Part shown: piece after piece, positions 1 to 64,000 of the stretch
How positions within the stretch are numbered: position 1 is the stretch's first letter
Layout: every line of letters begins with the position of its first letter
Assembly (NCBI GenBank): GCA_016931175.1
Contig: JAFGFH010000014.1
Location: 4,553 to 68,552 of the forward strand
Direction of reading: 5' to 3'
DNA length: 64,000 nucleotides
Source of the DNA: Nanobdellota archaeon
Lineage (GTDB): Archaea; Nanobdellota; Nanobdellia; Tiddalikarchaeales; Tiddalikarchaeaceae
The notes under the pieces: generated by a model
The model's database searches: none
Told to the model about the DNA's origin: nothing
The model's input: only the letters and a program-made list of their open reading frames with translations
Translations under genes and position numbers: made by a program

Positions 1-295
1 TATTGTATAATATTTCAGTGCTGAAACTTATGCCGTTAATTGCTGTCAATGCCTGGTTTAATTCCTCACTTACCTCCATCTCTTTATTAATATAATCTAT
101 AATCTCTGGAGGGAACTCTTTCAAGTCCTCGTAATCTGTTCCTTGAAATAGTTCATTGTCAAACGTTAAGCTTACTTGTTTGAGCTGCTCGCAGACTACC
201 TTCATTGGGTAATCGCTGCCGCCTATATCTATTGATTGGCTGAAAACTATTGGGAAACTAACAAAGATTACTGCTAGAATTAATAATTTCTTCAT
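1..295 (-). CDS. Partial CDS (start at 295, runs past window start): secreted protein with N-terminal signal peptide MKKLLILAVIFVSFPIVFSQS
   Basis: Manual revcomp translation of 295..1 is open for 98 codons with no stop. Hydrophobic signal-peptide-like N-terminus. Missing from the ORF track because no stop lies in the window. Confidence 0.4.
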   Translation of the reverse strand, partial: MKKLLILAVIFVSFPIVFSQSIDIGGSDYPMKVVCEQLKQVSLTFDNELFQGTDYEDLKEFPPEIIDYINKEMEVSEELNQALTAINGISFSTEILYN

Positions 296-332
296 TATTT
301 TTAATTAATAATAAGGTAAATAAAAAGCTTAC

Positions 333-569
333 TCAAGAGCTTAACTCTTCAATTATGTATCTAAGCCCGTTCCTGGCTTCTATGTAAAGGCCTTTCCTGG
401 CATTGCTGTATACATAGTTTAATTCTTGTATTAATCTGGTTCGTTTTGAACTGTTGGTAATATGAGGTTTCAAATCATCACCTAAGTTTATTATTATCTT
501 GTTAAGACTCTTATGGCTGGATTTAGGGTTAAAGTCCTTAACAATACCAGATATCTCTTCTAAATTCAT
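333..569 (-). CDS. Hypothetical small protein (78 aa)
   Basis: ORF with balanced composition and no recognised motif. Confidence 0.3.
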   Translation of the reverse strand: MNLEEISGIVKDFNPKSSHKSLNKIIINLGDDLKPHITNSSKRTRLIQELNYVYSNARKGLYIEARNGLRYIIEELSS

Positions 570-831
570 TAATTAATTCGGAAAAATTTGTTTTTTAAAA
601 AAATTTTGGAAAAAAGAGAAAAAAATAAGACAAGAAAGACGAGGTTAATTAATCCTCTTCATCATTCATGTCTTGTTCATCTTCTTCGTCGTCATCCCAT
701 GACTCTGGTTCTTCTGAATCCTTCTCGTCATCATCCCATTCGTCTTCTGAATCAAACTTCATATCAATTAAACCCTCACTGATTTTAATTAAAGATTGTT
801 TAAACCTTATATTTAAAAATGTTGTGAAGAA

Positions 832-904
832 TGGGCCCGGCCGGATTTGAACCGGCGACATTCGCCTTGTAAGGGCGACGTCATAACCTCTAGACCACGG
901 GCCC
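832..904 (-). tRNA. tRNA-Val (anticodon TAC)
   Basis: Minus-strand cloverleaf GGGCCCG/CGGGCCC acceptor, D-arm GTCT..TGAC, anticodon stem TCGCC/GGCGA with loop CTTACAA, T-arm CGCCG GTTCAAA TCCGG, discriminator A. CCA not encoded. Confidence 0.85.
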
Positions 905-950
905 AGTATAGGAATTAATAGAAAAGGAGTCTTTTAAAAAGTTTATCCGT

Positions 951-1526
951 TCAAGCTTCAACTGGTTTTTCCTGCATGAACTGTTCAAACCATGATTTAA
1001 CAACATCAGATTCACTTTCTTCTTTAAAGCCGCCGTTAAAGTATAAGACTACATATTTATGATTTGAGGGGAAGTATAAATAAGTATCGTGGCTGTAACC
1101 TGAATTATAACCTGTGTTATAAGTTGTTGTAAGCCACAATTCGCCCCATTTAAGCTCATAACCTTCTTTTAACAAGTTGTCCAGAAAAACCTCTTGAAAG
1201 GATTTAAATGCTGACTTTGCAGGGATTTCAGATTCGAATTCTATCCTTGCAACCCTGCCTCCTCCTATTATTAATTCAACTGCTTCGTCAGAAACTGCAG
1301 TGTGTTTAAGGTCTTCTTTAATCCTAAAACTGCCATTATAACACTCCCATTTAATACTAGTAAAGGGCATTATCTTGTTATCCGCACAGTTCTTAACATA
1401 CTCAGGGGTTTCAAAAACACCATTTACTTCTTTTGCAGTAAAATAAAGTTTAGTATATTCTGGCATAATAGGAATTGTCCGCAATAGTTCAAACCTCTCC
1501 TCTCTTGAAAGACTCCTGCTCTCCAT
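951..1526 (-). CDS. Hypothetical protein (191 aa)
   Basis: Long ORF with protein-like composition and no recognised domain. Confidence 0.45.
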   Translation of the reverse strand: MESRSLSREERFELLRTIPIMPEYTKLYFTAKEVNGVFETPEYVKNCADNKIMPFTSIKWECYNGSFRIKEDLKHTAVSDEAVELIIGGGRVARIEFESEIPAKSAFKSFQEVFLDNLLKEGYELKWGELWLTTTYNTGYNSGYSHDTYLYFPSNHKYVVLYFNGGFKEESESDVVKSWFEQFMQEKPVEA

Positions 1527-1617
1527 GTTTAAATTGTTTAAAATCGTGGTTTATAAAATGTTGTCACTATCATTTAGAAAATAAATTAATATAGTCCTCG
1601 TTTATTAGAAAATATTC

Positions 1618-2598
1618 ATGGGTGAAGTATTATTCAGCAAAGAGTTTGACAAATTATTGGAGAGTATTGATTTTTCAAAACTTGGCAAGAAGATTGCTAT
1701 TAAGTGCCATTTCGGGGAGGAAGGGTGCACTACTTTCATTCCTCCAAGTATTGTTAAGAAATTGTATGATAAGGTTAAGACTAAGAGTAACACTGTTGAC
1801 TTAGTTGACTGCAACGTCTTATACAAGGGTGCTAGGACTACTAAAACTGAGCATTTGAAGACTGCTAAAGAGCACGGTTTCACCTTCGCGCCTGTTAAGA
1901 TATTAGATGGAGAATACGGGCAGGACGTTGCTGAAATTAATAACAGCAAGATTGGGAAAGGTATTAAGGATTACGACTCAATTATTGTTCTTACCCATTT
2001 CAAGGGCCACATGGAGACTGGATTCGGCGGGGCTTTGAAGAATATTGGTATGGGATTAGCGAGCCGTGCAGGAAAATTATACCTGCATGGTGATACTGCT
2101 AAGCCTAGTGTTAACAAGAGCAAGTGTATTGGGTGCGGGGTTTGTATTAGTGAATGCCCTGTTGAGTGCATAAAATTAAAGGATGAGAAGGCTGAGATTG
2201 TTCAAGAAGACTGCATTGGCTGCGCTATGTGCATCGCGGTATGCCCTGTTTGCGCTATCAAGATTCCATGGGCAGGCTCAACACCTTTCAAGGTGCAGGA
2301 GAAGATATGCGATTACACTAAAAACGTATTGTCATTATTCGGCAAAAATACTGTGTTCATTAATTGCTTGATTAATATTACCACTAACTGCGACTGCATG
2401 AGCACTAAACAGGAGCCAGTAATTGAAGACATAGGATTTCTCTACTCCAAAGACTTGATAAGTTTAGAGTCTGCGAGCAAAGAATTGGTTACAAAGAAGG
2501 CAATGAAGTTGAAAGGCGTATTATTCAACCACATGCTAGACTACGCGGAAAAGACAGGACTGGGAAAGAAAGAATATAAAATACTTGAAATAAAATAA
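1618..2598 (+). CDS. DUF362-type iron-sulfur protein with two 4Fe-4S ferredoxin motifs
   Basis: Two CxxCxxCxxxCP motifs (CIGCGVCISECP and CIGCAMCIAVCP) inside a roughly 320 aa protein typical of the DUF362 family. Confidence 0.65.
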   Translation: MGEVLFSKEFDKLLESIDFSKLGKKIAIKCHFGEEGCTTFIPPSIVKKLYDKVKTKSNTVDLVDCNVLYKGARTTKTEHLKTAKEHGFTFAPVKILDGEYGQDVAEINNSKIGKGIKDYDSIIVLTHFKGHMETGFGGALKNIGMGLASRAGKLYLHGDTAKPSVNKSKCIGCGVCISECPVECIKLKDEKAEIVQEDCIGCAMCIAVCPVCAIKIPWAGSTPFKVQEKICDYTKNVLSLFGKNTVFINCLINITTNCDCMSTKQEPVIEDIGFLYSKDLISLESASKELVTKKAMKLKGVLFNHMLDYAEKTGLGKKEYKILEIK

Positions 2599-2601
2599 GA
2601 A

Positions 2602-2734
2602 TGGCGCTGGGGCCGAGATTCGAACTCGGGCTCCCTTGCGGGAACAGGTTAATTGCAAGATCTATGCAGGACTCTTAAAAGTCTGGAGTCGTCTTTTAGC
2701 AAACCTGCGCATTAGACCGCTCTGCCACCCCAGC
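2602..2734 (-). tRNA. Intron-containing type-II tRNA, read as tRNA-Ser (GCT), with encoded CCA
   Basis: Minus strand: acceptor GCTGGGG/CCCCAGC, 3-bp D stem, anticodon stem CAGGT...ACCTG interrupted by a roughly 45 nt insert after position 37, long variable arm TCCCGCAAGGGA, T-arm CCGAG TTCGAAT CTCGG, discriminator G then CCA. Anticodon assignment GCT is by eye. Confidence 0.6.
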
Positions 2735-2735
2735 A

Positions 2736-5312
2736 TTAAGTAATTAAAACAATTATTTGGTTTATAAAATTAACTAATAATTCAAAGAGGGAGACTTCGT
2801 CAAAGTAGTAAATTCCTTTACTATCCTCTTCTGTTGGCACAACTACCACACTGAATTGTTCAACAAGGTAATCCTCTGGGTTGTTAACATTATTCATTGT
2901 CAAAGTGAAGCTTATCTCTCCGCTTATAACGGGGTAAACGTCAATGTAAGTAACGAAGTCTGATAATGGAGGAACTGTTACAGTTAAAGTATTTGACTCT
3001 GACACTGTGAAGCGGGCGTAGCCGTTATCATAATTCAAAACCAGATTATAAGTTTGGAACTCGTTCAAAGGATTATTTATTGTGAAATTTATGGTTCCAG
3101 AATAAGTGTTGCCTGAAACTAAGAGTCCTGGAGGCAGTTCAACACTAACCTCGCTCGGCGTGTAATAACTCCTTGCCCAAGTATTATTAGATAAACAGTA
3201 ATAAGCGCCTTTAACAATTCCTGTAGCAACGTTGGTATCAACTCCTCCAGCATCACTAACCTGGTCGTTGCAGTCAAATAATTGCCCGCTTGAACAGTAC
3301 AAACTATTACTAATGTTCCCGCTGCTCATTGCAAAACCATTATAACAGCAGCTGCTTTGCCCGAGCCAGTCATCACTAGTCCCGTTGTTCCCGCAGCAAT
3401 AAGGACTCTCACCTGTGTTGTAATTTGGAATCCAAGACCAAGTCGTTGACGCGTTCACGCATAAACTGTAAGTATTCTCAGGATAAGAAGAGCAGTCAAT
3501 ATCAGGGGTTTCACAATACATGCCATAATCCTCCAAGCAGACTCCATCTATTAAACCGCAGTAAATTATTGAACCATTAAAGCAGGCGCCTGAACTATTA
3601 AAGAAAGTATCAAAGGCACCGTCATCACCGCAGCACGCAGCTATCAAATCACCGCTCCTGCCGCTGTTCCATGAAAAATCTAGTGCATCAAGATAAAAAT
3701 CACTATCCTGGTAGTATGATATGAAGTTCCAATTATCCAAATCAGTGCATGTGCCGTAAAAGCCCAGGTTGCTTCCAATTAATACATTATCTTTGTAAAC
3801 ACTCCATGACGAAGCACAGTCATAAATTACTTTATAATAATGCCATAATCCGTCTTTCTGATTCTTTGATTCCAATGTCTTAACCACACCATCATAGTAA
3901 AAGAGTTGGGAACTGCTCCAGTATAATCTAAGATTTCCTCCTCCTGAACCAGAAACCCATAGCCTGTTTTCACCAGAACCTCCTGGCATATTCTTCATCC
4001 AGAAATCAAACGTTCCAGACGCCTGGTTCTGGGTAGTAACACTGACTCCGAAATCACCATTTGTTGCACTCGTATGAAGCATGTGATAAACCTTTTCATG
4101 ACCATCCATTTGTTCAACAACTTCATTAGTTCCGTAATCAGTTCCATAAAGAACCCATCCTGAAGCTATACCTTCACCATTATTATCATAAGTGAATGAA
4201 TAAGTTGCAGGATAATTTGAGTTGTTAAACCAAGTATAGGAATAATCCTCACATAGTGTTTGATTAAAATCTAAAGGATGGAATGTTGCATATCCCTGAT
4301 AGCAGAAACTATTAGTTGTGCTTATACTATTATTATAAAAATTATCATACGCACCGTCATCACCGCAGCAGGATGCATTCGTTCCCGTTGTTGTTCCATA
4401 AAACCAGTCATAACCGTAAATAGTGCAAAGATTTTCACTGTCATCTAATCCATTAATGTAATACTCTGCGTTGTAGCAGAAACTTCCAGTATTCAAAGTT
4501 CCGTTGTAGAAAGTGTCATAAACGCTGTCATCACCGCAGCAAGAAGGAACAGTGTTGTTCGCGTTCAAAGTATTCCAGTCTTTATTCACTGCATCAATCC
4601 ATAAGTAATGGTTGGATGACGCGGAGGATATGACTGCTCCAGTTCCAAATAATTGATTCGTGGCTCCCAGAGTGCCCCAGTCACCGTACAAATTGCACGT
4701 TACTGGACTATTATCATCAAAGGTTACTTCAAAGGTTGAACTCGTGTTGTCAAATTCTACATTAATGTAGTGCCACTGGTTTGCGATTACTGTTCCTACT
4801 AGGGTCATGCCTGCGCCTGCGCCCTCAGCGCACGCAATATCTGACGTGATTATTATTGCTCCCAGGCTCGCAGTCCCGAATGCTAGAACAGGGCTCGCAC
4901 CTGCTGCTCCATTAGATAATAATTCTGCAATTCCGAAGGCGTTGCCAGGGTCTGCCATCCTAAACCAGAAACTCCAATTGCCTTTGGCCTGATTAAAATT
5001 AGCCGTTGCGGACAAGTATTTCTCATTATCAGGGTCAGCATCATTATCCCAGAACTCGTAAACCTTAGCGTGCCCGTCAACTTCATCAACTACGTAACCG
5101 TAACCAGGGTCCGCGCTGCCCCATAGCATGAAACCAGTCGGATTAATCGTGCCATTAGGGTAATCAAAGGATTCAGTAGCATTATAGTGAGAGTTGTTAA
5201 TCCAGTCAAAACCGCTGGACGTGCAAGCAGAAGCAGAAGTATCTTCAGCGAATGTTGCAAAACAAGGGCTAATAAGGATTATAAATATAAAGAAATACTT
5301 CAACCTCCCCAT
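2736..5312 (-). CDS. Secreted cysteine-rich surface protein with two ConA/LamG-like lectin-like domains and four CCGDDGAYD-type repeats
   Basis: ORF track gives 2736..5372. Start chosen at the internal Met (MGRLKYFFIFIILISPCFATFA signal peptide), which also avoids overlap with the structured RNA at 5346-5620. Repeats SCCGDDSVYDTFYN, SCCGDDGAYDNFYN, ACCGDDGAFDTFFN, YCCGNNGTSDDW. Two similar roughly 200 aa domains each containing DGH(A/E)KVY. Confidence 0.65.
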   Translation of the reverse strand: MGRLKYFFIFIILISPCFATFAEDTSASACTSSGFDWINNSHYNATESFDYPNGTINPTGFMLWGSADPGYGYVVDEVDGHAKVYEFWDNDADPDNEKYLSATANFNQAKGNWSFWFRMADPGNAFGIAELLSNGAAGASPVLAFGTASLGAIIITSDIACAEGAGAGMTLVGTVIANQWHYINVEFDNTSSTFEVTFDDNSPVTCNLYGDWGTLGATNQLFGTGAVISSASSNHYLWIDAVNKDWNTLNANNTVPSCCGDDSVYDTFYNGTLNTGSFCYNAEYYINGLDDSENLCTIYGYDWFYGTTTGTNASCCGDDGAYDNFYNNSISTTNSFCYQGYATFHPLDFNQTLCEDYSYTWFNNSNYPATYSFTYDNNGEGIASGWVLYGTDYGTNEVVEQMDGHEKVYHMLHTSATNGDFGVSVTTQNQASGTFDFWMKNMPGGSGENRLWVSGSGGGNLRLYWSSSQLFYYDGVVKTLESKNQKDGLWHYYKVIYDCASSWSVYKDNVLIGSNLGFYGTCTDLDNWNFISYYQDSDFYLDALDFSWNSGRSGDLIAACCGDDGAFDTFFNSSGACFNGSIIYCGLIDGVCLEDYGMYCETPDIDCSSYPENTYSLCVNASTTWSWIPNYNTGESPYCCGNNGTSDDWLGQSSCCYNGFAMSSGNISNSLYCSSGQLFDCNDQVSDAGGVDTNVATGIVKGAYYCLSNNTWARSYYTPSEVSVELPPGLLVSGNTYSGTINFTINNPLNEFQTYNLVLNYDNGYARFTVSESNTLTVTVPPLSDFVTYIDVYPVISGEISFTLTMNNVNNPEDYLVEQFSVVVVPTEEDSKGIYYFDEVSLFELLVNFINQIIVLIT

Positions 5313-5345
5313 ATTATTAATAAGAAGTGTAGCGGTTTTAAAAAA

Positions 5346-5620
5346 TGTAGTGGAGGGAGCTCCTAAGCACAACCATGCATCCCAGTGAACTTAACCAAAC
5401 ACTTTGCTCCACCCTGCTACCTCACGAACACCGAAGAGGATAACTTATAGCTGCTCCCGTCAAGGCCTGACTCTTTCATTAACATCAAGGTCCCGTGAGA
5501 CAAGGCTTCGACGCGCGGTGTAAGGGGTTCTCTAAGGTGCGAAGCCACACTCAGGTATTCAGCTCTGCCAGCAACTTGCAGCGAGGGGTTTCGTTAAAAC
5601 CCAGCCTATCCCTCCAAAAA
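5346..5620 (-). ncRNA. Candidate signal recognition particle RNA (7S/SRP RNA)
   Basis: Non-coding island of about 270 nt, visibly GC-richer than its surroundings. Terminal helix GGAGGGA (5352-5358) pairs with TCCCTCC (5609-5615), as in archaeal SRP RNA helix 1. The minus strand carries GUCAGGCC-UUGAC-GGGAGCAGC, resembling the helix 8 apex CAGGCCC-GGAA-GGGAGCAA. Several internal hairpins, e.g. GGGUUU-CGUUA-AAACCC. Strand and exact ends uncertain. Confidence 0.45.
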
Positions 5621-5661
5621 TTACAAGCAAGTTTTTAAGTTATAAAACTATCGAATAAGAT

Positions 5662-6732
5662 GTGAACGTTGAAAAAGAGATTAAAACCCTTGCAAAGACT
5701 TTAGTGGATTATTGTGTTAAGGTCAAGCAGGGCGAATTGGTTTTAGTAAAATTCAACGGTCCTGGCAGGCAATTAGTTGACGAGCTGACTAAATTAATAA
5801 GCTTGAAAGGTGCTTACTCACTGACTACTTTAAGGAATTATAATTATTACAAGTATTCTCCAATGAAGTCTTTGCAGAAAGAATTTCCTCTTGGGAAGGA
5901 GATAAGCGAGAAAGTAAATTGTGTGATATCAATTGATGACAGCGAGGACTTGTTTAAGCTTAAAATTGTTGATAATAAGAGGTTAAACGCTGCTTCGATT
6001 GCTAATCTGGAGAATGACAGGAGAATTATTGAGGAAAAAAAGTGGTGCATTGTAAGATACCCTACTAGTGCTTTCGCACAGCAGGCAGAGATGGGATTAG
6101 AAGAATACCAGAGTTACGCTTTTAAGACTATGAATATAAACTGGGTTAAGAAGAAAAAAGAAAGCGTTAAGTTAAAGAAATTAATGGATGATACGGATAT
6201 TGTTAGAATCGTTGGGGATAAGATGGATTTAAGTTTCAGCATTAAAGGAAGAAAGAGCATAATCTGTGCTGCAGAGTATAACATGCCAGGGGGAGAGGTT
6301 TGGACAGCTCCTGTTAAAGAAACAGTTAACGGCGTAATGCACTGCCCTGTTGCTTACTATAATGGTAAAAAGTTTGAAAACATAACACTTCATTTCAGGA
6401 AAGGAAGAATTACTGAATTCTCAGTTAAGAATAACAAGAAAGAGTTTGAGAAGATTATAAACGCTGACAAGCATGCAAGGTTCATAGGAGAGTTGGGTAT
6501 TGGAACAAATTATAATATTAAGAAAGTGGTTGGGGATATATTATTTGATGAAAAGATTGGAGGAACCATACATTTGGCGCTGGGTTCTGCTTACAGGGAA
6601 AATTTCAGGGAAGATTTTTCAAAGATGAGCAAGAAAGCAGGTGCGGAATTATCAAACGAGAGCGCGGTTCACTGGGATATGATAATAAGACCTAAGAGTT
6701 TATTCTTCGACGGTAAAAGAGTAAAGATATGA
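5662..6732 (+). CDS. Aminopeptidase-like protein (M29/AmpS-type, tentative); GTG start
   Basis: 356 aa ORF with EVWTAP and GELGIGTN segments reminiscent of thermophilic M29 aminopeptidases. Assignment by memory of family motifs only. Confidence 0.45.
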   Translation: MNVEKEIKTLAKTLVDYCVKVKQGELVLVKFNGPGRQLVDELTKLISLKGAYSLTTLRNYNYYKYSPMKSLQKEFPLGKEISEKVNCVISIDDSEDLFKLKIVDNKRLNAASIANLENDRRIIEEKKWCIVRYPTSAFAQQAEMGLEEYQSYAFKTMNINWVKKKKESVKLKKLMDDTDIVRIVGDKMDLSFSIKGRKSIICAAEYNMPGGEVWTAPVKETVNGVMHCPVAYYNGKKFENITLHFRKGRITEFSVKNNKKEFEKIINADKHARFIGELGIGTNYNIKKVVGDILFDEKIGGTIHLALGSAYRENFREDFSKMSKKAGAELSNESAVHWDMIIRPKSLFFDGKRVKI

Positions 6733-7534
6733 AAACAATAGATAAGAAGATTATTAAGTAATTGCTCTCATCCGCTACTATTATATTAAAACCTCCTCTT
6801 GAACTGCTGAAAACCTCGTAATTAAAGTTTATTATCACTCTGTTATAAACGCATTCCTCATCTGTTAAGTAAACAGTGTAAAAACCTGAAGCACCGCTCA
6901 TTACAGGTATTAAAGAATGGGAGAAAATTATGTCCTCTCCTGGCTGGAGGTGAAAAACTTCATTGCTTATGTGAGAAGTTGAATAATCACCTTTAGAGGT
7001 GATAATTTCAGAAAATATTGACTCTTCATAGTTAACGCTTACATTAAAATTAAGCGTTTGGAAACCGTTGTTGGAAACTGAGTATAAGAGTTTGCCGACA
7101 TCATCTGTTTGTATGCCAATTATTGTGTTAATATCCTCTGGTGAGGATATTTCAACAATTAAAGGAGAAGCAGTCAGTATGGTGTAAAGAGTAGAGTTAG
7201 CAATCTTTGTTCCTGAAGAATCATCATAAGTGAAGTTTGCAAAGAACTCGTAAAGGTTGTCTCTTGGTTCGCAGCCAATGCTTACTTCAAATATTACTTC
7301 AGCGCTTGAACCTGCAGGTATTGAATCTGGTGAGAAGTAAATATTATAGTTTGAAAAACCGTTAAGTGTTTTATTGGTTAAATAAGCAGCCTCATCCCCG
7401 TTGTTAACGAGTGTGAATGTTATTCTTGACAAAGAGTTTGAATAAACGTAAGTATAAGACGCGCTGTCAACGTTAATATTGGCTGCTCCGAAAGCAATAG
7501 GCAGCAAGAAGAGGAGCAAAAATAGTTTCTTCAT
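6692..7534 (-). CDS. Secreted protein with signal peptide and C-terminal transmembrane anchor
   Basis: N-terminus MKKLFLLLFLLPIAFGA. C-terminal hydrophobic helix followed by the basic tail YRRRINS. Beta-rich composition. Confidence 0.55.
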   Translation of the reverse strand: MKKLFLLLFLLPIAFGAANINVDSASYTYVYSNSLSRITFTLVNNGDEAAYLTNKTLNGFSNYNIYFSPDSIPAGSSAEVIFEVSIGCEPRDNLYEFFANFTYDDSSGTKIANSTLYTILTASPLIVEISSPEDINTIIGIQTDDVGKLLYSVSNNGFQTLNFNVSVNYEESIFSEIITSKGDYSTSHISNEVFHLQPGEDIIFSHSLIPVMSGASGFYTVYLTDEECVYNRVIINFNYEVFSSSRGGFNIIVADESNYLIIFLSIVFISLLFYRRRINS

Positions 7535-7602
7535 TAAAAATAAAGAGTCTTGTTCGAGTTAAATAAATTACTGAAAAAAATAGAAAAGTTTAATAGAACT
7601 TT

Positions 7603-8751
7603 TTAAAGCTCTATTAAATTAACCTGTTTGCTTTTGGCTTTGATATTGTTAGATACTATGTTTGAAACTCCTTTCTCTTCTGCAATAGAAACTAATTCCT
7701 TGTCAACAACGCCGTCCACAACTATTGAAACTATGTTATCTGAGCTGTCTGTTAATGTGTTAACTATTTCTGAAGCTGGAAGTTTTCCCTTAATGTTCAT
7801 GTTTTCATCCAACAAGTAAGCTCCTCTTGTTCCGAACAAGTCATTAAGAAGCTCTTTGAACTTATTAGCCTCTCCTTTAACCTCTTTATGAACTTTTTTG
7901 GAGGATGACATCATCTTGCCTCTTGTCTTCTTTCCAAAAAACTCGCTTGCTTTCATCCTTGAACGAAGACATTTGTGAATCTCTTTGCTGGTTAATTCTT
8001 CAACCTCTTTGCCGTCAGGCGCAACTGCTATGTATTCCAAGTTGCCTAGGTTCATCACTTTCTGGGCAATTAATTTCCCTCCCCTGTCGCCGTCAACAAA
8101 CAAGGTACAAACCTTAGTGTCAAGAATTTTTTTAACAGATTTCGGAACGTTTACTCCGTTAACGGATAATAAACCGCCGAAGCGGTTCTTCAGCATGTTA
8201 ACTACATCAGCTCTTCCTTCAACAAGGATTACCTCCTCTGCTGATTCAATATCGTTTGAAGCAGCTAATTTGTCAGGCCCGTACTCTATCAAGTTTGCAG
8301 CCCTCACGCTTTTCTTAACAGTGCTCATTATTTCTTGTGAATCTGTTGATTCCAAATTTAGTTTTTTAAGAAGATTCTTTGCCCTGTCCATTATCATCTC
8401 TCTTTTGTTAAAGCGAACGTCTTCAATCTCTTTCACATTAACCTCTGCTACGCAGGGTCCGATTCTTTCAATAGTTTCAAGGCTTGCAGCTATTATTGCC
8501 GTTTCAGCCTTTGCTAAACTGCTTGGAACTGTTATTGTTCCAGTAGTTTTATCATTCTTTGTTTCAACTTTAACATCTATTCTTCCTATCCTTCCGCTTT
8601 TCTGAAGCTCGCGAAGCTCTAACTCATCACCAAGCAAACCCTCTGTCTGCCCGAAGATGGCGCCTACGATATCATTCTTGTCTATACTTCCTTCAGCTTC
8701 AATCGCTGCGGTTATGATATACTTGGTTGAAACAGGATATATCTTACCCAT
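7603..8751 (-). CDS. dnaG: DNA primase DnaG (archaeal Toprim primase)
   Basis: N-terminus ...IITAAIEAEGSIDKNDIVGAIFGQTEGLLG is characteristic of archaeal DnaG. Toprim region VEGRADVVNM...DGDRGG. Confidence 0.85.
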   Translation of the reverse strand: MGKIYPVSTKYIITAAIEAEGSIDKNDIVGAIFGQTEGLLGDELELRELQKSGRIGRIDVKVETKNDKTTGTITVPSSLAKAETAIIAASLETIERIGPCVAEVNVKEIEDVRFNKREMIMDRAKNLLKKLNLESTDSQEIMSTVKKSVRAANLIEYGPDKLAASNDIESAEEVILVEGRADVVNMLKNRFGGLLSVNGVNVPKSVKKILDTKVCTLFVDGDRGGKLIAQKVMNLGNLEYIAVAPDGKEVEELTSKEIHKCLRSRMKASEFFGKKTRGKMMSSSKKVHKEVKGEANKFKELLNDLFGTRGAYLLDENMNIKGKLPASEIVNTLTDSSDNIVSIVVDGVVDKELVSIAEEKGVSNIVSNNIKAKSKQVNLIEL

Positions 8752-8782
8752 AACTTTTCATTCACCTCTGAATTTTTTTACT

Positions 8783-9127
8783 TCATAAACCTTCAACGTG
8801 GCTTATTTTCAACTCAGCAAGGTTTTTTTGAAAGGTTTCATCAACCTTCACACCTAACCTGCCAAACTCAGCTTTTAACTTAGAAAACAATTTTCGTCCT
8901 TCAGTGTCATTGTCCATTAATAGTATGACTCTATTATGCAAACTCCCTATCTGCTCAGCAAATGAATATAAAGGCTTGCGTGATAATTGAGTTACTTTTG
9001 TGATTCTAAGCTGTTTGAGCCTGGCAACGTCCTTTGCTCCTTCAACAATAACTAAAGTATCAGCGCGTATAATTTTTTCAATAAACTCTTCCTTTGTTAA
9101 AGGATTTTTGTTGCCCTTTACTAACAC
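8783..9127 (-). CDS. Small Toprim-domain protein (COG1658-like)
   Basis: VIVEGAKD...LLMDNDTEG Toprim acidic motifs in a 114 aa protein immediately upstream of dnaG. Confidence 0.65.
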   Translation of the reverse strand: MLVKGNKNPLTKEEFIEKIIRADTLVIVEGAKDVARLKQLRITKVTQLSRKPLYSFAEQIGSLHNRVILLMDNDTEGRKLFSKLKAEFGRLGVKVDETFQKNLAELKISHVEGL

Positions 9128-9246
9128 AACTCCTCACCGCTTTTGATGAACATCATCTTTGCTCTGATATTGTAACCTTGTAAAGGGCTTACCTTGCCAA
9201 TATGAATATAGCAAGGTTGATATTTAAAAAACTTACCCAAACATTT

Positions 9247-9264
9247 ATTTACCATATGGTAAAT
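9247..9264. promoter_or_regulatory. Perfect 18-bp palindrome ATTTACCATATGGTAAAT in a 305-bp divergent intergenic region
   Basis: Self-complementary by inspection. A 17/18 match (ATTTACCATATAGTAAAT) occurs at 26929-26946 inside the putative origin. Confidence 0.35.
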
Positions 9265-9432
9265 AATTAAGATTATTTACAGTTTGAAAAACCTTGTTTT
9301 TCAATATAGTAAATAAATAAGTGGTTGTTGAACTGCTAGAAGTATAATATAAGGAATTGATATTCTTTAAGTGTTTTTATCATATAGTATCAATATTCAT
9401 ATATTAAATCAATAGATTGTTTAATTTTTAGA

Positions 9433-10035
9433 ATGACGATTATTCGTGAGTCTAATTTTTCAGATTCTTTGAACAATTTTAATGTTCTAGAAGCATTAGA
9501 CGAATTTGTTTACCAAGTGGCTGCAAAACCGGTTGAGTATCACAGAGAGTACTGCCTGGAGTCCTTTGTTGAGAGGGAATTGTTTGATTTAAACCTGCAG
9601 GAAATGTACAGAGATATTAAGATTCATTACATGATTAAAGAATACTTGTATTACAAAAAACTGTTAACAGAAGAAGTTAAGAACAATAAAAAGGGTTATC
9701 TTGATTTCATCTTAAGAATTGATGTTGAAAGTTACGAATCTGTTAAGGATTCGCTTGTTGGAGACTTCCTTGAGGTGAATCTTTTTGAACTTGAGGAGGT
9801 TATGAGCAAAGATTTCGAACCGGGTGATTTAATCAAGCAGGGATGGAAGTGCTTCATCTTTGACAAGGTTTTGTCAATTCTTGAGAAGCAGACTAAGAAT
9901 TCTATCTTAGAGGATGAGGTAGTTAAGTTCGTAGAGGATAATGGTTTGAAGAATGCTGAACCTCAGTCTATAGCTTGGACTTACGCGATTGAATCTTACA
10001 AGATTGAAGAGAAGAGGTGGAAGGTTTCAGGTTAA
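9433..10035 (+). CDS. Hypothetical protein (200 aa)
   Basis: ORF with acidic, protein-like composition. Confidence 0.45.
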   Translation: MTIIRESNFSDSLNNFNVLEALDEFVYQVAAKPVEYHREYCLESFVERELFDLNLQEMYRDIKIHYMIKEYLYYKKLLTEEVKNNKKGYLDFILRIDVESYESVKDSLVGDFLEVNLFELEEVMSKDFEPGDLIKQGWKCFIFDKVLSILEKQTKNSILEDEVVKFVEDNGLKNAEPQSIAWTYAIESYKIEEKRWKVSG

Positions 10036-11502
10036 CTTGTTCATTATCGTGTTTTTTAAGTTGCTTATCTTTACCCTGTCCTGTTTCATGCTGTCCCTGT
10101 CCCTGATTGTTACTGTATCATCTTTTATTGTATCAAAGTCTATCGTAATGCAGTAAGGTGTTCCTATCTCGTCCTGCCTCCTGTATCTTCTTCCAATGCT
10201 TCCAGAGTCGTCATAGAAGCAAGTGAAATCCTTGCTTAATGCTTTGAATAGTTCTCTTGCTTTAGTATCTAATCCTTCCTTATTGACTAAAGGGAAGATT
10301 GCGCACTTGTAAGCTGCCAGTTTAGGATTAATCTTTAAAACCATTCTCTCTTTTTCCTGAACTAAACAATCAAAGATTAGTGTGAGGAATAACCTGTCCA
10401 TTCCAACGCTTGGTTCCGCAGCAACGTATAATAACTCTTTTTTCTTAGTCTCTTCATCAAAGTATTCAAGATTCTGTTTGGAATGCTCCTGGTGCTGTTT
10501 CAAGTCATAAGTGGTTCTGTCAGCTATGCCCTGCAGTTCCTTCCAGCCCATAGGATAATTATATTCTATATCTACGGTTCCGGCACTGTAATGGCTTAGT
10601 TCCTCGCTGACGTGCTGTCTTATTCTTAAATTCTTAGGGTTAATACCTATATTTAGATACCATTTGTAAAAGATTGCCGTCCAGTAAGCGTGCCATTCAG
10701 TGTTGAAGACTTTACGCTTCAAGCACATGTTTACTGTCATCTCTTCAGAATCGTTTACTTTTTGTTTCTGCTTCTCTTCTGAGAGAACGTTAACCTTCAA
10801 ATTTTTAAAATCTTCAAAATAAACGCATTTATTCTTCTCATTACTTTTCACAAAGTATTCTATCTCTGCCTGCTCGAACTCTCTGAGCCTGAACAAGAAG
10901 TTCCTGGGGCTTATCTCGTTCCGGAACGATTTGCCTATCTGTGCTATACCAAAAGGAGGTTTTAGTCTTGTGGAGTCCATTACTGACTTGTAGTCCGCGA
11001 ATATGCTCTGCGCAGTCTCAGGCCTGAGGAATGCAGTCTCTCCCTCCATTGGGCCGACATTAGTTATGAACATCTGGTTAAAGTTTTTTACCTCTCCCAA
11101 GTCTCCTTTGCACTTCGGACATTTTATCTTGTTCTTGATTATTAATTCGCTTAACTGCTCTTTTGTGAGTCCGTCTGTTGGTTTATGCAGACTGTCTTCT
11201 ACTACGTGGTCTGCTCTCCATTTCAACTTGCAATTCCTGCACTCAGTTAAAGGGTCGTGGAAACTTTCAACGTGCCCGCTCGCAACCCACACCTTGGGGT
11301 GCGTGATTATGCTGCCGTCGATTCCAACAACATCCTCCCTGCTTTGAACAAAAGTCTTCCACCATAATTGTTTAATATTATTATAAACCTCAACACCTAC
11401 TGGACCGTAATCGTAAAATCCTGAATAATTCCCGTATATTTCACTGGTTGGGTAAACAAGCCCTCTCCTCTTGCAATAAGCTGCTATTTCATCAATATCC
11501 AT
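10027..11502 (-). CDS. glyS: Glycyl-tRNA synthetase (archaeal/eukaryotic-type class II)
   Basis: N-terminus MDIDEIAAYCKRRGLVYPTSEIYGNYSGFYDYGPVG and FRNEISPR motif 2 are typical of archaeal GlyRS. Confidence 0.9.
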   Translation of the reverse strand: MDIDEIAAYCKRRGLVYPTSEIYGNYSGFYDYGPVGVEVYNNIKQLWWKTFVQSREDVVGIDGSIITHPKVWVASGHVESFHDPLTECRNCKLKWRADHVVEDSLHKPTDGLTKEQLSELIIKNKIKCPKCKGDLGEVKNFNQMFITNVGPMEGETAFLRPETAQSIFADYKSVMDSTRLKPPFGIAQIGKSFRNEISPRNFLFRLREFEQAEIEYFVKSNEKNKCVYFEDFKNLKVNVLSEEKQKQKVNDSEEMTVNMCLKRKVFNTEWHAYWTAIFYKWYLNIGINPKNLRIRQHVSEELSHYSAGTVDIEYNYPMGWKELQGIADRTTYDLKQHQEHSKQNLEYFDEETKKKELLYVAAEPSVGMDRLFLTLIFDCLVQEKERMVLKINPKLAAYKCAIFPLVNKEGLDTKARELFKALSKDFTCFYDDSGSIGRRYRRQDEIGTPYCITIDFDTIKDDTVTIRDRDSMKQDRVKISNLKNTIMNKLT

Positions 11503-11613
11503 TGAAATAATCTAATAAACAATTAGTTTTAAAGCTTAACCCTTCTTATAAAAAACTTTATAAATCCAAAATTTGATTATTTCAAGTATAAGTTCTAGAG
11601 AGTTTGAATACTT

Positions 11614-12240
11614 ATGGATGAACAAGGAAAGAAGGGAACAACAACTGTTGGTATTATTACCAAGGAGGGTATAGTCTTGGCTGCTGATAAGCGCGCAAGT
11701 ATGGGTTACTTAGTGGCTGATAAGAACGCTGAGAAGATTCACTTGATTAATGATAATACTGTTATGACCTTTGCGGGCAGCGTGGCAGACAGCCAGATGC
11801 TGTTAAGGTATTTGAAGAGCCAGTTGGCTTTGTACAAGATTAAGAGGGAAAAAGAGGCTAGTGTTAATTCAATTGCTACGCTCTTATCGCATTACATATT
11901 CAGCAATGCTCACAGCTTCTCGCCTTTCATGATACAATTCATTATAGGCGGTGTTGACGAGTCAGGTTTTCACATGTTCAGTTTGGACATGCTAGGCTCT
12001 AAGATGGAGGCTGACACTTTTACTTCTACAGGTTCAGGAAGCCCAATAGCTTACGGTGTTTTGGAAGATAATTACAAAAAAGACTTAACTATTGAAGAGG
12101 CGTTGAAACTAGCAGTCAGGGCAGTAAATGCTGCAATTAAAAGAGATTTAGCAACAGGAAACGGTATAGACGTTGTTGTTATTGATAAAAAAGGCGCAAC
12201 ACGTGTTGAAAAAAAGAAGATAGAATCATTAATGAGCTAA
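11614..12240 (+). CDS. psmB: Proteasome beta subunit
   Basis: Propeptide then catalytic TTTVGI...; LAADKRAS and GSGS motifs. Confidence 0.9.
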   Translation: MDEQGKKGTTTVGIITKEGIVLAADKRASMGYLVADKNAEKIHLINDNTVMTFAGSVADSQMLLRYLKSQLALYKIKREKEASVNSIATLLSHYIFSNAHSFSPFMIQFIIGGVDESGFHMFSLDMLGSKMEADTFTSTGSGSPIAYGVLEDNYKKDLTIEEALKLAVRAVNAAIKRDLATGNGIDVVVIDKKGATRVEKKKIESLMS

Positions 12241-12254
12241 AAAAAATTATTTTT

Positions 12255-14156
12255 ATGAGTTCTAAAGACATCATAAACCAGATAAAAGAACTGATACCAA
12301 AGGATGCTGAAATAAGCGATTATGCTTTTGAAGGCGCGAACATCGTCCTTTACTCAAAGGATAAAAAATTTGCAATAAACAGCAAGGATTTAACAAGGGA
12401 CGTGGTTAATCAGATAAAGAAAAGAGTCAGCATTAGGCCTGACGAGGTTTTGTTAGAAGACCAAACTTTTTCGGAAAAGTTTATCCGAAGTATTGTTCCT
12501 GAAAACGCTGGTTTAGGAGACATCTGGTTTGATGAGAAGAGGAGTCTTGTAATACTTGAAGCTAAGAGACCAAAGCTCATACTTGCTAATGAGGCAGAGA
12601 TTATTAACAAAATTACTGAAAAGACCTGCTGGGTTCCTGTTGTAAGAAGATGCCCTGCAATTAACAGTGATATTATAAGAAATATCAGGCTGACTTTGTA
12701 CAAGAACAGCAAGTTCAGGAGAAAGTTTCTCAACAGTATTGGTGAAAAGGTTTATTCAAATTGGGAAAGGGATAATAAGTATTGGATTAGAGTAAGCTGT
12801 CTTGGCGGTTTCAGAGAGGTTGGAAGAAGTTGTTTGTTAATTCAAACACCTAATTCTCAAGTCTTGGTTGACTGCGGTATTAACATAGCAAGTGACGAGT
12901 TCGCTTACCCTCACTTGGAAGCGCCTGAGTTTGATCCTAAAAGGCTTGACGCAGTTATAATAAGCCACGCGCACCTTGACCATTGCGGTTTCCTGCCTTA
13001 CTTGTTCAAGTACGGTTATGAAGGCCCGGTTTATTGCAGTGAGCCTACAAGGGACATTATGACGTTAATGCAATTGGATTATATTGATATTGCAGAGAAA
13101 GAGAATAAGAAATTATTATATGACAGCAAGGATGTTAAGGAGATGGTTAATAGAACTGTTTGTCTTAATTTCGGTGAGGTTACTGACATAACTCCTGATT
13201 TCAGGCTGACACTGTTTAATGCTGGGCACATTCTTGGCAGCAGCATGGTTCACTTGAATATTGGAAATGGTTATCATAACTTGTTATACACTGGTGATTA
13301 TAAGTTCTCGCAGACTCAATTACTTGGACCTGCAGTATCGCATTTTCAAAGGGTTGAGACTTTAATAACTGAGAGCACTTACGGCGGGGCTAAGAATATT
13401 CAGCCTTCTAAGGAAGAGAGTGAGAACTTCTTGTCTAAGATTATTGAAGAGACTATAAAGAGGAGAGGGAAGGTTCTCATACCTGTTCTTGGTGTCGGCC
13501 GTGCGCAGGAGGTTATGATTCTTATAGAGAAAATGGTGAGGGAGGGTAAGATTCCTGCGAGTCCTGTTTACGTTGACGGTATGGTCTGGGACATTACTGC
13601 TATTCACACAACTTATCCTGAATATATGAATAAGGATGTTAGGAAACTAATATTCCAGGAAGGGCATAACCCTTTCCTTAATCCTATCTTTAAACAGCCT
13701 GGTTCGCAGAAGGAGAGGATGAAGATAATTGAAGAGGAAGGGCCTTGTGTTATACTAGCAACGAGTGGTATGCTTACTGGGGGTCCAAGCGTTTTCTACC
13801 TGGAGCAGTTAGCTGATAATCATAAGAATAGTTTAGTTTTTGTAAGTTATCAGGGAAAAGGCAGTCTTGGTAGAGTAATACAAAGAGGGGATAAAGAGGT
13901 TATTCTTGGCAGCAGCAACGGCAAGAGGGAAATGCTTCCTATAAAACTTGAAGTTTACACTATTGAAGGTTTGAGCGGTCACAGTGACAGAAACCAGTTA
14001 ATGAATTATATTAACAAGATTGTGCCGAGGCCTAAGAAGATAATAATAGACCACGGCGAGACTAGCAATTGTTTAGATTTAGCAAGCAGTATTTATAAAA
14101 GGTTTAAGATAGAAACTGTTGCGCCGAGAAACTTGGATTCTATAAGATTAGCATAA
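12255..14156 (+). CDS. aCPSF1 (KH + metallo-beta-lactamase + beta-CASP RNase; transcription termination factor)
   Basis: 633 aa. N-terminal KH region. HAHLDHCG metallo-beta-lactamase motif, beta-CASP region, and a C-terminal segment typical of archaeal CPSF1. Confidence 0.9.
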   Translation: MSSKDIINQIKELIPKDAEISDYAFEGANIVLYSKDKKFAINSKDLTRDVVNQIKKRVSIRPDEVLLEDQTFSEKFIRSIVPENAGLGDIWFDEKRSLVILEAKRPKLILANEAEIINKITEKTCWVPVVRRCPAINSDIIRNIRLTLYKNSKFRRKFLNSIGEKVYSNWERDNKYWIRVSCLGGFREVGRSCLLIQTPNSQVLVDCGINIASDEFAYPHLEAPEFDPKRLDAVIISHAHLDHCGFLPYLFKYGYEGPVYCSEPTRDIMTLMQLDYIDIAEKENKKLLYDSKDVKEMVNRTVCLNFGEVTDITPDFRLTLFNAGHILGSSMVHLNIGNGYHNLLYTGDYKFSQTQLLGPAVSHFQRVETLITESTYGGAKNIQPSKEESENFLSKIIEETIKRRGKVLIPVLGVGRAQEVMILIEKMVREGKIPASPVYVDGMVWDITAIHTTYPEYMNKDVRKLIFQEGHNPFLNPIFKQPGSQKERMKIIEEEGPCVILATSGMLTGGPSVFYLEQLADNHKNSLVFVSYQGKGSLGRVIQRGDKEVILGSSNGKREMLPIKLEVYTIEGLSGHSDRNQLMNYINKIVPRPKKIIIDHGETSNCLDLASSIYKRFKIETVAPRNLDSIRLA

Positions 14157-14190
14157 TTTATTAAAAACAAGAATTATATATGAATATAAT

Positions 14191-14667
14191 ATGGGTAAAG
14201 TCGCAAGAAGCCAGTTAAATATTAGTAATTTAAAGGTTGATATGAAAGGGCTTGTAGAAGCTGTTAAATCATCTCTTGAAGCATTGAATTACGACGTTGA
14301 CGACCCTAAGTATAAGTATCATGGGAAACCTGAAGAGATTAACGAGGTGCAGTCTAATGTTGTTGGGGAGAAAAAGGTTGATAATTATACTATGTTCAAG
14401 ATAGAGGTTGAGATTAACATCAGGAGTGCGAAGCCTTTTATTGAAAAAGGCAAGAAGTTAATAACTGGTGAGGGCAAGATTATATTAAGAAGTGATTTAA
14501 TATTCGATTATGATAATAAGTGGAGCAAGGATCCCATACTTCACTTCCTTAAAGGAGTTTATGAAAAATACATTTACAGGCAAACGATTAAAAATTTTGA
14601 AGTTGATGTATCTAATGAAATGTTCGGGGTCAGGGATGAGATTAAGTCCATTGTTAAGATGAGGTGA
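14191..14667 (+). CDS. Hypothetical protein, paralog A of a tandem pair
   Basis: 158 aa. Shares KY-H...IEV..I....LRSDL.FDYDNKW..DPIL.F motifs with the adjacent ORF. Confidence 0.55.
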   Translation: MGKVARSQLNISNLKVDMKGLVEAVKSSLEALNYDVDDPKYKYHGKPEEINEVQSNVVGEKKVDNYTMFKIEVEINIRSAKPFIEKGKKLITGEGKIILRSDLIFDYDNKWSKDPILHFLKGVYEKYIYRQTIKNFEVDVSNEMFGVRDEIKSIVKMR

Positions 14668-14676
14668 GATGAGAAA

Positions 14677-15180
14677 ATGCCGTCAATGTTCATACTGGGA
14701 AAGACAAGTATTGAATTAAATAATGTAATATTTAACTACGCTGATTTTTACAGGTTTATGAAGAAAACTTTGGAGGAGAGGGGTTATTTTATAGAGGAAA
14801 AAAAGTACTCGCATGCCCCAACAGGTGATAAGAGTTATGTTGATTTTTACTGGAAGTGTTTGAAAAACATAGACGATTACAGCAGGTTTATAATAGAGGT
14901 TGACACTAAGTTTTCTAACGTTGAACCCATTACTGTTCTGGTTAACAAGGTTAAACAAACCAAGGATAAAGGGGACGGTTCTATTAAGTTAAGGGCTTCG
15001 CTTTCAACAGATTATGACACTAAATGGGAGGAGAATCCTATAATAAACTTTGTTAAAACTATTTTTGAAAACATCTTTGAAAAATCCAGCGTTAACCAGT
15101 ACAAGAAGGATTTGAAGAATGAATTGTACGAGTTAGAGAATGAGGTAAAGAGTTATTTTAACGTTCAGAGAATGATATGA
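14677..15180 (+). CDS. Hypothetical protein, paralog B of a tandem pair
   Basis: 167 aa. LRASLSTDYDTKWEENPIINF aligns with LRSDLIFDYDNKWSKDPILHF of the upstream ORF. Confidence 0.55.
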   Translation: MPSMFILGKTSIELNNVIFNYADFYRFMKKTLEERGYFIEEKKYSHAPTGDKSYVDFYWKCLKNIDDYSRFIIEVDTKFSNVEPITVLVNKVKQTKDKGDGSIKLRASLSTDYDTKWEENPIINFVKTIFENIFEKSSVNQYKKDLKNELYELENEVKSYFNVQRMI

Positions 15181-15181
15181 A

Positions 15182-17017
15182 ATGAAGAGTTTTTTTGTTA
15201 CAACACCTATTTACTACGTTAATGGGGAGCCGCACCTTGGAACTATTTATACAACAATAGCTGCTGATATAATAGCTAGGTATAAAAGATTCAATAATAA
15301 GAAGGTTTTTTTCCTGACAGGAACTGATGAGCACGGGGAAAAGGTTGAGCAAAGCGCTCAAAAAAAAGGAGTTAGTGTTAAGAAGTACGTTGATGAGATG
15401 AGCTCAGCATTTAAAGAAGCGTTCAAAAAAATGAACATCTCATATGACAGGTTCATAAGAACCACTGATGAAGACCATATTAAAACTGCAACTGCTTTTT
15501 ACAAGCAGGTTTTTAAGAAAGGCGATATTTACAAAGGCGAATACGAGGGATGGTATTGTGTTTCATGCGAGACTTTCTGGACAGAAAAGGAGTTATTGAA
15601 TAATACCTGCCCTGACTGCGGTAAAAAGGTTAAGATATTAAAAGAGGAGACTTTATTCTTTAAGCAGTCAAAGTATCAGAAGAAACTGATTGAATATATT
15701 AACAAACATCCTGATTTTATCCAGCCCAAGATTAGGAGGAATGAGATAATTAGTTTTCTTAAAAAACCGTTGAAGGATTTAAGTATTTCAAGAACAAGTT
15801 TCACTTGGGGAATCCCTGTTCCAGGCGAGAAGAAGCACGTAATATACGTCTGGTTTGATGCTTTGATTAATTACCTGACTGCTTCGGGTTATCCTAAGAA
15901 GGGTTATACTAATATCTGGCCTCCTGATATCCAGTTCATGGGAAAGGAGATAACACGCTTCCATTGCATAACTTGGCCTATAATGCTTATGAGTGCGGGT
16001 TTAGAGCTGCCCAGGAAGGTGTTCGGCCACGGCTGGTGGACTCTTAATGCTAAAAAGATGAGCAAGAGCATTGGGAATGTGATATGCCCTGACAAGTTGT
16101 GCGACAAGTATAATGTTCCTGTTGACTGCGTGAGGTATGTTTTGTTTAAGCAGATGCCTTTCGGAAGCGATGGGGATTTTAATGAGTCAATCTTTGTTGA
16201 AAAGGTTAACAACGAATTGGGAAGCGAGTTAGGCAACTTAGTTTCAAGGAGTCTTGCACTATTTCAAAGGTATAATAATAGTGTTGTCCCAAAAGGAGAG
16301 GTTGATAAAAAATTGCAGGAATCTTATAAGAAAGTGCTGGAATCTTACCATAAATTCATGGAGGATTTGGATTATTATAATGCCCTTAACTCTGCTTTTG
16401 ATTTTGTCCGCGCTGCTAACAAGTACATAGCTGATGAGGAGCCTTGGAAGCTTACCAGGAAAGAGGATAATGACAAGCTTATGAGTGTATTGTTTAATCT
16501 GGCTCAAAGTCTGAACATTATAAGCGCTTTAATATATCCTTTCATGCCCGAGACTAGCGGCAAGATTGACGAGCAGTTAAGTGTTAAAAAAGATTATAAT
16601 AAAGGTTTCAAGAATGTTAAACCCGGAGCTAAGACTGTAAAAAGAGACATATTGTTTCCTAAGATTGAGAAAATAGTTGAGGAGAAACCTGCTCAAGAAC
16701 TTGAGCACGCGAGCTTTGAAGACTTCAAAAAGCTTGACATCAGGACAGGAACAATAATTGAAGTCAGTGAATTAACTGACAAATTGTACCGCATCAAGGT
16801 TAAGGCTGACAAGGAGAGAACCGTCGTGTCAGGCATCAGGAAGTATTATTCCAAGAAGGAATTATTGAATAAGAAAGTAGTCATATTAATTAATTTAGAG
16901 CCTAAGAAGATAATGGGTGTGTTAAGCGAGGGCATGATACTCGCAGCCGAGAAGAACAACAGAGTAGTATTGTTAAGTCCTGACAAGGACATCTACGATG
17001 ATGCTAGAGTATTGTGA
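15182..17017 (+). CDS. metG: Methionyl-tRNA synthetase with C-terminal EMAP/tRNA-binding domain
   Basis: HLGT (HIGH-type) motif, KMSKS, zinc knuckles CVSC...CPDCG, and a C-terminal OB-like tRNA-binding domain. Confidence 0.9.
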   Translation: MKSFFVTTPIYYVNGEPHLGTIYTTIAADIIARYKRFNNKKVFFLTGTDEHGEKVEQSAQKKGVSVKKYVDEMSSAFKEAFKKMNISYDRFIRTTDEDHIKTATAFYKQVFKKGDIYKGEYEGWYCVSCETFWTEKELLNNTCPDCGKKVKILKEETLFFKQSKYQKKLIEYINKHPDFIQPKIRRNEIISFLKKPLKDLSISRTSFTWGIPVPGEKKHVIYVWFDALINYLTASGYPKKGYTNIWPPDIQFMGKEITRFHCITWPIMLMSAGLELPRKVFGHGWWTLNAKKMSKSIGNVICPDKLCDKYNVPVDCVRYVLFKQMPFGSDGDFNESIFVEKVNNELGSELGNLVSRSLALFQRYNNSVVPKGEVDKKLQESYKKVLESYHKFMEDLDYYNALNSAFDFVRAANKYIADEEPWKLTRKEDNDKLMSVLFNLAQSLNIISALIYPFMPETSGKIDEQLSVKKDYNKGFKNVKPGAKTVKRDILFPKIEKIVEEKPAQELEHASFEDFKKLDIRTGTIIEVSELTDKLYRIKVKADKERTVVSGIRKYYSKKELLNKKVVILINLEPKKIMGVLSEGMILAAEKNNRVVLLSPDKDIYDDARVL

Positions 17018-17050
17018 AATAAAATATTTTCTTAAAAAGTAGTGATTAGT

Positions 17051-17124
17051 TGGGCCAGACCGGATTTGAACCGGCGACCACCACGTTATCAGCGTGGCGC
17101 CCCACCAGACTAGGCCACTGGCCC
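17051..17124 (-). tRNA. tRNA-Ile (anticodon GAT)
   Basis: Minus strand GGGCCAG/CTGGCCC acceptor, anticodon stem CCACG/CGTGG with loop CTGATAA, T-loop TTCAAAT, discriminator A. Flanked by a 9-bp inverted repeat GTGATTAGT (17042-17050) / ACTAATCAC (17127-17135). Confidence 0.85.
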
Positions 17125-17180
17125 GCACTAATCACGATAAGTAAATTAATAGAACTATTTTCATTTTAAAAAGTTTTTAT

Positions 17181-18755
17181 TCATGAAATATCCACTGAAG
17201 GTGTGTCTCCTCCAGTAACTGCACCAATAGTGTTAAGTCCTAAACCATATTCTCCTAGGACATCAGTTAATCCTTCTGCAACGCTTCTGCCCGTGTCGCC
17301 GAAGTCGTTCAAGTCAACGCCTGTGAACCTGAAAACTAAGTCAAAAACTGGCTGAAGGTCTCCTGCTTGTGCTGATTGCACCGCGCTCATTGTGGTTGAA
17401 GCTAACTCTTCAACGTCTAAGCTAACAGAGGTAACATAACCCCATAAGAAGAATATTACGCATATTGCTGCGACTACGTAAGCAATTATTGTGCCAAGAA
17501 GAGGAATTGCTTGGACGTAAAAAGAGATGAGTATTGCACCTATTGTTCCAAGTATTGCGATTATTAATAGAACTATTGGTATCCACAACTCTGCTGCGTG
17601 CAGCGGGCCTCCTCCGAAAAACGCCCAAATGCTTGGAACAAAACCGAATCCTATTATTAAAGCCCACGCGATAATAGTTGCTTTAATGTCAAGCTTGCCT
17701 CTCGGTATTTTTCCTTCAATTTTTTTAAGCTTGTTTTTTAAATCATCAACATCTTTTGAACCACCGCTTCCTGTTGGGCTTACTGTTGGGAGTACTTTTT
17801 GTATTTTTGTAATAACTATAGTATTGGGCGCACTGGCTACTGGAGTCACTGCAGAAGGAAGATTTTTTGAAGCAGTTCCTGCAGCTGTTTTAATTGCTGC
17901 ACTCGCCATTCCAGCTGTTGCTGCTCCAGCAGCAGTTTGAAATCCAGTGCTCGCGGCAGCAGCGCCAATTGCTGCTCCTGCAACTGCGCCGCCAATTGCA
18001 GCACCAGCTGCTCCTACACCAGCACCAGGGGAAGATTTTCTTTTAAACTGCTCATTAACTAATTCATTCCTTCTTTTTCTAAGATTTAATAAAGAATCTA
18101 GCATGACTTGATTCCCTTTAGCGCTCATTTCATTTATTCTCTCAAATTTTCCAGTGCGCTTTTGCTCATCACCAATTTCTAATAATTCTTTTTCAATTTC
18201 ATTTAAACTCATATCCTTAGCAGGCTTATACCTTTTTTCATAAGAATAAAGCTCTCCCTCTGTATTAAACTTGTTTTGCAAACCCTTACTAAAATTATTA
18301 ATGCTGGTTTCTAAGTTTTGGATAAGAACTGCGTTTTTTGTCGGAGTATCACATGCTCTTTGTAACTCATTTAACTTATTCATAACATTTTCCAAGGCTT
18401 TTTTAGAATCAGTGGTTAATTCTATACGCAGTATTATATTTAATATATCATTAATGTTATCGCTTATACGTGATAATGTGAGAAAATAAGGTCTTAAAAC
18501 TGCAGTATATTCATTATTTAATATGTTTGGGTTGTCCTTCTTTAATTCATTAAATTCAATCCTTAATGGATTTACTCTGGATATCATAATTATGCTGTTT
18601 TGCAAAAGCCTTTCAACCTGATTAATAGTATTAACCTTTTTTTCTGAAATTATTTTGTTTAAGTTATTAAAAGCATCATTGGTGGCTTCCGTGGTTTCAA
18701 GAATTGTTGCTTTAAGATTTTCTAATTTTGTTTCAAGAACATCTTCATTAACCAT
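17181..18755 (-). CDS. Membrane protein with N-terminal coiled-coil region, central Gly/Ala-rich low-complexity linker and C-terminal transmembrane helices
   Basis: 524 aa. AGVGAAGAAIGGAVAGAAIGAAAAS linker encoded by a local GC-rich patch at 17.9-18.0 kb. Hydrophobic helices in the C-terminal third. Confidence 0.55.
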   Translation of the reverse strand: MVNEDVLETKLENLKATILETTEATNDAFNNLNKIISEKKVNTINQVERLLQNSIIMISRVNPLRIEFNELKKDNPNILNNEYTAVLRPYFLTLSRISDNINDILNIILRIELTTDSKKALENVMNKLNELQRACDTPTKNAVLIQNLETSINNFSKGLQNKFNTEGELYSYEKRYKPAKDMSLNEIEKELLEIGDEQKRTGKFERINEMSAKGNQVMLDSLLNLRKRRNELVNEQFKRKSSPGAGVGAAGAAIGGAVAGAAIGAAAASTGFQTAAGAATAGMASAAIKTAAGTASKNLPSAVTPVASAPNTIVITKIQKVLPTVSPTGSGGSKDVDDLKNKLKKIEGKIPRGKLDIKATIIAWALIIGFGFVPSIWAFFGGGPLHAAELWIPIVLLIIAILGTIGAILISFYVQAIPLLGTIIAYVVAAICVIFFLWGYVTSVSLDVEELASTTMSAVQSAQAGDLQPVFDLVFRFTGVDLNDFGDTGRSVAEGLTDVLGEYGLGLNTIGAVTGGDTPSVDIS

Positions 18756-18810
18756 TAATTATCTAAAATACCTTATTATTTTATAAATTTGAGCATTTAA
18801 TGATTATATT

Positions 18811-19587
18811 ATGGATGAGCTGGTTTTTCTCGGAAGTGGAGGAGGCAGGCATACTATGCTGTTTCAGTCCAGGAGCACTGCTGGTATTGTTTACAAGACT
18901 TGCAACCACCAAGTTCACATAGACCCTGGGCCTGGCGCTTTACTTAGGTGCAAGGAATGCAATATTTACCCTTTCAAGACTGATATTTTAATCGCTACTC
19001 ATAATCACATTGACCACGTTAATGACTTGAACGTCTTAATTGAAGGAATGAGCCAGGCAGCTGCAGTAAAGAAAGGAACATTAGTGACGAGCGAGGAGGT
19101 TTACGAAACGTGTGTTAGTGATTATCACAAGACTCTTGTTAAAGAGGTTAAATTACTCAAACCTGGAGAGGCGGCATTAATAAACGGGTTAAGGATAGAA
19201 GCGATTAAGGTGCAGCACAGCTTGCCTGGGGGTGTTGGTTACAAGTTTCACACGCCAAACTATTGCTTATATTATACCAGTGATACCAGCACCTATCCTG
19301 GTTTTGAAAATAATTTGAAAAAAGTTGACGTATTGATTGCTAACGTTATCAGACCAGGCGATAAGAAATGGGCAGGCCACATATGCAGTGATGACTTGGT
19401 AAGCGCTGTAAGGAACAGCAAGCATAATATTAAACTTATAATAATTAATCATTTCGGAACATTAATGTTAAGAGCTGACCCTGAAGTTGAAGCTGAGAGG
19501 ATAATGGCTGAAACAGGCGTTAAGACAGTGGCTGCGAGCGACTCTTTAATTATTAAATTAAATGACAGCGTCTCATTGAGAGAATAA
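18811..19587 (+). CDS. Metallo-beta-lactamase-fold hydrolase
   Basis: LGSGGG N-terminus and HNHIDH (HxHxDH) motif. 258 aa. Confidence 0.6.
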   Translation: MDELVFLGSGGGRHTMLFQSRSTAGIVYKTCNHQVHIDPGPGALLRCKECNIYPFKTDILIATHNHIDHVNDLNVLIEGMSQAAAVKKGTLVTSEEVYETCVSDYHKTLVKEVKLLKPGEAALINGLRIEAIKVQHSLPGGVGYKFHTPNYCLYYTSDTSTYPGFENNLKKVDVLIANVIRPGDKKWAGHICSDDLVSAVRNSKHNIKLIIINHFGTLMLRADPEVEAERIMAETGVKTVAASDSLIIKLNDSVSLRE

Positions 19588-19857
19588 GTAGACAGCAATT
19601 AAGAAAATTATTATTACTACCACTATTATCAAAAATATGCTTAATGTGTATTTTCTCTCTTTGTCTTCTGCAAGCTTTAACTCTAAAGGGCTTTCACCAA
19701 AGGAAATTGGGCTCTCTTCTTCAAAGCCAACGATTGGTTTAATCTTGTCATAGATTCCCGGCTTTTCAATTTTTAACCTGTTCATGAAGTCCTTGAACTC
19801 TTCAGGTTTCTCCTTCTTCATAATGTTAAGCTTGGTTACTAAATCGTTAAGCTCCAT
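19573..19857 (-). CDS. Small protein with C-terminal transmembrane helix
   Basis: 94 aa ORF. C-terminal helix LIIVVVIIIFLIAVYLF. Confidence 0.35.
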   Translation of the reverse strand: MELNDLVTKLNIMKKEKPEEFKDFMNRLKIEKPGIYDKIKPIVGFEEESPISFGESPLELKLAEDKERKYTLSIFLIIVVVIIIFLIAVYLFSQ

Positions 19858-19921
19858 TATATAAGAAGTTAATAAAGCGTATTTTAAAAAGACTTAGTTA
19901 AGCTTTAAAAAGAAGAAAGGG

Positions 19922-21037
19922 GTGTTTTATATTATGGAGTTAAGTACTGAAGACAGTTATATGATAAACAAGCTTATAAGACGTTTAAGCAAGGTTAAAG
20001 CGAGCGCTACTGAGCTGGTTTCGCTTTACATACCTTCAGGTTTTGACATAAGCACGGTTAAGAATCAGTTAACGCAGGAATTATCCTTGAGCGCAAACAT
20101 AAAAAGCAAGCAGACAAGGAAGGCCGTTCTAAGCAGTATTGAAAAGACTTTACGGGAACTGCAGAAGTACCAGAAGACTCCTGAAAACGGTTTAATAATA
20201 TTCTGCGGTGACGTGGACCAGCAGGTTGGCAAGTCAAACACTGAAATCTTCGTGCTGGACAACTTGCCTGCCCCGGTTAGTGTTAGAATGTACAGGACAG
20301 AGCCTGTTTTTATTCTCGACCCTTTAAAGGACATGATTGAGTCAAAAAACGTTTACGCTCTTATTAGTATTGACAAGAACGATGCTGCTATTGCAATAAT
20401 GAAAGGCACTAGTGTGAGAGTAGTTGCAAAGCTTGGCAGTTTAATACCTGGAAAGTTCAGGGCGGGAGGGCAAAGTGCTGCTCGTTTCAGCAGGGTAAGG
20501 GATAATCTTACTAAGGCTTGGTATGAAGAGGTTAGTTTGAAGGCGAACGAGGTCTTAATGCCTATAAAAGATTTGAAAGGGATTGTTGTTGGGGGTCCAA
20601 GCCAGACAAAGGATTCTTTCTTAAGAGAGGAGAAGTTAAGTAATGAGTTGAAAAAAAAGGTCTTGGCAGTTTTAGACACTGGTTACGCGGGAGAGGACGG
20701 CATCAAGGAATTGGTTAACAAGAGCGAGGAAGTATTCCAGCAGGAAGAGATATTTATAGAAAAGAGGTTGTTAAAAGAGTTCTTCACAAGACTTGGCAGG
20801 GGTGAAAAAGTAACATATGGTTTAGAAACTATTATTGAAGCTATTAAGATAGGCGCGGTTGACAAGGTTTTATTAAGCGAGAGTTTGCCTGATGAGACTA
20901 TTGACAAAATAATGAGTTTGGCAAAGAATTATAAAACAAGTGTTGTAATGATTTCTACAAATACTGAGGAAGGAGAGCAGTTAAAATTAATGGGCGGAGC
21001 AGGCGCCTTCTTAAGATACAGTATTGGAGAGGCGTGA
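19922..21037 (+). CDS. prf1: Peptide chain release factor aRF1
   Basis: NIKS motif (SANIKSKQ) and GGQ motif (GGQSAARF). Real start may be the Met at 19934. Confidence 0.9.
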   Translation: MFYIMELSTEDSYMINKLIRRLSKVKASATELVSLYIPSGFDISTVKNQLTQELSLSANIKSKQTRKAVLSSIEKTLRELQKYQKTPENGLIIFCGDVDQQVGKSNTEIFVLDNLPAPVSVRMYRTEPVFILDPLKDMIESKNVYALISIDKNDAAIAIMKGTSVRVVAKLGSLIPGKFRAGGQSAARFSRVRDNLTKAWYEEVSLKANEVLMPIKDLKGIVVGGPSQTKDSFLREEKLSNELKKKVLAVLDTGYAGEDGIKELVNKSEEVFQQEEIFIEKRLLKEFFTRLGRGEKVTYGLETIIEAIKIGAVDKVLLSESLPDETIDKIMSLAKNYKTSVVMISTNTEEGEQLKLMGGAGAFLRYSIGEA

Positions 21038-21073
21038 AAGCTTATTTAAACAAAGAACTATTAACATATTTTT

Positions 21074-21283
21074 ATGAGCGAAGTATCTTTGCGGGCTGCT
21101 GAAAAACTGTTAAAAAAAGCTGGTTGCAAGAGGATAAGTGTTGAAGCTTGCAAAGAGTTGCAGAAGGTTCTTGAGAAAAAAGCCGTTGATTTGGGAAAGA
21201 TTGCCTGGAAACTCACAAAACATGCTAAGAGAAGAACTGTTTTGGCAGATGATGTTAAACTTGCAAGTGAAACAATGCTTTAA
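21074..21283 (+). CDS. Archaeal histone (histone-fold protein)
   Basis: 69 aa. ...KISVEACKELQKVLE...LTKHAKRRTVLADDVKLA matches the HMf-type histone fold pattern. Confidence 0.8.
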   Translation: MSEVSLRAAEKLLKKAGCKRISVEACKELQKVLEKKAVDLGKIAWKLTKHAKRRTVLADDVKLASETML

Positions 21284-21324
21284 TCAAAAATCTTTAAAAA
21301 GGGTGGTATATTCTTTTTTCAATT

Positions 21325-21726
21325 ATGAGTGGAGAAGTTAAACCAGTAGATGTTCACAGCATAAAACCTGGCAGGTATATTGTAATGGAAGGCGTGCCTT
21401 GCCTGGTTAAGGATATTAAATCAAGCGCTCCTGGAAAGCACGGGCATGCAAAGTTCAGAATAGAAGCAGTAGGCATCTTTGACGGCAAGAAGAGAGTAGA
21501 GGTTAAGAGCAGCCATACCCGTTGTGAAGTGCCTGTTATTGAGAAGAAAAGCGCTCAAGTTCTCAGCATGACCGAGGATAAGATTCAAGTTATGGACATG
21601 ACTACTTATGAAACATTCGAGCTGCCAATGCCTGAAGAAGAAGAGGTTAAGGAGAAAGTAACTGAAGGTGTTGAAGTAGTTTACTGGGACGTAATGGGTA
21701 CAAAGCAGATAAAAGGCATAAAGTAA
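21325..21726 (+). CDS. Translation initiation factor 5A (aIF5A)
   Basis: Hypusination loop SAPGKHGHAKF within an SH3-like N-domain. 133 aa. Confidence 0.9.
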   Translation: MSGEVKPVDVHSIKPGRYIVMEGVPCLVKDIKSSAPGKHGHAKFRIEAVGIFDGKKRVEVKSSHTRCEVPVIEKKSAQVLSMTEDKIQVMDMTTYETFELPMPEEEEVKEKVTEGVEVVYWDVMGTKQIKGIK

Positions 21727-21761
21727 AGTTTTTTAAGCCAATCTTTTTCTTAATTTTACTT

Positions 21762-22037
21762 ATGGGTTTTGAATTCAGCAAGTACTTAACTCCTTGGGTT
21801 GTTGGAGGAGCAATACTTTTAACAACAGTGGGAGTAAGCAGAAACGTCTGGGAAGACTTACTGCAGGGAACAGTAATAGACGGGGTTCAAACAATTAATC
21901 TGGCAGTTAACACTTTAATATTCGTATTATTCTTGTCAATAATGCTCGTGCCTTCTATAAGAGATAATATTAACAAGATGATAAACAAGATTTTTGAGTA
22001 CCCTATGAAGGTTATTGAAAACTTTTTCAAGGTTTAA
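21762..22037 (+). CDS. Small membrane protein
   Basis: 91 aa with two hydrophobic helices. Confidence 0.3.
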   Translation: MGFEFSKYLTPWVVGGAILLTTVGVSRNVWEDLLQGTVIDGVQTINLAVNTLIFVLFLSIMLVPSIRDNINKMINKIFEYPMKVIENFFKV

Positions 22038-23068
22038 TCCTTGTCCCCGTACTGGACCTCGTTGAATATTACTGCTAATTCGTTTTCGAAGTTAATGTTT
22101 GATATTAACTTATTGGTTATGACTTCAACAGTGTTGCTGAAGTCGTTAAAAGATGTTCTGCCGTAGACAATAACCTCTTTTCCCAAGACTCTTTCTGTAA
22201 CGTGCTCTATTGGGTAGCTTGAGTCTTCGTGGCTGTCTGCTAAATCAACAGCTTCTTTTGTGGAGATGCCTAAAAGTTCTTCTGCATCCCTGCCGAAACT
22301 AGTGCATCTCACATTATTCGTGCCGTCGTCTAATACAAAAGATACAAATAATTTCTTATTGGGTTCTATCCTTCCGTGCTCTTTGCACATGTAGATTCCT
22401 TCATCAAGTTTGACGCTCTTGCCGCAGTCAGGGCAGACGTTAAAGAAGCAGTTCTTCTTGAAAACGTTCACAACCACTCCTAAGACCTTAATGTTCATGT
22501 CCCTCTTCAGCTCAATTAAATCTATCCTCTCGCTCTGCCTTTGAACCTTGCTGGCTGAAGGAATCGATTTAGGGTCAATGTCTTCAGGGTTTATTCTAAC
22601 CTTTGTTCTGTAACTGATATGAAGCTCTAACTTGCCGAACTTGTTCTCTTTAACGTAAGCATTAATTACCTTAATTATGTCTCCTTCCTTAATATTCTTA
22701 AACACGGGAATTGAGTCCTCCCAGAAGACTATTCTGACAAAGCCTGTGCCGTCGCTTATGCTTAAAGCTGCAACCTGTGACTCTTTTCCTTCTTTTTGAA
22801 AACTATTAATAGGATATATGTCAACTACTCTTCCCATAACTATTACGTTGCGCAGCCCGCCGACGAGGTTCTTAATGTTAACGTAATCCTGGCTAGCGTC
22901 ACTGTCTATTAAGCTGACTCCTAACTCGTTAGCTATGATGTGGGCCGCTCCTTCCTTGCTGACCAGCTTGTCCAATTCTTTAATCTTGTCTTCAATCTTG
23001 CTAGTTAAGAGTTTTCTGTCTATCCCTGTGCTTTTTACAATTCTTTCAATAATTGTTTCATAATCCAT
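22034..23068 (-). CDS. Replication protein A-like ssDNA-binding protein with zinc ribbon
   Basis: N-terminal helical region typical of archaeal RPA (…KIKELDKLVSKEGAAHIIANELGVSL). OB-fold-like repeats. CPDCGKSVKLDEGIYMCKEHG zinc finger. Confidence 0.55.
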   Translation of the reverse strand: MDYETIIERIVKSTGIDRKLLTSKIEDKIKELDKLVSKEGAAHIIANELGVSLIDSDASQDYVNIKNLVGGLRNVIVMGRVVDIYPINSFQKEGKESQVAALSISDGTGFVRIVFWEDSIPVFKNIKEGDIIKVINAYVKENKFGKLELHISYRTKVRINPEDIDPKSIPSASKVQRQSERIDLIELKRDMNIKVLGVVVNVFKKNCFFNVCPDCGKSVKLDEGIYMCKEHGRIEPNKKLFVSFVLDDGTNNVRCTSFGRDAEELLGISTKEAVDLADSHEDSSYPIEHVTERVLGKEVIVYGRTSFNDFSNTVEVITNKLISNINFENELAVIFNEVQYGDKD

Positions 23069-23177
23069 TATTAATACTAGAATAAGTGTTTTTATTTTAA
23101 AGATTTAGTATGTAAATTATTCACTTAAGAGTGTATAATAAAGTTTTTAAAAGAATTATTTTACGGGGTTATTCAGC

Positions 23178-23381
23178 ATGAGTGAGAACATAAACAGTTT
23201 AAATTACAAGTATGACAAGCTGATTGAAGAGTTGTACGAGGAAGTATTATGCGACAAGTGCAGAAGGACGATTAAACTGGGAAATATTGAGGGGAAAATC
23301 ACTAATGTATTAAACAATGAAACCCTGTTCTTGTGCAAGGAATGCAACAACAAACTAATAAAAGAGATTAAGAAGGTTTGA
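23178..23381 (+). CDS. Small zinc-ribbon protein (CDKC...CKEC)
   Basis: 67 aa with two CxxC pairs. Confidence 0.35.
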   Translation: MSENINSLNYKYDKLIEELYEEVLCDKCRRTIKLGNIEGKITNVLNNETLFLCKECNNKLIKEIKKV

Positions 23382-23392
23382 AAAAAAAAAAT
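23382..23392 (-). terminator. Oligo-T tract (minus strand) directly after the P-type ATPase stop
   Basis: An 11-nt A run on the + strand gives a T run on the coding strand of the minus-strand gene. Archaeal terminators are oligo-T. Confidence 0.35.
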
Positions 23393-26112
23393 TACTGCGC
23401 GCTTGCCTTCTTCAACCCAATGTTTAAATCTTTATGGAACCATTTAGGTATTATTAACAATCCTCCGCTTGCAAATAAGAACACTAATCCTATCTCTGCA
23501 AGATTTAAAGGAACAGTTTTGAACAAAAGGTTAAATAATGGGTTGTAAATGAACATGAACTGTAAAAACATGGAGCCTATAAATGCTGCTGTGAGCCACT
23601 TGTTTGAAAAGAAGGTGTCTTTAAATCCTATTCTCCATATGCCTTTATCATCATCCCTGCAGTTGAAAACGAAGAAGAGTTCAAATATTATAGCGCCTGA
23701 GATTGCCATTGTCCTCGCCTTTGCGAGCGCTAATTCTGAGCCGTCAATAAAGTATCCTTCATAGTTTAATGATATCATGAAAAGAGTTATGCTTGAAACT
23801 GCTTGAACAAGCCCTGCTATTATGATAAACAAACCAATCTCTCTGATTAAACTTCTCTTCGGATTTCTTGGCTTCTTATTCATTATTTCTTTTGCCGGAG
23901 GGTCAACGCTTAAAGCGAGCGCGGGAAGCCCGTCTGTTATCAGATTCATCCAGAGTATGTGAATAGGAATGTAAGGTAACGGCAAACCAAGAATTAAAGA
24001 CAAACTGATTATATTTATTGTGTCAACGTTAGAAGCCAAGAGAAATTTTATGAACTTCTTTATATTGTCAAATATTCCTCTCCCCTCCTTAACTGCTTTA
24101 ACAATTGTTGAAAAATTATCATCTGTTAATACCATCTCGCTAGCTTCCTTGCTTACGTCTGTTCCAGTAACTCCCATAGCAACACCAATATGTGCTGATT
24201 TCAAAGCAGGAGCATCATTAACCCCGTCACCTGTTACTGCAACTATCTCCCCTTTATTTTTAAGTTCATTAACTATTCTCAGTTTGTTCTCAGGACTTAT
24301 TCTCGCAAACAAGTTAACTGTTTTAACAATTTTTTTGAACTCTTCTTCGCTCATCTTGTCCAATTCCTGGCTGGTTATGCTTAAATCATTCTCATCTATC
24401 AAACCAATACTTAAACCCACTGCTCTAGCTGTGGCAATATAATCTCCTGTAAGCATCATAACTCTTATGCCTGCTTTCTTGCAAAGATTAATTGCATCCT
24501 TAACCTCTAATCTCGGAGGGTCTATCATACCAACAAGTCCTAGAAATACTAAATCCTTTTCTAAGGATTCATCAAACTTTGAAACATTGTTATCAATCGG
24601 CTTATATGCTAAACCAAGAACTCTTAATGCCTGGGATGCCAATTCATCATTCTTTTCTAATATTTTCTTTCTCTGGCTGCTGGTTAACTTAACTATCTTG
24701 CCTTTGTTTAAATAATGAGTGCATAAGTTAAGCATCATGTCAGGCGCGCCTTTAGTGTAAACAAAATTTTCTTCCTTCTTCTTTAAAACAACACTCATCC
24801 TTTTCCTTTTAGAGTTGAAGCTTATCTCTGCAAGCTGCTTGTAATCATCTTTTAAATCCAAGTAATTAATCCCTGCTTTGCTGGCAAGGACTAGCAAACT
24901 TCCTTCAGTAGGGTCTCCGACAACACTGCAGCAGCCGTTGTCATTATTAATATAAGCATTATTGCATAATGCCCCAACTTCGAATAATAAATTAAGATTA
25001 GAAGGATTAAACTTTTCTCCATTAATCAAGAACTCTCCTTTTACCTCATAACCTGAACCTGTAACTTCGTACTCTTTATCTCCGTCAAATATTTTAGTCA
25101 CCGTCATCTCATTCTTTGTTAACGTGCCTGTCTTGTCAGAACAAATAACTGTCACATTTCCAAGTGTTTGAACAGCAGATAATTTTCTAACCACTGCGTT
25201 CTTCTTAGCCATTCTCTGCATGCCTATTGCAAGGGTTACTGTAATAACTGCAGGCAGCCCTTCTGGAACTGCTGCTACTGCCAAGCTCACGCTTGTAAGA
25301 AACATCTCTGAAACTTCGTGATTAAATATTATTCCGAGTAAGAAGACAAAAGTAACTAATATTACTACTATTATTGCCAAATACTTTGCCAATACTGCAA
25401 TCTCTTTCTGCAAAGGAGTCTCCTCCCTCTCTGTTGACTGAACTTCTTTAGCTATTTGACCTATCTCAGTTTCCATACCTGTGGCGCATACAACTCCAAC
25501 TCCTTTGCCGTAAGTTACTATAGAACCCATGTATACTATGTTCTTCCTGTCAGCAACACCAACCTCTTTTTCTAACTTCTCAGTTACCTTCTCAACACTG
25601 ATGCTTTCTCCTGTCAAATGCGCCTGGTCTACTTTTAAACCAACACTTTCAATAAGCCTTATGTTTGCTGGAACCCTGTCGCCAACATTCAAAACAACTA
25701 TGTCTCCTTTAACTAATTCCCTGCTGAAAACCTCCCTCTCCTTGCCTTCTCTTATTACAACAGCGTGCGGCGCGGCTAGACTAAGTAAGGCCTCCATTGC
25801 TTTTTCAGCCCTGTATTCTTGAATAAAACCCAGAACTGCATTTATTACAAGTATTACCAGTATTACTGTAGCGTCAAGCAGTTCTCCAATCATGAAAGAA
25901 ACTATTGTTGCAAACAACAGCATGAAAACCATTATGTTCTTGAATTGGGAGAAAAATATTTGCAAAGGAGTCACCTTCTTCTCACTAACAAGTTCATTAG
26001 GGCCTTGCCTCTCAAACCTCTTCTTAGCTTCCTGGTTTGACAAACCCTTTTTTGAGGTGTTTAATTCTTTTAAGGACTCTGAAACAGAGATATCGTGAAA
26101 AGTTTTAACCAT
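23392..26112 (-). CDS. P-type cation-transporting ATPase (P2-type, Ca2+/cation pump-like)
   Basis: 906 aa. DKTGTLT phosphorylation motif, PEGLP, TGDGVNDAPAL hinge motif, and about 10 transmembrane segments. Confidence 0.85.
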   Translation of the reverse strand: MVKTFHDISVSESLKELNTSKKGLSNQEAKKRFERQGPNELVSEKKVTPLQIFFSQFKNIMVFMLLFATIVSFMIGELLDATVILVILVINAVLGFIQEYRAEKAMEALLSLAAPHAVVIREGKEREVFSRELVKGDIVVLNVGDRVPANIRLIESVGLKVDQAHLTGESISVEKVTEKLEKEVGVADRKNIVYMGSIVTYGKGVGVVCATGMETEIGQIAKEVQSTEREETPLQKEIAVLAKYLAIIVVILVTFVFLLGIIFNHEVSEMFLTSVSLAVAAVPEGLPAVITVTLAIGMQRMAKKNAVVRKLSAVQTLGNVTVICSDKTGTLTKNEMTVTKIFDGDKEYEVTGSGYEVKGEFLINGEKFNPSNLNLLFEVGALCNNAYINNDNGCCSVVGDPTEGSLLVLASKAGINYLDLKDDYKQLAEISFNSKRKRMSVVLKKKEENFVYTKGAPDMMLNLCTHYLNKGKIVKLTSSQRKKILEKNDELASQALRVLGLAYKPIDNNVSKFDESLEKDLVFLGLVGMIDPPRLEVKDAINLCKKAGIRVMMLTGDYIATARAVGLSIGLIDENDLSITSQELDKMSEEEFKKIVKTVNLFARISPENKLRIVNELKNKGEIVAVTGDGVNDAPALKSAHIGVAMGVTGTDVSKEASEMVLTDDNFSTIVKAVKEGRGIFDNIKKFIKFLLASNVDTINIISLSLILGLPLPYIPIHILWMNLITDGLPALALSVDPPAKEIMNKKPRNPKRSLIREIGLFIIIAGLVQAVSSITLFMISLNYEGYFIDGSELALAKARTMAISGAIIFELFFVFNCRDDDKGIWRIGFKDTFFSNKWLTAAFIGSMFLQFMFIYNPLFNLLFKTVPLNLAEIGLVFLFASGGLLIIPKWFHKDLNIGLKKASAQ

Positions 26113-26225
26113 TATTTTTATTGATTTGTAGATTATTTAAAAAGGTTTTAAATAATAGAAGAAACCAGACAATTATTTACAATATTGTAAAAAAATATAA
26201 AAATGTAAGGTGATTAATCCATCCT

Positions 26226-26774
26226 ATGAAAGGCAGACCAGAAGGCAGCATTATTAGAAACAGATTAATAGCTATACTTCAAAGAGTGAGAACTAGTTAC
26301 GGGTATGAACTTTACAAATTATATAAGGAAATCTTTGGGAACGTTCATATAAGAACCATATATTATAATCTAAAAAAAGGCATTGAAAAAGAGGAAATAA
26401 TAGTTGTTAATGTTGCAAGAGAGTTGGGAGATTATTCATGGGGTGATGAGGTTGAAAAAGTGTATTATAGTGTTGGCCCTTACGCAAACCAAACCCTTTC
26501 CAAAAAAGACGTTGAAAAAATAAATGAAATAAAAAATAAAGAGAATAATATTAAGATAGATTGGAAGAAAGAGGTAACAAATATTGTTAACCAGTACAGG
26601 AAAGAGTTCAATGATTATAAGGAAAGGTATGAAAAATTGTCCAATCAAGGAAAGAAATTATTGAAACAGAGGCTTGAAGAAAAATATAAGAAAATAAAAA
26701 AGTACAGTTCTGACAAGATAAGTGAAAACGATTTGAATACTTTAATAAAAGATTCTAACCCCCAGACCCTTTGA
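26226..26774 (+). CDS. PadR-like winged-helix protein with C-terminal coiled coil
   Basis: N-terminus IRNRLIAILQRVRTSYGYELYKLYKEIFG...IYYNLKKGIEKEEI fits the PadR wHTH pattern. The 3' end overlaps the left ORB-like repeat of the putative origin. Confidence 0.45.
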   Translation: MKGRPEGSIIRNRLIAILQRVRTSYGYELYKLYKEIFGNVHIRTIYYNLKKGIEKEEIIVVNVARELGDYSWGDEVEKVYYSVGPYANQTLSKKDVEKINEIKNKENNIKIDWKKEVTNIVNQYRKEFNDYKERYEKLSNQGKKLLKQRLEEKYKKIKKYSSDKISENDLNTLIKDSNPQTL

Positions 26775-26985
26775 TTTCTTGTGGAACTTATGGAGAACGC
26801 GTTTTAAGTGAAAATGTTTCAACTCCTTTATTTCCTCTGGAAATAAGTTATAAAAAGGTTTAAAGCTGTTGTTCCTTTAGAAAAATAAAAGTTTTTATAA
26901 AATCTTCTTGTTTTATATTATATATATTATTTACCATATAGTAAATATATATTATATATGAAGAACTTCCACAAGAACGAAACCC
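26758..26985. other. Putative replication origin (oriC): inverted ORB-like repeats flanking an AT-rich DUE, immediately upstream of orc1/cdc6
   Basis: TTCTTGTGGAA (26776-26786) and TTCCACAAGAA (26967-26977) are an exact inverted 11-mer. The left copy, read on the minus strand, is TTCCACAAGAAatcAAAGGGTCTGGGGG, i.e. an ORB-like core plus G-string. About 160 bp of nearly pure AT lies between them, including the palindrome-like ATTTACCATATAGTAAAT. Confidence 0.55.
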
Positions 26986-27062
26986 TCTAAACCAACAACT
27001 CCATATGAAACAAAGGTGTATCTGTGGTTTTATTACAGAAATATTTATAAGCTCTCTTTCCT

Positions 27063-28286
27063 TTGGAACTGGATATAATGGTGCAAATGTCTGCTTTTGA
27101 TTTCTTTGAGGAATACTTGGACAAACCTTCATTGTTTAAGAACCCTGACGCGTTAACTCTAAAATTTAATCCTGATAATATACCTCACCGTGATAAAGAG
27201 ATTAATCTGATAGCTCAAATACTCGCCCCTGCTTTGAAACAGGTCAAACCATCTAATATATTCATTTACGGCAAACCAGGAACAGGCAAGACATTGGTTG
27301 TTAAGAATGTTTTAAAGAATATGGAGAAAATATCTGGTTCAAAAAATATTCCTCTTAAGCTTATTTACTTGAACTGCAAGATGCAGAACGTTGCTGATAC
27401 TGAGTATCGGGTTGTGGCCCAGATTTCAAGAGAGTTTGGCAAGGACGTTCCTATCACTGGGCTTCCAACCAATGAAGTATATAATGAGTTCTTTAGTGTG
27501 GTTGACGATACTAAACAAGTTGTGATTCTTGTTCTGGATGAGATAGATGTTTTGATTAATAAATGCGGGGATAACATACTTTACAATCTTACCAGGATTA
27601 ATGAGAACTTGAATAATGCTGTTCTTTCAATAATAGGAATCAGCAATGATGTTAATTTCAAGAATAATCTTGAACCAAGAGTTAAGAGCAGTCTTGGTGA
27701 GGAGGAAATAATCTTTAACCCTTATGATGCTTTGCAGCTTAAAGAGATACTTCATCAGAGGGCGGAGCTGGCATTTAATGAGTCTTCTTTTGATCCTCTT
27801 GTTATTGCCAAATGCGCGGCTTATGCAGCCCAGCAGCACGGTGATGCTAGGAGGGCAATTGCTCTTTTCAGGGTTGCAGGCGAATTGGCAGAGAGGGCTA
27901 ATAAAATATTATCTGAAGAGTTTGTTGACATGGCAGAGAAGCAGCTGGAGAAAGACACAGTTATGGAGCTTGTGAAGAATTTAACATTACAGTCAAAGCT
28001 TGTTTTTTACTCTATCATATCTTCTTTGAAGAACAGGGTTACTCCTGCCTTCACTGGTGAGATATTCGAGTTTTATAATCATATTTGCAACAGGAATGGT
28101 TTGGACGTTCTTACTCAGAGAAGGCTGAGCGATTTGATAGGAGAGTTGGACATGCTGGGATTGATTAATGCCAAGGTTATAAGCAAAGGAAGGTATGGCA
28201 GAACAAGAGAGATAAGCTTGGCTGTTGATGCGGATTATGTTAATAAGATAAGCATATGGTTAGAGGATGATTTAGAGCTTAAATAA
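27063..28286 (+). CDS. cdc6: Orc1/Cdc6 origin-binding AAA+ initiator
   Basis: Walker A GKPGTGKT, Walker B VLDEID, C-terminal winged helix. A TATA-like ATTTATAA at 27043-27050 suggests a leaderless start at the Met at 27078. Confidence 0.9.
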   Translation: MELDIMVQMSAFDFFEEYLDKPSLFKNPDALTLKFNPDNIPHRDKEINLIAQILAPALKQVKPSNIFIYGKPGTGKTLVVKNVLKNMEKISGSKNIPLKLIYLNCKMQNVADTEYRVVAQISREFGKDVPITGLPTNEVYNEFFSVVDDTKQVVILVLDEIDVLINKCGDNILYNLTRINENLNNAVLSIIGISNDVNFKNNLEPRVKSSLGEEEIIFNPYDALQLKEILHQRAELAFNESSFDPLVIAKCAAYAAQQHGDARRAIALFRVAGELAERANKILSEEFVDMAEKQLEKDTVMELVKNLTLQSKLVFYSIISSLKNRVTPAFTGEIFEFYNHICNRNGLDVLTQRRLSDLIGELDMLGLINAKVISKGRYGRTREISLAVDADYVNKISIWLEDDLELK

Positions 28287-28761
28287 TTCTTTTCTTTTTT
28301 CTAATAAACCACATTATTAATAATAAAGGTATTAACAACAGTATTATTTTGACTATATTGTTTGTTTCAGCTGCCAAGTTAGTGATTGAAACCTCACTGG
28401 TTTCTATTAAGCTTGAAGCAAGCAAACCTTCTTGTTTAGGCCGAAGGTATGATATTATGAAGTAGCCGTACATTATTGTTATTGCTGCTTTTACTTCCAA
28501 ATCTTTTGTAACTGATTTTAATAATTTTTTTAAATTCATAATCCAATTATTCTTGTAATCATCACTTAATTCGCACAAGGTTATTGTCTTCTTGTCTTTC
28601 TTTGTTTTTTTCACAATTATTAAATTGTCTTTTTTCATATCATTTATTATCTTATGAGTGTAAGAGTAATAATTCCCTGTCCTCTTAGCCAGTTCGCTTA
28701 TACTAACACCAGGAGTTTCTATTAATATTTTAGTGATTTCATCTTTTAATTTTAAATCCAT
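28279..28761 (-). CDS. Membrane-anchored winged-helix (HTH) protein
   Basis: N-terminus ILIETPGVSISELAKRTGNYYSYTHKIINDMKKDNLI is wHTH-like. Two C-terminal transmembrane helices. Confidence 0.45.
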   Translation of the reverse strand: MDLKLKDEITKILIETPGVSISELAKRTGNYYSYTHKIINDMKKDNLIIVKKTKKDKKTITLCELSDDYKNNWIMNLKKLLKSVTKDLEVKAAITIMYGYFIISYLRPKQEGLLASSLIETSEVSITNLAAETNNIVKIILLLIPLLLIMWFIRKKKRII

Positions 28762-28854
28762 GACTATTCATATTATTTTGTCTTATTATTAAATTTGTTG
28801 TATAAACAAAAGTATATATAATGTTTAAATACTAGCAGAACTTATTATTATTTT

Positions 28855-30411
28855 ATGAAAAAACAGTATTATTTTTTTATTATTTCATTGATTGTTTTGT
28901 CTTCTGGTTTTGCTGATTCTTCATCAGAGGCTATGACTTATTCAGTTCCAGGCTCTGAAGGTGTTGTTGTAGACTCGTACCAAATTAGGGATGATATTTC
29001 TTGTTCTGTTTCCCAGGACGTTATTGATGCCGTCCAGTCCTTTTTAGGTGATAATTTCAACCTTTCAAGTTACGCTTACAGTAATTACAGTGACAGTTAT
29101 TGTTATTTTTATAATGATTATGAAAATATTTATATTAATTTCATATTCAAAGAGAGCGAGAGTGATTACAAGGGTAAACAGGTTAGTTTCTCTTTTTCAA
29201 CATCCCAAGTTTATGATTTTAATTCAGTCTTCTCTGATTTAGAGAACAAAGTCTTAGGTTATACTTTAAAACAGAAATACGTTGATTATTTAATCAGCGG
29301 CGTTGATGAAGAGTACTATGTTACTATTTCTAATAATTATGATGTTAAGAATGGCTGTGAATTGTTGAGGAATTTTTATAATTCACTAACAGGGGAGAAG
29401 TATTTTGAGGAGGATGAGTATTACTGCAGTATTGTTGCAAAGGTGAAGACTTCAGAGTTGAAATCATTGGTTGATGACAAGGTGGGTTACGTTTACTATT
29501 ACACTGATGATTTAAGCTTCACGTTTTCAGGCTATTTTGAAGGAAGCTTTGATTTAGAACAATTATATAATATTCTTGATTGTGATTTGAGCAAGAATAA
29601 TTATTATTATCCCGAGTTTGATTCTGATTGTTATGGCATATATAAGGATAAGCCAAGGATTTATTTCTCAAAGAGTGAGAGTTTAGGTGATTACTGGGTT
29701 AACTTGTACGTTTATGGTATTATTGGTGGCAAAGCACAGTTTAACTTTAATGCTTACGGTGAAGATTTAAGCCTGGCGTCCGCTCAAGCATGGGTTAATA
29801 ATCTTTTAAGCTCTTATTTCCCTTCTTATTCTTTAAATTTAGAGCTTAAAGAAGAGTATTATTCCACATATATTAGTGGAGAGAGTTTAGTTGAAGATTT
29901 CACCTTTGACGCAAGTGTTTTAATTAGTTTAGATTCAAGGCAGGAGCAGATGAACACTTATTATGAAGGGGATAATTTATGGATTACTTTATCCGAACCT
30001 TATATTCAGATAAGGCCAAGTATTGTTCTTTACAAAACATCTTCTGAGATTATGCCTTACCCTTACTGGCAGCAAACAATGGTTATTACCAGTGATAAAG
30101 TTTTTTCTTCCATAACTGTTGATGATAATGATGAATCGCTCGCTGTTGAAGAATTGAATAGTTTCGTGTCTCCTTTTATTGCTCCTGGAGACTGGGTTCT
30201 TGATATGAGCGTGTCAGGTCATTATTATATAATGCCTCTTGCTGAAGCAGGAGGAGTTGATGAGGCAGCAATAATCCAATCCTCTGCAGTTTCAGAAACA
30301 GGAGTAAGGGATGCTTTTTCAACCAATTATGATGTTTTTAATGAATTAGAAGAGACTGAGCAGGAAAATAAGCAAAGCTTCTGGGATTGGGTTTTAAGCC
30401 TTTTTAAATAA
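28855..30411 (+). CDS. Secreted Tyr/Asp-rich protein with signal peptide
   Basis: MKKQYYFFIISLIVLSSGFA signal peptide. 518 aa, acidic and Tyr-rich. Confidence 0.55.
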   Translation: MKKQYYFFIISLIVLSSGFADSSSEAMTYSVPGSEGVVVDSYQIRDDISCSVSQDVIDAVQSFLGDNFNLSSYAYSNYSDSYCYFYNDYENIYINFIFKESESDYKGKQVSFSFSTSQVYDFNSVFSDLENKVLGYTLKQKYVDYLISGVDEEYYVTISNNYDVKNGCELLRNFYNSLTGEKYFEEDEYYCSIVAKVKTSELKSLVDDKVGYVYYYTDDLSFTFSGYFEGSFDLEQLYNILDCDLSKNNYYYPEFDSDCYGIYKDKPRIYFSKSESLGDYWVNLYVYGIIGGKAQFNFNAYGEDLSLASAQAWVNNLLSSYFPSYSLNLELKEEYYSTYISGESLVEDFTFDASVLISLDSRQEQMNTYYEGDNLWITLSEPYIQIRPSIVLYKTSSEIMPYPYWQQTMVITSDKVFSSITVDDNDESLAVEELNSFVSPFIAPGDWVLDMSVSGHYYIMPLAEAGGVDEAAIIQSSAVSETGVRDAFSTNYDVFNELEETEQENKQSFWDWVLSLFK

Positions 30412-30471
30412 AACATATATTACATTTACTTTAACAGTATTTATAAGTAACATAGCTTTTTCTATTAAATT

Positions 30472-31956
30472 ATGGGATTCATTGAGGAGTGTTCCAGTAA
30501 AGGTTTTCTCGTCAGCGAAGGAGTTGACTTTTCCAGAGTGAATTCTCAGGATTTTATTAAATACGTCTTAGATTTAAAAGAAAAACCTTTTGTTATAAAT
30601 CAAGAATTAATTGACGGCTTTAAAAATAATAATTCTTTTTTTGGCAAAAATTTGCCTGAAAATCATAGTGTTGAAGTGTCCTCTCCTGTTTTAAGAGATA
30701 AGGGTTTGTCAAGGGTTGAAGTTATTAAATCTTATAATTTAAATAATAAACTCAGGAGTATGAATGACTGGTTTGATTTTTATCTTAACAGGTTTAACAG
30801 GATGAAAAAATTATTAGAGAACAGGAACGGTTTGCGAAACGCCACCAGTATAGCATCGATTAGTAAGATGAGCGGCAAAAACGAAGTCTCAACTATTGGT
30901 TTAGTGAAGGATATTAGAAAGACTAATAATGGTAATTACATGATTGAGTTGGAAGACCCTACTGGTTTGATTAACATATTTGTTGGAACGAGCAAAACTG
31001 AGTTGATAAAACAATGTGAGGATTTAGTTTTGGATGAAGTTATTGGTGTAGTAGGTTCTACAGGCACTAATTTCTTGTACGTTTCAGAATTGGTTTTTCC
31101 AGAGGTTCCTGACAACCCTGTTAAATACGGGCCTGTTGATGAATATGCTTGCTTTATAGCAGATACTCATGTCGGCAGCACTGACTTTGAGCCTAAAATG
31201 TTTGAGAATTTCACTAATTGGTTGAGGGGAGGTTGCGGCACTAATGAGCAGAAAGAGACAGCTAAGAAGGTTAAGTACTTATTTATTATTGGTGACTTGG
31301 TTGATGGAGTGGGTGTTTATCCTTCCCAGTCTTCAGAATTAACTATTAAAGATATTTACAAGCAGTATGAAGTTTTCAGCGATTACTTGAAAGGTTTGCC
31401 TGAAGATATGCAATTAATATTTATTCCTGGAAACCATGATGCTTTAAGACAGAACGAACCCCAGCCCCCTTTATTCAGTGATATTGCGAAACCTGTTTTC
31501 GAACTTAGTAATGCTAAAAACTTGTCAAACCCGAGCGTTGTTAACATAGGCAAGTATTCCAATTTTAACGGTTTTAACGTATTCCTTTACCACGGCTACA
31601 GTTATACTTATTACGCGAATAATGTTCCTAATCTTTTGAATGTTGGAATGGACAGGCCTGAACAAGTTGGTGAATTCCTTCTTAGGAAGAGGCATTTAGC
31701 ACCAACACATTCCAGCAGTTTAATAACACCTGAAATGGTTGATCCTTTCATTATTGATGCTGTTCCTGACATTCTTGCCACAGGACACTTGCACAAACTG
31801 GGCTACAAGATGTACAGGGGTATTAACATCTTAGGAACCAGTTGTTTCCAGAAGATGACTAGTTACATGCAGAAATTAGGCCACCACCCAACGCCTGGTT
31901 TTGTTCCTTTAATAAACTTAAAGACGAGGAATGTTAAGATTATGAACTTCACATGA
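30472..31956 (+). CDS. polB: DNA polymerase II (PolD) small subunit DP1
   Basis: Calcineurin-like phosphoesterase motifs: ADTHVGS, IIGDLVDG, GNHD, TGHLHK. N-terminal OB region. 494 aa. Confidence 0.8.
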   Translation: MGFIEECSSKGFLVSEGVDFSRVNSQDFIKYVLDLKEKPFVINQELIDGFKNNNSFFGKNLPENHSVEVSSPVLRDKGLSRVEVIKSYNLNNKLRSMNDWFDFYLNRFNRMKKLLENRNGLRNATSIASISKMSGKNEVSTIGLVKDIRKTNNGNYMIELEDPTGLINIFVGTSKTELIKQCEDLVLDEVIGVVGSTGTNFLYVSELVFPEVPDNPVKYGPVDEYACFIADTHVGSTDFEPKMFENFTNWLRGGCGTNEQKETAKKVKYLFIIGDLVDGVGVYPSQSSELTIKDIYKQYEVFSDYLKGLPEDMQLIFIPGNHDALRQNEPQPPLFSDIAKPVFELSNAKNLSNPSVVNIGKYSNFNGFNVFLYHGYSYTYYANNVPNLLNVGMDRPEQVGEFLLRKRHLAPTHSSSLITPEMVDPFIIDAVPDILATGHLHKLGYKMYRGINILGTSCFQKMTSYMQKLGHHPTPGFVPLINLKTRNVKIMNFT

Positions 31957-32016
31957 TTTGTTACTACAAGATTGTAACAAAGCTTTTTTAATACAATATT
32001 AATAACTAATCTTGCT

Positions 32017-32574
32017 ATGAGTGAATTATATTCTGATTTTGTTCAAAGAGTAAAACTAACTATTGAATACTTTAACGAAGACGCTGACATTATTTCCTCT
32101 ATAGAGTCCAAGGCAAAAAAGAAGGTTTACTTATCTGTTATAGACCAATTAATTGAAGTGACTGAGAAGTATTGTCTTGATGAGGATGGGAGCAGATTAA
32201 GCGTTTCAGAACTCTTGGAGAAGAGCGAGGAGGAACTGGTTAAAATAATAAAAGAAAACATTGAAACTGAACCTGCCAAATCTAATAATTTAATCTTTGA
32301 GGTTATTATGAAAGGACTTGAAAATAAGCTGGCATCAGACAATGATTTGGTGAAGATAAGGGAGGCAAGAAAGGCCATTTCAGAACTATATGATGATTTC
32401 AGCAGTTACTTTATTGATGGAGGAGAAAACCTTCTTAAGGAAGAGGTTGAGAACAGTTCCGCATTTTCGCTTATTAAAAAGACTAAGGAGAAGACGGAGT
32501 TGTTAAGAAAAGTCTATGACGCTTTTGAGAATGTGAGGAAGAAAGTTGACAACTGGTTTTATGTCCACAGCTAG
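32017..32574 (+). CDS. Hypothetical acidic helical protein
   Basis: 185 aa, charged, predicted coiled coil. Confidence 0.45.
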   Translation: MSELYSDFVQRVKLTIEYFNEDADIISSIESKAKKKVYLSVIDQLIEVTEKYCLDEDGSRLSVSELLEKSEEELVKIIKENIETEPAKSNNLIFEVIMKGLENKLASDNDLVKIREARKAISELYDDFSSYFIDGGENLLKEEVENSSAFSLIKKTKEKTELLRKVYDAFENVRKKVDNWFYVHS

Positions 32575-32607
32575 ATTTAAAACCCACTAATTGTTCTGAT
32601 ATGATTA

Positions 32608-33714
32608 ATGAAATTTTTTAATATTGACAGTTTGAGGAAGAACTTAAGCGAGCTGCACATCCACCTAACTATTGAAAACATCGCCCTTAGTCTGATAAGC
32701 GTTTTTATTCCAATATTCATGCTCACAATTGGTTTCTCATTGAATGATATATATTTTTATTACCTGGTATATTCTTTTTCAACTCTTCTCTCTTCTCTCT
32801 TCTCTTTCGTTTTTTCAAGGATTGGTTTTAAAAAAATTATTATGTTAAGACCTGTTAGTGTGATAACTTTTTTATTATGGCTTTATTCTCTTGAATTTTT
32901 TCCCAGCTCCTATTTTTTTTTAGCTGTTTATAACGGTTTTTTTTCAGGAATATACTGGGTTATTTTTCACTTCTTTTTTGCTAAGAAAGCTGACGGTGAC
33001 GACGTTGAAGGTCAGGTGGGGTTGTTGTTTGCAATGCCGAAACTTTTTACCATGATCTCTCCAATGATAGGAGCTCTAATAATATCCTTTTTTTCTTTTA
33101 ATGTTCTTTTCTTATTGGTTGCTTTTTTATTATTAGTAAGCATTCTCCCTCTTATTCATTTAAAAGAGCAGAGGTTTAGTTTTAAATTCGAAGTCTCGAA
33201 TTTGCTGGACTGGTCTTTTGTTAAATACGCGCTTGGTTTTATTAACGAGAGCATTCATTATTATGCTGTTGTTTTCCTTCTTCCTTTATACATTTATTTT
33301 ACATTAAGCTCTACTTTAGAGATTGGTTTTTTCTCAACAGTTGTAGGAGTGAGCGGTTTTTTAACGCCCCTTATTATTTCCTCCTTGTGCAGGGGAAGGA
33401 CTAATTTATTTATTAAATTAGGGGCAATGCTTAATGCTGTTTTTTTCTTTTTCGTTTTTTTCTTAAAAACACCGTTGGAGTTTTTCTTATTCGGTTTTAT
33501 TATAGGAACTTTCACTTCTTTTTGGGAAATTCCTTTCTATTCCAGGATGTACAAGCATGCTAGGAACTCTAACACTTTAGAGTTCTTTATTTTCAGGAAA
33601 GTAATCCATGGCATAACAGAGTCTGCAATATTCGTACTGCTTCTTCTAACGTCAAACTTTTCTATTATTTTCTTGTCAGAGATAACCAGCAAGATTCTTT
33701 TCGTGTTTTTTTAA
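32608..33714 (+). CDS. Polytopic membrane protein (about 10 TM, Phe-rich)
   Basis: 368 aa, almost entirely hydrophobic helices. Contains a CT dinucleotide microsatellite at 32790-32815. Confidence 0.5.
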   Translation: MKFFNIDSLRKNLSELHIHLTIENIALSLISVFIPIFMLTIGFSLNDIYFYYLVYSFSTLLSSLFSFVFSRIGFKKIIMLRPVSVITFLLWLYSLEFFPSSYFFLAVYNGFFSGIYWVIFHFFFAKKADGDDVEGQVGLLFAMPKLFTMISPMIGALIISFFSFNVLFLLVAFLLLVSILPLIHLKEQRFSFKFEVSNLLDWSFVKYALGFINESIHYYAVVFLLPLYIYFTLSSTLEIGFFSTVVGVSGFLTPLIISSLCRGRTNLFIKLGAMLNAVFFFFVFFLKTPLEFFLFGFIIGTFTSFWEIPFYSRMYKHARNSNTLEFFIFRKVIHGITESAIFVLLLLTSNFSIIFLSEITSKILFVFF

Positions 33715-33755
33715 GGCAAAATCTTTTATATTGCCAGATTTTTTAAAAATTCAGC

Positions 33756-34223
33756 ATGAACTGTCCCCTCTGCCACTTGATTAAAAGGGTTTCTGAGTGG
33801 AATGTTAAAAATAAAAAGTGGAGCAAGAAGATAGGCCCTCTTGTTGTTAGAGGAGAGCAGTATTTTACCTCACCTAAACATGATAAGGGTTACAAGGACA
33901 TTGTCAGATATTTTGACGGCGAGTTCTTGTTCGTTAACTCTGTAAGGATTGAGAGCAGTTCGAGGGATGTTGTTATATGTATGCCTGTCAAGCATGTTAA
34001 CAAGTTCGATTTGAGGAAGAAGGAAAACTCTGAGTTGTTAAGAAAGCTGGATGAGAAGATTCTTAGTTTTATTAAGAAAGAGTACAAGAGTGTTGGTGGG
34101 AATGTGAGAGTCTTTGAGAACTTCGGCAGCCTTGCTAGCATTCCAGAGCACGCGCATAAGCAGATTGTTTATACTAAGAGCAAGGGTTTGCATCTCACAT
34201 TTATACCTATTAAGTATAATTGA
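33756..34223 (+). CDS. HIT-family-like protein with degenerate histidine triad
   Basis: N-terminus MNCPLCHLIKR resembles HIT (CIFCKII). The VVICMPVKHV segment is like the HIT core. Triad region is EHAHKQIV rather than HxHxHxx. Confidence 0.45.
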   Translation: MNCPLCHLIKRVSEWNVKNKKWSKKIGPLVVRGEQYFTSPKHDKGYKDIVRYFDGEFLFVNSVRIESSSRDVVICMPVKHVNKFDLRKKENSELLRKLDEKILSFIKKEYKSVGGNVRVFENFGSLASIPEHAHKQIVYTKSKGLHLTFIPIKYN

Positions 34224-34989
34224 TTTCTACAAGATTGCTGATTAGGTTGTTCAAATCGTAATAGTAATATTTTTCATTATTTTCGTATACGATTATTTTT
34301 CCTTTAACGCAGACTATTCTCCCGTTCAAGTTTGTTGAAATTGTTGGTTCAGAAGGTATTGAGTCCAGTCCTTCATAGTATCTTCTCACGTTAATTATAG
34401 GCACGTCTAATTTTTTTTCTTTCAAAAATTCTTCAAAATAACTGAGATCGTCTTTCATGAAATTCTGCACCTTTTCCTTATTGCTTATTCTGTCGCTTAT
34501 CTCTTTTGCTAACAAGTGTTCTTTTCTCCTAATGTCCAAGCCGTTGCCTGATGAGATTATGCAGGAGTAGTCGCTTCCCTGTTCTACCCACCTCTTCAAG
34601 TACCTGCCTGCCTTGGTTACTCCAACCTTAATCTTTTCACCTATTATTGTCAAATACATGAAGTGAGTCTTGTTCAAGCAGTTTTTCATGATTTCAGCGC
34701 TGGCATTGCATTGCTGGCCAGTGCATTTTGCGCAAGTGTTGAAATCATCCATTTTCCTGCACTTATTGCATTGTTTGCCGTAGCTTATTTCTTCATTAGA
34801 AGGGCAGGCGTGAAACTCGCCGTTTTTATAATAACCTGTGCATTTCTTCCCGAAATCCTTTAACACTTGAATAGTCTTATTCCTGTTAAGGGGTAAATAA
34901 TGCTCTGTATTGTCTTCTTTAACGATTTTAAGAAAAGGAGTGGCTTTCTTGTCCAATTTGTAAAAAAAACCAGTAATATGAACCTTCAT
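34210..34989 (-). CDS. Cys-rich hypothetical protein (putative zinc-binding)
   Basis: CPSNEEISYGKQCNKCRKMDDFNTCAKCTGQQC cluster. 259 aa. Confidence 0.5.
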   Translation of the reverse strand: MKVHITGFFYKLDKKATPFLKIVKEDNTEHYLPLNRNKTIQVLKDFGKKCTGYYKNGEFHACPSNEEISYGKQCNKCRKMDDFNTCAKCTGQQCNASAEIMKNCLNKTHFMYLTIIGEKIKVGVTKAGRYLKRWVEQGSDYSCIISSGNGLDIRRKEHLLAKEISDRISNKEKVQNFMKDDLSYFEEFLKEKKLDVPIINVRRYYEGLDSIPSEPTISTNLNGRIVCVKGKIIVYENNEKYYYYDLNNLISNLVEINYT

Positions 34990-35078
34990 TAATCAACCAA
35001 ATTGTTTAAAGATAAAGGATTTTTCGGTTATTATTCCGATAATAATATTTTTAAAGATATTTTTCTCTTATTAAACTC

Positions 35079-35561
35079 ATGGGATTGGTTGAAAAGCTTA
35101 GAGTTAAAGAGATAGTTAAACACTTTAATTTCAATAGTTTAGACGATTTTGTTTTGAGGATGAATGAGGTCTTGGGTCACAAGCGCCAGGAGGTTCCAGG
35201 TGAAATTGTGGCAGATGATAATACTAATCCTAAGCAGGTTGTTAATGACGTTTATAAAAGAATTAAATCAGGAGAGTATAAGAGGCTTATTGGCTGGTGC
35301 GCTCACTTTGCTAATTTAACAAAGAAAATAGCTGAATATTTTGGCGAGAAAGGCAGTGTTGAGCATTATAATGTATTATATTTGAATCCTGAGAAGCCAA
35401 CTCATCACTATGTCTTTGAAAAGAGTGATGGTATAGTAATGGATGGTTCTATCTATAATAGTTATGCTTCTAATTATACTCTGGATATGATTAATATTGA
35501 TAGGGTGGCTATAAGGGAGCGTGTGGATAGAACAAGCCAAGATGATAGATTCGTATTTTAA
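35079..35561 (+). CDS. Transglutaminase-like (papain-fold) putative cysteine protease
   Basis: GWCAHFA (G-x-C-x-x-FA) followed by HHYV and DG residues, consistent with a Cys-His-Asp triad order. Confidence 0.45.
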   Translation: MGLVEKLRVKEIVKHFNFNSLDDFVLRMNEVLGHKRQEVPGEIVADDNTNPKQVVNDVYKRIKSGEYKRLIGWCAHFANLTKKIAEYFGEKGSVEHYNVLYLNPEKPTHHYVFEKSDGIVMDGSIYNSYASNYTLDMINIDRVAIRERVDRTSQDDRFVF

Positions 35562-35598
35562 ATCGATTGTATTTGATTACAATAATAGTTTTTAAACT

Positions 35599-38500
35599 GT
35601 GTATTATTCCAATCTTTTAGTAATGGTGGAATGTTCTCCCCGTGTAAGTGAGTATCTGGGTAGTATTGAGAAGGCTACGCTTAAGGAGTATAATTTGGCA
35701 GAGCAAGCCAGGAAGCTAGGCTTCGATCCTGAGGATAAAGTGGATATTCCTTTGGCTGCTGATGTTGCAGAACGTTGTGAGGGTATTGTTGGCGCTGTTG
35801 CTCCTGAAGTTATTGGTGTAGGCATTCCTGCCAGAATCAGGGATTTAGAGAAGGAGTACAGCAGTGGTGATTGGAGGATAGCGTTCATAATAGCTTCTGA
35901 GATAGCTAATGGCAAGTTTTACAAAGTGACTGATTTGAGAAGAGCTTTAGAGACTGGCGTCCGCGTAGGTTTAGCTTATATTACTCTTGGTGTAACGTGC
36001 GCTCCTTTAGAGGGTTTTATTGAATTAAAGCTTAAGAATCGTTTAGACGGCGGGCAGTACTGCGCGGTTTATTACGCAGGTCCTATCAGGGCAGCTGGGG
36101 GAACTGCAGCAGCGGTTAGTGTATTAATTGCTGATTATGCGAGGAAATCGGTTGGTATTAAAGATTATGATCCGCAGCCTGTTGAACTTGACAGGTATTA
36201 TGCGGAGTTAATGGATTACGATGAGAGGGTTAGCAGGTTGCAGTATAAGCCGAATAAGGAAGAGGTTTACTTCCTTGTTAAGAATATTCCTGTAGAGCTT
36301 AACGGCGACCCTACTACGCAGTACGAGGTTAGTAATTATAAAAGGCTTGAAAGGGTTGAGACGGATTTGATAAGAGGGGGAATGTGTTTAGTCTTAGGTG
36401 AGGGTATGAGTTTGAAGGCTAAGAAAGTTATTAAGAACATTGCTAAGTGGGGGGAGAGTGTTGGTATGCAGCACTGGTTATTCCTTAATGACTTTGTTGA
36501 ATTGCAGAAGCAGATTCATGCCCAGGGAGCAACGGTTAAGAAGGAGGAAAATAGCAATGATTCTTGCAAGGTTAAACCAAACACTAAGTTTATTGACGAG
36601 TTAGTAGCAGGCCGTCCAGTATTTAGCCACCCAATGGCTGTTGGCGGGTTCAGGTTAAGGTATGGCAGGAGCAGGTTCAGCGGTTTAGCAGCAGCTTGCG
36701 TTCATCCTGCAACTATGAGGATAACGGATGATTTCATAGCAACAGGCGTGCAGTTAAAGGTGGAGAGGCCGGGTAAAGCTTGTGCTGTCAGCCCTTGTGA
36801 TTCAATATCAGGCCCGTTGGTTAAGCTGAAGAATGGTAATGTTTTATGGCTTAATAGTGAGGAAGAAGCTCTTAAGTACAGGAAAGACGTTTCTGAAGTC
36901 TTATTCTTAGGTGATATTCTTTTCTGTTATGGGGATTTCATGGAGAATGGTTCCATGCTTGTTCCTGCAGGTTACGTTAAGGAGTGGTGGGTTCAGGAGT
37001 TGAAGGCTAAGCTTGGCGGGGACGTAAACCAGCTTCAGAAAGAGGTTAGTGTTGATTTAAACTTGTTATTAAACGAGCCTTTAACAACTAGTGTTGGGTT
37101 AGAAGATTCTGTTATAATATCAAGAAATACTGGTGTGCCTCTTAACCCGGAGCATGTTTTTTTCTGGAATAATATTTCAGCAAATGATTTGAAAAATTTA
37201 GTTCAAGAATTAGAAGGGCTTAATCTTAATCTTGAAAACATTGAGATTGGTTTAAGTGTTAAGCCTGTTCTTGAAAACCTTTACGTTCCCCACCAAGTCG
37301 TTAATGACAAAATATTATTATCTGAACTTGACGGCAGGAGATTGCTTGTTAACTTAGGATATGATAAGGGTTTCAAACAAGCAGTTGGTGATGATGTTCT
37401 GAAAATGGTTAATTCATTAAGCAGTTTTGAGATAAGAGATATTGGCGGGACTTTTATAGGCGCGCGCATGGGCAGGCCTGAGAAGGCTAAGCTTAGAAGA
37501 ATGACTGGAAGCCCTCATGGATTATTCCCTGTAGGAGAGGAGGGAGGCAGGTTAAGGAGTTTTAACGCAGCGAGTGAAGCAGGCAAGGTTACTGCAGAGT
37601 TTTCACTTTTTCACTGCGATAATTGTAATATTGATACTGTTTACAGGTTATGCGAGGAGTGCGGGACCAAGACTAGCAAGAAGTATTATTGCGTTAAGTG
37701 CAAGAAGATAGGTGATAAAGAGGTTTGCTGCGGTGAACACGCGAAGACTTATGTTAAGAAAACAATTGATATTAATCATTATATTAGGAAGGCGCTGACT
37801 AGTTCAGGATTGCAGATGCCTAACTTGGTTAAAGGTGTTAAGGGTGTTTGGGATAAGGACAGGATAACTGAGAATTTCATGAAAGCTTTGCTTCGTTCTA
37901 AGAATAATGTTTACGTTAACAAGGATGGAACAATAAGGTATGATATTATTGAAACCATTGCCACGCATTTTACTTGCGAGGATGCAGGCATTACTGTTGA
38001 AAAAGTTAAAGAGTTAGGTTATTACAAGGACATTCATGGTAAGGAATTAATTTCTTCTTCCCAAGTTATTGAATTGCTGCCCCAGGATGTTATTCTTCCA
38101 AACTGTACTGAGTGGCATGATGCAAGCGCTGTTGATTTCCTTTTAAAGACTTGCAGTTTTATTGATGACGAGTTGGAATACTTGTATCATTTGCCGAGGT
38201 TTTTTAATGTTAGAACAAAGGACGAGTTAATAGGCTTGCATATTATTAGCTTGGCTCCGCATACTAGTGCTGGAATAGTCAGCAGGGTTATTGGTTTCAG
38301 TAATACTCAAGGCATGTACGCTCATCCTTACCTGCACGCTGCGTGCAGGCGAAACGCTGACGGTGACGAGTTAGGAGTGATACTCTTAATGGATGGTTTG
38401 TTGAACTTCAGCAGGCAGTTCCTTCCGGACAGGAGGGGAGGAAGAACCATGGATGCTCCCCTAGTTTTAAGTGTTAAGCTTGATCCTTTAGAGATTGACA

Positions 38501-39102
38501 GTGAAGCGTACAACGTTGATATACAAGATTATTATCCCTTAGAATTTTATACAGCAGCTGATGAGTGCAAGATGCCTTGGGATGTTAAGATTAAACGCGT
38601 TCAGGACGTTCTTAACAGCCCTGAACAGTTTGAAGGATTGAAATACACTCACCCTTCAACAAGTATGAATAAGGGCCCTTTTGTCAGCGCTTATAAGAGT
38701 TTGGAGTCAATGGAGGATAAGATGAATGCTCAGCTTGAACTAGCAATTAAATTAAGGTGCGTTGACCAGGATGATGTTGCGAGACTAGTTATTGACAAGC
38801 ACTTCCTTAAGGATTTGAAAGGTAATCTTAGAAAGTATTCAACTCAAGGATTCAGGTGCGTAAATTGTAATGAGAAGTACAGGCGGCCACCTCTTAGCGG
38901 CAAATGCAACAAGTGCAGCGGTAAGATAATACTTACAATAGCAGAAGGGAGTGTTAAGAAGTACTTGGAGCCGTGCATGAATCTTAATAAGGACTTCAAA
39001 CTGCCTGATTATATGAAGCAGGACTTGATGATATTAGAGAGGAGAATAGAAGGAATGTTTGGTAAGCCCCCAACCAAGCAGGTCAGCTTGTCTGATTTCT
39101 AA
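35599..39102 (+). CDS. polC: DNA polymerase II (PolD) large subunit DP2
   Basis: 1167 aa with DP2-typical N-terminal region and C-terminal zinc fingers (CDNCN...CEECG; CVNCNEKY...CNKCSG). A TATA-like TTTTTAAA at 35589-35596 suggests the real start is the Met at 35623. Confidence 0.9.
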   Translation: MYYSNLLVMVECSPRVSEYLGSIEKATLKEYNLAEQARKLGFDPEDKVDIPLAADVAERCEGIVGAVAPEVIGVGIPARIRDLEKEYSSGDWRIAFIIASEIANGKFYKVTDLRRALETGVRVGLAYITLGVTCAPLEGFIELKLKNRLDGGQYCAVYYAGPIRAAGGTAAAVSVLIADYARKSVGIKDYDPQPVELDRYYAELMDYDERVSRLQYKPNKEEVYFLVKNIPVELNGDPTTQYEVSNYKRLERVETDLIRGGMCLVLGEGMSLKAKKVIKNIAKWGESVGMQHWLFLNDFVELQKQIHAQGATVKKEENSNDSCKVKPNTKFIDELVAGRPVFSHPMAVGGFRLRYGRSRFSGLAAACVHPATMRITDDFIATGVQLKVERPGKACAVSPCDSISGPLVKLKNGNVLWLNSEEEALKYRKDVSEVLFLGDILFCYGDFMENGSMLVPAGYVKEWWVQELKAKLGGDVNQLQKEVSVDLNLLLNEPLTTSVGLEDSVIISRNTGVPLNPEHVFFWNNISANDLKNLVQELEGLNLNLENIEIGLSVKPVLENLYVPHQVVNDKILLSELDGRRLLVNLGYDKGFKQAVGDDVLKMVNSLSSFEIRDIGGTFIGARMGRPEKAKLRRMTGSPHGLFPVGEEGGRLRSFNAASEAGKVTAEFSLFHCDNCNIDTVYRLCEECGTKTSKKYYCVKCKKIGDKEVCCGEHAKTYVKKTIDINHYIRKALTSSGLQMPNLVKGVKGVWDKDRITENFMKALLRSKNNVYVNKDGTIRYDIIETIATHFTCEDAGITVEKVKELGYYKDIHGKELISSSQVIELLPQDVILPNCTEWHDASAVDFLLKTCSFIDDELEYLYHLPRFFNVRTKDELIGLHIISLAPHTSAGIVSRVIGFSNTQGMYAHPYLHAACRRNADGDELGVILLMDGLLNFSRQFLPDRRGGRTMDAPLVLSVKLDPLEIDSEAYNVDIQDYYPLEFYTAADECKMPWDVKIKRVQDVLNSPEQFEGLKYTHPSTSMNKGPFVSAYKSLESMEDKMNAQLELAIKLRCVDQDDVARLVIDKHFLKDLKGNLRKYSTQGFRCVNCNEKYRRPPLSGKCNKCSGKIILTIAEGSVKKYLEPCMNLNKDFKLPDYMKQDLMILERRIEGMFGKPPTKQVSLSDF

Positions 39103-39112
39103 TATTTAAACC

Positions 39113-39526
39113 TTGTTCCGTTATATAATATTTATAACTGTAAATTTTTCTAGATTAATTATGAATTACAAAAGGAATTCTTCAATTGACAGGGACAGTA
39201 AGATTTTCCAGGAGAGCGGTAATTACTTGTCTTCCAGAACTAAGGTAAGAGAACACGTTTATACATTCAATAATCACGGAAAGGTTTCTTTGAATAATAA
39301 GGATGCTGATTTGATTCTGTGTAAAGAGGATGTTAGGGAGATTTTACTGGCAAGGTTTTGCTCGGACTGTCCTTACAAGGATAATGACAAAACTTGTACA
39401 AAAGTGTTTATTAAATCGCTTAAAAAGGATTCTGATGATTTGGTTGTGTTCAGAAACCAGAAATGTTCTGCGTTAATAAATACGTTATTATCCGATGATT
39501 TCTTAGAAATAGGCCTGCCTGGTTAA
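39113..39526 (+). CDS. Hypothetical protein (137 aa) followed by an oligo-T terminator
   Basis: ORF. A run of 10 T starts 3 nt after the stop, at 39530-39540. Confidence 0.4.
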   Translation: MFRYIIFITVNFSRLIMNYKRNSSIDRDSKIFQESGNYLSSRTKVREHVYTFNNHGKVSLNNKDADLILCKEDVREILLARFCSDCPYKDNDKTCTKVFIKSLKKDSDDLVVFRNQKCSALINTLLSDDFLEIGLPG

Positions 39527-40210
39527 TTACTTTTTTTTTATAGTTGTTATTTTCTTTCCTGCTCTGATAACTCTCCTCTGCTGGAAATGAGTTTTTTTCT
39601 TAACTGGTATTAATTTGTTTTTGAAATACTTTTCAGGCAATATTCTTATTATGAAATAAGTTATGAACAAGCTGGCTGTTTTGTCAAGGAAGTGTGCAAG
39701 CATTTCAGGCCCAACTAGTCCTGTGAGAACCCCGTTCATTGAATTGTCTGGTTTTCCTATTAGTATTATTATAATCCAATCTAATATGTTGGAGGCGGAA
39801 CTTGTTAAGAGTATGTTCAGTTTCGTATAAATAATTGTTGACAAGAAAGCGATTAACGAGCCTGTTCCGAGTATTTCAATAAGGTTTGATTTCTTGCTTA
39901 TTAAACTCTTGTACTTGTGAAGGTACCCTATTAGTAAACTGTTTATGCCTCCTATTAAGAAGTAAGGGATTATTGAAAAATTATTCACTCCTCTTATTGT
40001 GAATGTCAAAAGACTTGTTAAGAAGCCAGTCCAAGGCCCGCTTATTATTGCTGCAACCAAGCTGCCTATAATATCAAACCACAAGTTTACTCTTAAGTAG
40101 TTGTTCAGAAAAGACAGTAATAAATTAACTGCTGTTCCTAAGATTATAACAATTAAACCGTAACTTGTTAATTCCGTCCTGAAATCGTCTATGAAATCCT
40201 TTATTTTCAT
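39527..40210 (-). CDS. Membrane protein (about 6 TM)
   Basis: 227 aa of hydrophobic helices with a basic C-terminal tail. Confidence 0.45.
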   Translation of the reverse strand: MKIKDFIDDFRTELTSYGLIVIILGTAVNLLLSFLNNYLRVNLWFDIIGSLVAAIISGPWTGFLTSLLTFTIRGVNNFSIIPYFLIGGINSLLIGYLHKYKSLISKKSNLIEILGTGSLIAFLSTIIYTKLNILLTSSASNILDWIIIILIGKPDNSMNGVLTGLVGPEMLAHFLDKTASLFITYFIIRILPEKYFKNKLIPVKKKTHFQQRRVIRAGKKITTIKKK

Positions 40211-40249
40211 TAATTTAATTATTGTTACACGTTATTTATAAATTATCTT

Positions 40250-41434
40250 TTAAATTATTGATAAGTAGAATATTATCGTAGGCACTACTAAGCAGCCTAA
40301 TAACTGGCTTCTTCTAACATTAAGTCTTATGCAATAGTAACCTATTATGGAAGCTGTGAAAAGGATTAATAACCCAGGCAATCCGTTGAAATATAAGCAC
40401 AGGCTTGCTACGAAGATTATAACACTTAATTTAGTTAATTTATTGTTGAATATGTAAACGTGTTTTGATACTCTTTTAGCGGTTTTTATTAGCAGGAAAC
40501 AGCTTGCTGTGCAGGCGAAGAATCCAGTTATTAAAAGCAGGTAGTAATTGTTAAAGCTTAATTCTATTAATCCCCCTATTTTTTCAATAACCCCGCTTCT
40601 TGCCTTGTTTATCGCGGTTAAAGCTATCAGGCTTAGAATATTATCTGCTATGTTTATACTTGTCATGCTCGCAATTTTTAATTCATCACTTGTTTTTGTT
40701 TTCTTAAACTCTTCACTTACTAATCCGACTTGGCTCGGGCTCATGCTTGGCACTATTGCCATGATTATTGAGGATATTATTCCAATAATGCTTGCCTTAA
40801 GCAGTTCAGAAAAACTTGATTCAACAACTACTTTATTCATTTGTTTTGGAATATTATTGTTCTCGTTTTTTAAGTCTATTAAACTGCTTATTCCGAAAAA
40901 CCCAGTTAATAATGGAAGAAAAGGGTCTTTCAGGTTTAAGTTGAAAGTTATTACTCCAAGAATTCCAGAAAGTGTGAAGAATAACGCAGCCAATCTTATG
41001 CTCTTGTCTTTTATTATCAAGTGAAGCGCTATTCCTGCCATTATAGTCCACGCATAATTTTTCACAAAAGAGTATATAAGACTTATTTCCTGATGAAGTA
41101 AGGCCCCAAAGATTAAGAATACGCAGTACGTTATTATGCTGGAGTAAGCAACTATTTTCATGCCTGCTAATCCCCGCTTGTCCATCAAGAGGTTATGTAA
41201 AGGCATTCTTGTGAGAGATTCTCCTTCTTCAGGAACTCCTAAATAGCACGTGCTTAAAAACTCGAACACGTTGCTTGATATTAAGCAGGCGAATAAGAAA
41301 ACACTATTTTCAATATTATAATCTGATGCAATTATGACTGCAGCTACTGTGTTAGGGTGGAGTCCAGGCAAAAATCCTACAACTGCGCCTACGATTATGC
41401 CTAAAAACAGCGCTATTATTAAATTAAGCAGCAT
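40250..41434 (-). CDS. Polytopic membrane protein, possibly a TctA/DUF112-like transporter
   Basis: Repeated G..PG.(H/S)P motifs (GFLPGLHPNT; IVPSMSPSQ) among about 10 TM helices. The ORF track extends to 41722, but that N-terminal 96 aa overlaps a better + strand ORF, so the start is trimmed to the Met at 41434. Confidence 0.45.
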   Translation of the reverse strand: MLLNLIIALFLGIIVGAVVGFLPGLHPNTVAAVIIASDYNIENSVFLFACLISSNVFEFLSTCYLGVPEEGESLTRMPLHNLLMDKRGLAGMKIVAYSSIITYCVFLIFGALLHQEISLIYSFVKNYAWTIMAGIALHLIIKDKSIRLAALFFTLSGILGVITFNLNLKDPFLPLLTGFFGISSLIDLKNENNNIPKQMNKVVVESSFSELLKASIIGIISSIIMAIVPSMSPSQVGLVSEEFKKTKTSDELKIASMTSINIADNILSLIALTAINKARSGVIEKIGGLIELSFNNYYLLLITGFFACTASCFLLIKTAKRVSKHVYIFNNKLTKLSVIIFVASLCLYFNGLPGLLILFTASIIGYYCIRLNVRRSQLLGCLVVPTIIFYLSII

Positions 41435-41468
41435 AAAGATTATATCTACGGAGCGATATAATATAATT

Positions 41469-41819
41469 ATGGTTGTACTTATAGATTGGAACGAGCATGT
41501 AGTGTTCAATACTAAGAAAATCGTTGATGAGATTAGACACACATTGTTCAAAGGAATTGACAAGACCATAGACTTCAAATGGTTTTTAATGCCTGAGGGT
41601 GAAAAATCCAAAAGGGTTAAGTTTGAAGTTAAACCAAAGAACGAAGCTATAAGATTCCCTAAGAAGTTAATGCTTGATAAGGGAAAGGACTCAGTTTTTA
41701 GACTTAAAGTAGACGCGGACAAATTGCCTGATAACTGGGTTGGAGAGTTATGGATAGAAAGTGAAGGAATTACTAGAAAGGTGCCATTAGAGTTTGAGAA
41801 GACGACAACAACGCATTAA
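41469..41819 (+). CDS. Hypothetical protein (about 117 aa)
   Basis: Protein-like charged sequence starting at an internal Met of ORF 41334..41819. Confidence 0.4.
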   Translation: MVVLIDWNEHVVFNTKKIVDEIRHTLFKGIDKTIDFKWFLMPEGEKSKRVKFEVKPKNEAIRFPKKLMLDKGKDSVFRLKVDADKLPDNWVGELWIESEGITRKVPLEFEKTTTTH

Positions 41820-41939
41820 GAGTTGAACACGAGAAAGTTAATGTAAGAGTTTTTATTAGACTTAGTTGCATTCCAAAAATTTTTAAACTAATGAATTTCT
41901 ATCTAAATTCTACCAAAAAAATGGTGGGGGAGATAATTA

Positions 41940-42149
41940 ATGAAGGAGATAGAAGTTGGTTCTCTTGAATCAAAAGCACGTGTTGATTTCAACTCCTTAA
42001 GTGAGGTTGAAAGAGCCCTTTATTTAACAGAGTGTTTTGAAAATACAGAATATCAGAGCAGCAAAGACTTTGTTAGGCACTTTGTTCAGAAGGATAATTC
42101 CATTGATTTCAAAGGAATGGCGGCTTATTTAAGAACTAGGAAGGATTAA
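41940..42149 (+). CDS. Hypothetical small protein (69 aa)
   Basis: ORF only. Confidence 0.3.
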   Translation: MKEIEVGSLESKARVDFNSLSEVERALYLTECFENTEYQSSKDFVRHFVQKDNSIDFKGMAAYLRTRKD

Positions 42150-42150
42150 T

Positions 42151-42669
42151 TTACTTAATCATTTCAACGTATTTTTTCTGGTGCCAAGTAACGGCGCCCT
42201 TGTTCCATTTTTTTCCTTTTATCATCTTAACTATTTTTTTAGTGTTATCCTCGCTTGAATCTTTACTCGTATCTATTTCAACAACTTTTTTAGTCTCAGC
42301 TTTTTGTGTGAAGTAGTCAAGTATTTCAACCTCAAGGTTTTCTTTTATCTTCTCTTCTGAATAACTCCTCTCTTTAAGCCTTTTTTTTAACTCTTTAGGT
42401 TCGCATCTGAGTATTACTAAAACGTCGTAGTCCGGGACGTATTCTATTAAGTGAGTGTCTATAACGAAATCATCTGGCAGAACTCTTTTCAGCACAGTCT
42501 TTAATTTAGGACTTATAACTCTAACTCCTTTTTCCATCTTTTCAATAACACTGGGGTGAGTGTTTATTATTGTAGTTACATTATAATACGGCAGTTTTAA
42601 CGCGTAAGCTATCTTTCTCGCATTAGTCGTCTTACCTGTTCCAGGAGTTCCAGTAACTAAGACTTTCAT
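42151..42669 (-). CDS. Fap7/archaeal adenylate kinase-like NTPase
   Basis: P-loop VLVTGTPGTGKTT at the N-terminus of a 172 aa protein, typical of the COG1936 kinase. Confidence 0.75.
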   Translation of the reverse strand: MKVLVTGTPGTGKTTNARKIAYALKLPYYNVTTIINTHPSVIEKMEKGVRVISPKLKTVLKRVLPDDFVIDTHLIEYVPDYDVLVILRCEPKELKKRLKERSYSEEKIKENLEVEILDYFTQKAETKKVVEIDTSKDSSEDNTKKIVKMIKGKKWNKGAVTWHQKKYVEMIK

Positions 42670-43262
42670 AATTCTTTTATCACCCCTTCAGGTCCGGGGT
42701 TAAAGCATAAAGTGTTTCCTATCATTTCTTCCTGCCCTTGACATTCATGAACGTGGCCGCAGCAGCAAAGCCTTGGCTGGTTCTTTTTTATCCACTCTCC
42801 TATGGCAAAACTTCCTATGTGTAATCCATTCCTTGTCTTGTCAAGTTTTGTATTCTTAGGAGGCGTGTGGCTGACTAATACTGTAATATTATCTCCGTAT
42901 TTATCAAGTTTATTTCTGAACTCTTCATCTGTTAACTCGTAAGGAGTGTTGAAAGGGCTTATGCTTCCCCCTCCAATTCCAAGAAACCTAATCTCTAAGT
43001 CCTGGTAAACGTCGTCTTCAATAATTAGGATATTATCGTACTCTTCAGTAGCTTCATTTACGAACTCAGGAGTTTCATTATTCCCTGGTATTAAAAGAAG
43101 TTTTTTCATTTTTTTTAACTCACTTATTACTTCTCCAAAACCTTCTCCTAATCTGCTTAAATCACCAGCGCATACCGCCAAGTCTGCTTTCCTGCTCTTC
43201 TCTACTAGTTTCTTTGCAGTTTTTACATCCCCGTGCACGTCCGTGAAAAATAATACTTTCAT
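42666..43262 (-). CDS. Metallophosphoesterase (YfcE/MJ0936-like)
   Basis: DVHGD, GD...GNNE, GHVH motifs. 4-nt overlaps with both neighbours. Confidence 0.7.
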   Translation of the reverse strand: MKVLFFTDVHGDVKTAKKLVEKSRKADLAVCAGDLSRLGEGFGEVISELKKMKKLLLIPGNNETPEFVNEATEEYDNILIIEDDVYQDLEIRFLGIGGGSISPFNTPYELTDEEFRNKLDKYGDNITVLVSHTPPKNTKLDKTRNGLHIGSFAIGEWIKKNQPRLCCCGHVHECQGQEEMIGNTLCFNPGPEGVIKEL

Positions 43263-45124
43263 TTCAGCACCCTTATTTCTTCTCCCAAGTTTTTCGCATT
43301 AACTAACTTCTTTCCCACGTCGCTCTTATTTGAAACTTTTATTGAACCGTTCTTGCTGACCGTTGCAGTTAGCAAATAATCATCATCTAAGTATATGTCA
43401 ACGTTCGCGCCCTTTAAGGAGTAGTCGAGGCTTATCTCAATGCTTCTCTTTCCGAATTTAATATCATATTCTAAACTCTTCTTCTCGCGGTTAACTTCTT
43501 TCATGACTTTTTCCTTGTCCATTTCTCTGACTTGTATTCTTGCACCAATTCTCTTCTCAAGTTTTTCAATATTAACTCCTTTCCTGCCTATTATTTCAGG
43601 AATGTTCTCTTTAGGAACCCGTATTTCAATGCTGTCCTCTGAAGGCATGCTTATTGACAAAGGTATGTTGCTTGGCAATTCTTTCTCTATTCTCTCTTTT
43701 AACACCTCGCTGGCAACTTGTCTTGCAACACTCGTTGTTTTGATTCCTTTAACTGGAACAACTACTGTTTGTTCGCCGAAGGTGTACATCTCGTATACTA
43801 GTTCTCCGCTAAGGAAGTCTTTAACTTCTACGAGCGGCCTTGCAAGGTCTGCCTCTGTCATACCGCTTGGAACTCTGACAGTTATTCCAACTTCTAATAC
43901 TCTTCCTATCTGCCCTTTTTCTATGAATATTACTGTGTCTATGATGCTCGGCACCATTCCTAATTCTACTCTTCCTATGAATCTTTGTATTGCATCTATT
44001 GGATTAGTTGCGTGAACTACTCCAACCATTCCGACACCGCTTAATCTCATGTCTTTGAAGAGTTCAAAGTCTTCACTGTTTCTTATCTCGTCAAAGATTG
44101 TATAATCAGGCCTTGACAATAATAGTATGTCATGAATTTCTGCATTGCTTGCCTTGTTCTTTGAGTACTGTGTTATCTCAGGCGGGAGTATTAAATCCCT
44201 TGGAGCTTCAATGGTTTTAACTATCTTATTATTTGTTAAGTAAAATGTTGCCAGTGCTTGGCAGAACGTGCTTTTGCCATTTCCTGGTGCTCCCGCGACT
44301 AGTATTCCTTCTGCTTTTAACTTAAGCCTGTCTCTTAATTTGTCAACTATGTTGTAATCATTTAATGTTAGTATTTTTACAGGGCGCACTGCAGTTATCT
44401 CCCACCCGTCGCTTAAAGGAGGCCTCGTCATTACTATCCTGTAATTCCTGAACTGGACTATTGTCGAACCTCTATTTTCTATCTCTAAGAAACTGTTAGA
44501 GTCCATCTTCGTCTTCTCTACTATTTCTTTGCTTAATTCTTCCACCTCTTCGCTTGTGAGTTTTTTATCGCTGAGTTCAACAAAAATCCACTCTCCAGGC
44601 TTTCCCTTCTTAGCTTTTGGGGTTGTCTCCTCCCTTAAGTGAACGCTCATTGTAGTATCATCAAAGTATTTCTCTATACTGAGCCCTTTCACTGTCTTGT
44701 CGAACATTATTAGTTGTGATTTTACTCCCATGGCTTGAGCAATTTCATACTGCACCTTATCCCCTGTTAACAGTGTTGCCTCATTAGTTTCTGCGAGCTC
44801 CCTGATTATTGCATCTATCTCTCCCTTCTTAGCATACCTTATTTGTGAAGGCAAGGGCCGTGACCCTCCGAACTCTAGTATTATTTTACCTTTATTGTCC
44901 AAATCCTTTAATTCCTTAATCTCATCAATACCTAATAATCCAGTGGGGCGCTTGCTGTTAGCCTGGTGCTCTAACTCTGCCATTACAGCATTATGTATTA
45001 ATATTTTGCCTTTAAGTTCCCCTTTCTTAATCTTCTCACTCACTAAACCTTCTATTATAATACTAGTATCTGGAACGTAAACACTATCACTTTTAGTAGT
45101 TCTTTTAATCGTGCTCTCCCTCAT
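43259..45124 (-). CDS. PIN-domain/PilT-type ATPase with C-terminal KH domain (COG1855 family)
   Basis: Walker A GAPGNGKST. N-terminal PIN-like region. C-terminal KH domain IIGRKGVNIEKLEKRIGARI. Confidence 0.8.
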   Translation of the reverse strand: MRESTIKRTTKSDSVYVPDTSIIIEGLVSEKIKKGELKGKILIHNAVMAELEHQANSKRPTGLLGIDEIKELKDLDNKGKIILEFGGSRPLPSQIRYAKKGEIDAIIRELAETNEATLLTGDKVQYEIAQAMGVKSQLIMFDKTVKGLSIEKYFDDTTMSVHLREETTPKAKKGKPGEWIFVELSDKKLTSEEVEELSKEIVEKTKMDSNSFLEIENRGSTIVQFRNYRIVMTRPPLSDGWEITAVRPVKILTLNDYNIVDKLRDRLKLKAEGILVAGAPGNGKSTFCQALATFYLTNNKIVKTIEAPRDLILPPEITQYSKNKASNAEIHDILLLSRPDYTIFDEIRNSEDFELFKDMRLSGVGMVGVVHATNPIDAIQRFIGRVELGMVPSIIDTVIFIEKGQIGRVLEVGITVRVPSGMTEADLARPLVEVKDFLSGELVYEMYTFGEQTVVVPVKGIKTTSVARQVASEVLKERIEKELPSNIPLSISMPSEDSIEIRVPKENIPEIIGRKGVNIEKLEKRIGARIQVREMDKEKVMKEVNREKKSLEYDIKFGKRSIEISLDYSLKGANVDIYLDDDYLLTATVSKNGSIKVSNKSDVGKKLVNAKNLGEEIRVLK

Positions 45125-45252
45125 TAAAATATTAGAATAACTGCTTGTTTTTTAAAGCTTCTATTTTAATCCAATCGTTTTCTTACCTTTCATGTAAGGC
45201 TGCAATACTTTAATAGCTTAATCTTTATATTGTTCAAAATATTAAGATAGTT

Positions 45253-46314
45253 ATGGCAGAAGAAGGAACTTTTTTTATTATTAACTTAGATGAGAAAGAG
45301 GAAATAGAAGAAGGAAGTTATGCTATTATTACTAAATTAGATGAGGTAGGGGAAGTAGGGGAGGAAAGGATTATCCCTTATGAGGAGATTAAACAATATA
45401 AAACAAAGGCGAGAGCAATTCAAGAACTTAAAAAGAAATATAAACTATATTTTTCTCCAACCATACAGTCAAACAAGATAGGTGAGAACTCCATTGCTAA
45501 TATAGGATATAACACATATCATAATAAAAGAATAATCTTGCCTTATGATTCTTTTAAAAAGTACAAGACTAGATTAGAGGCTGAAAAGAAACTAAGTGAG
45601 AAATTTAAAAAAAATGTCCAAATAACCGAAGGAACTCCTTTATTACAAGATACTGAAGCTTACATTGTTAAATTCGGCAAAAAAGGTTTCAAGTATTCAA
45701 AGGTTTTAAAATATAAAGACCTGAAAAAGTATAGAACTCTTGATTACGCAGTTTATGCGTTAAGAAAGAAGTACAATTCAACCCCTGAGTTTAATTCTAA
45801 GATCCCAACTAGGGAGTTGCAAGGAGAGATACATAAGAGTTATATTAATAAATTAAAGTATATTAAAAAAAGGTTTGGTATTAAGAATGCTTATTATCCT
45901 GGGTGTGGTATTGATATAACTCCTGCTGCAGTATTTGACGAGACTTTACTTCTTGACATAGGCCATACTCAGCTTATTATTCCAAGTGATTTAAAGAAGA
46001 AGTGTAAACTAGTTTACGGCAACGCAGAGGTTTATGAAGTTGGTAAGAATTATGATCTTATGATCTTTAGAAGATTTCAAGGCAGGGTCGAGTATACTAT
46101 TGACAGGTTCAAAGGCAAGTATATTCTAACAGATAATGATTTTAATCACGCTTTTTATATTAGGGATTATCGTAAGGAATTTAAATTTGTAGGAATAGTA
46201 GAGGAGGATAGAATGGTTAAAGAGACCACACTTCATGAGTCTCTTTACTTATTTGAAAGAGTTGATTTTAATTTTATTGAGATGGTCGTTAATGCTATTA
46301 AGAAGCTTATATAA
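45253..46314 (+). CDS. Hypothetical protein with three N-terminal Y-x-x-(I/F)KxYKT-type repeats and a methyltransferase-like GCG motif
   Basis: Repeats YEEIKQYKTKARAIQELKKKYK / YDSFKKYKTRLEAEKKLSEKFKK / KYKDLKKYRTLDYAVYALRKKYN. YYPGCGIDITPAAVF resembles SAM-binding motif I. Confidence 0.5.
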   Translation: MAEEGTFFIINLDEKEEIEEGSYAIITKLDEVGEVGEERIIPYEEIKQYKTKARAIQELKKKYKLYFSPTIQSNKIGENSIANIGYNTYHNKRIILPYDSFKKYKTRLEAEKKLSEKFKKNVQITEGTPLLQDTEAYIVKFGKKGFKYSKVLKYKDLKKYRTLDYAVYALRKKYNSTPEFNSKIPTRELQGEIHKSYINKLKYIKKRFGIKNAYYPGCGIDITPAAVFDETLLLDIGHTQLIIPSDLKKKCKLVYGNAEVYEVGKNYDLMIFRRFQGRVEYTIDRFKGKYILTDNDFNHAFYIRDYRKEFKFVGIVEEDRMVKETTLHESLYLFERVDFNFIEMVVNAIKKLI

Positions 46315-47581
46315 TCCTTTTTCCGTTCATGTAAGGCTGCAATACTTTTGGCACGTTAACCTTGCCGTCTTTTGTCTGGTTGTTTTCCATTATTGCAATT
46401 AATCCCCTCACGTCTACTATTCCTGTGTTGTTAAGGGTGTGAACGTACCCTTTCGGAGGTTTACCTTCCTCTTCCCTGTACTTAATATTCAACCTTCTCG
46501 CCTGGTAGTCTAAAAAGTTTGAACAGCTTCCTACTTCCCTGTAATTGTCCTGCCCGGGCAGCCAGGCTTCAATGTCATACTTCTTTGTGCAAACAGTTCC
46601 AATATCCCCTGTGCATATGTTCACAACACGGTAATGTATTCCTAAGCTCTGCCATAATTCTTCTGCAGTTTTTAATAAGAACTCGTGCATCTTCTTGCTC
46701 TCTTCAGGTTTGCAGTATATCATCATCTCTACCTTGTTGAACTGGTGAACCCTGAATATTCCTTTAGTATCTTTGCCGTGGCTTCCCGCCTCTGTTCTGA
46801 AGCAAGAGCTGAATCCGCAGAACTTAATCGGCAAATCTGTTTCCAGCAAAGTCTCATCCATGTAATAACTCGTTAATGGAACCTCGCTTGTTCCTATCAA
46901 GTACAGGTCTTCTTTCTCTATCTTGTACAAGTCTTCTTCTCCTGTAGGCAAGTAGCCTGTGCCGTAAAAACACTTCTTATTGCAGAACTGAGGAGTTATC
47001 ATAAAGGTTAATCCCTTGCTTCTGAAGAAATCAATTGCGTAACTGAAAAGTGCGAACTCTAATCTTGCCAAATCGTTTTTGAGGAAGTAACACCTTGCTC
47101 CTGCTACTTTAGCTCCTCTTTCAACATCGTACCAATCGTTTAACTCGCACAGTTCTTGATGGTTTCTTGGTTTGAAGTCAAACTTTGGCTTTTTAGAATA
47201 AGTTTTTATTGTTACATTCTCGCTGTCGTCTTTTCCTACTGGAACAGTAGGGTCCAGTATGTTTGGTATCCTGTCAAGCTTGTATTGCATTTTTTCAGCA
47301 ACACTTCTTATCTCTTCTTCAACTTTTTCTATTTTCTTGTTGTTCTCAGCCATCTTTGCTATCTGTTTCTTCTTTTCAGCATCTAATTTTATAGTGGCTA
47401 TCTCTTTGCTTACCTTATTTCTTAATTGTTTAAACTCGTCCCTTTTCTGAATTAGTTCCCTCCAATTTTTGTCTAATTGTACTATCTCGTCTACCCATGG
47501 CAGCATTTCCTTGTTGCCTCTCTTCTTCAAGTCTTCTTTTATTATTTTAGGTTTCTCCCTGAAAAGGTTTATGTCAAGCAT
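46307..47581 (-). CDS. serS: Seryl-tRNA synthetase
   Basis: N-terminal coiled-coil arm (MLDINLFREKP...), class II core motifs. 424 aa. Confidence 0.9.
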   Translation of the reverse strand: MLDINLFREKPKIIKEDLKKRGNKEMLPWVDEIVQLDKNWRELIQKRDEFKQLRNKVSKEIATIKLDAEKKKQIAKMAENNKKIEKVEEEIRSVAEKMQYKLDRIPNILDPTVPVGKDDSENVTIKTYSKKPKFDFKPRNHQELCELNDWYDVERGAKVAGARCYFLKNDLARLEFALFSYAIDFFRSKGLTFMITPQFCNKKCFYGTGYLPTGEEDLYKIEKEDLYLIGTSEVPLTSYYMDETLLETDLPIKFCGFSSCFRTEAGSHGKDTKGIFRVHQFNKVEMMIYCKPEESKKMHEFLLKTAEELWQSLGIHYRVVNICTGDIGTVCTKKYDIEAWLPGQDNYREVGSCSNFLDYQARRLNIKYREEEGKPPKGYVHTLNNTGIVDVRGLIAIMENNQTKDGKVNVPKVLQPYMNGKRII

Positions 47582-47623
47582 AATACTATGATAAGAGTAA
47601 TCATTTTAAAAAATTATTGAAAA

Positions 47624-48322
47624 CTAGTTCCAGAAACGCATTTCAACGTTTTTCTGACGCGCAGCCCAGCTTTTGAGTTTTTTTTCAAAATTAGGAGGGA
47701 AGAGTTTATCGTTCAAGCTTTTATCCATTACGTTATCGTTAGGCTGGAATCTCTGCAGTACTAGTTTTGAAGGACTCACTACTTCGTTGATTTTAATAAT
47801 ATCTTCCATTGAGTGCAGTGAGGGTGTAACAGTCATTCTGAACTCGTGAGCTATACCGCTGTTCTTCACCATTTTAAAGCTTTTATAGAATTGGTTGTAC
47901 ATTCTCTTGCATTTGGTAACATTTGCATAAGCTTCTTCATTAAATAAGCTTTTAACATCCATTGCTATAAAATCAAAGGTTTTATTCTCCATTAAACGCG
48001 TTAATCTTGTGGGAAATGTCCCGTTTGTTTCTATTCCTAAGTTAAGAGAATGATCTTTGCACCAATCTCTTATTTTAAGAATAGCGTCTTCATGAATCAT
48101 AGGTTCTCCTCCGCTGAGCATTACACTGTCAATAATTTGCAGGTTTTTTGTAATCTCGCTGAAAACGTGGCCTAAATCCTTCTTGTTTTTAAATCCTAAT
48201 TGTTTGCTGTTGTAGCAGAAACTGCATTTAAGGTTGCATCCTTGAAAGAATATTACTGATGCTAAGTGCCCAGGAAAATCTATGCTTGAAACGTCCTGCA
48301 CTCCTGCCAAGTAAATCTGCAT
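47624..48322 (-). CDS. Radical SAM activating enzyme (NrdG/PflA-like; likely activase for class III RNR)
   Basis: CNLKCSFCYN (CxxxCxxC) near the N-terminus. 232 aa. nrdD is 4.4 kb away. Confidence 0.6.
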   Translation of the reverse strand: MQIYLAGVQDVSSIDFPGHLASVIFFQGCNLKCSFCYNSKQLGFKNKKDLGHVFSEITKNLQIIDSVMLSGGEPMIHEDAILKIRDWCKDHSLNLGIETNGTFPTRLTRLMENKTFDFIAMDVKSLFNEEAYANVTKCKRMYNQFYKSFKMVKNSGIAHEFRMTVTPSLHSMEDIIKINEVVSPSKLVLQRFQPNDNVMDKSLNDKLFPPNFEKKLKSWAARQKNVEMRFWN

Positions 48323-48374
48323 ATAATTTAGATAAAATTAATCTATTTAAATAATTGTTGTAATATATTTACTA

Positions 48375-48908
48375 ATGAATAACAAGTCCCAAGAATTATC
48401 TCTTAATTTAATAGTTATAGGTTCTCTTGCTTTGCTTGTTTTGTTAATCGTTGGCGGCATTCTTATCTTTGGAGGGGGAGATTTATTGTCTGGTTTTACC
48501 AGCATTGGCGCTAGCGAGCAGGAAGTGACCCAAATCTCTTTTATAAACCATTGCAGGAGTTTATGCAATACACTTAATCTTAGGATGGACTGGGAACAGT
48601 TGGAGGACTCGCCAGAGCTTTTTTGGAAAGAGGTTAAGGATTACTGTTGCGAGCACTCAGATTTGGACAAGAGCGGAGGTTTGGACTATTACGGTGAGAA
48701 AGGCCCGGAGATATGTGCTTTAGCATTTGACTGCATGTTTGACACTCGATTGGCTTCAGAGTTCTGCGACGGCATTTACTTTAATAAATTAAATGGTTAC
48801 TATTATAGTTATTTATTCAGAACCATTACTACAACTGATGCTGGTGAGGAGTGGAGGTGCAATTATAATCCTCCTGGTTATAGTCCTGCAGGCAACTCTC
48901 CTATTTGA
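48375..48908 (+). CDS. Cys-containing secreted or membrane-anchored protein with N-terminal hydrophobic segment (possible class III/pilin-like signal)
   Basis: MNNKSQELSLNLIVIGSLALLVLLIVGGILIFGGG N-terminus. Confidence 0.4.
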   Translation: MNNKSQELSLNLIVIGSLALLVLLIVGGILIFGGGDLLSGFTSIGASEQEVTQISFINHCRSLCNTLNLRMDWEQLEDSPELFWKEVKDYCCEHSDLDKSGGLDYYGEKGPEICALAFDCMFDTRLASEFCDGIYFNKLNGYYYSYLFRTITTTDAGEEWRCNYNPPGYSPAGNSPI

Positions 48909-48953
48909 GTAATTAGTTAAAATTTTAAAAAATAACAGTGTTATATTATCTTT

Positions 48954-49532
48954 ATGTTCGTAGTGTTTGAGGGTATTGATGGAAGCGGCAAGTCAACTTT
49001 GTCAAAGATGCTTGCGTCTTATTTAAAGAAGAGTTCTGAGAAGGTTTTATTGTCAAAGTATCCCAGCAAGGGACCGGTTGGTAGTTTGATTAAAAAAAAG
49101 TTTTTGTATCAGGATTCAACTAGTGAAGTTGATTCATTCCTTTTCCTTGCTGACATGTTCGAGCAGGACAATAATGTTATAAAACCGTTGCTAAAGAAGA
49201 AGTTTCACATAGTAAGCGACAGGTATTATCCTTCATTCATCTGTTATCAGAGGATTCAGGGCTTTGACACTAAGCTCTTGTCAGATTTTTACAACCGTTT
49301 GTCAAAACCGGATATTGTTTTCTTTTTGAAGTGCGATGCTTTAACTTGTTATGAAAGGAATAGGAAAAAGAAGCGTTCAAAGTATGAGACTCTTTCTTTT
49401 CTTAGAAGAGTGGAGAAAGAGTATGAAAAGTTAGGCAACTATATTAAGGACAAGATAATAGTATTGGATTCCAGTAAACCGTTAAAGGAGGTTTTCAAAA
49501 AAGTTTTAAGTGAGGCAGGTAAGTTATTATGA
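48954..49532 (+). CDS. tmk: Thymidylate kinase
   Basis: P-loop FEGIDGSGKST. LID and DRY-like regions. 192 aa. Confidence 0.85.
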   Translation: MFVVFEGIDGSGKSTLSKMLASYLKKSSEKVLLSKYPSKGPVGSLIKKKFLYQDSTSEVDSFLFLADMFEQDNNVIKPLLKKKFHIVSDRYYPSFICYQRIQGFDTKLLSDFYNRLSKPDIVFFLKCDALTCYERNRKKKRSKYETLSFLRRVEKEYEKLGNYIKDKIIVLDSSKPLKEVFKKVLSEAGKLL

Positions 49533-50566
49533 ACAAGATTTACTTGTTCTATTTAATGTGCATTGGTATCAGTCTTACTTTCTTATCAACGTATTTCAGC
49601 ATATTCTTTCCTGATTATTCAAACAGTATTTTATATATAGTTACTATAATGTTTGTTTCAAGTATTTTGTTTTTAATGTTCCTTGAAGGCAAGGTTAAAA
49701 TATTTGCAAGCAAATTAATGGTTTTGTCCTCTTTCTTCTTGCTGTTATATTTCAGTTCTATAATAGTTAAAAACTTGTTTTTTCTTACTATTTTTGGGGA
49801 AGAGGTAATATCAGTTTTTTCTGCTTTCTTTTTCCTGTGCTCGGTTTCTTTAATGATGATTGCTTCTCTCAGTTTGAGGAATGAAGCATTTTTTAACAAT
49901 AATGGTTTAATAGCATTAATCTTCTCTCCTGTTATTATTTACTCTTTATGGGTTTTGTTTAATAATGCCTTGTTTAGTACATCAGAGATATTCTCTCAGG
50001 TTCCTTTAAGGCTTTTTATAATATTTTTCACTAGTATTTACTCATTTATTATTTTTTACAACCTCTTCTTTTCAGCAAGAAAAGTTTTAGCTTTGAAGGA
50101 CAAGTATTTCATAATAGCAGCAGGTTTTGCTGTCTTATTCTTATCTTCAGGTTTTAGGATTGCAAACTTCTTTTTTGAATTGTCTTCTATTTTTTCAGTT
50201 ATTGGAAGCTTCACTATTTGTTTCGGTTTAATGATTGAGTCAAGCTTAAACCTTCACCAGTACATGCTTAACGTAATGGTTGACTCTTTGTCTGAAAAGA
50301 AAAAGAAGGATTTCCTTAAATTTCTTAAGAATAGTTGCAGCAAGAGGAAGGATTTAATAATTAATATAAGTAATAAAGTAGTTATTGTTGACAATCCTTC
50401 TTTGTCTAACATTGATGAGAAACAGTCTTATGATAAGGTTATTATCTCTTCTTACAAGTGGTTCAGGAAGCACGTTAAAGGCAGCAGCGAATTGTTGAAT
50501 AATTTGAAAGTGTTTTACAACAAGCAGGCTTTCATGAGCAAGAAGCTTAACTTAATGCTTATTTAA
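49529..50566 (+). CDS. Polytopic membrane protein
   Basis: 345 aa. About 8 hydrophobic helices followed by a basic soluble tail. Confidence 0.5.
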   Translation: MNKIYLFYLMCIGISLTFLSTYFSIFFPDYSNSILYIVTIMFVSSILFLMFLEGKVKIFASKLMVLSSFFLLLYFSSIIVKNLFFLTIFGEEVISVFSAFFFLCSVSLMMIASLSLRNEAFFNNNGLIALIFSPVIIYSLWVLFNNALFSTSEIFSQVPLRLFIIFFTSIYSFIIFYNLFFSARKVLALKDKYFIIAAGFAVLFLSSGFRIANFFFELSSIFSVIGSFTICFGLMIESSLNLHQYMLNVMVDSLSEKKKKDFLKFLKNSCSKRKDLIINISNKVVIVDNPSLSNIDEKQSYDKVIISSYKWFRKHVKGSSELLNNLKVFYNKQAFMSKKLNLMLI

Positions 50567-52218
50567 CTGCTGTCCTGCTCGTAAGTTTTTTTATTCTTAA
50601 TGCAGAATTCTGCTTTTCCAAGCTCGCTTCCCAGATACATTAAATGGGAAGGATTTATTGAAGTTCCAGCCTCTGCTATATTATTGTATAAATCTTTTGC
50701 TGTTTTTCCTTTGAAGCTTTCAATCCCTGAGTGGTCTATTGGGTGTAAGAGTTTCACTATTATCTCTTCTTTTTCTACTTGTATTGTATAATCTCCTCTG
50801 GCATCTTTGAACTCGCTGCTTGTTTTGTAATACTTTTTCAGCATGTCTTCAACTTGTTTGTAATAGTGAGCGTATATTTGAGCGCTTCCTGAAACAATTG
50901 TTAGTATTCCAGGCTCTACTTTTATCCCTTCTGCTATCTCTTTTTGTATTGCAGCGCAGCCGTAAGCGTTGTCAGGCCAGCCTTGTGTCATGTCGTGGCT
51001 TCTGAAGAATACGAAGAGGTTTAGTTTCTCATCCTGAACCATTGCTTGTAATAATACCAGGCACGGGCTGCTTTTATGCTTCCTCATTAGTTCGTCCTGC
51101 ACGTGCCAAGTGATTGCAACGCAAGCTTTAGAGTAAATATCTCTTTTCAACACTTCTATTATGTCGCTGATTTGGTCTACTTCAGCGTAGCCTTTCACGT
51201 AATATTTAACGTTAGCGTCTATCCAAGGGCCTTTGCCGAACTCGTAATCTTTATACTCTGTCGTGTTTACTAATTCTTTTATCGGCTCGCTTGGTGTAAT
51301 ATAAGCGCGTAATTTGTTGCCGTAAGTGTAAGCCTTTCCTTCCGGAAGCAAAGGGCTTAGTATTTCTTTCTTGTAAGCCTCTATCTTTTCAATTGTTAAA
51401 GGCACTAAGAAGGGATTAATGCTTAAGTCAGTGTTTTGAGGGTCGTGTATTACTACAGTCATATTGTTTATCTCTTTCACCCACCTGTCAGTGTTAGCGT
51501 TCATTAAGTTTTTTCTGCCGTAAGTGTTTATTGCGTGTATCATTTTTATCCAAGCGTCTGGTATGTTGGAGCCGTGAACTATTATTGGTCCGCCTTCGTA
51601 AGGTTTGGTTTCTTCCTGTTTTGTGTAATCGTAATTTGATGGGTTGGAATAAGCTTCTTCTTTCTCTTTCTTCATTATTTCATTAGCTTTTGCAATCTTG
51701 TCCTGCAGTGAAGCATTTTTCATCTCAGTATTCAAGTCGATTAATTTCACATTATCTATAATTTTTTTTATCTCACTCGTTGGTATGTTCTTGTCAAAGT
51801 TTACTGCAGTCTCGAATCCCGGTATCTTCCTGTCCTCGTTTATTCCTTTTGTGAAGAAAGCTCTTAAAGCGTTCGCGCTGGTTAGTTCACTCTTAGTCTC
51901 GCACCCGTCCTTGCTCGCGTACTCTTCCCCTAATATTATTATATATCTTATGTAGGGGTTGCCGAGGAGGTTCCTGACCATGCCTTCTATTCCCGCTGGT
52001 GTGTAGAAATTAGTGGCTATTGCGAGATTATCCTTGTCCAACTGGGGGAGTACTGCGTCTCTCATCGTCCATAAGAATGTGACTGCGTAATTTGCAGGAG
52101 TAACTCTTAACTCTTTTGAGTGAGGATATGCTATCCTGTCTCTTACAGCGACTGGCCAGCCTTTCTCACCGTTGCTGCCAATCTGTGATTTAATAGAATC
52201 TAATATCTTCTCCTTCAT
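50563..52218 (-). CDS. Thymidylate synthase (ThyA)-family protein; the N-terminal ~330 aa region aligns only weakly to ThyA or not at all
   Basis: C-terminal region aligns to ThyA core motifs: ITWHVQDEL (as AWNVGEL), SPCLVLLQ (catalytic Cys, as PCHAFFQF), RSHDMTQGWPDNAYGCAAIQ (as RSCDVFLGLPFNIASYALL), GSAQIYAHYY (as GDTHLYSNH). The C-terminal ~220 aa carries these core motifs; residues ~200-330 show weak similarity to the ThyA N-terminal core, and the first ~200 aa have no recognisable motif. Confidence 0.65.
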   Translation of the reverse strand: MKEKILDSIKSQIGSNGEKGWPVAVRDRIAYPHSKELRVTPANYAVTFLWTMRDAVLPQLDKDNLAIATNFYTPAGIEGMVRNLLGNPYIRYIIILGEEYASKDGCETKSELTSANALRAFFTKGINEDRKIPGFETAVNFDKNIPTSEIKKIIDNVKLIDLNTEMKNASLQDKIAKANEIMKKEKEEAYSNPSNYDYTKQEETKPYEGGPIIVHGSNIPDAWIKMIHAINTYGRKNLMNANTDRWVKEINNMTVVIHDPQNTDLSINPFLVPLTIEKIEAYKKEILSPLLPEGKAYTYGNKLRAYITPSEPIKELVNTTEYKDYEFGKGPWIDANVKYYVKGYAEVDQISDIIEVLKRDIYSKACVAITWHVQDELMRKHKSSPCLVLLQAMVQDEKLNLFVFFRSHDMTQGWPDNAYGCAAIQKEIAEGIKVEPGILTIVSGSAQIYAHYYKQVEDMLKKYYKTSSEFKDARGDYTIQVEKEEIIVKLLHPIDHSGIESFKGKTAKDLYNNIAEAGTSINPSHLMYLGSELGKAEFCIKNKKTYEQDSS

Positions 52219-52454
52219 ATGTAAGAAAAGGATTAAATTAAGGGTTTATTAAGGTTTTCAATAGTTTTTTTTATTTAATACTTATTTTTAAAATAATTAT
52301 GAAATGTTTAGAAAGTAAGATTTTTTTTAAAAAATATTGATTTGCAGCAGATTAATGAGGGTTTATACGAAAGACAGCGTAGAGAGGTTGAAAAAGAAGT
52401 TAATAGCATGAATCGTTATACTCCCGGGCTTTTAAGAACAAAACTGGGATGAAA

Positions 52455-52718
52455 TTATTTCACGTGCAGTTTTAGTTCTTTGACTAACTGAGCTTTTGTC
52501 GGCGCTTCGCCGAAGAATAATGTTTCATCGTTTAATGCTATGCTTGGTGTTTCCATGACTTGGTACATTAGTCCTTCAAACAAGTCTGACTTAATATCCA
52601 CTACTCTGAAGTTCATGCCTATTTCTTTAGCAACCTCTTCGCACATTGCCTTAACCTTAGGACAGTTAGGGCAAGTTGGCATTGTGAATACAGTAATTAA
52701 ATCATTTGTCTTTTTCAT
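52455..52718 (-). CDS. Glutaredoxin/NrdH-like thioredoxin-fold redoxin
   Basis: CPNCP active site in an 87 aa protein. 4-nt overlap (translational coupling) with nrdD. Confidence 0.6.
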   Translation of the reverse strand: MKKTNDLITVFTMPTCPNCPKVKAMCEEVAKEIGMNFRVVDIKSDLFEGLMYQVMETPSIALNDETLFFGEAPTKAQLVKELKLHVK

Positions 52719-54769
52719 AGTTCATACCTGTACCTGTCTTTCATCTCAGCCTTTTTACCAGGGTTCCACGCCTTTACTGGGGTTAAGTATCCAGTAACTC
52801 TTGAATACCATTCTATTCTCTTGCTCCCGCAGTTCAAACATTGTTTAATCATGCCGTTCGTGCTTCTCCCGCAGTCCAAGCACTGGCTCATATCTTTAGT
52901 TAGGCTGAAATAAGAGCATAAAGTCTTGGTTGCTACTTTTTTAACAAAATCATTTATGGCTGCAGGGTCAGGGTCCTTGTCTCCCATGAACATGTGTGTT
53001 ATTGCGCCGCCCATTAGTAATGGGTGGAAGCTGCTTTCAATCTTTATCCTATCCCATAACGGAATCTTCGCACCTACGAATACGTGGCTGCTGTTAGTGT
53101 AATAAACGTTTTTGGTTCCTCTTTCTCCTTTCGCCAGGTTATTTTTATACTCCTGGTCTAGTTTAGCGAATCTGTTGCTTGCTGACTCTGCAGGAGTCTG
53201 AACCAGGCTCCACCTGCTGCCTGTTGATTTCTCCATTCTAAAAGTTTTGTCTTTCATGTGATTCAAGACTTTTAACCCAAACCTCCATGAATCCTTGCTT
53301 TCATGTAATTCCTTGCCTGTCATGAAGTGAACTAATTCGTTTAGTCCAACAAAGCCGAAACTGTTAGTGCTGGTGTTTATGTCAAAGTAAGGCTCTCCGT
53401 CAAACTCTTGGGTTAAGAAAGGAGCGCCTCCGTTAAGCAAGTACTTCCTGAGTATGTTTCTTTTAGCTTCAAAGACTTGTTTTGCAGTATCAAATGTTTC
53501 ATCTATTAATTCATACATCATGCCCTCGTCGCCTTTGCTTTCATAAGCGCATCTTGGCAGGTTTGTTGTTACTGTCTGCAGACTGCCAAACCTTAGCTTG
53601 CCTTCTTCTATTTGTTTCATCTGTTTGCTGTCAGGTATTAGGAAGTACCTGCAGCACTGGCTTTGAACTGCGTCCGGCATGTAAGGAGCTGCTAGGTTTA
53701 AAAAGTAAGGCACGCCGTATTTGCTTGCAAGCTTTGAAATCTCTAACAATTCCTTGTCGTATTTCTTGGTTCTTACAACGTTTCTTCTGAGTTTGAATTC
53801 GGGTTTTGGGAAGTTGAAGCTTTTGCCGTGGTAATCTCCTTCCATGTAAGTGTCAATGAATGCCTTTAGTATTAGTTTTGACTCGTCAAGATAGTTTTCG
53901 TATGTAACTCCCTCTTTAACAACCCCTCCTGGGAGTAGCGCTGTCTGGTTTTTTAAATAGTTTGGAGGGTCGAACTCTAAACTAACGCTTGTGAAAGCTG
54001 TTTGTCCTCCTCTGCTGAAATTAGTCATTGACAACTCGTAAATGAAGTATTGAATAACTTGTTTTATGTCCTCGTATTTCATTCCAACAACGTAAGGGGC
54101 GAGTACTACGTTTAAGAAGTCGTAGCCTTGTCCTCCTGAAAAACTAGTCTGGCTTGTTTGTAAAACCTTGGCTAGCTGCATAACTGCGCTGTTTAAGTGC
54201 TTTGCAGGTCCTGCTACAGCTGTTGAAACTCCTTTACCGTCAGTCTTAATGCCGTGTTTTAAGAATAGTCTTGCTGGGACTTCGAAGCAGAAAGGCCGTG
54301 TTACGAAATAATCAAGGTCATGAATGTGAATTTGCCCGCTCATATGGGCTTTACTGGCTTCTCTTGGAAGAACTCTTAGCAAGGCGTATTCTTTTGCAAC
54401 CCTGTCTCCCATTGATTTGTGGACGAATCCTGGATTGTAGTAAGTGTTGGCGTTTTCATCGTCCATGTTAAATATTAACTGTGTGACGTCGTATACTGGA
54501 AGACCAACCCTAGTGTATTTGTCGTGGGCTTCTGTAAGTCCTAACTGGAGCAGTTTAACATTAGCCATTTCCCTTATAAGAGAACCTGAGACATATTCAA
54601 CGTTTAATTTTTCCAATTCTTTTCTAACATCAGCTGCTACTTTTCTTGCAAGATTCTTTGGCAAATCAGCTTCTTTCTCAAGGCTTTCAACGATTTTTTC
54701 ATTATCCTGCTCTTCTAATCTCCCGCTGCTAGTCATTACAAGAATCTTTTTCATTATTTTATTAGACAT
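52715..54769 (-). CDS. nrdD: Anaerobic ribonucleoside-triphosphate reductase (class III, NrdD)
   Basis: 684 aa. C-terminal zinc ribbon CLDCG...CLNCGS followed by glycyl-radical motif RVTGY. N-terminal ATP-cone-like region. Confidence 0.85.
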   Translation of the reverse strand: MSNKIMKKILVMTSSGRLEEQDNEKIVESLEKEADLPKNLARKVAADVRKELEKLNVEYVSGSLIREMANVKLLQLGLTEAHDKYTRVGLPVYDVTQLIFNMDDENANTYYNPGFVHKSMGDRVAKEYALLRVLPREASKAHMSGQIHIHDLDYFVTRPFCFEVPARLFLKHGIKTDGKGVSTAVAGPAKHLNSAVMQLAKVLQTSQTSFSGGQGYDFLNVVLAPYVVGMKYEDIKQVIQYFIYELSMTNFSRGGQTAFTSVSLEFDPPNYLKNQTALLPGGVVKEGVTYENYLDESKLILKAFIDTYMEGDYHGKSFNFPKPEFKLRRNVVRTKKYDKELLEISKLASKYGVPYFLNLAAPYMPDAVQSQCCRYFLIPDSKQMKQIEEGKLRFGSLQTVTTNLPRCAYESKGDEGMMYELIDETFDTAKQVFEAKRNILRKYLLNGGAPFLTQEFDGEPYFDINTSTNSFGFVGLNELVHFMTGKELHESKDSWRFGLKVLNHMKDKTFRMEKSTGSRWSLVQTPAESASNRFAKLDQEYKNNLAKGERGTKNVYYTNSSHVFVGAKIPLWDRIKIESSFHPLLMGGAITHMFMGDKDPDPAAINDFVKKVATKTLCSYFSLTKDMSQCLDCGRSTNGMIKQCLNCGSKRIEWYSRVTGYLTPVKAWNPGKKAEMKDRYRYEL

Positions 54770-54830
54770 TTGTCTATGTTTTTTAAATTATTACTCTAAA
54801 TAATACAATAAACAGAATATATATTATTGA

Positions 54831-55532
54831 CTATATATCTTTTTTCGTTATTGCAAAGAATTCTCTCAAAAAAGGGGAAAATCCCTTTTTTTGGGCTTTA
54901 ATCTTGGAAAAAATAACTGTTTCCTTTGTCTTTCTCCAAACACTTAAGAAATAATTTATGTTAAATCTTATGAAACGCCTTCTTGGAGTGTTAGGCAAAC
55001 GCTCCCAGCTTCCTCCCCTAGGCAGTCTTGTATAATACATTGGGTCGTATACTATGAATTCATTATTGTCCGGGTTATACTCTGTTATTACTACCCATCC
55101 GATGCCTAAATTCCTCTGATGGTATAATTCGTTGAGATTAATTAATAATGCAACAGGATAGTCTTTTAACTGTTTCACTAACTCATTCTCAATATCTTCG
55201 TTAATAACTGGTTTAATCTTTAAAGCTTCCAGTTTTTTCTTGGTATATTCTTCAATACTGCTTGAAGGGTCAGCAGGGAAAGAGTCACTCTCCTTCACAA
55301 TTATTACATTAAAATCCTTCAAAGCTAACCCTGCAAGGTCGTAAATAGTTACAGAACTCCAAGGGCTGTCTTTCAAAGCCAGCTTGTTCGCCTTGTCAGC
55401 TGTTGCACTGTAGTCATTAATCTTCTTCTCGTAAACTCCAACACCATTAGTGTAATCCTTCAGAATCTTGAGGCAAGTCACTCCTGTCTGTTCAACTCTT
55501 TTGCACGTAATGTGAGGAACGAAACGTTTCAT
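54831..55532 (-). CDS. Hypothetical protein (possible papain/C39-like fold, tentative)
   Basis: 233 aa. Candidate nucleophile in TGVTCLKIL. No clear His partner. Confidence 0.4.
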   Translation of the reverse strand: MKRFVPHITCKRVEQTGVTCLKILKDYTNGVGVYEKKINDYSATADKANKLALKDSPWSSVTIYDLAGLALKDFNVIIVKESDSFPADPSSSIEEYTKKKLEALKIKPVINEDIENELVKQLKDYPVALLINLNELYHQRNLGIGWVVITEYNPDNNEFIVYDPMYYTRLPRGGSWERLPNTPRRRFIRFNINYFLSVWRKTKETVIFSKIKAQKKGFSPFLREFFAITKKDI

Positions 55533-55540
55533 ACTAATAA

Positions 55541-55969
55541 TTAATTACCTTGTAGTTTATAAAATATTGACAACTTACGGGTTTCGCTGTCGTTAGATTT
55601 AATTACTTCTGCACCTATTCTTTTGCCAATCCTTTCAAAGATTTCAACCCTTTCCTCAAACACTATGCCTGTGAAGTCATCAGCGTCCGTTTTAATGTCT
55701 TTAATTCTTATTAATGAACTCCCTTTTTTAAGCGCGTATTGTTTCAATGTCTCTAAAACCTTTGTCCCAAGCCTGGTTCCAGCTTCGTATAAGAATATGC
55801 CTTCAACGTTTAAGACATCGTTTGTTTCAGACAATGCAAGCGAACCTGAATTATAAAACCCGTTTACTACTTCAAACAGAGTTGTTCCGCTCATTGTATG
55901 AACCTTTTGGAATGATAAATTATCTCCTCTGCAAAACGTGTTCAACTCATCTTGTGAAATATTTGTCAT
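55541..55969 (-). CDS. Putative GNAT-fold acetyltransferase (tentative)
   Basis: YEAGTRLGTKVLETLKQYALKKG resembles GNAT motif A (R-x-x-G-x-G/A). Confidence 0.35.
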   Translation of the reverse strand: MTNISQDELNTFCRGDNLSFQKVHTMSGTTLFEVVNGFYNSGSLALSETNDVLNVEGIFLYEAGTRLGTKVLETLKQYALKKGSSLIRIKDIKTDADDFTGIVFEERVEIFERIGKRIGAEVIKSNDSETRKLSIFYKLQGN

Positions 55970-56019
55970 AATTTTAAAAAGAAAAGCTTTATTTTAAAAC
56001 GTTTTCTAAAAAATTAATT

Positions 56020-56532
56020 ATGAGGTGTTTCTTCTCAGTTGAACTCCCTGAAACTATCAAGAAAGAGGCAATTATCTTGTTTAAGAAGTATCCTAACACT
56101 CATTTCACTGATTTAAAAAATCTTCACTTCACTCTTAAATTCATTGGTGAAACTGAAAAAATTAGTGACTTAATCAAGTCAGTAAAAGAGATTAGTTTTA
56201 AAAAGTTCAAGTTGAAGCTTTCAAATGTCGGCTGTTTTCCTGACAAGAATAATATTCGAATATTATGGTTAGGTGTTAGTGAGGGAAGAGAAGAGTTGTC
56301 AGAACTTGCAAATGTTATAGATTCAAAGACTAAAGATTTCAGAGTTAATGAGCATGAGAGTTTCGTGCCCCACTTAACCATTGCCAGGTGCAATAATAAT
56401 TGTGACAAGAAAATATTATATGAGGATTTTCAGTCCTCCGTGTTTGAAGTGTCCAAGTTTTATTTAATGAGTTCAACGCTTACTTGGGAAGGCCCGGTCT
56501 ATAATGTTGTAAAAGAGTTTAATCTTATTTAA
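56020..56532 (+). CDS. 2H phosphoesterase / RNA 2',3'-cyclic phosphodiesterase (LigT/ThpR)
   Basis: Two HxTx motifs (HFTLKF and PHLTIA) about 80 aa apart. 170 aa. Confidence 0.8.
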   Translation: MRCFFSVELPETIKKEAIILFKKYPNTHFTDLKNLHFTLKFIGETEKISDLIKSVKEISFKKFKLKLSNVGCFPDKNNIRILWLGVSEGREELSELANVIDSKTKDFRVNEHESFVPHLTIARCNNNCDKKILYEDFQSSVFEVSKFYLMSSTLTWEGPVYNVVKEFNLI

Positions 56533-56558
56533 AAATAAGCAGTTATTACTATCTTATT

Positions 56559-57584
56559 ATGGGTGTTGCATTAAGCGGTTTGTTCGAGCCGGTTGAGATA
56601 AGCATTGCTAATCTTAGTGGTAAGAAGGTAGCAGTTGACGCTTATAACACGCTTTACCAGTTCGTGTCAACAATACGCCAGTACGACGGCAGCCCATTAA
56701 GTGATTCAAAAGGCAATATTACCAGTCACTTAAGTGGTTTATATTATAGGACTATGAATGTTATGAAGCAGGGAGTTAAGCCTTGCTTCGTCTTTGACGG
56801 CAAACCCCCTGCTTTTAAGAAGCAGACTGTGAGCGACAGGATTAATGTTCGCGAGCAGGCGAGGAAGGCTTACGAGAAGGCTTTGGAAGAAGAAGATTAC
56901 GAGAAGGCTAAAAGCAAGGCTATGCAGAGCGCGAGGCTTACCTCTGAAATGGTTGATGAAGCAAAAGAGTTGCTGACTTACATGGGTGTTCCTTGGGTGC
57001 AGGCGCCGAGCGAGGGAGAGGCGCAAGCTGCTCATATGTGTTTAAAAGGGGATGTTTACGCGAGTGTGAGCCAGGATTATGACAGTTTATTGTTCAAAAC
57101 TCCTTTGCTTGTCCGCAACTTGAATATTACTGGGAAGAGGAAGGTTCCTAATAAAAACATTTACGTTCAGGTTAATCCCGAGAAGATTGTTTTAAAAGAT
57201 GAATTGAACAGGTTAAAACTATTTCACGACCAGTTAATCATGCTTGGAATTCTCGTCGGCACGGATTATAATCCCAAGGGCGTCTTCGGTTTGGGTCCTA
57301 AGAAGGCTTACAAGTTAGTCTTGGAAAAGAAGAGTTTTGATGCAGTATTCAGTGATGTTGAATGGGATTTTGATATTAGTCCTAAAGAGATATTTGACTT
57401 CTTCAAGAATCCTCCAGTAATTGATGATTACAAACTGAACTGGAGGTCTCCTAATCCTGACAAGATATTTGAATTATTATGCGAGAAGCACGAGTTCAGC
57501 CAGACCAGAGTGAGCAACGCTTTAGGCAAGCTCGCTAATTTAAGAAAAAAGGAAGGACAAACAGGACTTGACAAGTTTTTTTAA
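56559..57584 (+). CDS. fen: Flap endonuclease FEN-1
   Basis: N-terminus MGVALSGL...GKKVAVDAYNTLYQF. Acidic active-site residues and helical arch. 341 aa. Confidence 0.9.
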   Translation: MGVALSGLFEPVEISIANLSGKKVAVDAYNTLYQFVSTIRQYDGSPLSDSKGNITSHLSGLYYRTMNVMKQGVKPCFVFDGKPPAFKKQTVSDRINVREQARKAYEKALEEEDYEKAKSKAMQSARLTSEMVDEAKELLTYMGVPWVQAPSEGEAQAAHMCLKGDVYASVSQDYDSLLFKTPLLVRNLNITGKRKVPNKNIYVQVNPEKIVLKDELNRLKLFHDQLIMLGILVGTDYNPKGVFGLGPKKAYKLVLEKKSFDAVFSDVEWDFDISPKEIFDFFKNPPVIDDYKLNWRSPNPDKIFELLCEKHEFSQTRVSNALGKLANLRKKEGQTGLDKFF

Positions 57585-58165
57585 GCATCTTTTATCTTTC
57601 GTATGAAATAATATAATGAGCCTCTTACAATATCTGATTTAACCCTTTTTTCCTTTTCAGCTTCTTCATCTATCTTGTCTATTAATGTTTGAGGTAATAA
57701 AATTAGTTTATTGAATTCTTTTGAGCTCTCGTTTTCTTCAGGAAACCTTAAAGGAGTTTTGAAGTATAAGTGGCCGAATAATGAGTGTCTTATTAATTCG
57801 CTGAAGTTTATATTATGTGTTTTATAATACTCGTCGCTGAACTCTTTAACGCTTTTAGGAAACCTGTATAATCTGTTTTTTGTAAAATTAAACTCTGGCG
57901 CAGGACCTAAGACCCCCTCCAAGGCATGTATGCTTCCCCGGATATTGTCAGAGATATTGTCTTGAGATATTAGGTTTTCACAGTTCATTAATGTGTGCAA
58001 ACTGTTCGGTTTTTGAAGAGTGTATTCTTTTGGTGTTATAACCTCGTACTTTGCCAGGAACAAGCCTAATCTCGTGAACTCTGATGCATTAGTTATAATT
58101 CCCCAACAAGTAATATATTCTAGTTGGTGCTCGTCTATGAAAAAAGTCTTCATATTATTAGTCAT
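57581..58165 (-). CDS. Hypothetical protein (194 aa)
   Basis: ORF with protein-like composition. Confidence 0.45.
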   Translation of the reverse strand: MTNNMKTFFIDEHQLEYITCWGIITNASEFTRLGLFLAKYEVITPKEYTLQKPNSLHTLMNCENLISQDNISDNIRGSIHALEGVLGPAPEFNFTKNRLYRFPKSVKEFSDEYYKTHNINFSELIRHSLFGHLYFKTPLRFPEENESSKEFNKLILLPQTLIDKIDEEAEKEKRVKSDIVRGSLYYFIRKIKDA

Positions 58166-58295
58166 TAATCTTTTGGATTAATTATTATAATTATAAACTT
58201 AACTATTGTTTAGAAAAAAAATTTGTTGCCTCAGAAGTCAACTGAAAATCACTGAAAGTCATTTCAAGCCAATAGTCCTCATCGGCAACAATTTA

Positions 58296-59297
58296 TTAAA
58301 AGAGTTTTTTCTTATTAAAAGATTTGCTGTTAATTCTTAATACTAAATTGCTGGCAGTGTTTATTAAAATAATTGCAGGGATTATTATTCCTGCTATGTT
58401 AATACTGGACTGCAGGCTTAACGCGATAAGTGTTGCAGTGATTCCTTTCTCTTCGCAGAAGATTAACTGTAATAATTCGTTCTTATCAAAATTTTTTCGG
58501 AAGAAGATTATTATCTCCGCAGGCCTGACTATTAATAATAGTATTAAAGCGATTAAAATTCCAGTGATTACGTCAAAACTACTGAAGCAGATAATCATAC
58601 CCATAAGAGGAAAGATAGTGTAGTATATTATTGTTGACAACTTAGATAATTCTTTTTCAAACACATTCTTTATTAACAATCCAGCTATTGCAATGAAGAA
58701 GAAAGCGTCGTAAAAGAATGCAATGATTAATGAGAAGACGGCTAATACTTTTTTAACAATATTACTTTTTGTTAATTTTAACACTAACCAGACTATTAAT
58801 GCCAGGCAAACGTTGATGAACAGGTTGAACAGGTAATTAATTATAGAATTATTAATTCCAATTGTTAAGGGCAGTATTAAGTAAAAGGTTAATAGTATGG
58901 TCATTGGGTCGTCAAAGCTTGACTCGAACAATACCAAGTCTTTGATGTTTTTAGTGATTAATTTCTTCTTAACGTTGCTGAAGGTGTTGACGGGGTCAAT
59001 CTGCGAGATTACCCCAGCTAAGAGGAAGGAGTAGATATTGCCTGTTATTAAGTAAAGCAGTGCTCCAAGCCCAAATATTTTGAATAATAAACCTATAGTT
59101 ACTAGTATTAACGGCTTATTGCCGTTCTTTTTCAAACTTTTTAAGTTAATCTTCTGAGTATTAGTGAATAAAACTATCAAAAGAAACGCGTTTATTACTT
59201 GATGAAAGTAAGGAATAGTCGCTGGGTTGAAGCCTGAAAAGTACCCGAACAAAATACCTGTTAATATTAGAATTGTTGAATTAATCACCTTATTCAA
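58296..59297 (-). CDS. Polytopic membrane protein
   Basis: 333 aa, about 9 hydrophobic helices. Confidence 0.5.
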   Translation of the reverse strand: MNKVINSTILILTGILFGYFSGFNPATIPYFHQVINAFLLIVLFTNTQKINLKSLKKNGNKPLILVTIGLLFKIFGLGALLYLITGNIYSFLLAGVISQIDPVNTFSNVKKKLITKNIKDLVLFESSFDDPMTILLTFYLILPLTIGINNSIINYLFNLFINVCLALIVWLVLKLTKSNIVKKVLAVFSLIIAFFYDAFFFIAIAGLLIKNVFEKELSKLSTIIYYTIFPLMGMIICFSSFDVITGILIALILLLIVRPAEIIIFFRKNFDKNELLQLIFCEEKGITATLIALSLQSSINIAGIIIPAIILINTASNLVLRINSKSFNKKKLF

Positions 59298-59365
59298 AGA
59301 TTAGGCTTTAAAACTTTTTAAGCAATTAGAAAGTCTTTTAAATAGATTTTTGGCTATTAGAATAC

Positions 59366-61441
59366 ATGTCTGAGGAGAATAATAAGATACTGCCAGTAGT
59401 GTCTAAACAGCTGCTGGGAGAGAATAAAGAAATAACTCATGAGTATGTTAAAAAAGTGAAAAGGAAAGGTTTTGATAAGGACTTTGATGATGTTCCTGAG
59501 GATGAAAGAGTTACTAAACTAACACTTAGAACCCCAGCTAATCTCCCAAGCTTTGGTTCAATAATAATACCTTATGATATTTACGCTTCTTACAACTTCG
59601 GGTGCGAATTGTATGACAAAACAGGTTTAGGCCGTTTCTTAATCGCAGACTGGATTGATTCAGCCAAGAACAGATACCCTGGTTGGGAGTTCCCAAAGAA
59701 CGTGAACTACAGGGTTAGAATAGATTTACTTAACCCTTCTGAAATATTCTTTGAAGACATTCCAAATCCTGAATATGAAGAGATGCGAGATCTTATAAGA
59801 AGTATGGGAGGTAATACTATTGGAAAACCTAAGTACCCTCTTTTCCTTGAAGGCAGCCATGGCACAATGATTGGATTATCCAAAGGAAATGTTGAGAATA
59901 TCGTTGAACTTGCTGATTTAGAGAAGAAGATTAAAGGATTGGATGCGGTTAAGCTGCCGAAAGGGATAAGTTCAAATTACGCTGTTGACAAGGACGGCGC
60001 AAAGTATTACACCTTCAACGCAGACCACATACCTTTAATGGACAAATTAAGAATGGTTGCCAAGTTAGCGCTTAACCAGATAAGAAAAAATCACTCCTTG
60101 GATGATTCAGACATCTTATTAACCAGTAAGGATGAGAAAGAATTATCTGACTTGCTTGACGATAACAAAACGTTGAATAAGAAGGTGAGTGAATTAGAAC
60201 CCGTTGAGTTCTTGAGTTTGTACAGCGTTCTCGTCTCAAACATTTTGGACTTGGATAATACTATTACTATTTTTGAAAGGTATAAAGGAACTACTCATGG
60301 ACGCTTTGATTGGGATTCTGAAAATAGAAAGTATATTATTCCTCAAGCAGGAGTTTACGGCATACTAATTAAGGACTTTGATTTAAGCAGTCTTGAATAC
60401 TTCGGTTATAAAATGGGTTTTAAGAAGGAGAAGCCTCGATTATTCCTTCCCTTGCTTTTGAAAAATCTTGAAATTTTCGAAGACCCTCATATTTTTAATA
60501 AGTACAGGAATCCACTTCAGATAATGAGAGACTCAATTAATGCAGAGCCTGACTTTCCGGTTGTTCCAGGTTTAATGTTTAATTCAGAGACTGTTTTTGA
60601 TACAGATTATGATAGTGAAAAGAAGGAAATAGTTAATATTAAGATTAAGAATCACAGAGTCTCAGGAGAGTTGTTTTTAAGGCAGGCATTGAAGACTGCT
60701 TTGAAGAACAAGGACTCGAAATCAATTGAATTCCTAATAGCACTGCATAATTATATTAACAACAGTGACGAGCCAATTAATTACTCATCTGATAAAGCAG
60801 ATTCAAGAGAGGTGCTTGAGGCCACGGGAGAGTTCGCCACATTTAATGGACAACATACCGGTTTTTTCTACGGCAACGGCCTGCATACAATAAACAGCTT
60901 CGAAGCTAAAATTTTGCTTTCATTTTATAATCTTGAACCAGTTCAGGAATTAGACATGGAGGCTTTGAATATGGTTCTTAGAAGAGATGAGCATAGTGTT
61001 GAATCGCACGCGCTTTACACACTCAACTCTTACGGCAGTGATTGGAATAGGTTTTTTGACTACCAAGCAGGGCAGGAATTTCATCAAAGAGCATGGCCGT
61101 CCACTAAGAACTTATCATTTGAGAAGTACAAGTTCTTGTTCGAGTACTTGGCAGCTCCAGAGATTAAGAAGAACTTTGAACTCTTAGGGCTTGAACCAGG
61201 AGCAGGAGAGGAGGAGATAAGAACTGCTTGGAAACAGAAGTTGTTCCAGCTCCATCCTGATATTACTAAGGAAGGCGTTGATTACAAGCAGTTCCAGGAC
61301 GTTGTTGACGCCAAGACTAAGCTTATGAGTACGAAGATTGATGAGGAAAAATTTAAACTGCTTAAATTCTTGGGAAAACCGTTAGAGTTCGTTGAGTACA
61401 GAATGCCTGAACCCATAGGAATGCTAGAAGCGAAGGATTAA
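59366..61441 (+). CDS. Large hypothetical protein with C-terminal J-domain (DnaJ-like HPD motif)
   Basis: 691 aa. C-terminal EEEIRTAWKQKLFQLHPDITKEG...FQDVVDAKTKL matches J-domain helices II/III with the invariant HPD. Confidence 0.55.
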   Translation: MSEENNKILPVVSKQLLGENKEITHEYVKKVKRKGFDKDFDDVPEDERVTKLTLRTPANLPSFGSIIIPYDIYASYNFGCELYDKTGLGRFLIADWIDSAKNRYPGWEFPKNVNYRVRIDLLNPSEIFFEDIPNPEYEEMRDLIRSMGGNTIGKPKYPLFLEGSHGTMIGLSKGNVENIVELADLEKKIKGLDAVKLPKGISSNYAVDKDGAKYYTFNADHIPLMDKLRMVAKLALNQIRKNHSLDDSDILLTSKDEKELSDLLDDNKTLNKKVSELEPVEFLSLYSVLVSNILDLDNTITIFERYKGTTHGRFDWDSENRKYIIPQAGVYGILIKDFDLSSLEYFGYKMGFKKEKPRLFLPLLLKNLEIFEDPHIFNKYRNPLQIMRDSINAEPDFPVVPGLMFNSETVFDTDYDSEKKEIVNIKIKNHRVSGELFLRQALKTALKNKDSKSIEFLIALHNYINNSDEPINYSSDKADSREVLEATGEFATFNGQHTGFFYGNGLHTINSFEAKILLSFYNLEPVQELDMEALNMVLRRDEHSVESHALYTLNSYGSDWNRFFDYQAGQEFHQRAWPSTKNLSFEKYKFLFEYLAAPEIKKNFELLGLEPGAGEEEIRTAWKQKLFQLHPDITKEGVDYKQFQDVVDAKTKLMSTKIDEEKFKLLKFLGKPLEFVEYRMPEPIGMLEAKD

Positions 61442-61469
61442 AAAAAACTCGCAATTATTCTTTAACTTA

Positions 61470-62729
61470 ATGATTTTCGCTGATTTGCACATTCACTCCA
61501 AGTACAGCCGCGCTACTAGCAAGGACATGGATATTAAGTCCTTGTCAAAGTTTGGTGTTATGAAGGGTTTGGATATTATAGGCACTGGTGATATTACTCA
61601 CCCGGAGTGGATTAAAGAGGTGAAAAGTGAAACTGAGTACTTGGGCAATGGTTTGTATAAGAGCAAATATAACCAGATGCGCTTCATGCTTTCAAGCGAG
61701 ATTGCAACTATATACTCGCAGGATAATGAGGTGAAAAGAGTTCACCACGTTCTAGTTTTTCCGGACTTTGAAATAGTTGAACAGTTCAATGAAGTTTTGA
61801 GAAAAAATTTGTTTGATAAGAATAAGAAGTGTAATCTTGAATCAGATGGGAGGCCAATCATTGGCATGACGAGTGTAGAATTGGCAGAGGCGTTGTTTGA
61901 AGTAAGTGACAAGGCGCTTTTGATTCCTGCGCATATCTGGACGCCGTGGTTTTCATTATTCGGAAGCATGAGCGGTTTCAACAAAATAGAAGACTGCTAC
62001 GAGAAGTATGCGAAGAAGATTTACGCTTTAGAGACTGGACTCTCAAGCGACCCTTTAATGAACTGGAGAATAGACAACATAAGAGATTATGCATTGGTTA
62101 GCAACAGTGACTGCCACGGCCCTTTCGTTGACAGGATAGGCAGGGAGTCTAATGCATTCAACGGCAGTATTGAAGAATTCTCATTCAATAAGATGAGGGA
62201 GGCTTTGAAAAATAAAAACTTGGCTTTCACTGTAGAGGTTGACCCTAGTTATGGCAAGTACCACTTTGACGGCCACAGGAAATGCAATGTGTGTTATACT
62301 CCGAAAAATTCAATAGAACACAATAATAAGTGTCCTGTGTGCGGGAAGACATTAACTATTGGCGTTCTGCACAGGGTTGAAGAATTAGCAGACCACGAAG
62401 AGGGTTACAAGCCTGCAAAAGCTGTTCCTTTCGAGTACCATATTCCTTTGATTGAAATCATAAGCAAATTGTTAGGCAAAGGTATTAAGACAAAAAAAGT
62501 AATTGAAGTTTATGATGCTTTGATTAAGAAGTTCGGCAATGAGTACAACATCATGTTTAACGCTCCGATTGCTGATTCAGAAGCAGCTTTTCAGGGGTTA
62601 GGGTTTGTGATTAAATCATTAAGGGATAAGAGTTTAAAGGTAGAACCAGGGTATGATGGGGTTTATGGAAAACCATTAATTAATGAAATTAATTCATTAA
62701 AACCTCAAATGAACTTGTCAGATTTTTAA
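61470..62729 (+). CDS. PHP-domain nuclease with zinc finger, Endonuclease Q (EndoQ)-like
   Basis: N-terminus FADLHIHSKYS is a PHP-type motif. CNVC...CPVCG zinc finger around residue 280. Size 419 aa is like EndoQ. Confidence 0.55.
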   Translation: MIFADLHIHSKYSRATSKDMDIKSLSKFGVMKGLDIIGTGDITHPEWIKEVKSETEYLGNGLYKSKYNQMRFMLSSEIATIYSQDNEVKRVHHVLVFPDFEIVEQFNEVLRKNLFDKNKKCNLESDGRPIIGMTSVELAEALFEVSDKALLIPAHIWTPWFSLFGSMSGFNKIEDCYEKYAKKIYALETGLSSDPLMNWRIDNIRDYALVSNSDCHGPFVDRIGRESNAFNGSIEEFSFNKMREALKNKNLAFTVEVDPSYGKYHFDGHRKCNVCYTPKNSIEHNNKCPVCGKTLTIGVLHRVEELADHEEGYKPAKAVPFEYHIPLIEIISKLLGKGIKTKKVIEVYDALIKKFGNEYNIMFNAPIADSEAAFQGLGFVIKSLRDKSLKVEPGYDGVYGKPLINEINSLKPQMNLSDF

Positions 62730-62730
62730 T

Positions 62731-64000
62731 TTATTTTTTAGAAAGAAATCCGCCGAAAGAACTTTTTCTTGACTCAGGCAATTCTTTCTTATCATCGTTG
62801 TCTTTTGCTGGGGGAAGGTCGTTGTCCGATGGCAGTTTCGGAGGAGTTGGGGAACCCATCTTTGATATTAGTTTCTCATTCTGCTGCTCTGCAACCGCGT
62901 GGTATAAGTTGTTGAAGCTGGTTGTTAAATTGAATATCTTCTCTCTTAACTCCTTAACCTGGTTTGGTTTAAGCAAATCGTTCTCTACAGTTGTCTTGAA
63001 GAATTGCAGGTATAATTGCAAGCTTAAGTTTTCAATCGCGGAATCGATTATTAAATCCCTGTCAGGCTTATTAACATCATTTATTATAGTGTTTGCTAAT
63101 TTCAAAGAAGAGTACTTCTCTCTTCCCATCTCGTGAACTGCCACATTAGGCAGCTTGCTCTTCTGCTCATCAGTCAAGTGGGATAAGTTTTTCTCCAAGA
63201 ACTCGAAGGCGTAGCCGTTGCCGTTCTCAGCCAGTGAGATGATGTCATCATACTGCGTCTCTTTTAAATAATTAGCTGCGAGAGTAGCGAGTTCGAAGGC
63301 CATATTATTTCCTAAACTCATCAGCACACACATAGCATCATTATCTTCAACCGTTGACAGTCCTATTTGGAATGCATCCTTTGCAAAATCTATAAGGTTA
63401 TTATAGCTGATGCCGTTTCTTAAACTGTGAATAGTTATCTTTGGCACCAATACCATTCCTGCCTTATTGTCATTTGTCCACTCAATCAATCTCTGAAACT
63501 CGCCGCTATTGAATACAGGCTCTGAACTGCCTTGTTCGTAAAAGTATTCTTCTGCGAAACCATTATGTTGCAATAACCACTTTGCTAAATTAAAGACCTC
63601 CTTCCCGTCTTCCAGGTTCTTGCCTTTTTCAAAGAAATATTTTAAAGTATCTATTATAATCCTAGGTATCTCTTTAATATCTGAATCAGTGAATAACTGA
63701 TCTCTTGAATCATTGAATACTCCCTTCCCTGATTCAGTGAATATTGACATTCTTGAAAGTATTGGAATAACAGCAGCGTAAGCCTCTGGAATTACTGGCT
63801 TGAACTTAATTCCTTTGATAAGCAAATCGTTCAAGTTTTTAAACTCAGGAAGCTCATTTGATTTCAAGTAATTCTTAATATACTCGTAAGCCTTTGATAT
63901 TCCAACACTGTGTATCTTCTCGCTGTATTCGAGTATGCTAGGGTCATTTGTTTTCTCCCCTATTAAGTTAAGAACCTTCTGAATATCCTTGTAATACTGA
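62731..64000 (-). CDS. Hypothetical protein, partial (reading frame stays open to the window end; the track start at 63867 is a TTG)
   Basis: Manual translation upstream of 63867 continues in frame (…QYYKDIQKVLNLIGEKTNDPSILEYSEKIHSVGISKAYEYIKNYLKSNELPEF…) with no stop up to 64000. Confidence 0.5.
   Translation of the reverse strand, partial: QYYKDIQKVLNLIGEKTNDPSILEYSEKIHSVGISKAYEYIKNYLKSNELPEFKNLNDLLIKGIKFKPVIPEAYAAVIPILSRMSIFTESGKGVFNDSRDQLFTDSDIKEIPRIIIDTLKYFFEKGKNLEDGKEVFNLAKWLLQHNGFAEEYFYEQGSSEPVFNSGEFQRLIEWTNDNKAGMVLVPKITIHSLRNGISYNNLIDFAKDAFQIGLSTVEDNDAMCVLMSLGNNMAFELATLAANYLKETQYDDIISLAENGNGYAFEFLEKNLSHLTDEQKSKLPNVAVHEMGREKYSSLKLANTIINDVNKPDRDLIIDSAIENLSLQLYLQFFKTTVENDLLKPNQVKELREKIFNLTTSFNNLYHAVAEQQNEKLISKMGSPTPPKLPSDNDLPPAKDNDDKKELPESRKSSFGGFLSKK

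Follow-up and report, generated by a model that had tools for sequence, protein, structure and literature searches.

A complete gene at positions 59366–61441 of the window (the whole 64-kb stretch of DNA that was analysed) encodes a 691-residue protein that has a genuine J-domain at its C-terminal end, joined to some 600 N-terminal residues that define a new, extremely rare family. The protein, from a tiny-celled and apparently mesophilic archaeon of the DPANN group, probably belongs to the class C (type III) J-domain proteins and brings the organism's own DnaK to a client. It is best read as a specialised co-chaperone that is rare but ordinary in concept. The J-domain naming is already present in NCBI, where an identical protein, MBN1923677.1, is entered as 'J domain-containing protein [Nanoarchaeota archaeon]'.

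Gene and domain organisation

The open reading frame lies on the + strand at exactly the coordinates given in the initial annotation of this DNA, and it contains the peptide quoted there. Its ATG start is supported by a homologue from another archaeon (P0002, described below), the N-terminus of which aligns with that of the protein studied here (P0001). A TATA-like box is centred about 25 nt 5' of the ATG, a distance that points to a leaderless or near-leaderless archaeal transcript, and its putative promoter role is suggested by the usual geometry of archaeal promoters. The features of the region are as follows.

59337–59344, + strand: TATA-like box TTTAAATA, read from the sequence
59366–61441, + strand: complete J-domain protein gene, ATG to stop, 691 aa
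59366–60265, + strand: N-terminal conserved block, residues 1–300 (BLASTP and alignment with P0002)
60266–60949, + strand: poorly conserved, indel-rich middle region, residues 301–528 (windowed identity)
60950–61162, + strand: conserved segment preceding the J-domain, predicted to be helical, residues 529–599 (BLASTP)
61163–61381, + strand: J-domain, residues 600–672 (Pfam, PDB matches, AlphaFold2 model, Foldseek, alignments)
61253–61261, + strand: HPD tripeptide, H630-P631-D632, invariant in aligned J-proteins
61382–61438, + strand: C-terminal tail of 19 residues, 673–691 (alignments; pLDDT <50)
61470–62729, + strand: TIGR00375/MJ0043_C family gene (NCBIfam TIGR00375, 219 bits; Pfam MJ0043_C)

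The encoded protein is soluble and acidic (pI 5.4, 79.9 kDa) and has a single cysteine. Physico-chemical analysis of the 691 residues revealed neither a signal peptide nor a transmembrane segment. There is no hydrophobic segment either, as Kyte-Doolittle means over 19 residues reach at most 1.14. Paralogues and internal repeats of the protein were also looked for, and none were found.

The C-terminal J-domain

The Pfam DnaJ model (PF00226) matches residues 604–655 with 29.5 bits (E = 7.9e-7), so that the HMM scan proposed in the initial annotation gives a score above the gathering threshold of 27.8 bits, by a margin of 1.7 bits. Scored separately, P0002 reaches 24.1 bits (E = 4e-5) and falls under the threshold by itself. 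All phmmer matches of the 691-residue protein in the PDB are J-domains, led by human Hsp40 (1hdj, E = 2.9e-4), and a profile built from the two proteins strengthens the PDB J-domain matches to E = 2e-5.

The HPD tripeptide is invariant in alignments of P0001 and P0002 with E. coli DnaJ, DNAJB1, P0003 and P0004; the last two are short, unrelated J-proteins and the only ones retrieved by a database search with the J-domain profile. A tblastn match to residues 7–35 of DnaJ stops exactly at H630-P631-D632. Core positions of helices I–IV (LLG, I, A, A, L and the D...G of helix IV) are invariant relative to E. coli DnaJ and DNAJB1, with which the J-domain shares 30–32% identity. Helix II carries the basic residues R619, K623 and K625, and the pI of the J-domain is 8.2, versus 5.4 for the whole protein. 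Mapping of positions from the alignment places E616 and Q624 at the equivalents of R19 and R27 of E. coli DnaJ. These two replacements count against docking on DnaK, and the charge pattern as a whole is compatible with contact to the nucleotide-binding domain of Hsp70. Phylogeny of the J-domain is unlikely to be informative, since published J-domain trees are poorly resolved and only P0003 and P0004 were retrieved.

The AlphaFold2 model built for residues 590–691 has the four-helix fold of a J-domain, including the antiparallel hairpin of helices II and III. Helix I is placed at residues ~600–607, helix II at 615–629, helix III at 640–654 and helix IV at ~657–669, with block-mean pLDDT values of 79–82 for helices I–II, 65 for the HPD loop, 80 for helix III and 48–66 for helix IV. 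H630-P631-D632 falls in the modelled loop that joins helices II and III. In a Foldseek comparison of the domain model with the PDB, the best 50 matches listed are all J-domains or J-domain proteins. The J-domain of DnaK-bound DnaJ (5nro_B) superimposes with a TM-score of 0.73 and an rmsd of 2.6 Å over 59 columns; the small size of the domain keeps the Foldseek E-values at only about 1e-2.

The Pfam score, the HPD and the modelled fold together uphold the initial description of a bona fide J-domain. That description had assigned the last 70 residues to a helix II-HPD-helix III topology. The topology stands and the extent has to be revised, as the domain occupies residues ~600–672 and is followed by the 19-residue tail. 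An LGxPxE[FY][VL] motif at residues 669–676 is common to P0002, and the tail beyond it varies.

An extremely rare N-terminal family

An exhaustive phmmer search with residues 1–598 against 1.84 billion cluster representatives returned P0002 (791 aa) as the sole relative. This protein is encoded on another archaeal chromosome (GCA_041643095.1; GC 49% versus 37% here) and is colinear with the query over its whole length, with the J-domain also C-terminal and 32% identity outside it. Such colinearity between proteins of different archaeal chromosomes indicates a real, maintained gene family. The 90%-identity clusters of the two proteins have one member each, and among about 15 billion proteins these two are the only detectable members of the family. 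No others came to light when GTDB genomes (twice), JGI metagenomes and IMG/VR were scanned with degenerate patterns, or in tblastn searches of phage and plasmid collections. When 5.8 billion proteins were searched by word index, neither the full protein nor the two-sequence profile brought up anything but the query itself; this index appears to be incomplete, since the profile search there missed even P0002.

Conservation between the two proteins is arranged in blocks. Residues 1–300 are 28% identical to P0002 (BLASTP; 318 columns, E = 2e-24) and include the conserved motifs LPVxSxxLLG, IPYxxYASxNFGxE, YRVxIDxxNP, IGLSxxNV...LAxLEK, LDAxxLPxGI and YxTFNxxH; windowed identity is 40–47% in residues 181–240. 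The middle region (residues 301–528) has windowed identities of 10–37%, and P0002 has large insertions there. A C-terminal BLASTP segment covering residues 529–681 is 36% identical (E = 1e-30). The best conserved segment of all is the J-domain (43–50% identity), and its conservation between two otherwise divergent proteins speaks for selection acting on the function of this domain.

The initial annotation had described the remainder of the protein as having no recognisable motif, and we found no significant match for residues 1–599 in Pfam, NCBIfam, PHROGs, PADLOC or the PDB. Full-length AlphaFold2 modelling from the two-sequence alignment gave a mean pLDDT of 32.6 and a pTM of 0.20, and the helices of residues 529–599 are seen solely in this low-confidence model. 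One candidate fold, a BRCT domain at residues ~190–262, was rejected. The lone match, to a PARP4 BRCT chain (E = 0.06, 15 bits), is treated as a chance match; there is no Pfam BRCT match, and the segment aligned to helix alpha1 (KGISSNYAVDKDG) is not helical in the low-confidence full-length model.

Because about 87% of the protein lies outside the J-domain and is conserved in blocks, and because the Pfam J-domain score is marginal, the main activity might be independent of Hsp70. The N-terminal part would then be an enzyme or a structural protein, and the J-domain regulatory or vestigial. We consider this unlikely. Conservation peaks in the J-domain, and both members keep the HPD and the helix I–IV core, whereas vestigial J-like domains typically lose the HPD. 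Furthermore, no catalytic family is detectable.

Proposed function and comparison with known J-proteins

In characterised J-domains the HPD triggers ATP hydrolysis by Hsp70. We hypothesize that the C-terminal J-domain (residues ~600–672) binds the DnaK/Hsp70 of the organism itself, using its HPD loop together with the basic side of helix II (R619, K623 and K625). Docking would trigger ATP hydrolysis, causing DnaK to clamp onto the client. The N-terminal part of about 600 residues may be a lineage-specific domain that confers specificity, and by analogy with other specialised J-proteins it could bind one particular client or assembly, or localise the protein. Such an arrangement would follow the logic of auxilin, HscB or Sec63, unlike that of a general DnaJ/Hsp40.

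In auxilin/GAK (DNAJC6/DNAJC26), a client- or assembly-binding region of several hundred residues precedes a J-domain at the extreme C-terminus. The protein described here likewise combines a large N-terminal region with a C-terminal J-domain, so that auxilin/GAK could serve, by analogy only, as a model for Hsp70 recruitment. Unlike auxilin/GAK, it has no PTEN-like or clathrin-binding region and no sequence similarity outside the J-domain; to our knowledge, archaea have no clathrin.

Bacterial DjlA is a protein of about 270 aa with an N-terminal transmembrane anchor, a TerB-like domain and a C-terminal J-domain. The C-terminal position of the J-domain is shared, and the J region of the NCBIfam DjlA model is weakly matched (PRK09430; P0001, E = 0.0087; P0002, E = 0.017). 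A similar C-terminal layout is seen in P0003, which is among the two J-domains closest to this one in the database. Identity as DjlA is rejected on the basis of the PRK09430 score (15.7 bits versus a cut-off of 162), the length of 691 aa and the lack of a hydrophobic segment.

Canonical DnaJ/Hsp40 (class A) resembles the protein in the HPD and core positions of the J-domain, at the identity of 30–32% given above. Assignment to class A or B is rejected, as TIGR02349, with a cut-off of 377.2 bits, gives 20.2 bits and is matched at profile positions 3–53 only. The protein lacks a G/F region and has no Pfam match to DnaJ_C or DnaJ_CXXCXGXG, and it carries its J-domain C-terminally, unlike DnaJ, where the domain is N-terminal. 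The single cysteine also means that the zinc-finger CxxCxGxG repeats are absent.

These features point to class C, which comprises PF00226 proteins without the G/F region and the DnaJ C-terminal domains. Class C architectures account for about two-thirds of catalogued J-domain proteins, and about half of those are annotated with the J-domain only (PMC10410713). As in other members, one canonical HPD-containing J-domain is joined to an unrelated region, here an unannotated one. The protein differs from other class C proteins in that this partner region has so few detectable members, and from the best-known ones, which are from eukaryotes and bacteria, in being encoded by a DPANN archaeon.

If this specialised co-chaperone reading is right, the protein is one more specialised member of the large and heterogeneous class of J-domain proteins, and genome-reduced DPANN archaea devote about 2 kb to a dedicated Hsp70-targeting factor. 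Such a factor would imply that DnaK is required by some particular client or assembly of these archaea. As it stands, the finding opens no long-standing question for testing.

Is a partner DnaK present?

We inspected about 72 kb of the genome, namely the 64-kb window and about 8 kb downstream of it (from Logan contigs, which gave no extra sequence upstream), and found no dnaK, grpE or canonical dnaJ. The same genes are missing from the 22 kb surrounding P0002. The initial annotation had suggested that many small-genome archaea lack dnaK and that the J-domain could accordingly be orphaned or repurposed. That framing is unsupported, as most DPANN MAGs carry KJE, and the Nanoarchaeota named in the NCBI record are a DPANN lineage. 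Published surveys place DnaK-DnaJ-GrpE in about 60–85% of DPANN MAGs, with KJE in 74.2% of Woesearchaeota MAGs and in 61–86% of those of other DPANN lineages (PMC8407392). The window encodes a proteome of mesophilic appearance (IVYWREL estimate, about 44 °C), and archaea with DnaK have a mean of 36.8 °C, versus 78.2 °C for those without it (PMC12874294).

A precedent is provided by the Thaumarchaeotal DnaJ-Fer, a J-domain joined to a ferredoxin. Like the protein described here, this archaeal J-protein is atypical and lineage-specific, and it was recognised from a genome fragment before its cognate DnaK had been seen. It correctly predicted a DnaK in Thaumarchaeota, which was later confirmed (PMC3564930). 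Unlike the present protein, DnaJ-Fer has an N-terminal J-domain, a ferredoxin partner and a traceable horizontal origin. Given the DPANN surveys, the mesophilic proteome and the Thaumarchaeotal precedent, the default expectation is that another part of the genome encodes a cognate DnaK, the presence of which we infer.

Only a lack of Hsp70 in the genomes would make the finding important, since the chaperone of a host would in that case be the one that the J-domain must act on. Such an orphan J-domain might behave like an effector on the Hsp70 of the host cell to which the DPANN episymbiont attaches, similar to viral J-proteins, or might act on a non-Hsp70 partner. The absence of dnaK and grpE from the inspected ~72 kb is consistent with this, as are the extreme rarity and lineage restriction of the family and the roughly 15–40% of DPANN MAGs, depending on lineage, in which KJE was not detected (PMC8407392). 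The strict conservation of the HPD also makes some Hsp70 the probable target. We nevertheless regard an orphan J-domain as quite unlikely: KJE is carried by most DPANN lineages, and incomplete MAGs are expected to show apparent KJE absence. Export to a host is also at odds with a protein that has neither signal peptide nor transmembrane segment, with the lack of secretion-system genes around either locus, and with the housekeeping genes that surround the gene in both genomes. In a stronger form, both DPANN genomes would lack Hsp70 and the protein, with its intact HPD, would act on the Hsp70 of a host archaeon or bacterium. It could, for example, be delivered across episymbiotic cell-cell contact, with the N-terminal domain steering the host chaperone to a target chosen by the symbiont. 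This scenario is highly improbable, and if true it would give viral J-proteins a cellular equivalent and provide a first molecular handle on DPANN-host manipulation. A specialised co-chaperone that works with the cell's own DnaK is the reading that we retain as the most probable.

Genomic setting

The window represents an ordinary archaeal chromosome, with genes for Cdc6, PolD, FEN1, the proteasome, aminoacyl-tRNA synthetases and NrdD. Within it the J-protein gene appears to be native, since core replication genes surround it, the TATA-like box precedes it, and in GC and GC3 it matches the core genes nearby. This composition shows no sign of the recent horizontal acquisition that the initial annotation had offered as one option. 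No integrase, tRNA or repeat boundary was found near the gene. The P0002 gene lies between an A-ATPase operon and a Sec61beta/NAC/ribosomal-protein cluster, and the two loci compared have no shared neighbours.

It is hardly credible that the gene is cargo derived from a mobile element or virus, analogous to the phage J-proteins that manipulate host DnaK: several hypothetical genes do flank it and there are weak PHROGs matches (E = 1.6e-4 to 6.5e-6), but these matches are confined to the J-domain region, the N-terminal part is unmatched in phage, plasmid and IMG/VR collections, and the native composition, the lack of element boundaries and the location of P0002 all speak against such an origin.

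The TIGR00375 family gene downstream is absent beside P0002 and is not a conserved partner. At the locus described here it starts 28 nt past the stop codon of the J-protein gene on the same strand, and the two genes may be co-transcribed.

The J-protein and its gene

The peptide quoted in the initial annotation is an exact C-terminal match in a 691-aa open reading frame (here the J-protein). Its product has the same sequence as the public entry MBN1923677.1, titled "MAG: J domain-containing protein [Nanoarchaeota archaeon]" and located on a 90.7-kb contig. The assignment as a J-domain protein is already in NCBI; new are the N-terminal family itself and its presence in DPANN archaea.

Features at the J-protein gene (window coordinates)
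59337-59344: TATA-like box TTTAAATA, centred ~25 nt 5' of the J-protein ATG
59366..61441 (+): J-protein gene, 691 aa, ATG-to-stop open reading frame
61470-62729 (+): TIGR00375/MJ0043_C family gene, starting 28 nt past the J-protein stop

The geometry of the TATA-like box fits a leaderless transcript of archaeal type. The predicted protein is acidic (pI 5.4), has a single cysteine and no hydrophobic stretch of membrane-helix length, and neither an internal repeat nor a paralogue was found.

A genuine C-terminal J-domain

Several lines of evidence agree that the J-domain is genuine. The Pfam DnaJ model (PF00226) matches residues 604-655 with 29.5 bits (E 7.9e-7), narrowly clearing the curated cut-off of 27.8 bits, and the NCBIfam DnaJ models are matched over their first ~55 positions only. 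In a phmmer search of all PDB sequences, 36/36 matches were J-domains or J-domain-containing proteins, the best being human Hsp40 (E 2.9e-4). The sole homologue found, the 791-aa protein P0002, separately matches PF00226 (24.1 bits, E 4e-5; curated cut-off 27.8), and a profile of the two proteins improves the PDB J-domain matches to E 2e-5.

When the two proteins are aligned to DnaJ of E. coli and DNAJB1 of human, the invariant residues are LLG in helix I, I and A in helix II, H630-P631-D632 (the HPD tripeptide), A and L in helix III, and a D...G frame in helix IV. In this comparison the J-protein family has four extra residues inserted after helix III and before helix IV. An AlphaFold2 model of residues 590-691, with a four-sequence alignment as input, places the HPD in the loop joining helix II (615-629) to helix III (640-654), with block-mean pLDDT of 79-82 for helices I-II, 65 for the HPD loop and 80 for helix III. 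The best 50 Foldseek matches listed for this model in the PDB are all J-domains, including that of DnaK-bound DnaJ (5nro_B; target-normalised TM 0.73, rmsd 2.6 A). Neither outcome that the initial annotation had named as refuting, a sub-threshold HMM score or an HPD outside a helical context, was seen. The domain had been placed in the last 70 residues; the C-terminal position holds, but it spans ~600-672, with a tail of 19 residues behind it.

The remainder had been described as lacking a recognisable motif, and this was upheld. Searched as single sequences and as a profile, residues 1-599 matched nothing significantly in Pfam, NCBIfam, PHROGs, PADLOC or the PDB, and tblastn found no match in phage and plasmid collections. 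The sole sub-threshold lead, a PARP4 BRCT domain (E 0.06), was unsupported by Pfam or predicted secondary structure and was rejected. AlphaFold2 gave no usable fold for the full-length protein (mean pLDDT 32.6).

An extremely rare family

Residues 1-598 were searched exhaustively with phmmer against 1.84 billion cluster representatives, which stand in for ~15 billion proteins; exactly one relative emerged, P0002 (E 4.5e-19). No further member came from a word-indexed protein search, from patterns in GTDB, JGI metagenomes and IMG/VR, or from a J-domain profile. The word-indexed negatives are weaker than they seem, because a profile of both proteins missed P0002, which is present in that collection.

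The gene for P0002 lies in a different archaeal assembly (GCA_041643095.1; GC 49% versus 37% at the window), between an A-type ATPase operon and a cluster of Sec61beta, NAC and ribosomal-protein genes; no neighbour gene is common to the two loci. The proteins are colinear, aligning from residue 3-5 on, with 28% identity over the N-terminal ~300 residues and 36% over the C-terminal 155, which contain the J-domain and HPD. Their C-termini share the motif (V/I)DAKTKLM and, just past the J-domain, a short LGxPxE motif; residues 301-528 are poorly conserved, with many indels. Given this colinear relative in another assembly and nothing else found, the two make up a family that is real and maintained but extremely rare.

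Proposed function and Hsp70 partner

In our view the J-protein is probably a class C J-domain protein working with the cell's own DnaK. Among ~280,000 catalogued J-domain proteins, the majority are class C or annotated by the J-domain only, many with uncharacterised regions (PMC10410713). A class A/B DnaJ was rejected, as the protein lacks the G/F region, zinc-finger region and C-terminal domains, and so was DjlA (no membrane anchor; a score of 15.7 bits, where the cut-off is 162). We hypothesize that the HPD loop and helix II (R619, K623, K625) would dock the J-domain onto DnaK, that docking would trigger ATP hydrolysis and thereby make DnaK close on a client, and that the N-terminal ~600 residues would pick that client or place. 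In its logic, such a protein would resemble auxilin, HscB or Sec63 rather than a general Hsp40.

The J-domain is the part best conserved against P0002 (43-50% identity), followed by residues 181-240 (40-47%) and 91-120 (43%), and it seems unlikely that the protein is essentially Hsp70-independent, with a retained J-domain. An orphan J-domain acting on a host's Hsp70 is quite unlikely. Pfam scans of 72 kb (the window and 8 kb beyond) and of 22 kb around P0002 detected no dnaK, grpE or canonical dnaJ, nor did tblastn with the E. coli sequences; ~72 kb without these genes is little guide to the genome as a whole. DnaK-DnaJ-GrpE occurs in 74.2% of Woesearchaeota MAGs and 61-86% in four other DPANN lineages (PMC8407392), and DnaK-bearing archaea are mesophilic (mean 36.8 C versus 78.2 C without DnaK; PMC12874294). 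For the window proteins, a rough IVYWREL estimate puts the temperature at 44 C, and their charged-minus-polar bias is low. The survey, the mesophile association and this estimate together favour, as a prior, a DnaK in the genome. A direct precedent comes from Thaumarchaeota, where an atypical J-protein found on a fosmid prompted the prediction of a DnaK that was later confirmed (PMC3564930). The J-protein would be important only if both genomes lacked Hsp70.

Genomic setting

The J-protein gene resides natively in an ordinary archaeal chromosome. The window encodes Cdc6/Orc1, both PolD subunits, FEN1 and RPA, together with proteasome beta, FttA, aRF1, aIF5A, four aminoacyl-tRNA synthetases, NrdD, thymidylate kinase, SRP RNA and two tRNAs. 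The gene's composition (GC 38.2%, GC3 40.2%) is that of its neighbours, and no integrase, repeat boundary or viral gene lies near it. We saw no sign that the gene was recently gained by horizontal transfer or belongs to a mobile element, and mobile-element cargo is a highly improbable explanation. The downstream TIGR00375/MJ0043_C gene, which may be co-transcribed with it, does not adjoin P0002; its product scores 219 bits against TIGR00375, below the equivalog cut-off of 326.6, and has a CxxC...CxxC zinc-ribbon-like motif.

Other features of the two loci

The SRP RNA (5355-5614, -) best matches the Rfam model Bacteria_large_SRP (66.9 bits; gathering score 60) rather than its archaeal clan-mate. 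It overlaps the TTG start of an 878-aa reading frame (2736..5372), the true start of which must therefore be internal; Logan calls this gene at 858 aa. Long reading frames without Pfam matches are typical of DPANN genomes, and four have none at E <= 0.001:

2736-5372 (-): 878/858 aa
17181-18755 (-): 524 aa
28855-30411 (+): 518 aa
62731-63867 (-): 378/430 aa

A 551-aa protein (50563-52218, -), whose gene adjoins thymidylate kinase and NrdD, brings together an MtrA-like region, a stretch matching thymidylate synthase (profile positions 105-231 only) and a PterinBD/DUF4346 domain, and may represent an unusual fused thymidylate synthase architecture. A 194-aa hypothetical protein (57581-58165, -) may be a small tandem-RHH regulator, with two weak, sub-threshold matches of ribbon-helix-helix (RHH) type, DUF6290/RelB/aCcr1-like at residues 101-130 and RHH_1 at 157-181. 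At 43259-45124 (-), a 621-aa protein joins a PIN domain, a T2SSE/PilT-like ATPase and a KH domain; its gene lies upstream of same-strand metallophosphoesterase and small AAA_18 kinase-like genes, with overlapping stop and start codons. At the P0002 locus, the A-type ATPase catalytic subunit A (4717-7956, +, in the coordinates of that locus; 1079 aa) harbours an intein that includes a homing-endonuclease domain of the LAGLIDADG type.
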